Assembly: GCF_032062105.1 (NCBI RefSeq)
Contig: NW_026922157.1
Coordinates: 62,001 to 126,000, forward strand
Reading direction: 5' to 3'
DNA from: Saccostrea cucullata
Lineage: Eukaryota
Length of the DNA stretch: 64,000 nucleotides
Shown here: positions 1 through 64,000 of the stretch, in pieces
Layout of the letters: each line of letters starts with the position of its first letter
Position numbering within the stretch: position 1 is the first letter of the stretch
Notes under the pieces: generated by a model
What the model was told of the DNA's origin: nothing
Seen by the model: the letters and a program-made list of their open reading frames with translations, nothing else
Database searches by the model: none
Position numbers and translations under genes: made by a program

Positions 1-12630: not shown

Positions 12631-15600
12631 TTACGATTTGCTGGGGACATGCCAGGTGAGCTCCTTTATTTCCTTCAGTTTGTCCGTGTGTTCATTATGA
12701 TGCACGAGCTCCCACTTCTTCATCCACGGTCCCGGCATAGTGATGTCAAACTCAGCATCTTCTGTATTCTGCTAGAGGGAAAATAACAAAAAGAGCAAGG
12801 AAATATTTTAACTTTGATTATTTAACAGTACTAGAGGTGAATATTTTCTTGAACCCGAGAAAATACCGGTACATGTAGGTATACGTGTACTGTAGATTTC
12901 TAAATTAACGCCTGGAATTAATTATCGCGTTATTTATTTTTATGGTGGTGACATCCATGTAAAATCTCTTGACCAACCATTCGCAAATTATTATTTTTGC
13001 AATTTGACGTTGAAGAGCCTATTCGCGATAATAAGAACTTGCGAAAAATTTATTCAAGTTTTTCAATAACAAAAAGTACACGTAATTGAAAAATGCACAA
13101 ATGTATACACTTCTTTTTGATTTATTACAGTTAGCCTGTCTAGGAACTTAGAATTTATCGATTTTACCGGAAGTATGTTTTGGAGGTCTTTGACTGATTC
13201 CTTCTGTTTAGCCCAGCGGTTATCCACTTCATAGCCTGTCCAGTCGATTTTATGGTTGGGATCCTTGGACGTCCGAAACAGTAGAAGGTCCTTTATACCA
13301 TAAAATCCGCAGGGATAACCTGGTTTTTGCCAACGAAGATCAAGGCTCCAACGGATCTCTTTTGACAAATTCGGCAAGCTGAATATTGAACAAATGATAA
13401 ATATAGTAAATGTGGCCGCAGTGTCTGTTACTTTACTCTATTCAAACTTGAACAACTAAGACAAATACGATATAGCGGGTCATCTTGGTGGGTTTAGAAT
13501 TTGGCATTTTGCCAACTGAAAGGTATGCCATATAATTTTGGCGTTATTTATTTTAGCGGTCGCAGGGTTTAGGCTCTTTCCATGCAGATGGACGCTAAGA
13601 AGAGTACTGACTATTTTAATAATTAAAAATTTTAGCGGACCACCATCAAAATGCCAAATAAAGCCAAAATAAGCATCCTGCTAAAATATACACGCTATAC
13701 GGTAACAATTATTCAACATGGATATGTAAAAAAAAAAAAACCACCAACAAATTCTATTCTATGGAATGAAAACGATTTACCTTCTGTGAGGTATCATATT
13801 GTTTAGCAGTAACATTCCTCCATAGGGAACTTCACAGGTAACGATGTCTTTGTCCAAATCTACTTCTGTTGAAACAAAATTTCCAAAATTTTAAGGGATG
13901 TAATATATACCCGGTATATTATATTTTACAAATATTATTACAACATGTATATCTATTTATTCAAATAAACCTTGTCTGAGTGGTACTAGTACATGTAACA
14001 AGACTTAACCTAATGTTTTGGCCATCTCCTCTTCCTCCAACATGACATACCAGGTATTTCCATAACAACACTGATGGTGAGCAACTTTACCAGTCTTGTG
14101 ACCTCTGTGTGCAACCTTAATTAGAAGAGAGCAAATGCCTTTACATACTAGTAATTGGCGACATTGAATACTTACAAATGACGCTATATAAAGCAAAGTC
14201 GCTTTATCACTACCTGCATGCATCCATTCTGAGCATTGGCGTCTAAAAGAGGGATCCATGCCGTAGGTTGGTGGACTTTGTACGAATCTCTATCTAAATA
14301 GCCAGAATCTATAACAAAATAATGAATCATTTTATTATTTTAATAATTTTATTTTGTATATTCCATGATTTGTGCAGATGGTCAAATATTCATTTATCAT
14401 GAAACTGGCACAAATATTGGTTCTTGGTTGATATGCCAATATCTATCATTACCCTGATGCCAAGGAACTGTTGTATTTTACAATATATGGAGAGAGGACC
14501 AATCAGCTGCTCCACAACGTTCAACAAACGCTCATTGGTCCAAACATCTTTAAAGGCCTAAATATTTTTGACACACAGAAATGTTAATTTTTCTTGTTAT
14601 TTCAGAATTGTAAAAATATTATTAAGGAATGATAACCCTTTTTTGGCGGAAAGGTTAAACTAACTGTGCCCTGAACATTATCATATGATAATATATATTA
14701 AGACAGGTCCCAAAACGTATGCAGATATGATAATCTATTTTCTATATTTAGTGACTTAAGTATTCAGTTCATCTTTAGTCTGAAAGCAAAACTAATTTAA
14801 AACCTATGAGTTAAATAAAAAGAAAATTTACGACTTAGTTTTTTTTATATCACAATTGTGATCGATGCATTACAGTTCTTCGTCTAGGTATACCGATGTT
14901 GAAAATTTTTTGAAGCATTTTGTTTTAATGTGCTTAATTTTACTTCCGATGTATGTTTTGAATCAAATAATTTTACAATATATATAGAGAGAGAGGACCG
15001 TTTCACACCCAATCCAAAGTTCTTTTAAGACAGATAAATAGTACTGCGAGCAATGCAAAGAAGGTCTTAAGGCAATACTACAGATTAATATTAATCCATA
15101 CAAGTTACTTCGTGTGGGTGTCATGATAAAACTGATAGATACATGAGAAGAACCATTTTTGATGGTAATAGGAAGCCTCAATTGATTTCCTCCATGTTTG
15201 CTTGAAGAAATTTTTTCTGAAATAATACTTTAAAAGCCAGCACCCGTGTTCAGTACGATTTTGGAAATTTGTAGTTCTATATTTATCTCTCCCATTTTTA
15301 ACAGTCGACCCTATACTCTTGACTGTGATATCACACACAAGTAAACTAAACAAGTTTGTATACCTGTGGTAAAACTCCGTATTTGTGTAACATAATATTT
15401 GCGCCAGGAAAGTCTTCTTCAAGCTTAGACAAGCGTTCAAAAAATCCGAACTCACTGTAGAGCGCTAAAACATAAAGTTTCATAATAAATCATGATAACA
15501 ATGATCCTATATTCTGAGAAAGAGATAAAGAGAGAGTTGCTTACACGTTGCTTACATTTGATTCGTCCAGATTCGTATAATTTTTGAGCCAGCAGATCAA

Positions 15601-16390
15601 CAAATCTGTCAATAGCCTTTCTGCATGGATCCAATTCTTCCTTAGTAAAGAAGTCCTTCACTATCACATATCCCTTTATTCAAAAGAGAAAAAATAAGCC
15701 ATTCCTTAAGTTGAACCTCTTTATGACCTTCTGCATCTTTTCAGAAATAATAATTTTTATTCAAGGTGCAAAAGTCATTGACGTCCTAGTTCACGCACTA
15801 CCCAAACTAATCCAAATAAGATAAAAAACAAATACATCTTCAAGGAATTTCCGGATCATTTATACAGGAAGTTAGCCTAATTTCCTTTCTCGAAAATTAC
15901 CCAGGTATTCCCAGATGACACGTCAACAGCATTAGAACATTTCAAAAATCCCGCCAGTGTTCAGACGCCATTTTCAAATTCTATTCAATAAATTCTTTCA
16001 ATTTCTAAAAATTATTTTGACAACAGACGTGCTTTTTTATCATTATCATAAACAAATGGAACATTACAAGAAACACTTTTGAAACTACTACCTTTCATGG
16101 ACTGTTTAAACAACAATGAATGTTTTTCAATAACATTGAAGCTAACATTGAAGCTCGCATGAGACTAAAGTATACATCGACATCCAGTTTGCTTATCTAT
16201 TTGATGTGATGGCCTATACTACTATTGCATAGATAAAACTTACATTTTCAAAGTATTGTTTTATCATATGGTCTGGAAGTTGGCCTGGTTTCTTTTCTGT
16301 AACATTCGGCCTCGCTTTGAGGTTGAAAATATCTGCATTACACTCCCCTGTAAATCCCGGAAGAACGTGTGTAAACGACTCCGAAGGCAT
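12631..16390 (-). CDS. phytanoyl-CoA dioxygenase (PhyH) family 2OG-Fe(II) oxygenase; exon 4 frameshifted in this sequence (null allele or assembly error)
   Basis: GT-AG exons 16390-16244, 15673-15556, 15464-15364, 14557-14453, 14308-14214, 14115-14010, 13865-13781, 13378-13168, 12771-12631. Motifs: IKQYFENGYVIVKDFF, TTVPWHQDSGY (out of frame), AWIPLLDANAQNGCMQV, LLLNNMIPHRSLPNLSKEIRWSLDLRW. The exon total of 1109 nt is not a multiple of 3. Confidence 0.88.
13468..13704. mobile_element. TA-flanked MITE in PhyH intron
   Basis: Imperfect TIRs TACGATATAGCGGG ... CACGCTATACGGTA. Confidence 0.55.
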
Positions 16391-16675
16391 GATGTCTTCT
16401 GAATAAGATAATTACCTAAACATTAATCATGTTAATTGAGTGATGTTTTATACTTTTACTTACTAAAGTAATAAACAAATTTTGTCGCCGCAAAAGTGAG
16501 GAAACATTAAATCTCCTTTGTCTGTCAGTGTATTCGTCTGTAACAGAAACCTTATCTCTTGTAATAACGTATAACATTTGAATGAGAAAATATAGAGCTT
16601 TCATATTTTACAATTATGATCAGTTATACGACTTTCCAAATGTGACAACATTTTTTTAGCCCATGATCTTGAGAT

Positions 16676-16809
16676 CAGGCCTGGGCGCCATAAAACTTAG
16701 ACGAGCTCACTTTTGATCTTAATCTCACTTTTCGTTTATATGTTCCTTTGGTAAAAGTGAGATTGAGACCAAAAGTGAGCTTGTCTAAATTTTATGTCCC
16801 ACAAGCCTG
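16676..16809. mobile_element. 134-bp palindromic MITE upstream of the PhyH start codon
   Basis: CAGGC...CATAAAACTTAGACGAGCTCACTTTTG mirrored by CAAAAGTGAGCTTGTCTAAATTTTATG...GCCTG; flanked by AT on both sides. Confidence 0.75.
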
Positions 16810-16854
16810 ATCTACTTTCTCAAATTTAACATGATGACAACTTTTGATTCTGAG

Positions 16855-17570
16855 GCGGTAATGTGTTTATTTTTGCCTTGTACATTCACTGTGATAACAT
16901 CTTTTACATTTTGACCTTGACCTTAGAGTTTAACCAACTTAAAAAAAAATCTTTTTCAAATACAAATAAAATATGTTGGTACTCAAATTACCGTCTCATA
17001 AGAAACGCACTTGTGAAATATGAATGCCGTAGTGCTGCTTGTTCAAATGCTGAAGTAAATGTTAATTTAAAAAAAAAATAGGCCAAGGGCCAAATATGTT
17101 AGTATCTAAAGGAAGGTCTTGTCACAATGATTATATATTTGAAGTAAGAAAGCTCCGGGCCAAATTGTTCAAAAGTTATGGAAAAAGTTGAAGTTTGTTA
17201 AAAATGGGTCAAAGGGTTAAAGTTAAAGTTCCCTGTATCCAGTTGAAGGTCTTGTCTCATGGATTACAAATATGAAATATAAAAGTTCTAGTATTTACTG
17301 TTAAAAATATATGGCCTAGGTTAATGTTAGGTAAAAGTTTGCAAAACTGAGTCAGACTCAAAGGTAAAAAAAAGTCAAATTTGCTGGTACCCCTAAAAAA
17401 GTCTTGTCACGAAAAATACACAGCTTAAATATGAAAGCAAAGCCCTAAAAATTGACAAAATTTTTGCAAGCAGACAGATTAAAAGACAGACAAAAAGACA
17501 GATGGATGGACATAGCAAAAACAATAATACCTTCACCCTGAATCTTTGATTATACGGGGGCATAAAAATC
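16855..17570 (-). mobile_element. Helentron/HINE-like non-autonomous element with ~150-bp internal repeats
   Basis: GGTCAA/CTTGTCAC units, a (GACA)n tract at ~17470-17510 and terminal CGGGGGCATAAAAA. Confidence 0.6.
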
Positions 17571-17799
17571 AATCAACAACTTTTACTTACTTCTTGACCT
17601 AAAAGTCTGACCTTCAAACAAATATTAATCTGGGCCATAACGTTTGGTTTGTAAGGGACAAGACCTTTATGGTCAGGTGTATTTTTCATCTTTATTTAGT
17701 CCTTACGTATCTTATGTATCTAATATGAAATTCGCCCTAAGGATATTAAAAGCTTTACCTTGCAGTTGATGCACTCTGAAATAAACATTTTATGTAAGC

Positions 17800-20070
17800 A
17801 GAAACTTATTTTTAAGATATTCGACAGATTTCATTTTAACGGCGATCGACTGGTCAGACACATGCATGGTTTGTATTGTCTACGACTTATGCGGGGCTTG
17901 TTACAGTTAAAACAACGAAAGCAAATGTTTATCTTTTAGATCCAATAACTTAAACTTAAGTAGAATTTGAAAAAAAAAATGATAGTTAAGATATGTTCTC
18001 TTCAGTCAGTTATTGTAACATATTAGGAAGGGGAATAGTTTCTTCCAAAAGATAACGAATGGGGGAGTCGCGAAATAAAATCATTTGTATACATGGGTTT
18101 GTATTTTATAATTATGCTTTTTTATTCTGCCAATTGCTTTTTGTTTGCTCAAAGTTATGCATAAATCGACATTTAATTGCATTTTTAATAATTTGGGGAG
18201 TCACAAATCGTACATCATTTAAAATTTCGACTTTTCTTTCGCTGTTTGCCTTGTTGACATACTTAATTTGATGATTTTTTGTTGCTTTATTATAATGTTA
18301 CGTATAAAAATCAATGTAAGAAATTTGTAGAAATAAAACCTTGCATTAATCGTCCCCTATTGTAAAAAAGTATGAGTATACATCAGAACTGCACCAATCT
18401 TTTAGTTTTCAATTTCTCTTATACATGTACAACTGAATGATACTTTCAGAGATTCTTTGTTACATAGTGCCATTGTGCAGTCCCTATCTGAGTTTTTGAT
18501 CGGGCAAATATTCCGACTTTCCTATAGCAAATCATGAACACTGTCATTCTTTCATAGCATTGAGGGGTAGTTACATGTATCTCTCATCCGCAACTCTTCA
18601 TTTTCCACTGAATTAAATTTAATGATACTTCCAGAGATTCTCTCTTAAATGATGCCATGATGGGTTTCCTTAAATGAGCCCAGTGCTCAAAGAATCTCTT
18701 GTTTAAATTTACGTGCATTAATTTGAGTTCAATAAGTTTCAAGAAAATTAAAAGTGTGGAATTCCTACTTCATTGAAATTGTCATGTTAAAACTGAATTT
18801 ACCGGGGTAAGTTTGAGTAATTAAAAATTTTGGAACATTAAAAAAAACCTGGTATGGTCCAACAAAACCGTCAAATTGTGTTCTAAAAATCATGATTATA
18901 CTAAAGAAATGTATATGTATACAGCTTTGAAAAAGGCGGCTGGGGTTATTATACATTAATAAGTGTATATAGTGTATAAATTTTAAAAAATTTAAAATTT
19001 AAATATACATTAATATTGTATTAACGACAGATTTTCCAAAAAAGGTCAAGGGCTGGACTGACGCGCCGGAGCTAGATTTGTCTTTTTCTCATTAAGAATG
19101 ATTCATATATTTAAACATAATTTTTTTTACCTTTTTTCTTTGCCATAAACTGCCGAACGGTAATTATTTCGAAATAATGCTAAGAATTTTGCCATTGCGC
19201 GACCGTGCAGAACCACATTGAAATGCATATGAATTAATTGAAGTAATTAATGTGCATTTATGCTCATCACTTTACAGTACGGAACGATTTATAATGCATG
19301 GTTTTATTATTTTTCTAGGAATTTCTAACATTGATCTTCATACGTAACATATCAAATTAAGTATACAGTATCAATAAACCAAACAACGAAAAAAAAGTCA
19401 AAATCTAAATAGGATGTACGATTTTGCAACTCTCCAAATTATTAGAGAAAGAACTAAATATCGATTTATAGATAACTATGAGCAAATCAAAAGGTATTGG
19501 TAGAATAAAAAAAAATCAAAAAGCCTTCAAACAAGCCCAAGTTTACGTTTTGTTTCATTTTGCGATTCCCCCATTCGTTACGTTTACCTAGAAACGACCC
19601 ACCCCCCTATTTTACAATAACTGATTGAAGAGAAACTGTTTTACATGTAAGGTCTCCGATCCATAATAGCTTAAGAATCAATGAATTTGATTGCATTTCT
19701 TGATATTCATAGTATTTAAATTATTATTTTTATAAAAATACTTTTTTTCAGACTTCACATTCTAATTAAACCAGTTACTGCTCGGTTAATTATATTTTCG
19801 AAAATTTATCCTTATGAAACCTTTTCTACTCTAAACTGCTTTAAATTAATTTCAGAGAATTTAATAAATAATGTATATTTCAGATGAGAAATTATGTCCT
19901 GTTATGGATCGGATACCTTTATTATTAATTCTTACAAAGTCTAGCCAAGTCGAAATTATTGGATCTAAAAAAATAAACGCTTCCTTGTGTTGTTTTCACT
20001 GTAACAAGCCCCGTGTAGATAGTACAAACCATACAAGGTCAACGTAAATTATGAAATCTGTCGAATAGTT
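17800..20070. repeat. long diverged inverted repeat (arms ~17800-18370 and ~19270-20070)
   Basis: Collinear reverse-complement matches, e.g. CGGGGCTTGTTACAGT / ACTGTAACAAGCCCCG, TAACGAATGGGGGAGTCGC / GCGATTCCCCCATTCGTTA, ATACTTAATTTGAT / ATCAAATTAAGTAT. Confidence 0.8.
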
Positions 20071-20910
20071 TCGAAGTGTTTGAGAATACCAGAAGTATAT
20101 GAAACTGTTAAAAAACCTCCTACCCGTTTTGTTCAAGTCAACGTGTCCAAGTGGGGTTGCGTCTAAGTAGGTTGTTTTTATATATCATTGGCCTTGCGTA
20201 GTTATGAATATTTATGAATTGTTTCTAACGATTAGAAGAACTCCGATGGTATAAATGGCACACCTAATTCACTAAAATGAGCTACATATAATTTACAGTT
20301 GATGAACTAGGTTTATCGACATTAAACTATAGCTTACAAACCGTGAACTATAGTTTACAATTCCTTAACAATAGTTTTATTCTGTAAAACTATGTTTAAC
20401 GGGAAAAAATTAAAAAAAAATATATTAATTCAAATAAATCAAGTGAATCATTAAAAAAAATACAATTAAAAATTAAGCCTCTACTGAAGTCAGTAATGTT
20501 TATTTCCAGTTTCCTTTATGATATCGACCTTTGAATCCTTTCTCTATTATTTTTGCTGGGACGTCATCATTTAAGGTGAGTTGGGGGTATCATTTAGTTC
20601 GCTCATTGCTCTCAGTACATCAAGTTTATAATAATTTTGGTTTCCCATAGCAAAACATGGACACTGCAATTATATTCATATGAGAGGCGGGGGTATCATT
20701 TAGTGAGCTCATTGCTCATTTTGTGATAGAACTTTTCTGATCACATTTTTTCCGGCGTCCGTCTAGCTGTTTAGCTGTCCGTATATCCGTCCTTCCGTCT
20801 GTTACGCTTTGGGCTTCCTATCTAATTCCTATCTCAAACTCCTCTTTTACCATCGAATGAAATTTAATGAGACTTTCACAGAATATTTATTACATATTGT
20901 CATTGTTTAC

Positions 20911-21871
20911 TCGGATTTTATTTTTCAAAGACTTTTTAAAAAAAAAAATTCAAAGTGCGTTAAATTTGGGACATGCTCAAAGCAGATTGAAATTTTTTTT
21001 TCAAAGTGCGTTTAGAGTTTACATCAATATATTTTACAATGGATACACTTAACACACTTTGAAAAAAAATATGTAAAAACAAATATTCTGATTTTAGATT
21101 TCAGTAATGGAAAGATTCTATTTCAGTGTTATTTATCTTTCAGTAAACTTATGAATTGATTTACTCCCGTCGATCCATATGAGTGAAAAATTCTCAAGAG
21201 GGGCGTTAAACAATATATATACTCCCGTCGAGAAGACAGGTAGAAGATCTCTTAGATTAACTCTTTCTCTTTCAATACAAAGGCGTCGGTTACAAATAAA
21301 ACGGGGAGGGGAGCAATAAACCCACAAAAGGGTAAACCGCATTTTCCATGCCTATATGATGCATATTTTCCAAAATAAATGGGGAGGGGAAGGGCTAAGT
21401 ACAGTAAAACATACAGGAGAGAAAGAATTTTTCATAATCTTGGAAAATCAAATTGTCCCTTTTTCTTAAGATAAATGCTATACCTTAAGTCATTCGCTTT
21501 TAGCCCCCCCCCCCCCCCCACTACATCCACTAATTACAGACTAGAAATTTTAAAAAGAAACGAAATATTTCCCTTTACAATATTCATCAAAACCTAAAAT
21601 ATTTAAAACGTCAATATCTCAGGTCATGAAGTGACATTATCCCCCAAAAGTTATCCAACCAGGGTCAATTATTTAATATACCGATTATTTGTAAATACAT
21701 TGATCAAGCTTTACATTTTTTTTTCAAAGTGCGTTAATATGATCGATATTAACACTCTTTGAAAAGAAATTTAAATTTTTTAAAGTGGGTTAGCTTGGTC
21801 CCAAATTTAACGCAGTTTGAAAAAAATTTTCAAAGTGTGTTTCACCCCCAAGAAAACCATTGTCAACCGAG
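20911..21871. mobile_element. fold-back element with repeated subterminal TTTCAAAGTGCGTT motifs, nested in a HINE-like repeat
   Basis: CTCGG...CCGAG ends; GCGTTAAATTTGGGAC mirrored by GTCCCAAATTTAACGC; motif clusters at both ends. Confidence 0.5.
21174..21219 (+). mobile_element. 46-bp, severely 5'-truncated SINE/LINE tail insertion
   Basis: TCCATATGAGTGAAAAATTCTC...CGTTAAACAA matches the tail of SINE 10274-10575. 12-bp TSD TACTCCCGTCGA at 21162-21173 and 21220-21231. Confidence 0.85.
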
Positions 21872-24794
21872 GCGCAATTTTTCAAAGTGCGTTGTAACAC
21901 TGCCATCTTTTTTCTATAATATTGAAGGGTAACAATCTCTTTTTCGCAATTCTTCCTATACCAGTGAATGAGATTGAATGATACTGTCAAAGATTTTTTT
22001 TTTATTATAAAATGCCAATTTGAACCTTTTATTTGAGATTTTGATGGGCGCATTGCTCACAGTACCTTCAGTTTAAAGTCTAAAGAAGTATATTTGTGAC
22101 GTTTGCGGTGCCACGGCGACATCCCTTATTTATGTTCTAAGCTTAAACCATCCATAATCTTAAACCATTTATAAAATTAATTCACTTAAACACTAAACAA
22201 AATTAATTTTAGTTGTATTTCGAAATGTATTGTGACATTACTTTTTTATGAACCCTCGAACTATAGGGGTACAGATTATCACAACTTAGAGATAATGAAA
22301 CTAGATATCTGTGACATTATTTTTGATCAACCCCCTTCATGTATTTTAGAAGTATAGGTTATCACAACTTAGATATATAGAAACTAGATGTTTGCGAACC
22401 CGTCAGTCTTAAGTGACCTTCAATGTTATTGATAAACAATCATTTTTGTTAAAACTCCATAGGAGGTTAAACAGTTATTGGGGGTGGACTACTTATTTTG
22501 TCCCAGTTTCTGATGATAACGATAGAGAAACCAAAGATATTTTTTGTCAAATTATTGTTAAATATTAAAGAAGATACTAAATGGCATTGAAAATGGCGAG
22601 ATTTTAGAAAGGATCAAAATTATTTACTGTTACTTATTTTTCAACTACAGTCTAGAAAATGAATAAGTGAATTTTGTCTTTGAAAACATTAGGCGATTAT
22701 TAACCCTATTCAAAAATGCTTTCTAATGTGTTTGTATTTTTATACACCTGCTTGAAAAACGGAATGTCCGTCTGTTACGATTGGAGTACCCATCTCTCAT
22801 CCGCAACTCCTCTTACACCACTGAATCATATTTGATGAGACTTTCAAAGAATCGTTATTACATTTTGCCATTGCGCTCCTCCTATTTTACTTTTTGATCC
22901 GACACATATTTCATATTTTGGGTTTCCCACTGTAAAACATGGACACTGCCATTATATTCATATGAGAGGCGGAGTTTATTAATCATATAGTGAGCTCGTT
23001 GTGCACAGTACCCTAGGCTTTTTCTAAAGTAGATTGATTAGTAATGTTTCCTCTGTTTCGGCGACATTCCTTATGTTCAATGCTTAAAACATTGATAAAA
23101 TCAATTCAGTTAATTATTGATAACTAAACAAAATGTGTGAAAAAACTCTGATTCCCCCGTAAAGCAACATAGCCAAAATAAACTTTGACACAGGAAGAAA
23201 CAAGAACTTCCAGTTATAACTGAAAGGCGGCTTTCAGTGACTTTTCAGTGGCCATTCAACCACTGAAGAGCACATACATTTCAGCGACCTTTCAGTTGCC
23301 TTTCAGGTACCGTTTAGTTACCATTCAGCAAACACATTTCTGTCAACTTTCAGGTACCTTTCCGTCGAGTTTCAAGGACCTTTCTGTCCTCTTTCAGTGA
23401 CCTTTCTGCCACATTACAGTGACGTATTAGTCTCATTTTAGCGATTTTTTTCACTAGCTTATTAAATTATAATAAGATATTTTCCACCAAAATGAAACAA
23501 TATTTTGAAAAAAAATATCTTTTATTTAATCTTAATTGTTTTTTTGTTTTTATCGTGATTAAATTTGGGTACCTTAAACTGGTAATAACGGTTAGAGGTT
23601 TAATTGTCTTTCAAAATGTTTACTAAATTGTTAAACTGTGATAACAGATTTAAAAAAAAATATGTTTAATTAGTTACATGTACATGCATTATGATTTTAT
23701 AAAGTAAATGATAAATGATATTGATTAAAAATCTTTTTTATTTTCTTAGTAGATTTACAAAACAAAAATTCTTGAATTGATAGAAAATAATGATCCGATA
23801 GTCACATCAAAATGTAAATAAAAGCCGTATAGCACATTATTTGGTGCTTATACGTGTATTTTTCATGGCGATATCTAGTTTTGAATGATGAGACAGATTT
23901 AATTTTATTTACGCCTTTTCTGGAAGAACCCTATATACTATTAGAGTAAATTTCGTTTTTTAATTGTCAAAACAACAAGAAATTTCGAAACACATCGTTT
24001 TAAAATCAATTTACATGAAAAGAATAAATCATTTATACATGCGTCTTGTAGGGAAAAAAAGAAAAAAAAAATATTGTAGATTTAAGCTTTTTAAATCTTA
24101 TTGTTTTAAATATATTGTACTAAGTTTCTAGATAGAAAATTTACAAGGATATTAAATTTCTGACACATAAAAAAGGTGCCCGTCATTGATAATTGTCATC
24201 CCGATAGGATATGTGTAATTAATCAGTTTGCCCCTAAAATCCGCACAACTTGCATAGAATATATAAAAGATATACAAAATATATATACACCGCAGATCCT
24301 CGACAAAGCAGGTAAACCGATTGTTCTACCAATTGCTACAAATTGATTGATTTTAATTCCGTTCTAAACAACTAAAAGACGTAGCATAATTGATAAGGTC
24401 ACGGACGGTCAATCAGGAGACAAGGGATTGATCCTCCACGATTTTTTTCTTGCATTATTTTTTTCCCCATTTTTTATTTGAAATTACATAAATTCAATGC
24501 TATTATAATAGGGAAAAGTGTAACAAAATTAGTTTAAACCAGGGTATACGGAAAAGTAGATCCGTAAAACCGATAAACATCTTTCAATTTAAAAATAAGA
24601 TTTATATAATTCCTTTATAGTAGATAACTGGATTATTTTGCCTTATTACTTCAAATAAATCCTTTAAAAATAGTCCATAAATAAGAAGTCCCTTTTTTCA
24701 CAAAATGGTTGACATTCCACATAAAATCAAATGTGTCGTCACAGAGGTCGACAGTTAAAACCACTTGTTCGTTAATGAGCAGTTAATTAAGTGA

Positions 24795-25105
24795 ACTGTC
24801 AACTCGTCGACCTGTCTACATGTCGACTTGTCAACCCGACTTCCCCTTAGCCAGTCGACTTGTCAACGTGTCGACTTGTAAAACAGTCGACATGTCAACC
24901 GGACTACCCTTTAGCCAGTCGACATGTCATCCCGTCAACCTGTCCATCTGTCGACCTGTCAACCAGTGCACCTGTCAATCAGTCGACGTGTCAACTCGTC
25001 GACCTGACAGCCGGTCGACCTGTCAACCCGTCGACGTGTCTATCCGTCGACTTGTCTACCAGTCGACCTGTTAATCAGAAGACCTCCAAACCGTCCACCT
25101 GTTAA
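24795..25105. repeat. low-complexity array of GTCGAC/GTCAAC-based short units inside a larger repeat (~23195-25335) with TTTCAGTGACC-rich ends
   Basis: Dense TGTCAAC/GTCGAC/CCTGTC reiteration; it explains ORFs 24820..25074 and 24860..25105. Confidence 0.75.
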
Positions 25106-25377
25106 CCCCTCCTCCCTTACAACTGCTGGGGAAATAATCTTCTAATTTCCTCTTTCATTAATCAGCGATGTGGATTATGTCGATTTTAGCGTATGAAAAA
25201 AAATCAGATAGTCTTTTATCAAACAACGGGCATTTATTAAAATTTGCGGGAAAGGATCTTTTCAATGACCTTTCAGTGACAATTCAGTTACCATTCCGTC
25301 GACTGAATGGTGGATTTTCATCCTTTGTTTCTTAAATGCAAATCAAGTATATATGAAATAATAGAAGGATATACTGA

Positions 25378-26671
25378 CTAGAAATACAATTGCGAGTTAT
25401 AAAAGTTAAAGTTTTTCGTAATAACGGGAATCTGGTCAAGGTCAAAAGATCAAGGGAATTGGTGTCTAATGAAAGTTCTTGCCACAAAAAATACAAATGT
25501 GAAGTATAAAAGTCCTAGCCCTTACCCTTCAAAAGGTTAAGGTTAAAAATCAAAAGAAGTAGGTCAAGTCAAGCTCAAAGTGTCATGGGTCTTGTTATCA
25601 AATGAAACATCTTGTACAGTATGAAACACTAGCACCAAGCCATGAAAAGGTATCGTCAAGGTTTGCATTTTAAAAGTAGCCTAAACTCCAAGGTTAATAT
25701 CAAATGGCTAATGTTCTTGGTATGGGTCCTTACACAAGGATAACAAATTTGAAATGTAAGATTACTAGCCCTTAGCGTTCAAATGTTTTGGCCACGATTT
25801 TTTGCATAAGTACAAAAATCTTCAAGGTCATAAGGTCAAGGTAATTTGGTATCCAATGAAAAGTCATTTCACAATTAATACATATGCAAAGTATGGAAGT
25901 CCATTCCCTAATCGTTCAGAAGTTATAGCAAAAGTTAAAAATGTAAAGAAGTAGGTCAAACTCTAAGGTCATGTGAAAGGGCCAAAGTTCTTGGTATAAA
26001 ATGAAAGGTCATCTCACAAGGATTAAATGTGTAAAGTATACATTGTACAAACACTAGCTCTAACCCTTTAAAAGTTATGGTCAAGGTTTACTTGTTAAAA
26101 GAATGTCATACTCAAAGATCAAGGTCAAAGGTTCAAATTATTTGGTATCCAATGAAGGGTCTTCTCACAAGAATTACATATGCAAAATATAAAAGCCCTG
26201 TCCCTTACCCTTCAGAAGTTATGGCCAACGTTGAAGAGTTTTCATAAATACGGAGATCTCCGAAGTCAGGGTGAAAAGGTCAAGATTGTTGCTATCCATT
26301 AGAAGGTTTTGTCACAAAAATACATTTGTGAGGTTTAAATGCCCTGGTATTTACTGTTCAAAAGGTATGGCCAAAGTAAAAGTTTCAAATTTTTGTGTAA
26401 AAAGTGGTCAAACTCCAAGGTCAAGGTCAAAAGCTCAAAATATGATCTTTAAACATGGAATACACATTTTAATATGAAAGTCGTAGCTCTTCTAAATCTA
26501 CTAAAGGGCAAGGTTAAAGTTTCTTGGGGACAAACAGACAGAGAGGAAGACAGACAGCTAGACAGACAGTCAGACAAACAAACAACAACAAAAAAAAAAA
26601 CAGAAAGAAGGACGGACACGGCAAAAGCTACATGCATATACCACCGAAACTTCGTAATCGGGGGCATAAAA
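25378..26671 (-). mobile_element. Helentron/HINE-like element with about 7 tandem ~150-bp units
   Basis: Repeated AAGGTCAAGGTCA...GGTATCCAATGAA...CACAAG...AAAGTTATGG units, a (AGAC)n microsatellite at 26535-26580 and a CCGAAACTTCGTAATCGGGGGCATAAAA end. Confidence 0.7.
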
Positions 26672-26698
26672 TCAATTTTAGTTATATCTATATATGTA

Positions 26699-26955
26699 CG
26701 AGGGTTGTCCGTAAAGTTCGTGGACAAGCAAAAATTTAATGAAAGTTGAATCATTGATATTAATTATTAGCAATCTAATCCTTTAAATATGAATTGAAAA
26801 ATATGAAGTTTAATGCAATTTCAATTGTTTAATCATAATTATGACTTCATAATTTGAAATGAAAAATGAATTCAATGAAAATAATAGTTTATATATTTTA
26901 TCAATGTTTGTCAGTAATTATTAATGTTGTACACGAACTTCACGGACAACCCTCG
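26699..26955. mobile_element. Tc1/mariner-type MITE
   Basis: ~29-bp TIR CGAGGGTTGTCCGTAAAGTTCGTGGACAA with TA duplication. Confidence 0.88.
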
Positions 26956-27221
26956 TATATATTTGGTTTATCACATTTGATAATATGACGCCAAATATAA
27001 AAGATATGGGTACCGTGACATTACTTTTGGATCAACCCTTGTACTATAGTGGTATACGTGTTGGCCATCAAAACTTAGAAATAAGGAAACTTAATGTCTA
27101 TGCACCCCTTAATCTCACGTACCAGTAATCTGCATTGTTATTGATAAACAGTCAATGTTATTTAAACAGTCCATAGAAGGTTCAACAGTTATCAGGGGGA
27201 GACTTTCTTATTTTGTCCCAA

Positions 27222-27610
27222 TTTTTATGCCCCCGTAAGCAAAGTTTTGGGAATATATAGATTTTTTCGTGTTCGTCTGTCTGTCTGTCCAGCGGCCTGA
27301 CCGTCTGTCTCTCTGTTTCCGAAAAAAATTTAAGCTTGCCAATAACTTTTGATTTAGTGGAGCTCTGACTTTCATATTTCAGATGCATATTCCTTGTGAC
27401 AAGTCCCTTCTTTGGGTATCACCAAATTTGACCTTTTGACCTTGACCTTGGAGTTTGTCCCATTTTAATACAAAAATTCCAATCTTTTATTTGTCCATAT
27501 CTTTTGAACAGTATATACTTTATAAAGTAGATGAATTTAATACTTCATACATGAATATTTTGGTAGCAAGGCATTTCATTGAGTACAAAATTTTTTTACC
27601 TTTTGACCTA
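27222..27610 (+). mobile_element. Helentron/HINE-like element fragment
   Basis: TTTTTATGCCCCCG start, a (GTCT)n tract and TTGACCTTGACC units. Confidence 0.6.
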
Positions 27611-28083
27611 AGCACTAATCTAAGAAAATTGAAGTCAAGGTGAAAGTAAAGGTCAAGGTAAAAAAAAGCTGATGTAGTTGACTAGCTCTCATCAGTATGT
27701 ATTAGCATATGAAGTTTGATGAAAATATCTTAAATGGTATCTTTAAAATTGAGCTAAACATGAAATAAAGAAAATTGAGATCAAGTTCATTGGAAAGCTC
27801 AAGGTCAAAAATGGTGATGTAGTTGAAAAGCTCTCATCTGTATGTATCAACATGTGAAGTTTGATAATACTATCTTTATTGGTATGTATAAAAGTTTAAA
27901 AATGAGCTAAATACTAATTTGAGAAAAGTTAGTTCAAGGTCAAAGGAAATGTCAAGGTCAAAAATAATTAATGGATTTAAATGGCTCTTGTCAACATATA
28001 TATACCAGCATATGAAGATTGATGAAAATATCTAGGATAATTTTTTTAAACTGAGCTTTGAACTGAGCTAAAGTGTGATAGAA

Positions 28084-28451
28084 TGTAGCGGGACCGAGCG
28101 TGCAGTCCTTTTTGCTATTTTAAAATCCTCCTTAGAATTAATTAAATTCCTCCTTTGGTAGCGTAATAAAAATTCCAGTTATAAGTTTACGAGTTTATTA
28201 CATGTTTTAATAAATAATCACAATCTCATTATGTACAAGTAATCCAAAATATAAGTTCACAAATCGTTAATCCACTTAAACTCTGTCTATCACTGACTGT
28301 CTCTATCTCTCCTATCTAACCCCAAGCACGTGTGCGTGCACGCCCTATATATACATGTGAGGGGCAGCTCCGGTGGAGCTGCCAATACACAGCAGCTACC
28401 GGGGAGCTGCCGCTCTGCGGTCGATTACATAATATAAACAAATACTTTACA
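28084..28451 (-). repeat. 3' LTR
   Basis: 368-bp direct repeat of 31582-31949, adjacent to the PPT; TATATATAG and AATAAA on the minus strand. Confidence 0.95.
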
Positions 28452-28670
28452 ACTCCCCCCGGCTAAGATTTTGACCCCGTTCAAAATAAATTATCGAAAC
28501 AATACAAACATAGTATCATACAAAATAAATATTTACATACAGTTAAGAATCAAGAAATTAGTTTAATTAACTGTTAAAAAGTTCAAGTTTTTAACAGCAG
28601 TCACTGGTTGAAATCTCCGTAGACGTTTCTGTCTCGGTGGCACTGGAAATGAATCTAAACTTATAATTTC

Positions 28671-29060
28671 CTAGGATTCGTCCTCAGTCTGCTGCTTTTC
28701 AATTATTTCCTCATCTGATGAAATGTCCTCAAGTTCGGGCGCATACACCGGCTGTGGTTGGACATTTGTTGCGACATCAAGCGATTCCTCGTCAGACGAT
28801 ATATCTTCATACAACGGGACGTAGACTGCTTTCTGATTTTTCTTCAGATCTTCTCTGCGTAATTCTTTACTACTCGCCATTGTCGTTTCACTTTGTCCAT
28901 GCACACGTTTCAAATGTTTCTTTAAATTAAATTTCCTGGAAAATGGTCTTCCACAAAAGTCACAGTAAAATATACTAACACATTCACTATGAATTTCCTT
29001 ACAAAGTTGTTTAAGCGTTTTTCTATTCGTAAAAACTTGTCCACATATATCACAAAGCAT
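28671..29060 (-). CDS. env-position accessory ORF of the Gypsy element: 2 C2H2 zinc fingers + acidic repeats (probably once extended to 28563)
   Basis: CDICGQVFTNRKTLKQLCKEIH (degenerate), CDFCGRPFSRKFNLKKHLKRVH and two EDISSDEE motifs. The ATG is directly preceded by CAG, ~30 nt after the pol stop. Confidence 0.75.
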   Translation of the reverse strand: MLCDICGQVFTNRKTLKQLCKEIHSECVSIFYCDFCGRPFSRKFNLKKHLKRVHGQSETTMASSKELRREDLKKNQKAVYVPLYEDISSDEESLDVATNVQPQPVYAPELEDISSDEEIIEKQQTEDES

Positions 29061-29091
29061 CTGTATTCTTCTACATCCAAAAATGGTATGA

Positions 29092-31424
29092 TCAGTCTCT
29101 GAATCGGCACGGCACTTTTATAAGGCGCCCGCCCCTGGTCCGCGTCGAGTGTCTGTCTGGAGTTCGGGTATTGCGCATCTGACCTCTGTCGCGGTCTTCC
29201 CCTGCTGTAGCGCGGTCACTATCGGCGGCGTCCTTTGAACTTTGTTTTTTTCAATTTTGGCGATTTCTTGGAGTCCTCCTCATTAGAATCCTTTTGTTTC
29301 GGCACAGGGATATTATTAGGTTCTACAATCACTTGATCTTTAGTGATTTTCACAGTTTGATTCACCAATTTCTGTACATTGTGTTGTATTGTTTTTCTTG
29401 TGCGAAATGGCTTTAAATTGTCCGCATGCACAATCTTTGGTTTTGACGTTTTTGAGTGCTGAATTTGAAATAGGATATTACTTAGGCGTTTCAGAACAAC
29501 CCAAGGGCCAATCCAATTTCGGGACAGTTTCGTTTTTGTTCCCTTCTTCTGTTTAGGTTGGTAAAGTCGTACTACGCCGCCCACTTCATAATTCTTCTCA
29601 ATAATGTTCTTGTTATATTGTTTTCTTTGCGTTTCTATCGAAGATCGCGTTGTCTCCATGGCTAAATCATGCGCTTTTTCCATACTTTCACACAATTTTG
29701 TCACATATTCCGTATGACACTTTATATCCTCATTTTGAAAATCACTAAAATCACATAACACAGACACTGGAATTGTCATTTCACATCCAAATATCATACG
29801 ATATGGCGTTATTCCTGTGGTTTCGTGTACCGAAGTGTTGTACGCCATACTTACAGCATCTATGTATTTGTCCAAGTTCGTTTGCGGTAAGACACGAACT
29901 TTGATAACATTTCTTTGATGGTCCGATTGATTCTTTCTACCATCCCGTCTGATCTTGGATGGAAGGCTGTTGTTCGAGTTTTTGAGATACACATAATTTC
30001 ACAGAGTTGGGAAAATAACTGGCTCTCGAATTGACTTCCCTGATCCGTGTGAATTTCTAATGGACATCCGTAACGTTTTATCCATCCCCGAAATATAGCG
30101 TCCGCTAACTTTTCATGAAATGCCTCTTCTTTTTCTGTGGATTTTTCTTTTCCTCACAAATATGACACGATTTGACATAGTCACTGATATCACGATGAAA
30201 GTTAGGCCAATAATATGAACTTAAATCCGCTCTTTTCTTGGTTCTAATAATTCGTTGATGTCCAGAAATCGGCAAATCATGGAAATGCCACAACAATGCA
30301 ATTCTCAGTGATTTAGGTGTACAGATCCGTAAACTTATTGAATCATCCTGTATCCACTTGATACACAACACGCCCTCATGTATGGTGAGTAGTTTCCATC
30401 GTCCATACCAGAATCGACTCTCAGGGGGCATATGAAATAAAGCGTCAAATTTAGGCTTGTCTTTGCTCCCATATTTTTCAATCCAACTTAGAACAAATCC
30501 GATAACTTTGTCTCCCATCTGACTTTTTCGAAAACCAGAATATGTTAAGTCTACATCGGGCTCAGGTTGCGGCTTTGCTCGTCTTGGTCTATTTTCTGTT
30601 CGTCCTCTTCCTGTTGCCTGATTGTTGTCACTTTCATTTGTGTTAAACAAATAATGAATATCACATATAGCTTGGTCAATACACAAATCTGTCTCACACT
30701 GGTGTTTGCAATGTGACTTTCCGGGGCTCCGTCGTATTCATCGCCTAATTTTCTTTTGCATTGTCTGCAAACGGTCTCATCCGAAGTTACAGTGATTCTT
30801 GATAAACCGTCTGCATTAGAATGTCGTTTCCCTGCACGATGAACAATTTTAAAATCAAGCGGTCCTATTTGCTGTAGCCATCTGCATATCTGTCCGTCTA
30901 GCTCTTTGAATCTGTGTAACCAAGTGAGAGATCCATGATCTGTGCGTAACACGAATTCCTTTCCCAACAGGTAATGTTTAAAGTATTTCATAAAATAAAC
31001 TACGGCGAGCATTTCTTTTCGTGTAACACAATAATTTCTCTCCGCTGTAGTTAACAAACGACTCCCGTAAGCTATCACTTTTTCACCATGTTCCTGAATT
31101 TGGGATAGCACACAACCAATAGCACTTTTACTTGCATCTGTATCAAGAATAAAAATGACCAGCATTTGGATCTGGATATCCAAGAATTGGAGCACTCACA
31201 AGTTTTTCTTTCAGTGTATGAAACGCATGATCACATTCATCTGTCCATTCCCATTTTGTTTCTTTGCTTGTAAGCGTATGTAAGCATCTTGCTATTTTTG
31301 CAAAATCTTTAATGAATTTCCTATAATAGGACACTAATCCTAGAAAACTTCTTAACTCGCTCACATTTGTTGGTCTTGCAGCATTTCTAATTGCTTCTGT
31401 TTTTACAAGATCTGTTTTTATTCC
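29092..31424 (-). pseudogene. pol: Gypsy pol remnant: RT connection, RNase H, integrase (frameshifted)
   Basis: GIKTD...ELRSFLGLVSYYRKFIKDFAKIA, FILDTDASKSAIGCVLSQ, AERNYCVTRKEMLAVV, LRTDHGSL, HRAGKRHSNADGLSR, the HHCC region HFHDLPISGH...CHIC, MAYNTSVHETTGITPY, WIGPWVV, VHADNLKPF, and terminal TRGGRL..VPCRFRD*. Confidence 0.93.
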
Positions 31425-31581
31425 GAATTACACATTTTATTTGAATCACTTGATAAAAAGTATTAATCCAAACACATTCTCACAATCACGGAGAAGAAAA
31501 TAATAATAATCCAATGGAAATTAAATCCTTTCTTTTAACTATGGAATAACATGAATAACATCCCACCGCTGTGCCACCAGT

Positions 31582-31949
31582 TGTAGCTGGACCGAGCGTG
31601 CGGTCCTTTTTGCTATTTTAAAATCCTCCTTAGAATTAATTAAATTCCTCCTTTGGTAGCGTAATAAAAATTCTAGTTATAAGTTTACGAGTTTATTACA
31701 TGTTTTTATGAATAATCGCAATCACATTATGTACAAGTAATCCAAAATATAAGTTCACAAATCGTTAATCCACTTAAACTCTGTCTATCACTGACTGTCT
31801 CTATCTCTCCTATCTAACCCCAAGCACGCGTGCGTGCACGCCCTATATATACATGTGAGGGGCAGCTCCGGTGGAGCTGCCAATACACAGCAGCTACCGG
31901 GGAGCTGCCGCTCTGCGGTCGATTACATAATATAAACAAATACTTTACA
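31582..31949 (-). repeat. 5' LTR
   Basis: Direct repeat of 28084-28451, adjacent to the tRNA-Leu PBS. Confidence 0.95.
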
Positions 31950-32375
31950 ACTATGACAGAAGGACGGGTAGAAGACGGACATGACAAACACTACATGCCC
32001 CGGCCATATACATGGTGGGTCATAACTTAAAAATTAAAGTAGACTTTTAATCTTTGTTTTAATTTAACTCATATATGATATATGAGTTTTTCTTTCAGGC
32101 TAGAGATGCATTGATTGCTTAAGTAACTAAATATATAATATAAATAATAGTATCTGCATAGTTTTTGGACCTGCCTTAATGTATATATCATTATACTAAC
32201 AGTGCTAAGAACCTATCATACGATATTTTATATCGTATGATAGGTTCTGGGCACTGTTAGGTATAACTCTCCGCCAAAAGGGGTTATAATTTATATAATT
32301 TAAGGCTTAATTTTATTTTTACAATTCTGAATAAAGAGAAAAAATATAAATTTTTGTATATCAAAAATAATAAAG

Positions 32376-34195
32376 GCCTTTAAACTGTTGAAGATATATG
32401 GACCAATGAGTGTTTGTTGTACGTTATGGAGCAGTGGATTGGTTCCGACAATGCCGGGCAACCAGTTTGGAATCTGCGCACTAAATCACCCAAAACGAGG
32501 CTACAACAGTTCCTTGGCATCAGGGTAAAGATGGATATTGGCAAAATTCAGACCAAGAACTTATATATTTCACGGAATTGTCCTGATAAATGAATATGTG
32601 ACAGTCTTCACGAATCATGGAAAATGCACAACTCATCTAAAATAAGTTAAAATTATTAAAATAATAAACTGATTCATTATTTTGTTGTAGACTCTGCGTA
32701 TTTGCGTCAGGAATCGTAGGAATGTTCTCCAGCCTGCGGTATGGTTTCCTCTTCTAGACGCCAATGCTGAGAATGGATGCATGCAGGTAGAGATAAAGCG
32801 ACTATCCTTCATAGAGAATCATTTATAAGTACACAACTTATAGCATATTAAGGAATTTTCTAATTCAGATTGCACACAGAGGTCACAAGACCTTGTATCT
32901 CATGTTGGAGGAAATGGCCAAAACATTAGGTTAAGTCTGATTCCATCAGGCAATATTGCTTTTGATAAATGACCAACATATATTTAGTAAGCTATGACAG
33001 AATCTGTTAAAATATTGAGATTTTTGTTTCAACAGAAGTAGATTTGGACAAAGACATCATAACATGTCCAGTTTTCTTACGGTGGAACATTACTGTTGAA
33101 CAATATGATATACGGAAGGCAAATCGCTTCTATTTCATAATGGTCAGTTTGTTTCTCTTTACTCAAAATGGATAAGTGCTATTTTACATAAAAGTTAAAC
33201 TTCATAAAATATATATACTGAAACGCAACACCCTACTTCAGGGGGAATAATTATGTCAAGTAAAGAATTTTGTACCTTTAAATTATGATATCTTCAATTT
33301 GGTAAATATCGGTAATTTAACGGTTGAAAGATTTTCATACCTTAACCGGAAGTCAAGTTTGAGCCTGCTTACCGGAAATCAAAAATTGCATGTTTAACAA
33401 AACATTTGGCAATGATATGGAGTTTTAAGGGTTTGTACTGTTCATCATAAGTAATGCAGCACTATTTCAAAAAATAGATTCTCCTTTAGTTTCCCGTAAC
33501 GATGCAAAGGCTTCTTGAAAATGGCTTAATTACACATTTCCATTGCTCTAGCTGGAAAATTTCAAAAGTAAAGTGATGGGGAGTTGCTGATGCAAAACAT
33601 CACTACATTACACCTCAACAGGATCTTACGTATCATATGCATTAATGACAGTCCTTGGACCGGAAGTCCAAGGGTTAATACACTGCGCTAAGTTAGAGAA
33701 AATTCGACCTAATCATCTGAAAAACAGGCATTTAAAAATGGCAAAGAACAATTCCTTCGCTGAGATCTCAATATTGATGAACCTACTGTATCGTAGAAAT
33801 TAAGCTGCAAGTGTTGTTTAGGGCAGACTTGCACGTTTTAATTGAATGGCTGCGAGGGGGGGGGGGGTTAACAGGCATATGCTACTTAGTAAAGTAAAAA
33901 GATATACATTTAACATTTTTTATCAAATCTCTGATGTTCTGAAAAGCGAGTTTATCCTTACTGTATTCACTTTTGGAAATCGTTAGATAAAAAATTAAAA
34001 CATTTGTAGATTGATGCTTGTTGCGTTTTTGTTTTTTTTTTGCGTGTCAGTAGACAAGTAGGGCAAATACACATAATCTATTGGTTGAATATTTAGCCTG
34101 CCGAATATGTCTGAGCAGATCTGTTGGAGTCTTGATCTCCGTTGGCAAATACCGGATCATCCCTACAGATTTTAAGGCTATAAAGAACCACCTAG
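32376..34195 (+). pseudogene. decayed, partial, inverted paralog of the PhyH-family gene (exons 4-8)
   Basis: Exon relics at 32376-32524 (PVWNLRTKSP..ATTVPWHQ), 32691-32786, 32869-32929, 33036-33118 and 34097-~34195, with stops, deletions and frameshifts. The flanking intron 32050-32375 aligns to 14560-14830. Confidence 0.9.
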
Positions 34196-35009
34196 AATGA
34201 TGAAAAGACTTCATTTCATGTTAAATCACAAATATTTATGGCTTACGTGTACAATGATTCATTTGAATAATTAAGTACTAGTAACAACTAAATTGTTGAT
34301 GATTTTTTTTTTTATCAAAATCATCCTGTTTTTCAATCTGATGTAATTTTTTGCTCCACAATTATACTTAAGAAATTTGCATACTCTTTGTCTGGAGTTC
34401 AATATTTATATTAGTCTAAGAATTATTACTGTTCAAATTCTAGAGGTACTGTGAGCAATGTACATTGTGTTGACTCAATCTAATAAAAAAATCTTATGTA
34501 CGTTGCATAGGATTTCAAAATACATGCATGCAATATACCAAATGTGTAACTGGAATATTTCATATACATAGGGGGGTTAGCTTTTCCTCCTTTCCATACT
34601 TGTTCTGACTATAGATTTTTCCTATAGTAAACTGTCCTTTAGATGCTGGTTCGCCCCAACTAATAATTGATTGTAAGGTCTAGCAAAATGAATTTATTCT
34701 GTACAGGATAAAGGAATCCACTTTCAATCAATTATGACACTATGTAGAAAGTAGAGGAAGTTAATAATACGAAGTTTATAAAGCATGTCCGCCCTGTCTT
34801 CCTTACACTAATATACCAGTACATTAGTGTCAAATAAATACATATTCTAATATTGAAGCATTGAAATTCAATGGAATACTGAGTTAACGCGCTGTATGAT
34901 AATTTGTCGGCACTACCAGGTGTGTTATAAGACCGTAGACATCCTAAAATACATAATGTATGAATTAATGCATAAATTTACATTTTCGTATTTTCCCTCT
35001 TCAAAAATC

Positions 35010-35335
35010 TTTATTATAGACCCACCGCTTGAAAAGCGGGAGAGTATATAGTAATCAGGATATCTGCATGTCCGTTCGTCCGTCCCTCTGTCTTTAATTC
35101 CGTCTGTTATGCTTTGGGTACACGTATCCGCAACTCCTCTTATGTCAGTGTATGGTATCTAAGGTGACTTTCAGATTATCTCTATTACACATTGCCATTC
35201 TGCACCTTCTATTTTACTTTTTAATTAGATACACATTTTGGGTTTCCCATGGCAAAACATGGGCACTGCTATTTTATTCCATATGGAAGGCTGGGTATCT
35301 TTTAGTGAGCTTATTGTTCACAATACCTCTTTTAA
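35010..35335 (+). mobile_element. short HINE/pearl-like non-autonomous element
   Basis: Same layout as 42428-42775: CCGCTTGAAAAGCGGG hairpin, (GTCC)n tract and GTGAGCT..TTGTTCACA 3' hairpin. Confidence 0.7.
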
Positions 35336-35613
35336 ATTATTTATTAGACTGATTAAAAATGTATATTTTGGTGTTCTAGAGTATTGATTATGAATATATT
35401 TCTTCTGTGTATTCTACGTGCGGGGAAAAGGTTTCGCGTGAATTATAGAAATTCGAATATCTCGGCTTTTAATGGATTTTATATTGAAAATTACACTGAT
35501 TGTTAATATAAAACTTTTTTATTTATGCATTCATTTTTTCTTGAAGTTTTAAAGACGGACATTGTCCTTCAATTTCACGAAAGTGCTGAATACGTAATAA
35601 CCATTTAATCGGC

Positions 35614-36957
35614 TCATGATGAAATGCCAAATACACTTACCATTACGTTAATTACAACAGCAATAAAAACAAGAGCCATTATAGCATTGTTAAGTCTGTT
35701 ATAACGTTTTTTGTCCTCTATAGCTTCTTCAATGTTCGCCAAAGCTAAAAGTAAAAACCCAACAGTGATCTGCACTAGAAAAGTCAGTATCAGCAAAACA
35801 AGCAAGATATGGAAGTACTGGTATGACACCCCTCGGTCAAATAGGGACTTGAGCTGCGATGCATTGGCCACCAACAAACCAATATCTAGAAGGCCTTCTG
35901 CCACTGTTTTCTTCCGTTCGTGCACACTTGTGCTCTTTTTTGTTATATTCTGAAAAAAAAATGATAATATTATTTTTTTCTGTCTTTAATAACAACTGTG
36001 TTGTCTCTACTAACAGATATGTTAATTTGGCATTTTTTGTTTGTCGCTGATACCTAGGGGAGTCTGGAAAAAAGAAAGCCACCTTCCCCTTCATCCTGGC
36101 TTACTATTTTGACATCATATATTGTAAAATACGAAATATGATAATGTACGGTTCTACCCAATCATGTTATTCCTGCCTATTTACGAAAATAGAAAGATAA
36201 CAAACAACATAATCAACTCAAAATGTCCCCTGGAAAAAGACACCTTTACATGTACATATATTGGCAACTGAACAAACAAATACTTCAGAACTCATTGAAA
36301 AAAGGAACAAAGTGCTTTGGAGGAGTAAGCATCCCCTGCAAATTGGTCACACCTATTGTATGGTCTTTATCATGATCGAGTTAAATTTGAAAAATCCGGA
36401 GATAATTTAATGTAAATATAACCGCTTAAAAATTAAGTGAAAATTGTAAGTCTGAGTCAACATTAAACGTAATGATCAATCAATTGTACATGATTGTATA
36501 CTGTGGAATCACAAATTTTCATGTTGGTTTGATTTTCGTTGTTTTCGAAGTATGAAGAGACCAACGAATTCATGTCCACCACGAAATGTAAAATGTTACA
36601 AACATAACCAATCACCAATTTTACATCCACGAAATCAAATCCCCACGAACCAAGAGTTTTTACTCAAACCACGAAAATTTGACCCCACGATAATATGTGA
36701 TTTTACAGATATGTGTTTTTGCTATCGTTGGAATATCTGATTTCTTTTCTGAATAGTACATACTTCATCCCCACAATAAAATGGTTTTCTATATGAACCG
36801 GTCACATTTATTGGTAATTTGGGAATATAAAAATAATAATAATAAAAAAAAACCTGATATTAAGAAGAGGTCTTACCAGTACCGTATAGTTGCCATTTTC
36901 TGTAGATTCGCCGACTTCTCCGACTTTTTCGACTTCTTCGACTTCTCTCTCAGACAT
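35614..36957 (-). CDS. ninjurin family protein, 138 aa, intact
   Basis: Exons 36957-36877 and 35949-35614 (phase 0, GT-AG). It has the KKTVAEGLLDIGLLVANASQLK signature plus two hydrophobic helices ending LNNAIMALVFIAVVINVMVSVFG. Confidence 0.92.
36285..36400 (-). mobile_element. Penelope-like 3' UTR fragment in the ninjurin intron
   Basis: The reverse complement contains CGATCATGA...GTGTGACC...GCAGGGGATGCTTACTCCTCC. Confidence 0.65.
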
Positions 36958-39101
36958 TGTCACTTGTTTGTTTATGACGGTAGACAATGTTCTATGTTCT
37001 ACTTCACTAGGATATTAGAAGGACATTAAGGTTAATTAATTATATCACAATGGCACATCAATAAACAATGTAGTCTCACTAAAACAGGATGTCATAGCTT
37101 GACAAAAGGTGTTATATGTTGTCATGCAGACATTGTGCAAGTTTTGAATTATAACAACGTAGTATAACTAAACAGTCATTTAAAATTCTAATCAGCATAG
37201 AAGATTGTCATCCACTCACAAATCCAGGTTCTTTAAGCATAAAATAAGGAAAACTACTTCGTCATTCCAAAACAAAAAGAGAGAAAAGTGTCTTTTACAT
37301 TTAAAATGTTGTCTATCATGAATTCCGGAAACAAACAGAGCTAATATTTGCCTTCGACTGCCAGTATGGTTTTAACATAAAACAAACTATTTTCTGTTAT
37401 TATTAAGATATTACTAGTAATTAAATGTAATAAAAGAGAATAATATTTGTTAGACTAGAAAACCAAAGTAAATTTTAACTAAAAATTCACTTTCAGCAAA
37501 ATTTTCTTCAGTGTAGTAACATATTGTACACTTTAATGCAAATGATAGTAAGAATTGACATTTTCTATTTTAAGTATCAAAACAGTTTCCATTGTAAATC
37601 AAACGTATTACTAAAGTAATGCAAGGTATTGTTTTTTTTACTATAAAAGTTAAACTAAAAATATGTCCTTTTTCAAAAATTTAGAGTACATTCTGTATGT
37701 ATATATTAGATACTTAACAGATTAGTTATATTTCTAGCAAAGATAGTCAAATAGTAATGTTGGGATTTAAATACAGTATCTCAGTTCTTAAAAATCTCCA
37801 AAAAAAATTTTAATCACTATTAAGGAAATATTGCACGATTGCATATATTCAAATTTATTTCTTTTACCTGCGCGACACAGGCACTTGTTAATGTAAAAAA
37901 AATGACCCAAAATAAAAAAAAAATTGTATTGTTATTATTATACTATGGGTCATTCATGTAAATGTATTACAGAGACAATTTCCTGACAGGTGCTATGAAA
38001 TTAAAGCAAATGCATCATAAAGATTAATAAAACTGTATTTCTTCTTAACAACCATAATTATTAAATGTAAACTTACCCAAAAAAAGGGTTTCATATGATA
38101 AAATCAATAGACAAAAAAAGATAGACAATTCTTTATAAATCAGAAATTGGAAACTGCAAAAAATCTTAAACAATCTTAAATACAATTAACAGATACTGCT
38201 AACGATAATATATTTTTATTAATAACATAAATTGTTCAATTAGTTCACTTGGAAAATTGCAAATATACTATTGATGTAAAAGTTAATAAGCACTGATTTA
38301 GAAAAAGAAGAGAGATGTCTGACTCAGTTTTATACTGTTAGATCATTCGTCGTTTTGCACTACATTTTTCAATAGTTTTAAAACATAAAGATAGAAATTT
38401 AAAGACAGTTCCAATAATGTCTTTTTGTATGTTTTCAACTTTAAGAAGACTGGGGGTCAACAAATTAAGCATAAGATATAACTTATTTTTGCCCCTCTTT
38501 TACATGTAATGAAATTCAATTTAGTCTAAAAATGGTAACAACTACCAGACCCTCTTATTACCATGTGCAGGTTTGTCTCCCTTGTGTAATCTAATCTGTG
38601 AACACTAAACTTTCGGACAAGTGAATATCTTTATTCCGGACAAGTGCATATATCTGTATTGACCTTTACTTTAAATATTGTGGTATAACATTTTCTTGCA
38701 TTGGCGTAAATCTCTTTATGGTTTGCAAGGAAAAAAAAAAACTGACTATACTTTTTGAAGTTGTATATTGACATTAACATGTAGATTATATATAAAAATA
38801 AAGAAGATATTTCCAGTCTGTAAGATTTTTTTCATTACTTTTTATTAAATAATGACATCATATTAATCAAAATCTATCAGTGCATTCTATAACATACAAG
38901 TTTATACAAAATGATGGATCATTATTGATTAGCTGTTTATATGTTCTATAGCACATGTAAAATACGCTAATGTAGATGTTCTTTTATTTTTGTAACTATA
39001 AATGTTGAAATATTTCTCTAATTTGGTTTAAGAGTAAACTTTTCTGTGTTGTGGATTGTAAATAATATCCACAATTTATAGTCTTTATCTTGGTACCCGA
39101 A

Positions 39102-40611
39102 TCACACTGTCGAATTAGTTACAGGGTTTTTGAAAATGATCTTTGTTTGCTCTGAAATACCGAACACACTTATTATAACATTAATTATGATAGAAATAAA
39201 TACAAGTCCCATAACGGCATCGTCAATTCTGTTCGCACGTAACTCGTTGGCTTCATCCCCCTCTAGAGTTCCCATAAACAAAATCAACATCCCCACCGTG
39301 ATCTGTACTACAATGGAGAATATCAGAAAAATCAACACCACATAGTAGTACACCCCCTTGGCCCAATAATGCCTAGGTCACATTTCCCCGGTGGTAATCG
39401 TTGGTAATCCGTGATGTTAACGATGCCCTAACATCGGTCCACATCGGCCTAGTAGTCTTTACAGAATCAGTCACATTATCCAACGATGGGTATTCGATGG
39501 GTAACCAATGCCTTTTATGATAAAAATGTCGTGGTTGCCGGCCAGACTTTCATAGGCCCAGCGAAGCATTGCTAATCATGAAACGGTGTTCCAGGATAAT
39601 CGGCCGATGTATATTACATCGCTCATACATTGGTGAACATCGTTTGAACATCGGTTGACTACAGGCCAATGTTTGGTCGAACATCGACCAATGATCGGGC
39701 GTTATCTGTTGGACACCAGTCAACCTCCCGATGACTTCAGATTCAAGGGATATTGGACGATGCTCGGCCATACATCGGCCGATCCTTGAAAGATCTGTTA
39801 ATGGTGGGTTGCCCATGAGGAGCGATGTGAGGCATCTTTGGAGACATGGCTGAATTTTATCTACGAATTTTTTACTACCGATGACCCCACCGATTCGCAA
39901 AAAAGACTCAGTCACCATCTGATCACTAGTGGTGCCCGGCCGGCAACCAGGCCATTTTCATCACAAAACGCATCTTTTTCTCATCGTATATCCCATCGCT
40001 GGATAATGTGACTGATACTTAAGCCTTTCAGCTGAGAGGCGTTGGCGACCAATAAACCAATATCCAGAAGGCCCTCCGCCACTGTCTTCTTCCGCTCGTG
40101 CACGTGAGGGTCACTATTCTGTATAAAACATTTAAAAATATTATGGTATTTTTTGGTCCTTTTTTACAACTTGAGAGCTAATTTTTACAATTGGCTAATC
40201 TATTCGTATAAATCATGTGCAAAATGGCATAAACGAAGGATTTTCCTTCTTTGAAATATTTTTTCTCACTCAACGTACTGAACTTACACACAATTTTACA
40301 AGATATTCTTTAATGAAAATAAAAGTCGTATTAGATGTTCAGGGGTTTTGAAAAGATATGGTAAAAATATTCAAAAACAATATGCAAAAAATACTAAAAG
40401 TGTCCCCTAGAAGTTGTTTCATCCGATTTGTTTTTTTTAAATGTGTACATATATACAGACACCTACAGAGCACTTAGGCACCTCAAGTATTGGAACACTT
40501 CAACTCCACGTGGCGTATATGTCCCTAAACTTTTTAGTATATGTAAAGAAGCCAAACCTTTTCTGTAGATTTTTCAACTTCTGCAGGATTCTCGATTTCT
40601 TTGTCAGACAT
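39102..40611 (-). pseudogene. second ninjurin paralog, disrupted
   Basis: Exon 1 is 40611-40558 (MSDKEIENPAEVEKSTEK). Exon 2 starts at 40118 (VHERKKTVAEGLLDIGLLVANASQLKGL), is split by a 650-bp MITE and resumes at 39369. An extra ~8-nt deletion near 39353 shifts the frame before YYYVVLIFLIFSIVVQITVG. Confidence 0.88.
39370..40019. mobile_element. PIF/Harbinger-like MITE inserted in ninjurin exon 2
   Basis: TAA is duplicated at 39367-39369 and 40020-40022. Both ends have GTCACATT 7 nt from the terminus. There is an ~80-bp inverted repeat, 39466-39548 vs 39932-40019. Confidence 0.8.
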
Positions 40612-40729
40612 TTTCAATATTAATAGATGAAGTAAATTTTCTTAACACTTATATATGAAAAGGATATTATTGTACGTCTTCTGTAAGATTAAAATCTCAT
40701 TACAATTACGGTAAATTCGTTCAACATAT

Positions 40730-41995
40730 TGTAATGACCTGGGGTAGAAATTAATTAATTAGTTATTTTTTTTATGATTTAATTTTGTCAACATTTATTG
40801 GAATATTATCTGCGTGGATTTTATTATGCATGAACGACACTACTACATTTCAGTCCTTTGATTATTTACTCAACGTGGTATTGTCTATTTTTAGCACATT
40901 TGGCATACTTGTTGTTTGCATTTATACAGGAAATATTATATTTTATGAATTCATGTGCATACTTTCAGAATCTTTGCATGTTGCTGTATTTTACTTGATT
41001 ATTTATGAGTCAAATAAGCGCTTGACATAGCCATAATTGCACTCGATTGTTGGAGTCATGGAAGTTGTTTACATCCCGCCGACATCTTATTTGTATCAGC
41101 CAGAGTTTCGTATTTGAGCAAGTTGTATTTTGTTATGCAATCCAGTGTTATAATTGCTTGTGAATATCCACAAAACTAATGTTTGAATATGTTTTACTAA
41201 GATTTATCGAAGGATTTTTTTGTTAAACGTGATTTTATGGTAGTTACACATTTTTACTATGACAGTGCTATTTGAATATCGTCTGCTATACGATTGCAGT
41301 TTTCTATCATGAAATACGCGTTTAATTCACATGGATTGTTTACTTACTTATTATAGACACATCTTTTGTAATCCATATTTATTGGTTATTTTGTCTTTTC
41401 TCATTTTAATTCCGTTTTGTAGTTATTATCCTCATTGTACGACAGCCTTGTTTGACACTGTTTGACAGATCTCTGTTTGTACGGCGCCGTACAGCGCTGC
41501 GATTGGTTGAGTGACACCGTACAGCTTTTTCATTGGTTAATTTGTATCACATGACTATTTCCGAAGGTTTTAAATATAAGTGCCTCGCCAGTCTCTGGCA
41601 GATAAGTTGCACAAGCAACATCGCAGGATCGTAGCCTAAACCTAGGTGAGACAACTGTAAATTATCTCCCCACACACTGGACACCTGATGTTATATTTTT
41701 AGAGCTTTTTAATGTCAAATCAACTTTATTTGCCATTTTTATCCTTGAAAGTACGGTTGACAATGTGGGACAAAATGAATATTAATTATCTATATGTATC
41801 CAATATAGATGTTTGTTTACCTACTGTTATTTCCTGTTGAATGATCAATTAATAAACCAAATATTAAACTGATACCAAGTCTTGTCCTTACTCAGAAATA
41901 TGAAGCAAGAAATAAGGAGTGACCTTGAGAAGTATTGTTGTGTTATTATTTTGTATAGCCCCCATTCCAGGATGGCCATCCGTGGGGAGCTTACA
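40730..41995 (+). mobile_element. solo LTR (1266 bp)
   Basis: TGTAA...TTACA termini with 4-bp TSD ATAT (40726-40729, 41996-41999). Two ATTGG boxes (~41502, ~41533), TATA-like TTTAAATATAAG (~41570) and AATAAA (41851). Confidence 0.8.
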
Positions 41996-42427
41996 ATATA
42001 ATAACAGGAAGTCATAGATGGCGTGAAACATATTGGAGAAATGTTATTGCTATCCTGTAATTTGTTAATTAGGCACGGAAATAAATGAAATTATAATACC
42101 AACATAGCTCTGTCGGTAGAGCAACTGAGCAGGGGTCTTGTTGTGCCAATCTTGTCCTTAAGAAGAAAAATGAGCATTTTTTTGTAAAAAAAAAAGTTTT
42201 TCCTATGACTTACCGGCTTAGAAAATAAAAGTATATTTAAACTCCAATATCTTATATTTAACTCCAATATCTTAATTTATATTTGATTTATTAAAAAAAT
42301 AGGGTAAAAAGGATCTAACGAGTTATTCAATGGAGGTTATTATACAAAACAAACAGAACTGCATCAATTTTCCGTTACAATCATAAAAACTTTAAGACAC
42401 AGATCTTAAACGACTTACATCCTTACT

Positions 42428-42775
42428 TATTATGCCCCCGCTTGAAAAGCGGGAGGTATAATAGTAATCGTTAATTCCGTCCGTCCGTCCGTCCGTCTGT
42501 CCGTCTGTACGTCCGTCTGTCTGTCCGTCTGTTACACTTTAGGGTACCAATCTCTTATCCACAACTCCTCTTATACCACTGAGCGAAATTTGATGAAACT
42601 TTCACAGAATCTTTATTACATATTGCCATTGTGCACCTCCTATTTTACTTTTTGATCTGACACATATTTTGGGTTTCCCGGCCACGGCAAAACATGGACT
42701 TTGTCATCAGTTATAACGATATGGGAGGCGGGGGGTATCATTTTGTGAGCTCATTGCTCATAGTACCTCTAGATT
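42428..42775 (+). mobile_element. well-preserved short HINE/pearl-like (Helentron-associated) element; related copies at ~18400-18660, 20575-20910, 22740-23020, 43225-43660 (-), 45095-46022
   Basis: 5' TATTATGCCCCCGC with adjacent inverted GCGGGAGGTATAATA, a (GTCC/GTCT)n tract, 3' GCGGGGGGTATCAT and hairpin TGTGAGCTCATTGCTCATA. Confidence 0.8.
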
Positions 42776-45700
42776 TATTTTCAGTTTGTGTTGAATTTCT
42801 CTTTTTTTCCTCTCAAATCGCCAGTGTTTAGTTACAAAGGAATATTAAAGATACTGTTTTCATTATGCCATAATGCTAACCGTCTGACACGAAGAACACA
42901 GGGAAACACATCTTATCATCTTGCACCCTGAGATTTTTTATTCCCTTATATGTCTTTCACTTTCTCTGATTTAATAAATATTCACGTTGCTACACATAAG
43001 AGGCATTTTATAATCAAGTTCAAGTTGATTTTCTGTATGTTATAAAAAAAGAAAAAAAAGACACTGGGTCTCACCGAAGGACTCATAACTTTCACTTCAA
43101 TGGCGCGAGCGCTTGGTGAAAGAAAAGTAGCTACCCATATTTTATCGACTTAGGTCAAGACTAAAGACTATTAGTCAGTTGAATTATTGAACATAGCGAA
43201 AATTGTCAATCTAGAACAAGAGGCATTGTCAGAACCAAACTCACTATAGGTAGATTCTACCTCTCCCATATCATTATAGTGGCAAAGTTTGCTCTGGGAA
43301 ATCCGAAACAAGTGTCAAATAAAGGGAAATAGGAGGTGCACGATGGTATTAAGAAATAAAGGAAATGTGAAAGTATACATCAATTCAATTCAAGGGGGTG
43401 GGGTTGCAGAAGAGCGAAGGACACCCTTAGATATGATAGAACGAATGGAAGAGTTCATATTGTGTTATGAGATACACAAAATCCGTGTCAGATTAAAAAG
43501 TAGAATGAGAGGTGCATAACAACACTAAGTAACACATATTCGGTGAAAATCGTATAAAAGTTTGCTTTGTTGTAAAAGAGGAGTTGCAGATAAAAGATGG
43601 TTACCCCAAAGCATAATAGGTGGATGAACATTTCGAACATTATATACCCATCCACTTTACACAAATCTACACAGTGATTAAGTCAATGCTATAGAAGCAA
43701 TGCACATAAAATCACGTCCATTTTACTCTTATTTGTTTAGAAACTTTTTAGTACAATTTTTTTTATGTTTTATTTTGAGCTTTTTTTTATGTTTTAAGTA
43801 ATTACATAGTACTTAAGAGACAGCAATTGAGGACATTATTTCACTCCATGTCTTTATTTATTATATACCACTCAAGAAAAACAATTAAAGAAATTATTTC
43901 ACTTGATATATGAGAACTTCATGGTATTTGTAAGAAAAATAACAGTAGTAAGTAATTTTGTGCTCAATGTTTATTTGTGCTTGAAACTGGCTTCATTCAT
44001 TTGATTGTGAACAATTAAGTTTTAGTATAAATTAAAAAGATTCAACATACGAGGGGGTATCAAAAGCTCGTTGATTAGCGCTATAAAATTTGAACCTCTT
44101 AAGATACATCAATAAAATTTAAGATATAAAGTTATCGTCATTTTTCATATATATAGAATGAACCATTAACCACAAATCATAATTTTTATTTTTTGATAAA
44201 TAAGCAATGTTTTTGAAAGCAATTGTACCAGGCGGCGCAACTTCACAAACAACGTTTTTTGAACCTAAGTGTAATTGAGAAAAAATCTTTTGAACATTAG
44301 ACATCAAAAACCCTGTTGATATTAACTTGAAGGTATGTGATGAGACACTTTTGTTCTATAAAATGTGGAATTTTAATCTGGTTTTGGAAGTTTTGCAAAA
44401 TTTTATCATAAATTTTACATGGAATTCCAAACAAATAAGGCCTTGAAAATGGCTTCAAAAAGGGCGAATTTCCTTTTCCAACATTGTATTGAGTTTTGTC
44501 CTTGAAAAAAAAAACTGGTAAGGACATGAGAATTTTTTTAACTGGCTACTGCGGAATACTATGCACTCAGAGTACTTGTTTCTTAATGCCAAAATATACG
44601 AGTATGCAGAGAGAAAAAGGATGCACAATTAATGTCGATTTGTATTCAAGGTCTGAAAAATTAATTGCGTCAAACAATGACGTTGATCATATGGCATATA
44701 TTGAAGTGCAGAAAGCAAATTATGCTGGCACAAGCAAGTGAGGATCTCTCATATTTATAAATCCATTTGGAATATTATGTGCATTGATTTGATCCAAAAG
44801 CCTGAATAAAGTATTAATTTTTGTGTGTGACAGTTAAAACTTGATTTTTAAAAAAAAAAATCATTTTGTATCTTTATGTGACAAGATTACCAAATTATAA
44901 TTTAATTAAACTATTGTTTGTTGTTACCCTATAAATATCATTACCACCTTTCAAGTTTGACATCTCGGCGTGTCAGTCGTCTATTGCTTTGAGGTAAACG
45001 CAATAAAATTTATTGCACGCTAAAAGATTTCTGAATAAAGTATTAATTTTTGTGTGTGATTGTTTTGATACAAATAAAAAACTCGAAATTTCTTTCATTA
45101 TACACTCGCTTGAAAATTGGGAGGGTATACCGGAACACGCGATTACGTAATCTCGTCCGTCCCTGTTGAATTTTATATACACACTGCAACTCCTCTTATA
45201 CCACTGAGTGAAATTTAATGAAACATTCCTGCCAAATTATAATTTAATTAAACTATTGTTTGTTGTTACCCTATAAATAACATGGACACCATTACCTTTC
45301 TAGAGTTTGAGATTTGGCGGCGTGTAACAGATACCACGAGTCATTCCTCTTTACAGTATATATACAAAACATGCAATCAAGCATGGCAATTGAGGTTGGT
45401 CACAATACCTGTTAAAAATAAAATTTAACATGTACCACCGTTTACCCGGTAAAGGTAATGTTTCTTTCGTATGCATGCATTGTTTTGACTACAAAAGTCA
45501 AATAAACTCAAAATTTCTTTCATTATGCATTTGTGAAAATTGGGAGGGTACAAAATATATGAGAAACGTCCTTCCTAAAGATGAAAAATGCAAAACAATT
45601 TTTATTAAACGTTATGTCATTTTTTTTTTAGTGCTCCGTCTGTAATGTTAAGCTTTGGGGTACAGAAGACCAACATGTTCCGATCTGCAACTCAAGATTC

Positions 45701-46331
45701 ACAACTTATACCTCTGAATGAAATTTAATGAAACATTCATAGAACCTTAATTACATATTTGAATTGTACACCTCCTATTTTAATTTTTGAGAAGACTACG
45801 TAATCTTTTAATTTTTTTCCATAGCAAAAAAGAGAATGTTGTTATTTAAATTTTTCCTTTTATCGTTACCACGTGAGATAAAGGCGGCTTCTGTACATGT
45901 AACATTAGCCAATTTCTTTGATGTTTTTTCCTCGTTTTTATACGTATATATAGCAAAGCATGGACGTTATGAGAGGCGGGTGTATCATTCAGTGAGCTCA
46001 TTGCTCACGGTACCTCTATAGTTAAAAATAAAATTTAACATTGTATCACGTCCGTGTGATTGCAACACTACGTTAAAGGTGACGAATGCTTACTTATGTA
46101 CAGGTATGCTATTTTGTTTCCATGCTTGACTAACCAAAAAGTCAAATACGAGGGTGGATAAAAAGAATATTGTCTTCTTGCATTTGTAAAAATTTCGTTG
46201 CTTTTTAAATACAAAATATATGAGAAACGTCCTTCCTAAAGATGAAAAATGCAAAACGATTTTTATTAAACGTGATGTCATTTTTTTTAGTATTTATTTG
46301 AATGTCGGTATAATTTTTTTTCGTGCTCCAG

Positions 46332-46505
46332 GTACTGTGTAATTCAAGATGTTGGGACTTAGACCGCGACAGAAGACCAACATGTTCCGACCTAGTCGGT
46401 GAATTGACAAGATTCACAACTCCATCCTCAGATGATAATTATCTGGAACCCTCTTTTACATATGAGCGACCTCAGAATACTTATGTCATGTTGAATAGAG
46501 AATAG
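46332..46505 (+). pseudogene. orphan terminal exon of a receptor tyrosine kinase (subdomain XI + tyrosine tail)
   Basis: A polypyrimidine-CAG acceptor precedes SRCWDLDRDRRPTCSDLVGEL...DDNYLEPSFTYERPQNTYVML*, with AATAAA at ~46586. No upstream kinase exons were found. Confidence 0.7.
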
Positions 46506-49482
46506 ACTACCTCGACCTTCACTGAGAAAGCTAATCAATAATTGTTGAGAAGCCTATTTAATCTTTTAATTTTTTTCCAATAAGCAATAAAAGAGAATGT
46601 TGTTATTTAAACATTTTCATTTTATCGTTACCACGTGTATGTAAAGGACCATTACATGTACATGTAATATTAGCCAAATTCTTTGATGTTTTTATGCTTC
46701 TATAATGTTTTTAAACTTTTTATTTCTGAATTAAAACAAGACATTGTTTTCTTTCAATATTTAATTAGGGACCAAATTACACGTATTAGCTTCGCCCATA
46801 ACTATGTACATTAAATGTTAACTAATCCAGAATTTCGGGATGTTATAGACCATCTCCCTCATCCCTCTAGATCAATGCATGTGGACAAGAAGTAAATAAG
46901 AAATGGACTCCTCGAACATTATAAATGAGCCTTCTTGCATTGCTTTCAAGATGTTTTATTGTATGTGTACTTAAAAAAAGCGGGCTTTATATCTTAGCGG
47001 CTTCGTCGCAGACAGCGATGCACTAATTCATGAATAAATGAATACGATATTATGTTTTTTTTTATTTACTTGCTTCGATCTGCCATTTTTTCAGGCCTTG
47101 AAACTAGCCCAATTTCTATTTCAATTTGCAATATATGCCTATATAAATGTGTGTATATACATGTATATCTCCATTTTAAATGTGTTTTTTTTTTCAAATT
47201 CACTTTTGAGCAAAAATTTTAATTTAAAATGGGTTGTCACTTAGAGCATTTACTAGTAGTTCAACTGTGTCGATCCGCATACGCTCTAAAGGTGAACGCT
47301 AAAAATGTACATTGCAAGTGCGGTATTAGTTACACGATATTACTCTGACATAATTACACATTATTGATCCTCGTGGAGTAGAAAATCTTAAGTTAATTGT
47401 ATTTAAGTACATGTACTAGTAAATGGTACACTTACATTTTCCTTCTTTGTTTCCCTGGTGGCATCTTCAAAATATTTTGCAAAACTGACATTTTTTGTTC
47501 TGATCGGTGAATGAATCGCATTAAATTTTGCCTGTTTGTAATGTGAGTTAAAGTATTCCGCTACAAAGCATTAACATTTGTATTTAATGGTGATTACTCC
47601 CTACTATCTGTATCAAATCGTACGTACATGTATCAGCTTGATCGTGAGCAGTAAGAACACGCAAAACGGAACACAGGTACACATGTATTATCAGAACATA
47701 AGACATAACAACGCATCGCAAACAAATAACATGCCTGTCCTGTCCGAGGTCAATAATCAAGATCTAAAAGTCAGATTAGATGCAATTATGTAACGATGCA
47801 ATTGAGGTTATTTACTTTGCAATACGGTCTGATGTGACGATAATGATCAAAATCTAATTGTGTTAATCGAAGAAAAATATTGACAGTCCAAAATAGATCA
47901 CACAATCAACACGATCGCCACGAGGGAACACAAGACTAAGTTGCATTTTGATTATATACATGTTACACTACATATTCACCGGTTTGACACCATATTTACT
48001 GAAGAGTTAGTGCGCATGAAGAAGCATTGTGACGTCCAAGCAATACCTCAAAACAACGTTGAAAACAATGGTTGCAACAGTCGGAGTAAGCTGCATATTT
48101 TAGAAGGAAAATTGGTAAGCAAATTCATTGCAACACAATTAAGATATGTCCAGACATTCCAATGTCATTATTACGGCGAAAGGATTACGCGGATGATATA
48201 AAAAGTGACTTGTTGACTTTTTTTCCTAGAAGTAACTTCGTTAATGAAAAGTGAATCGTCAGGCAGGCAGTTAAACAATCAAATGCACTCAAAATATGAA
48301 GTACATGTAGTGTTAGTATTTGTTTTTACTTATTTTAAGTAATATGATTACTTAATTTGATTGTTAATAACTAACTATGATTGCGAATTACTAAGGTATA
48401 CTAAGTACATGTTTGAAAATTTATATTAATTTACTTACAATTCAATATTATAGGTAAATCGATTACTTAAAGTATACTTAAAGTATATTAGAATTCATTT
48501 TAAAAAAGTTAATTTCAAATTCTATTGTTGCAAGGAATCAAAATAACTAAAACTGCAACTTAATATTTGTTTGTATTTACTATATATTTTTAATTTTTTT
48601 ACTTGTAATATCTAAAGTATGTATGTCAAAACTTGTAAATAATTTCCAACAATGTTTTTACTTGAGACGAAATATTCTCCTGCTCCAAATTTCATCATTT
48701 TTTTTTCATTCCAAACATTGATTTTTATCGAGAACAATAGCAGTAAGTGAAAGTTTATGTTCGAATATAAGTATAAGATTTGAATATTTGTTTATTAACG
48801 AATGATAAACAAATTTTGAAAAAGAACAATTCTAAACTGGACCTGTAGAGTAAGTAAATTAGAGTTTATATTTCAAAAGGCTAGTCAGGTCAACACACCT
48901 TCAAAAACTCGCACTGAGCCATATAATTCTTTTAATTGTTAATGTACTGGTATTGTGAAAAATGTTTCAAAAAGTAATCAGACAATAGATATTTCATAAG
49001 TTGAAATGTACACTGAAGTAAATACAAATTACTTATGATATAGATGAAGAGACGTTTCTTTTTTATTTTTTATATAATTAGTAGGTTTCTTAAATTCATA
49101 TAAGACACACTGCATTTTTGTGTGAGTATTTCCTGTTCTTCAGTAGCATTAGTACATATTTCAAGAGAATTTATTGCTCAAAACTTCCTGTTTAGCAATG
49201 ATATTACATACATACTACATGTAGTTGAGGAACTGGAATGCAAGAAAATATATTCTATTGCTAAAAAAAAACTTCCGGTATTCCAAATATTTTTTTTTTC
49301 GTATGTGATCTTGAGATATATATTTGTCACTTGGCCTAAACCCGACTTTCATTGAAGGAAAAGTAGTGAGTATCTTCTGAAAATTCTATGTGTCATTTTT
49401 CCTTAAATTTCTAAATACGTTCAGGCACAAAGAAGTTAAACAGTTTTTATTTTTTTTCTAAATTATTATCCATTGTACATGC

Positions 49483-49726
49483 AGTACATATCAAGCAAAT
49501 TACTTACTTAGCTTGACCTGTCATCTCCCTAAAATGACACAGTTTGTACACAGTGAGAGGCTGATCAAGTCACATTTTGTACAATGAAAAAATTCTTTTG
49601 TGTATGTAGTACATATCAAGCAAATTACTTACTTAGCTTGACCTGTCATCTCCCTAAAATGACACAGTTTGTACACAGTGAGAGGCTGATCAAGTCACAT
49701 TTTGTACAAAGATAAAATTCTTTTGT
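49483..49726. repeat. near-perfect tandem duplication, 125-bp period
   Basis: AGTACATATCAAGC...CACATTTTGTACAA is identical at 49483 and 49608. Confidence 0.95.
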
Positions 49727-50514
49727 TCTCAAATGAAATATTATTTGCATTTGTATAAAAGGCAGTTAACTTAGATGACATGTCTATTTTACTATTTCAT
49801 TTATATACTGTCTGTATTTCCTCCAGAGAAGTGATTCTGTCGTGTATTTGTATGCAGATTCATTGAAAAAGTAACAGAAGGGCCCTATTAAATATATTAA
49901 TTGCAAGAGCATACTTTCAAGGTATACACATAAACTCAAGACGCATTAAGATTTTTGAAAAAAAAAGCTGCGAACCTCGTGAAGTCTTGCAAATAAATCC
50001 ATTATAGCTATATTTAATGTAGCTGACCAGCAAAATATCCAACCTGTCGTGCAACAAATTAAATTTTAACAAGTAAATAAGGGAATCTATATAGGTTTGC
50101 AGCACTTTCAAAAAGTACATATAGTGTTAAAAGGAATTTTAAATCAAACTAAGATTTTTAACCTAGCTATGCCCTTTCAATATTGGAATTTATAGACGAC
50201 CTTAAAACTGCAAGTATAATTGCTAAAATTGTGAGACCCCGACATCACGTGACAAGTCTGAATAAAAAATTAAATGTCCCCAACTTTAAGATTTGAATCA
50301 CAATAATACATTTTTTTTTACATATCAGTGAAGTCCTAAAAAGAATCGCCCATCGTCGTAAAGTATGTATATTTTATCTTAAAAAAGCGCCGATATTTCC
50401 ATTTGTAACCTTGACTGTACTGCATAATATGATATCTGTATTGCACTAACAGATTAATCATATGTTTCATTTTTATTTTGAAGAGGTTTTACAAGCGAAA
50501 AATAAACCTGAAGA

Positions 50515-53500
50515 ATGAATCAGTGGTTCTTCATTTGTGTAATGTTGACTAGCTCCACTTCCATTAAAATTATCCAATTGTTCACAGCTGAGGACAACGG
50601 AAATCTAAGTCATATGGTTCGGAACAATGACAGCTTGTTTGTTGGAGCCACAAACACACTATATCAATTCGACCTTAATCTAGACTTGGAAATCAAGATA
50701 ATCACTGGACCCCAAAATGACTCAAAGAAATGTGGAATTAACTTAGAGATGTGTTCGTACTTTTCCGAATTGTCACCGATTGACAACCATAATAAAATTT
50801 TGTTGCTTCATTCCGATAGGCTTGTGATATGTGGAAGTTTATTCCAAGGGAAATGTGAAATTAGAAATGTGAAGAACATAAGTGAAATTGTTTTCACTGG
50901 AAGCACTTCAGTGGCTTCCAATGAAGCAGATGTAAACACCATTGCATTTATTGCTCAAGTTCAGAATAGTGATACACAAAGAATGGAACCAATGATTTAT
51001 GTGGCAACTGAATTTACAAGGTTTGACAGGTCTAAGGATTTCATAGAATTTAGACGTAGACGATGGCATCCCCCAGTTATCACCCGACTATTCAATTTTT
51101 CACTTCGTGGAAAAGTTGCTTATGAATATGAATACAAATATGCGAAACCAGATTTAATATCATATGTTAATGGATTTTCTTCAGGAAATTACAGTTATAT
51201 TTTATTCAATGAGAAGGATCCAATTGATGGATCTCACAACACTAAAATTGTTCACATGTGTAGGATTGATGACCTATTGAGAACGTTTTTGGAAATACCA
51301 TTGATTTGCAAATCAAATAGCAAAACATATAAAAGTCTTAAGTCTGCAAAGCTATTCAAACCTGGACTGAGTTTATTGATATCACTGCAGGAACAGTTCC
51401 CTGATCTGACGTCAGAAGATGATGTCATTCTCGGACTTTTCAGTCATAGTTTAGACAGCAGTTCAGCTTTATGTATGTTTAGTATACCAAATGTGGAAAA
51501 AACAGTTCTAAGCAATGTTAAGACGTGTTTAAATGGAAGCACAGTATATGATGATTATAGAAGAAAATATAGAAATGGATTTCGATGCATAAAAATAGAC
51601 ATGGTAAGGATAAATAAAAAAAAAGAATATTGATACGAGTTGAGATACTATTTGATATAAAAATGAAAAATATTATTTTTTTCAAACCACTGTTTACGTT
51701 AAAAATGTTACTACGAGGGTTGATCCAAAATAATGTCACAACTTCGATAAAATTTCTCCTAGTCGACGTAAAATTAACAAATTTCACATGATTGAAGCTA
51801 TATTTATTTTAAATCTGTCCTGAAAAATTCAAATTAAAATGATTTATACTTTTCAAAATATCGAATTAAACACAAAGTGCTATTATGGTAGTCGCCGCAC
51901 CTAAATAACGTCATAAAACGGATATGCGCCGTCACAAACTATTAAAAACGCCTTCCCATCGTTTAAAAAAAAAATTGATATACACAAAACATTCACATTT
52001 TTTAATTTCTTTAAGAGCAATTGGCACCAATTGTACACTTTATCTATAATTTAACCCTTCATCAAAATTCTTTGAACAATACCATAAGACAAACTTAAAA
52101 GTGTCTTATATCACTCAAACTGCCACTAATCTCTTTTACGACAACGTCGACGCCACTGAACGTTTCCACCCGACCTCCTACCTTTCGATATTTTTGTCCC
52201 CAAATGATCATTTGTTTACCTATTACCCGCCCAAAATCTCTGAAACCATCTATGAACAAGTCTCGTTAACATTCTTTTCTCTGCGAGTTTGATTTACCAT
52301 CATAACTGTTTCTACTTGTGATTTCCCGATTTTGAAGGAAAAATACATTACAACTCGTTTCGGTGTTTTTTTTATTCCATTTCAACATTTCCTTTCTGCA
52401 ATACATCAGATATAAACAATACTGTTTATGATGAAAAAAAAACAATGCTGCCATTTAATTTTTAAGTAAAGATTAGAAAATGTCGTAAATTTTGTCTTTT
52501 AAAATATTGGACGATTAGACGATTTTTAGATGCTTTTCTTTATGTGTTTGTCTTTTTTTTCATTCTAACAATATTAACTTAAAAACGTGACGTTTAGTTG
52601 TGACGCAGCGACACCCCCTATGTTTAATGTTTTAAACATCTATAAAATGAATCCAATTGAAGATTATTAAATGAAATTTTCAATTTTAATTAGATTAATG
52701 TTTATGCATCTTTTGGTGCTTTATATTTGATAATATGACGCCAAATATTAAAGATATGGACACAGTGACATTACTTTTGGATCAACCCTCATATCTATAT
52801 TCTTTTGTCTTATCTTAATTAAAAAGCATATAAAGATAATTACTGACATTTGTATTGATCGTTTAGTTCTTACACACTTTTTAACAATCCAATGCTTTTT
52901 GCACGTGTTTCATAATATATTTTTATAATGTTTGCTTTACACTGTAGGCTTTTTTTACTGATGATGAGTTGGTGTGCTCAAATTACCTTCCTTTGCAAAA
53001 AGATTTGAAAACTCCAGAAATTGCTTCCCCAGTCATCGAGTTTCAAGCAGCAGAAAACCATTTTGAAACTTTGGCTATTACTATCACAGGAGACCACACT
53101 GTAGCATTTCTTGGAACCTCTAGTGGACATATCAAAAAGGTAGCATATATTGTACATTGAAAAAAACTACAACGATATTGCAATTATACTCATAAAGTTT
53201 CATTGCTGTCTTCCTTGAAAGACATTATACTTAGTTTAGGTATTTGATAGACTTTATGCTATTTCTGTTAAAGGTTTCATGCGAAAGTATGGAAAAGTAC
53301 TTTAATTATAAGACAGTAGGATTCTAGTAGCACTTTTCATTATCCAGATATTCTTATATGATTATATTAATTTTGTAACTAAAATGTTTAATCCCCGTGA
53401 TATTTTTGAGTAATAAAACCTTATGAAATGAGATGTGATGATAATTAACTAATTCCGAGTTTGGTGAGGGTTGGAGAATTCCTACCGATATAATTTCGAC

Positions 53501-56500
53501 ATCCTGATATCATTTTATAATAATTTTGAAGGGATTGGTATTGTACTTCACCCCTTCCTAACATATATTTGATTGAATAATTATAAGGCAACGCTTAACT
53601 TTTGTAAAGGAAGGATGTTAATGATTTATTATAGTTTGAAAGAGGAGGTTACAGCCTCGCAACCCTCTCCAATCAGAACCCGCCTCTTTAAATTCGAATA
53701 CACGAATCTTGCATGGTTATTGATTCTAACACAACGTGTAAAAATTCTTTTTTTCTACTTACAGTTGTAAATTTCCACGTGCAACTTCGAACACTACTAA
53801 ATTAAATACCCTCTTAGATTCCAAAAAAAAACATCCTTGTTGGTCGTCCCCCTGTCAGTCCCCGACATTTTCCTGTCTCTCCCTGACTTTCTCCTATGAT
53901 TCTCTGTCGTCGTTCCTACCCACTCTGTCCACTCCCTGTCGTCCCCTGTCGTATTCCATGTCTACACTATCTACTCTATGTCGTCCCCTGACATTCTCTG
54001 ATCTCCCTTTCCACTCCCTGTTGCCCCCTATCGTTGTCCGTGCCTAGACTGTCTTCCTCTGTCATCCACGGACATTTATGTTGGCTAAGAAAAGGAGGTT
54101 TAACTAGATCCCTGTTCCAAATTAAGTGTGAAAATGCTATAGTCTTGAAAACTCTAAAGTATTATTTAATATAAACTTAGTAATATGAATTGTAATAAAA
54201 CAAAACGGCAAAGACATGCATCGATTGTTAAGAAGAAATAGCATCCCTATTAACTGCATCTTGTGAAACTAGACGGCATACGAATGTACTTTGTAAACCT
54301 TTTCTCTATATATTTCATTTTTTTTCATTTAATTATTGATCAGCTTTAAATCATCTTTGAGCGTAATAAATGTTTATGTAAAAGAACTAGAATTAATTTT
54401 TTGGGGATTAATTATCAAATATATGCATTGAATATTCATTTTCTAGGGAATTAGATAAAATTACTTAAATGGAAAGAACGACCATATATAAATACATGAA
54501 TAAAATAAATAAGGAAGTAATAAATAAGAATAAATATATAAATTAAATTATTCATTATACCCGCACTTTCTAAAGAAAGTGTATTGCTGTTACTCATGTC
54601 TGTCCTTCCGTCTGTCAACTTTTCTTCTCTAAACTCCTCCTACATTTTACCCAGTAGCCTAATCATCTTTTGGGAGATGGTTGGTGGTGTCAGGTAGATG
54701 TGCAGATTTCGAAATTTTCATTTTGGCCGGAGGGGTCAAATTGGGGTCGAAAAATGACGTTTTTTTTAATGCAAAAAGCCTGTCTTACCTGAACTCTTCC
54801 TACATTTTAGATAGTAGTCTAATCATCTTTTGGGAGATGGTTGATAGTGTCATGCAGATGTGCAGTAAGATTTTGGAAGCTTGATTTTGCCCTGGGGAAT
54901 GAATTGAGGGTCGAAAAATGACGTTTTTTATGCAAAAAAGCCCTATGTTCCCTGAACTCCTCCTACATTTTACACAGTAGCCTAATCATCTTTTGGAAGA
55001 TGGTTTGTGGTGTCATGTAGATGTAAAGTGAAATTCCGGAATTATTATTTTGGCCTGGGGGTGAGGTGTTCAAATTGGGGTCGAAATAAATAACATTTTC
55101 ATGCAAAAAGCCCCGTGTTGTCTGGAATCCTCCTACATATTACACAGTAGTCTAATCACCTTTAGGTAGATGGTTGAAGGTTTCATGTAGATGTGCAGTA
55201 AGGTTTCGGAATTTTGATTTTGTTCCGGGTCAAATGGGGGTTAAAAATGATGTTTTTTATGCAAAAAAGCCCGTCTTTTCTTCACTCCTCATCGTTCACC
55301 GTAGCCTAGTGGTAGAGCGTTCGGTTTGTGATCGGGAGGCTTGGGTTCGATTCTCGTTGGCGGTACCGCGTCAAACCTATGACGTAAAGATAGGTAGTGG
55401 CTGTTTCTTCGCCAAGCGCTCGGCATTGGAAGTGAAAGTCACGGGTCTTTCTAATATGACCTAAAAACGTAGGTCCTGTGTCACGTTAGGAGCTGGCAAG
55501 ATAAAGAACCCTCGCTGCTCAATTGCGCTGATTGCCGAGTATAGTTCTAAATTTAAATCCTTTCACCGGCATAGAGTGACGTGTCCATAGAGTGATGTGT
55601 CCATATGAACTCCTCTAACATATTACACAGTAGCCCAATTACCTTTAGGGATATGGTTGCATGTTGGTGTCATGTAGATGTGCATTAAGTTTTCGGGATT
55701 TTCATTTTGCCCCGGCGGGTCAAGTGGGGGTCGAAAAATTACGTTTTTTTTTATGCAAAAAGCCCCTTCTTCCCTGAATTCTTTCTACATTTTACACAGT
55801 AAAAAAAAGGTGGTTAGTGGTGTCATGTAGATGTGTGTAGTAAGGTTTCGGAATTTTGAATTTGTACCGGGGGTCAAATGGAGGTCGAAAAATGATATTT
55901 TTTTTATGCAAAAAGCCCGTCTTCCCTGTACTCCTCTTATATTTCATACATTGGCCTAATCATCTTTTGGGAGAGTTCAATCTTTTGAAATTTAGGTAAA
56001 ACATCAAGGTCTAGGGAAAAATCGATAGTATGTTGGGAAACATCTTCTTTTGGGTAATATACACGTCAAATTGAAAGTCATATCTATTCTCAATCAAAAG
56101 TTAAACGGAAATACAACATTTTTGATAAGTAAGTTAACCTTCAAGGTCAAGGTCACAAAGTCAAAAGTCATGATTCATTTGGGAAGGTCTTTTCACAGGT
56201 AAAATACATGAATGTATAACATGATAAAATGTCCTTCCTATTCTCTTTCAAGTTAATCAATTTAAAACAATTTATATTTTGTTGAAAGTAGGTCAAACTT
56301 CAAGGTCAAGGCCATGGGTATAAAAAGTCATTGTGTATTTAGAATGGTATTGTCACAGGTAAATACTAATACATATGTTTAATGTGAAAGTCCTGTCCCC
56401 TCTCATTCAGAATATATGACCATAATGACCAAGGTTTTTATTATGACAGACGGACAGACTGACATACAAATGAGATTTAATGTCCCCAACCTTTTGCAAA

Positions 56501-59500
56501 AATGGGGGACAATAAATATCCTTGCTGTTCTTGAGAGGAAGATTTATGATGAAAAAAGTCCCCTGAATATGTCTATGTAAATTGGTTGAAATTGGCCCAT
56601 TGGTCCTAGAGAAAAAGTTGAATTGTGAAAAGTTTGCAGACAAACAGATGGACGATAGACAAATTGTGATTAGGAAACCAAAAACACCAAAAACGTATGA
56701 TTCACAAGTATTTGGAAAGGGTTACAGTTTCTGAAAAGTGTTTTTTTCCCATGCGGTGCATTTGTTTGAAAAGTTCAAATTGTATGACATGTATCCATGT
56801 TGAAAAACCTTTTCATTACAGAAAAAAGTATGATTGAAAATAGTCAAGGTGCTCTGAGTAGCAAAATATCAAAGCTATACTTTTATAGCTAATTCAACCG
56901 CATATAGCTTAGTCAATTTTAATATGCACAACCTTTTTAACATTTATAATAATTATTTTTAAAATATTTATACCATCATGTCTGATTCAAGGGAGAATTG
57001 GAGATATGACCAGAAGTATAGCTGTTGAATATAAAATATAAACATGTATACTGTGTTTTTTAAGTAATTTGTTTGTTGGGAAAACATCTCTTGGGAATTT
57101 TCACTCATAGGGAAAAACCACCACTTTAAAAAAACAAAAACATGATGTGTTTGTGAAACACTGATGCCACTGTATGGCAGCTTTTGCATTGCGAAGGTTG
57201 AAGTTTTTCAAATGTAAGTCAATCTCACAAGGTCAAGGTCAAAGATCAAAATTTTTGGTATCAAAAGAAAAGTCTTGTCACAAGGAATACACATGTGAAA
57301 TAAGAGTGAAATCCCTAATACTTCCTCGCCTGTTCAAAAGTTATATATAAGATTAAAGTGTTTATTTAAAGTGGGTCAAACTCTAGAGTCAAGGTCAAAA
57401 ATATTTATCTGTTGGAAATTCACAATGAATACACTTGTTAAACATGAAAGCCTCAGACCAACTGTTCAAAACTTAGGGCAAAATTAAAGTTTGGTACTTT
57501 TTTTTTTAAAAGTGGGTCAAATTCCAAGGGCAAGAGATCAAGAATTCAAAATCAGAAGTACCCAAATGAAAAGTCTTGTCACAAGGAATTTACTTATGAT
57601 ATGTGGGAGCCATGTGTATAGACCAACTTAGAAGAATCAGACATAATATAAACACGATAAAAAAACAATTAAAATATGGAGAATCAAACGGAAATATTTT
57701 TTACTATTTTGGAGTCACAAAATCATTTATGAGACAGGAAGTGGCTAGGGAGATCAGACCCCCCCCCCCTCTGTAATTTCCAAAGTTATTTAAATAGGAC
57801 CATATACTGAAACAATTAAAAATGACTTTTGACGCACCTCCCCCTTAGAAAACATAAACCCCACCATCATTGTTTTTATTTTGTTTATTTGTTTTTTCTA
57901 TGCTTCTCAGGAAATTCTTGGCTGGATTTTTTGACGTAGGTGTGAACCCCCTCCCCCCTTCCGAAAAAAAAATCTGGATCTGCGTCTGTAACTAAATGTC
58001 ACGACGACAACGGAGAGATAACTTCACAATGTGAAATTTGTCCACTGTGGAAGGCGATTATCTTTGACCCTTTTTTGAACTTTAACCTAATCATTTGCAT
58101 TTCGGTTTATTTTACACTAATCTATACTTAAACTTGTACTTGACGACTGTCATAGGCCCTGTCAACTTCATGAAATATAATCCAATTAAAACACAAGATG
58201 ATTTCAACTGATGCACAAACCAAACTGCACAATCAGCATGTGCTATTCCATTCGGCAAACCTTGACTGATTCCGTCGCCTTCATCAGATGAAGTACGAAT
58301 CGGCCAAGGTGTGCCGAGAGTTGTGCTATCTAAAAATGATAAGGGATGACGCCATACCATTTTGATGTAGAAATTTTCAAAAAGGTGTTAACATGCATTA
58401 ATAGTACAAGAACAAATTTTAATTCATCATAACAAATAATGTTTTAACACAACTTTGCCAGAGAGGCCTATTTCAGAAAATATGTATGTGTGTGAGGGTG
58501 TGTGTGTGAGAGAGAGAGAGGGTGTGTGTGAGGGTGTGTGTGTGGGTGGGTGTGTGGGTTGAGGGTGTGTGTGTGTGAGTGTGTGTGTGTGAATAGTTGG
58601 GGGTGTTAAAAAATTGATTAATATGTTTGATTTTTAAGGTTGTTTTTTTTTTGGCCTGATCAATGCTAAAAAGAGTTTGCACATTTTGATAAATTCTGCA
58701 AAAAACGCTTTGTACTAAAATAAAAAAAAAATATTTGTTATTGAGAAAATAAATTTAAAAAGTTCCAATATTATGAGCAAAACCTTATTTACTTCATTAA
58801 TTAATTTTTTTTATTTCAGACTGGTACTGAATTAAGTACTGTGGATTCCTCAATATACGCGTGGAATTAGTTATATCGAGAATCACAACACGCGAAATAA
58901 AATTACTCGCCCTTATTTTTATGGTGCTGAAATCTATGTTAAATCCCTTTAGTAATTGTTCTTTCGCGAATTATTATTCTCGCGATTTGACGTTAAAGAG
59001 TCCATACGCGATTAAAAGTACTCGCGAAAAATAAGGAATTTACAGTATATGAAATGTATATACGAGGCTCAGTGGTCACCTGAGAATGTTATGCTCGATT
59101 TGACGAACACATGCGTATGTACTGCGTAAATTATAGAATTATTTTGACCTTTTCCTTGGAAAGCCCAATTTGAAGGATTGTGGATTTAGAGGCAAACACC
59201 TTAGTGCGCGTATTTCTGTCTCTTGACAGCATCTAGTTTTATTTAATAATTATATTAATAAAATATATATCCACAAATGAATAAATATAGATAGATAAAT
59301 AAATAGATCAATAAATGATTAAACAAATAAATAAAAAATAGATAAATAAACAAACAAATAAAATGAATTAATTAATAAATGAATATCAATTTATTAATTT
59401 TTGAAATTAAAATACAACAAATAAATCAATAATTCATATCCCCCAAAATTTAATGTTTTTAGTTTTATTTGATATAATCACTTTAATCCTAAAATATGCA

Positions 59501-62500
59501 ACAAAGTATATCAAAAAGACTTTCAATAAATTTACGTCCATGATTGATATCAAAATAAACTTCTCATTGTGCGCACTCTTGATTCATCAATTGCGTTTTT
59601 GATACTTTTATTTTGTTTTGTTTTGATTGAAACAGAATCTGTTTTCAAAACCCTAACACGCTTCTAAAACAACTTCAAGTCATTGAAAGTTTACTAGTGT
59701 CTCAGGGTACACACTCATGACACATATTGTCTTTTTCATTGACCAATATACCTAGTTTATATTGTGGCAGAGCGACTGTATCCTTTCTGCAGCATTTAGA
59801 AATATTTTCTTTTAGTATGAGAACCGATTATTTCAATCAAAACAAAATAAATGTGTCAAAAAATCTTTTGACTGATAAAGATTGTTCATAGTGAATAATG
59901 AGGCGATTATTTTGATATCCATCATGGAAGTATTAATAATGAAAAGAGGCTTTAAAATGCTTCAAAAATACTAAAAAAAAAAAACCAAGCACTTTCTCAA
60001 TCATTTCATGAATTCAACATTTATTCCTCAAACACATTTACAGTCAATGCGTTGAAAAATCCGTAGGTTAACTTAACGAAAGTTCGTACAGAATAAATTA
60101 CCTATTACAAAAACATATGTTAGAAATTATCAGGTTATTTAATGCTTTTTTTGGCAGGTGGTTCTGAAAACCTCTTGCAAAGCAGAGCTGTATGATTCTC
60201 CCATTGTAGTGGACGAGGGTCATACTATAAAGCAGGATATGGTGTTTGATGATTCTCAGATGTATCTTTACGCCATGAGTGACAGAAAAGTAAGAATGGG
60301 TTGCTGATTTACTGTAAGTATTACATTAATTATAACTATGGAAAGGGAATTCGGAAATGGAGAACTTTTCCGAAGGAATTTGTATGCTTTGGGAGCCAAA
60401 AATATTTTATTTTCAATACTTATGCTTTTTTCTATGGAAGGTGTATCTCTACAATTGAATCCCTCCTCAACAAAATGCATTTTACAATAAAGACATTGTA
60501 CTTACACCAATAATATTTATTTTTGAAATTATAAAATATTACTGAACAGTAAACTAATTTCAGGTGGCCAAGATTCCAGTTCAGAATTGTTCCAAATTCA
60601 CAACATGCAGGGTGTGTCTGTTAAGTAATGACCCTTATTGTGGTTGGTGTGTCCTTGGCAACACGTATGTACAAAATATTGGAATAATCTGCTATTTTTG
60701 CAAAAAGTTATATTGCATATAGAACTTTTTCTTTTCTTCCCCTTTCAACTTTTGTTTTTGCTCATAGTAAGATTATCTTTAAAAGCGTGAATTGTCTTAA
60801 TTATTTGTACATGCATGATTATATGCTAAAGATAAACATCTTTTTTCAAATGTATAATTACTATATATTTTCTTGATATCAAAAGTTTCCTTTCTTTCAG
60901 GTGTTCATTAAAAATTGAGTGTTACAATCCTACTCCTATTCGATGGTTGTACGCTAACGCTCCAGAGCAAGAAGACAGATGTATCGAAATCCTTAATGCC
61001 TCCCCACCAATGTTCCATGTCTCACAAAACATCACCGTAAGAACTGACTTCTATATTGAATCTCAAATTTACTGTTTGCATAAAGTATATATGTGTTTTA
61101 TTCTGTTTTGTGTTAACGTATCATTAGATAGTTTTTCCCTATAACTGATGTTTTGTAATTGTATGCTTTTTCACTAGTAAGTTAAGTCGCCCAATGGAAT
61201 CCAGACTCCGCCGGAAGGATCTTATTTTAGACATTAAACGTCCTTTTCATCTGTTTCTCAGTGTTGCTTTTTGAACTGCCGCATAAGAAGTCCATGCTAC
61301 TTTTAATGTGTTTATGTAGATTTTTATATTATGGTACTGATTATTTTTTATCATCACTTTGTTTTTCAATGATTTGTTTCACCTCATAATGATTTCTTCA
61401 AAAAGATTCAACATGGTGCTATGCTTTTATACTGGAAATCATCTTATTTTTTCAATAAGCACATTTTTGTAAAAAGTTGGAAAAAAGAACTTATGAGAGT
61501 ATTTTCTTTTTCCAAAATTAATAATGTACTCATTGTTACTGGTTTGCTTTTTAAGACATTTTTCAATCCTCTTAAAGAGGGAGTAAGTAAATGCTTAAGA
61601 GGAAATTCTCTCTAATTTTTACGACACTTTATAATACTAGTTTGTAATGACCATTTAATGACAGAAACAATTGTCTACATCAAACACGAGAATAATAACT
61701 GCAAACACATTTTAATAGATTAAATTTACTAGCTCTATAAATAAGTTTGTTTTACTTTTTTTTAGTTAAATCTAACAATCAAAGATTTGCCTCGAGATGA
61801 CAATATCTCCTACAACTGTGTGTTTAGCCTTCCTAACGGAGATCAGATATTATCCCCCGCTGTTCAGTGGAGCTTTGGTATTGAGTGTAGAAACCCTAAT
61901 GTTGAAAATCTAACACTGGACTTTTACAGCAGCCTTGGTAAGAACATAATCTAATATATAACACCATAAATATTAGAAATAAAGAACAAATCACCGTTAA
62001 TCCACAAAAATGTCAATGAACAGGTCCCAATTCACCATTTCTTTTTTCGAGATTAAACATATTTACATGTTTTGGTGAATTTAATTATATTGTTAGAGAA
62101 AACTAAATATTGGTACTTACATGTATTTTAATACAAGTAGAATAATCTGTTAATTTCATTTCGGCAGGACATATCAGCATAAGCCTGGGTGTTTTATCTA
62201 TTGAGACAGAACAGTTGATTGTGTCAACACCTTATCTTATCTACAACTGCAGTAGTTTCACAAAGTAAATGAAAAAACAGGAATATTTAAAATTTGAAAA
62301 TGATTATCAAAATCTTAAAAATAGCAAATAATGTTGTTCGTTCAATTTAAGCAAAAGAATAATTAGAGACTTTGACTTTAATTTTTCTCAGTTGTACTAG
62401 ATGTGTGGACAACGTGTATTGGTGCGTCTGGTGTTTAACTGAAAACAAGTGTCAGTACAAGACAGATCAGTGTTCTGGGGAGAAAGTAAAAAGTCGAAAA
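50515..62500 (+). CDS. plexin/MET-like receptor (signal peptide, Sema, PSI, TIG-like, PSI); 5' part only
   Basis: Exons 50515-51603, 52948-53139, 60158-60289, 60564-60664, 60901-61036, 61766-61937, 62168-62264, 62392-(62485 or 62500) with consistent phases. Motifs: LFVGATNTLYQF, TGPQNDSKKC, DNHNKILL, LVICGSLFQGKCEIR, EIPLIC, SALCMF, VAFLGTSSGHIKKV, PSI CSKFTTCRVCLLSNDPYCGWCV, and second PSI CTRCVDNVYWCVWC. Confidence 0.92.
51714..52791. mobile_element. Tc1/mariner-type non-autonomous transposon in receptor intron
   Basis: TIR CGAGGGTTGATCCAAAA(G)TAATGTCAC / GTGACATTACTTTTGGATCAACCCTC with TA flanks. Orphan ends of the same family lie at ~22230-22335 and ~26975-27042. Confidence 0.85.
53840..54070. 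repeat. pyrimidine-rich degenerate ~10-11 bp repeat (CCCCTGTCGT-like)
   Basis: Reiterated GTCCCCTGTC/CACTCCCTGT units. Confidence 0.7.
54550..55975 (+). mobile_element. Helentron/HINE-like element with tandem ~165-175 bp satellite units
   Basis: It starts ATTATACCCGC...TGTCTGTCCTTCCGTCTGTC, then has about 6 units of CTCCTCCTACATTTTACACAGTAGCCTAATCATCTTTTGGGAGATGG...ATGCAAAAAGCCC. Confidence 0.8.
55291..55608 (+). mobile_element. tRNA-derived SINE with Meta-like plus Deu/Nin-like domains, inserted into the satellite array
   Basis: A box TAGCCTAGTGG, B box GGTTCGATTCTC, GGTAGTGGCTGTTTCTTCGCCAAGCGCTCGGCATT and GGTCCTGTGTCAC...GATAAAGAACCC. 7-bp TSD ACTCCTC at 55284-55290 and 55609-55615. Confidence 0.85.
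55980..57600. repeat. cluster of AAGGTCAAGGTCA-type satellite/HINE fragments
   Basis: Units at 55980-56515 (ending TGTCCCCAAC...GGGGACAAT) and 57135-57600. Confidence 0.6.
58485..58591. repeat. compound (GT)n/(GA)n microsatellite
   Basis: Directly visible. Confidence 0.95.
58838..59047. mobile_element. TA-flanked CTGT...ACAG MITE; related copy at ~12888-13062, similar type at ~36499-36710
   Basis: TACTGTGGATTCCT ... AGGAATTTACAGTA termini. Internal GATTTGACGTT.AAGAG is shared with 13000-13050. Confidence 0.75.
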
Positions 62501-62509
62501 GCAAGTATT

Positions 62510-63000
62510 AATTTTACTAATATACGTTCATCACATGCATACGGAGTTTATATATATATGTATATCAGTTGATTTGATACGCAAGAGCAAGCTCTACGTT
62601 TAAACAATTTCTGAAAAGATATAAATTATGACATCCAAATTGATAAAACATGAATATAAGCAGTCTCGTTAAAGTCATCAATTTGTAAGTTATATTGTCG
62701 ACCTTGTCAGCAAATCGATTCATCATTGAGTCAAATGCTGACTTACATTTTTCATACTAATTGTTACTCCAATTGCTACTCCATAATTTATACACTGAAT
62801 TGACGACAGATTTTCCGTTAATTCCCGATCATGACGAGGAGCGCACAGCGGTGTGGCCGCTCAGCAGGGGATGCTCACTCCTCCATGGCACTTATCCTAC
62901 CTCCGATGTTTTGGAAGTCCGTGTTTGCTCTGCTCCTATTTTGTATTGTTTAATGGACTTTTAGTCTTGAATACTGTTCGTTATCTCAATATGTTTCATC
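62510..63000 (+). mobile_element. Penelope-like element 3' end (RT thumb + 3' UTR) in receptor intron
   Basis: Decayed AYGVYI..QLI*YARASSTFKQFLKR...KLIKHEYKQSR.KSS, followed by TTCCCGATCATGACGAGGAG...CAGCAGGGGATGCTCACTCCTCCATGG. Confidence 0.8.
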
Positions 63001-64000
63001 TCCAGTAATTGTTTGTCAATGTTTCTTCAGACAATTAAAGTGCTGGCTATATGTAAGTACTGCATTAATTGCGATTAAAAATGAATATTCTTTTCTGGTC
63101 AATCCTTGGAAGTGCAAAAGGTCACACTGAAAATTTTTATAAAATTGTCAAACAAGAACATGATTTTTTTACATTGCAAATAAAAGATAAATTTACCTTC
63201 TTTCAGGATACTTATCAAAAAACTTACGCAAAATGTATAGAGGGGTAATTTTCACTACAGCTATATTTATTTGTTTCTCTCCTTTCAGTTGTTTCTTCTA
63301 TAGTATCATTCATCACTTTTCCCCCTTTCATTCACTCTTTTAACAAAAAGATTGCAAGGATCACTGAAACTTAAAGTATATAAGTGGTCTATTGGTTAAT
63401 CGGTCACCTATAGCTAAAACGCACGCAAAGTTCAATTTTGACACTACTAGTATTTTCCCGATGTTTTGCATTTGTTTATTTCTTCATGTTTCCTAATCTC
63501 CTAATTTGACCTTTTTTAAAGATTTAATTTAATTATATGTCTGCTTTGGTTACCGGCAGTAGTATAAGAACCACAACTCCCATTCAAAACAACATTTGCA
63601 TTTAACCCATTAAAAGCTTGGACAGTTTATCTCTCTTAGTAACCAAGCCTGATCGATGATATTGTAATTTCACTATTTTAAATCCATATACAGCACAACT
63701 CTTCCTCTATCCTATTTTATAAATTGAAAAAGCAGATAAACTGATTTTGATTTAAAAATGGCTCGGGGATTTTTGATTTATACAATATGTGTGTATAATT
63801 ATAAGTAAATACATGTGTATAGACTAAACTCACCTCAATCATTGTAGCAAACACAGTGCATTTGTGTTGTTCCCTCTCACACAACAGTGTTCAAAATTTT
63901 CTTCCGTTATAACTAAAAAAATATTTATTATGATGAATGCCATAAGATATAAGATACACGTTTGTTACATTTATTCAATGGTTTTAAGGCTTATGAAAGC

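Follow-up and report, generated by a model that had tools for sequence, protein, structure and literature searches.

Open reading frame 3 (ORF3), encoded in the env position of a Gypsy retrotransposon copy, is, by its sequence, a damaged member of a conserved and apparently undescribed family of proteins of 253–332 aa. In intact elements, we propose, with a probability of roughly 0.45, that its product would act as a regulator of the element's own LTR transcription, much as Tas does in foamy viruses. A candidate internal promoter, a candidate palindromic binding site in the LTR and the residues of the second zinc finger are consistent with this proposal, as set out below for the window, i.e. 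the whole 64,000-nt stretch of DNA that was analysed.

A deleted Gypsy copy and its damaged ORF3

The copy that carries ORF3 lies on the minus strand, has a total length of 3,866 bp and is an internally deleted, non-autonomous and dead derivative, in which the first coding sequence of the 3,130-bp internal region is the end of RT (Table 1). The assignment to LTR retrotransposons of the Gypsy type made by a first-pass annotation of this DNA holds: LTRs are paired, a primer-binding site (PBS) and a polypurine tract (PPT) are present, and RNase H precedes integrase in the Pfam matches, the order RT–RNase H–integrase being the one that defines Ty3/Gypsy. The LTRs (368 bp each, TG..CA ends) show 8 mismatches between them (K2P 0.022). 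The PBS is presumably that of a leucine tRNA; a similar PBS is given as Leu-tRNA in the excerpted text of PMC4558846. No target-site duplication was found at offsets 0–3 in a search for repeats of 4–6 bp that tolerated a single mismatch, which suggests a later rearrangement of the copy rather than a different element class.

Pfam matches and ORFs show that gag and protease are absent, that RT is represented by its end only, that the integrase core is partial and that several frameshifts have accumulated; the missing gag and protease and the greater part of RT would lie upstream of the connection domain. The first half of the integrase core is deleted near 30105, and the rve match to the remaining half scores under the curated cut-off. 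A frameshift must lie ahead of the pol tail because the long integrase frame already stops at 29219; the frame that ends at 29094–29092 is, we assume, similar to the usual Gypsy pol tail. An Rfam search of 28000–32100 gave no match.

ORF3 occupies the env position as first described, between the pol stop and the PPT, with its ATG at 29060 right behind a CAG. Two C2H2 fingers are recognised by Pfam (zf-C2H2, E=1.7e-9; score 38 bits, cut-off 25.2 bits), of which finger 2 is intact and finger 1 is degenerate, its first His missing in this copy, and both acidic motifs were recovered as quoted, starting at 28826 and 28748. The TAG at 28673–28671 is a sense codon at the same position in relatives, and the frame past it is indeed open for 35 further codons, to 28563. 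The protein of ~165 aa deduced from this frame, however, does not survive comparison with P0162 (267 aa), the closest intact relative. P0162 aligns over residues 1–134 at 61% identity, up to 28650, whereas the counterpart of its final 17 residues is read in another frame, at 28654–28601 (a score reached by 1 of 5,000 shuffles); ~116 codons, including the acidic helices and the C-terminal domain, have been deleted at the junction of the two. Stop-codon readthrough to a 165-aa product was rejected. The same holds for the monopartite nuclear localisation signal (NLS) proposed at PPRQKRLRR (28640–28614): its frame does not match the P0162 C-terminus (score reached by 3,507 of 5,000 shuffles) and is not the one common to relatives, no similar motif is found in P0162 or close relatives, and the stretch is an alternative reading of the true C-terminus DNA, a by-product of the deletion. 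No second copy of ORF3 was found in the window.

Table 1 Features of the ORF3-bearing Gypsy copy, in element order.
Feature	Position	Strand	Basis or remark
5' LTR, TGTA..TACA, 368 bp	31582..31949	-	compared with 3' LTR
U3 palindrome 1, imperfect	31889..31909	-	3' LTR counterpart 28391-28411
U3 palindrome 2, perfect 9-bp arms, 3-nt spacer	31861..31881	-	3' LTR copy 28363-28383
LTR TATA-like box	31844..31851	-	
PBS, probably tRNA-Leu type	31560..31579	-	sequence
End of RT / connection domain	31146..31424	-	Pfam RT_RNaseH_2 E=3e-7
RNase H frame	30554..31195	-	Pfam RT_RNaseH E=4e-32
Integrase zinc-binding domain	30141..30317	-	Pfam Integrase_H2C2 E=2e-15
Integrase core, second half	29863..30120	-	Pfam rve E=1.3e-4, match limited to profile positions 58-100 of 102
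Integrase C-terminal region	29219..29998	-	Pfam Integrase_p58_C E=2e-10
Frameshifted pol tail, GC- and CpG-rich	29092..29220	-	stop 29094-29092
Candidate internal promoter for ORF3	29085..29136	-	GC box + TATA + Inr-like; putative function
Promoter part, GC box	29134-29129	-	
Promoter part, TATAAAAG	29122-29115	-	
Promoter part, Inr-like site	A at 29089	-	
Minimal upstream ORF (ATG, then stop) in predicted leader	29071..29076	-	
Start of ORF3 with both C2H2 fingers, finger 1 degenerate	28899..29060	-	Pfam
Acidic motif copy 1	28785..28826	-	
Acidic motif copy 2	28707..28748	-	
Premature TAG	28671..28673	-	sense codon in relatives
Junction of frameshifting deletion, ~116 codons	28650..28654	-	two frames overlap by 5 nt
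True C-terminus remnant, different frame	28601..28654	-	P0162 alignment; stop 28603-28601
PPT	28453..28460	-	
3' LTR	28084..28451	-	AATAAA at 28199-28194

The ORF3 protein family

Eight full-length relatives, 31–94% identical to each other in pairs, share one layout: a pair of C2H2 fingers at the N-terminus is followed by a YEDISSDEE-type motif, by an acidic region containing two short amphipathic helices and by a C-terminal hairpin-helix domain. Both fingers are intact in all eight (C-x2-C-x12-H-x3/4-H), starting at residue 3–4 with constant spacing, and seven of the eight contain two acidic-hydrophobic motifs. Among seven proteins from four distant subfamilies, identity to P0162 is 39–67% around the motif, 35–51% in the fingers and 30–40% in the C-terminal domain, and only 13–24% in the acidic region and 0–15% in the linker. 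A tree of 12 family proteins resolves three close pairs and nothing else. The signature D[ILM]xSD[ED] is present in 19 of 22 family records versus 1 of 141 other retrieved proteins, a count in which membership was itself partly decided on that motif. The same short motif is also present in P0010, a 947-aa multi-finger protein without a name.

None of the 15 relatives with source data derives from NCBI or UniRef or bears a name; the P0162 cluster has 35 members, and several family relatives are broken, all of which speaks for a gene carried by mobile elements. Relatives of P0162 were not found in bacterial and archaeal genomes, where a scan with a degenerate motif returned 16 loci, none with the family (best HMM E=0.014, motif only). 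In the literature searched, which lay largely outside subscription journals and Repbase Reports, no paper names the family, and its peptide motifs are absent from the papers listed for them; the supplementary data of a survey of mollusc LTR elements (PMC6238403) could bear on how new the family is.

The two copies of the acidic motif are separated by 16 differences in 42 nt, of which 11 fall at third positions, and keep 11 of 14 residues, a conservation matched by none of 100,000 neutral simulations for motif boundaries picked by amino-acid similarity. By this comparison, the duplicated motif is under protein-level selection, which, along with the existence of a conserved family, excludes the initial worry that ORF3 might be a one-off captured fragment. 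The core SIM pattern, a hydrophobic core of V/I/L adjoining acidic residues, fits neither motif, and their earlier label as SUMO-interacting motifs has to be dropped; the single match to the pattern in the window protein, IISL, lies beyond the TAG, and a match just downstream of the motifs is confined to the close subfamily. As a matter of sequence, the motifs resemble the LSD motif of NCoR/SMRT only loosely, and titration of SUMO or corepressors by the ORF3 protein would be a guess.

The view that ORF3 does not encode an envelope protein is borne out by hydropathy: all eight proteins tested lack a signal peptide or transmembrane segment (maximum 19-residue Kyte-Doolittle mean 0.49–0.89), and an env function was rejected on these grounds. 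The observed/expected CpG ratio of ORF3 (1.18) is close to that of the integrase core and C-terminus (1.12–1.25), compared with 0.52 in one host exon; this argument for an element-borne ORF3 is weakened because the other pol pieces are lower, at 0.38–0.89.

The C-terminal hairpin-helix domain is conserved and appears to match no family in the searches run. Pfam has no family above cut-off outside the fingers, PHROG gave unconvincing matches to two families, each from one of five members (E 0.0095 and 0.057), and the domain matched neither PDB sequences (best E=0.2) nor the Atlas. An Atlas search with P0081 returned unnamed or generic C2H2 clusters only. The ORF3 protein model is weak overall (mean pLDDT 57.5). 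Foldseek against BFVD and PDB gave nothing at E<=0.001, and VIA-align of the C-terminal domain reached at best Z=4.0 with an rmsd of 4.8, an uninformative value on a model of pLDDT 59. The first-pass annotation had neither this domain, which the present copy has lost, nor the candidate promoter inside pol or the palindromes in U3.

Candidate promoter and candidate DNA targets

Expression of ORF3 by splicing to the CAG before its ATG, as had been suggested, was rejected on account of the poor acceptor context: the preceding 17 nt are 29% pyrimidine and contain two other AGs, and 93% of 1,463 YAG sites on the minus strand score as high. The TAG upstream (29073–29071) is middling as an acceptor (59% pyrimidine, a level reached by 32% of sites); this TAG, the better of the two weak acceptors, also ends the minimal upstream ORF. 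A GC-box/TATA/Inr internal promoter within the pol tail would fit ORF3 expression better than splicing to the CAG. Its pair of GC box and TATAWAWR is the single instance on either strand of the window, and 0.08% of 100,000 synonymous recodings yield both motifs, which were discovered post hoc and overlap pol codons.

The top PDB match of the ORF3 model is the complex of the two Tramtrack fingers with DNA (rmsd 1.6 Å over 55 columns, E=0.016). Over the N-terminal 55 residues, two-finger domains of the Tramtrack type give the best match in fold; beyond them, the protein, its C-terminal domain included, gave no family match in the searches run. Finger 2 carries Arg at position -1 and Arg/Lys at 6 in 12 of 12 proteins and Asn at 3 in 10 of 12 (13 were examined, P0002 being left out as this finger is broken). 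All three contact residues occur together in only 18 of 1,405 other retrieved fingers, a control set that was itself retrieved by similarity to the family. Related proteins also have residues in common through shared ancestry. The finger-to-triplet code is approximate; read with it, the contact residues of finger 2 suggest a GAG triplet. Those of finger 1 differ from subfamily to subfamily.

Two GAG-containing palindromes lie immediately upstream of the LTR TATA box, the second with GAG in both half-sites. Its 9-bp arms are rare by chance (6 of 1,000 whole-LTR shuffles, 4 of 2,000 local shuffles), and the 8-nt half-site occurs six times in the window, in the LTRs only. Palindrome 2 is, we infer, a candidate binding site for the ORF3 protein. 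As RNA, the U3 palindromes form a strong hairpin (z=-3.1) and may also work at that level.

Possible functions and known systems

In an intact element, going by the sequence statistics above, the TATA promoter in the end of pol would give a short ORF3 mRNA that depends neither on the LTR nor on splicing. By homology, its product is a soluble protein of 253–332 aa with two C2H2 fingers, DISSDE, acidic helices and the C-terminal hairpin-helix. The fingers would bind DNA, most probably at the paired U3 palindromes, where finger 2 would read a triplet like GAG, and binding may be as a dimer whose partners are held together by the C-terminal domain. The acidic helices and a phosphorylatable SSDEE could then recruit host co-regulators and switch on full-length transcription, an early-to-late switch, although the sequence does not decide between activator and repressor. 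The earlier reading of ORF3 as a nucleic-acid-binding regulator of the element remains the best one, while its particulars (length, NLS, splicing, SIM) fall away. The link of the family to Gypsy rests on this one locus. In a tentative extension that we hold possible, if on balance not probable, the env-less Ty3/Gypsy elements of animals would include an old, broad lineage with a sequence-specific C2H2 transcription factor of its own, which is made from an internal promoter of the pol tail and acts on palindromic targets in the LTR.

The protein could also be an anti-silencing factor or self-limiting repressor, which we consider unlikely. Here the fingers would tether it to element DNA, phospho-DISSDE would mimic the LSD motif of NCoR/SMRT, and the CK2-phosphorylated motif would capture or displace SPOC-domain (Spen family) proteins. 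This explanation shares promoter, product and DNA binding with the Tas-like one, and the acidic amphipathic helices, in our assumption, look more like an activation domain. In its favour, the DISSDE-type motif is the best-conserved part of the protein and the acidic motif is duplicated under selection; SPOC domains recognise phosphoserine within the acidic motifs LSD, LSETD and LPDSD, CK2 being the kinase for NCoR (excerpts of PMC10111866). DISSDE, however, is literally none of the three, and acidic CK2-type sites are common.

It is less probable still that the family is a host gene, or one of another mobile element, of which this Gypsy lineage captured one copy. The family is absent from the bacterial and archaeal genomes scanned, as an animal gene would be, the Gypsy context is seen at one locus only, the window holds a single copy and P0010 shares the short motif. 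Yet ORF3 has no intron and fits exactly between pol stop and PPT, a promoter-like signal is built into pol codons, and the 15 relatives with source data include no named host orthologue, many relatives being broken.

A Rev- or CERV-like RNA adaptor, whose fingers bind the U3 hairpin and whose phospho-motif recruits RBM15–NXF1-type export of unspliced RNA, appears improbable. The U3 region does fold (z=-3.1), the Ty3/Gypsy element Cer1 encodes the phospho-regulated export protein CERV (PMC10309623, in part), and the RBM15 SPOC domain serves viral RNA export (PMC10111866, in part). Against this, the residues at -1, 3 and 6 and the structural matches belong to readers of double-stranded DNA, RNA folding is expected of any DNA palindrome, and an ORF3 promoter of its own would leave little splicing to bypass. 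Gypsy elements often target insertion via add-on domains, and the architecture of a DNA-binding module plus interaction domain would permit an integration tether, whose fingers read a host sequence and which binds integrase through its C-terminal domain or its acidic motif, but ORF3 offers no positive evidence for this very improbable role. An ORF that is expressed separately, in an element with LTR palindromes that suit finger 2, is more in keeping with control of transcription.

Complex retroviruses are characterised by encoding transcription regulators of their own, and the accessory ORFs of animal LTR retrotransposons are mostly described, in the literature searched, as envelope, membrane, enzyme or RNA-export proteins. 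If ORF3 is a Tas-like regulator, an element-borne C2H2 factor would reverse the usual picture of host zinc fingers silencing retroelements; protein, promoter and binding site would form a compact circuit within 3 kb, and the domain at the C-terminus would be new. If the extension to an old, broad lineage holds as well, a circuit in the style of complex retroviruses would have evolved independently in retrotransposons, from the very protein fold that hosts usually turn against them. A DNA-binding protein produced by elements present in many copies might also act on genes of the host.

Foamy-virus Tas (Bel1) binds internal and LTR promoters and carries an acidic activation domain (excerpts of PMC517496; PMC7828637). 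Like ORF3, it is encoded by a retroelement as an accessory gene close to the 3' LTR and is linked to an internal promoter, a candidate one here; unlike it, ORF3 belongs to an env-less Ty3/Gypsy element and would bind DNA through classical C2H2 fingers. No Tas family was among the matches of ORF3 proteins in the Pfam, BFVD and PDB library searches. Among plant additional ORFs, gene 23 of Grande reportedly encodes a nuclear protein with its own promoter. Such non-envelope ORF3s resemble the present one in their env position, as do those of bdelloid LTR retrotransposons (DEDDy/GDSL/TM), extra ORFs downstream of pol described in parts of PMC5408684, in the text of which the words 'zinc', 'finger' and 'C2H2' are absent; the present ORF3 encodes no enzyme and no membrane protein. 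CERV of C. elegans Cer1 is likewise an accessory regulator from an animal Ty3/Gypsy element, nuclear and phospho-regulated, but this protein of 517 aa arises by splicing, has part of Gag in common, may contain a C4 finger and acts in RNA export (PMC10309623, in part), whereas the present ORF3 stands on the 3' side as a gene of its own and encodes C2H2 fingers. In some Tor elements of Oikopleura, an internal promoter transcribes the third ORF, according to portions of PMC4402516; Tor3b/4b thus share with our element a third ORF and an internal promoter, here a candidate, although their third ORF encodes a membrane glycoprotein (Env).

A zinc-finger gene family and its ruined copy in the env position of a Gypsy element

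From 163 proteins retrieved by homology search (three runs) and profile search (one run), 22 records of the ORF3 family were chosen by eye; the remaining 141 are mostly generic multi-finger proteins. The eight full-length members (253–332 aa, 31–94% mutual identity) show a common layout: two fingers at the N-terminus, a DISSDE motif preceded by a K-x-V-Y-V stretch, an acidic region of low conservation and, at the C-terminus, a domain of ~60 residues. Across subfamilies, conservation holds for the fingers, the motif and the C-terminal domain but not for the linker or the acidic region. The AlphaFold model built on 15 sequences (mean pLDDT 57.5) has the fingers (73–87), a disordered part containing two short helices, and a beta-hairpin with a helix (62–78). 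None of the sequence and structure searches run assigned the C-terminal domain to a known family. A 947-aa multi-finger protein, P0010, has the same short acidic motif as the family and is a possible host relative.

A genuine family therefore exists, apparently undescribed so far. Extra ORFs in the env position are already a known kind; a C2H2 ORF3 was not found in the literature searched, with Repbase, Dfam, subscription journals and supplements outside this scope. Term look-ups returned no mention of one in the portions covered of PMC13524379, PMC8220671, PMC6238403, PMC13269885, PMC2774666, PMC6431247, PMC5408684 and bioRxiv 2025.03.14.642691.

The window ORF begins 31 nt past the stop of a pol-tail-like frame, and contains the two C2H2 fingers, the first degenerate in this copy, and both acidic motifs that the first-pass annotation had described. 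Its closest intact relative, P0162 (267 aa, from a cluster of 35 members), aligns over residues 1–134 with 61% identity, reaching seven residues beyond the TAG, while its last 17 residues match positions 28654–28601 in another frame with a shared stop position. This 17-residue piece alone gives E=4.8 against the whole window; in a local test its score was reached in 1 of 5,000 shuffles, compared with 3,507 of 5,000 for the PPRQKRLRR frame. It follows that the window copy has a premature stop and has lost about 116 codons through a deletion that shifts the frame. It lacks the C-terminal domain and is a ruin. The ~165-aa protein proposed earlier is therefore an artefact, as is PPRQKRLRR as a nuclear localisation signal, whose frame fails the local match; the SUMO-interacting label for the two acidic motifs fails too. 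That the product is not an envelope protein stands, a transmembrane segment being lacking.

The two acidic motif copies differ at 16 of 42 nt, 11 of these at third codon positions, and nine of their 11 identical residues are encoded by different codons (pN 0.15; pS saturated). Neutral simulations of the pair never kept the 11 residues (0 of 100,000), a signal of selection that is strong despite motif boundaries picked on similarity. The motif also fits a CK2 consensus.

The Gypsy element and its surroundings

Pfam matches along the 3,866-bp element keep the Gypsy order and are spread over different frames: the last part of RT, RNase H, the zinc domain of the integrase, the latter half of its core and its C-terminal domain. 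The element, a non-autonomous deletion derivative, has lost gag, protease and most of RT. A target-site duplication was looked for at the element and none was found; the three bases preceding the LTR are nevertheless identical at both LTR copies. The left end may have originated by rearrangement or incomplete end processing.

Coordinates of the element and of other features in the window
Feature	Position	Strand	Description
Two LTRs, 368 bp each	31949–31582 and 28451–28084	minus	TGTA..TACA ends, 8 mismatches between them
Primer-binding site	after 5' LTR	minus	from sequence
G-rich tract	before 3' LTR	minus	from sequence
5' LTR flanks	31950–31952 and 31579–31581		stretch its inverted ends to 7 bp
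Window ORF start	29060	minus	
TAG in window ORF	28673–28671	minus	
Dispersed repeats	25440–28033, 17080–17434, 54600–57600		many; 145–170-bp tandem subunits, common ends; one array adjoins Gypsy 3' end
Inverted 1.1-kb repeat pair	32053–33139 and 13760–14825		66% identity; starts ~100 bp beyond 5' LTR; older element
Ninjurin ORF	35614–35985	minus	strong match (Pfam E=1.8e-25); probably host exon
373-codon open frame	50512–51633	plus	weak Sema-domain match (E=0.0018), low CpG; probably semaphorin/plexin-like host exon
Open frame	4318–4758	plus	weak PAN-domain match (E=0.002)
Degenerate array	24797–25100		16-bp units, GTCGAC-rich
GC-rich unit, 500 bp	39488–39993		56-bp imperfect inverted ends, MITE-like
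GC- and CpG-rich stretch	10261–10420		only other 160-bp stretch as rich in both as pol tail; within 155-codon open frame, no Pfam match

The dispersed repeats resemble the non-autonomous Helitron-type repeats of bivalves.

Expression of ORF3

Splicing to the CAG before the ATG had been suggested, yet this CAG is a poor acceptor; the upstream TAG is an average one. The pol tail, rich in GC and CpG (56% vs 38% for the element), contains a GC box, then TATAAAAG at 29122 and, 33 nt beyond that, an Inr-like site. The GC-box and TATAWAWR pair is the only one in the window on either strand, and the looser pattern TATAAA gives a second site elsewhere. Recoding the pol-tail peptide with element codon usage in 100,000 trials, a post hoc test of the motifs, reproduced both promoter motifs in 0.08% and the GC content in 0.02%; for the number of CpGs the result was unremarkable (12%). 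These features suggest that ORF3 may be expressed from an internal promoter in the pol tail. An excerpt of PMC4402516 describes a third ORF with an internal promoter in Tor elements, and one of PMC5408684 gives splicing as typical of ORF3s.

Candidate target and possible function

In finger 2, Arg-1, Asn3 and Arg/Lys6 occur together in 10 of 12 family members (the retrieved protein P0002 dropped) vs 18 of 1,405 other fingers, contact residues that we presume to specify GAG by the recognition code. Upstream of the TATA box, U3 carries two related palindromes, ending 38 nt and 10 nt from it; the nearer one has perfect 9-bp arms (6/1,000 and 4/2,000 shuffles) with GAG in each half. Since RNA folding is seen for this region as well (z=-3.1) and finger 1 differs between subfamilies, the putative match should be taken as a lead only. 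What is shown is the family, its architecture, the selection and the damage to this copy; use of the promoter, binding to DNA, the site bound, the partners and the direction of regulation are inferred.

We favour a product that would regulate the element's own LTR as Tas does, with a probability of about 0.45. Anti-silencing or repression via SPOC-type partners, as described in part of PMC10111866, is unlikely. That ORF3 is a passenger or host gene is quite unlikely: a single locus still provides the tie of family to element, but ORF3 fits exactly between the pol stop and the polypurine tract, is intronless, has promoter motifs within pol codons and resembles the integrase region in CpG content. 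Also counted for an element-borne origin, none of the 15 relatives with source data is named or in NCBI/UniRef, the relatives form multi-member clusters, and several relatives are broken; the family is probably a genuine retroelement gene family. RNA export of the CERV type, as outlined in an excerpt of PMC10309623, is somewhat less likely than the passenger or host-gene reading, and an integration tether is the least probable of all.

The preferred reading, an LTR regulator, likens the ORF3 product to foamy-virus Tas, which, according to the part of PMC517496 consulted, binds the internal promoter as well as the one in the LTR and whose activation domain is acidic.
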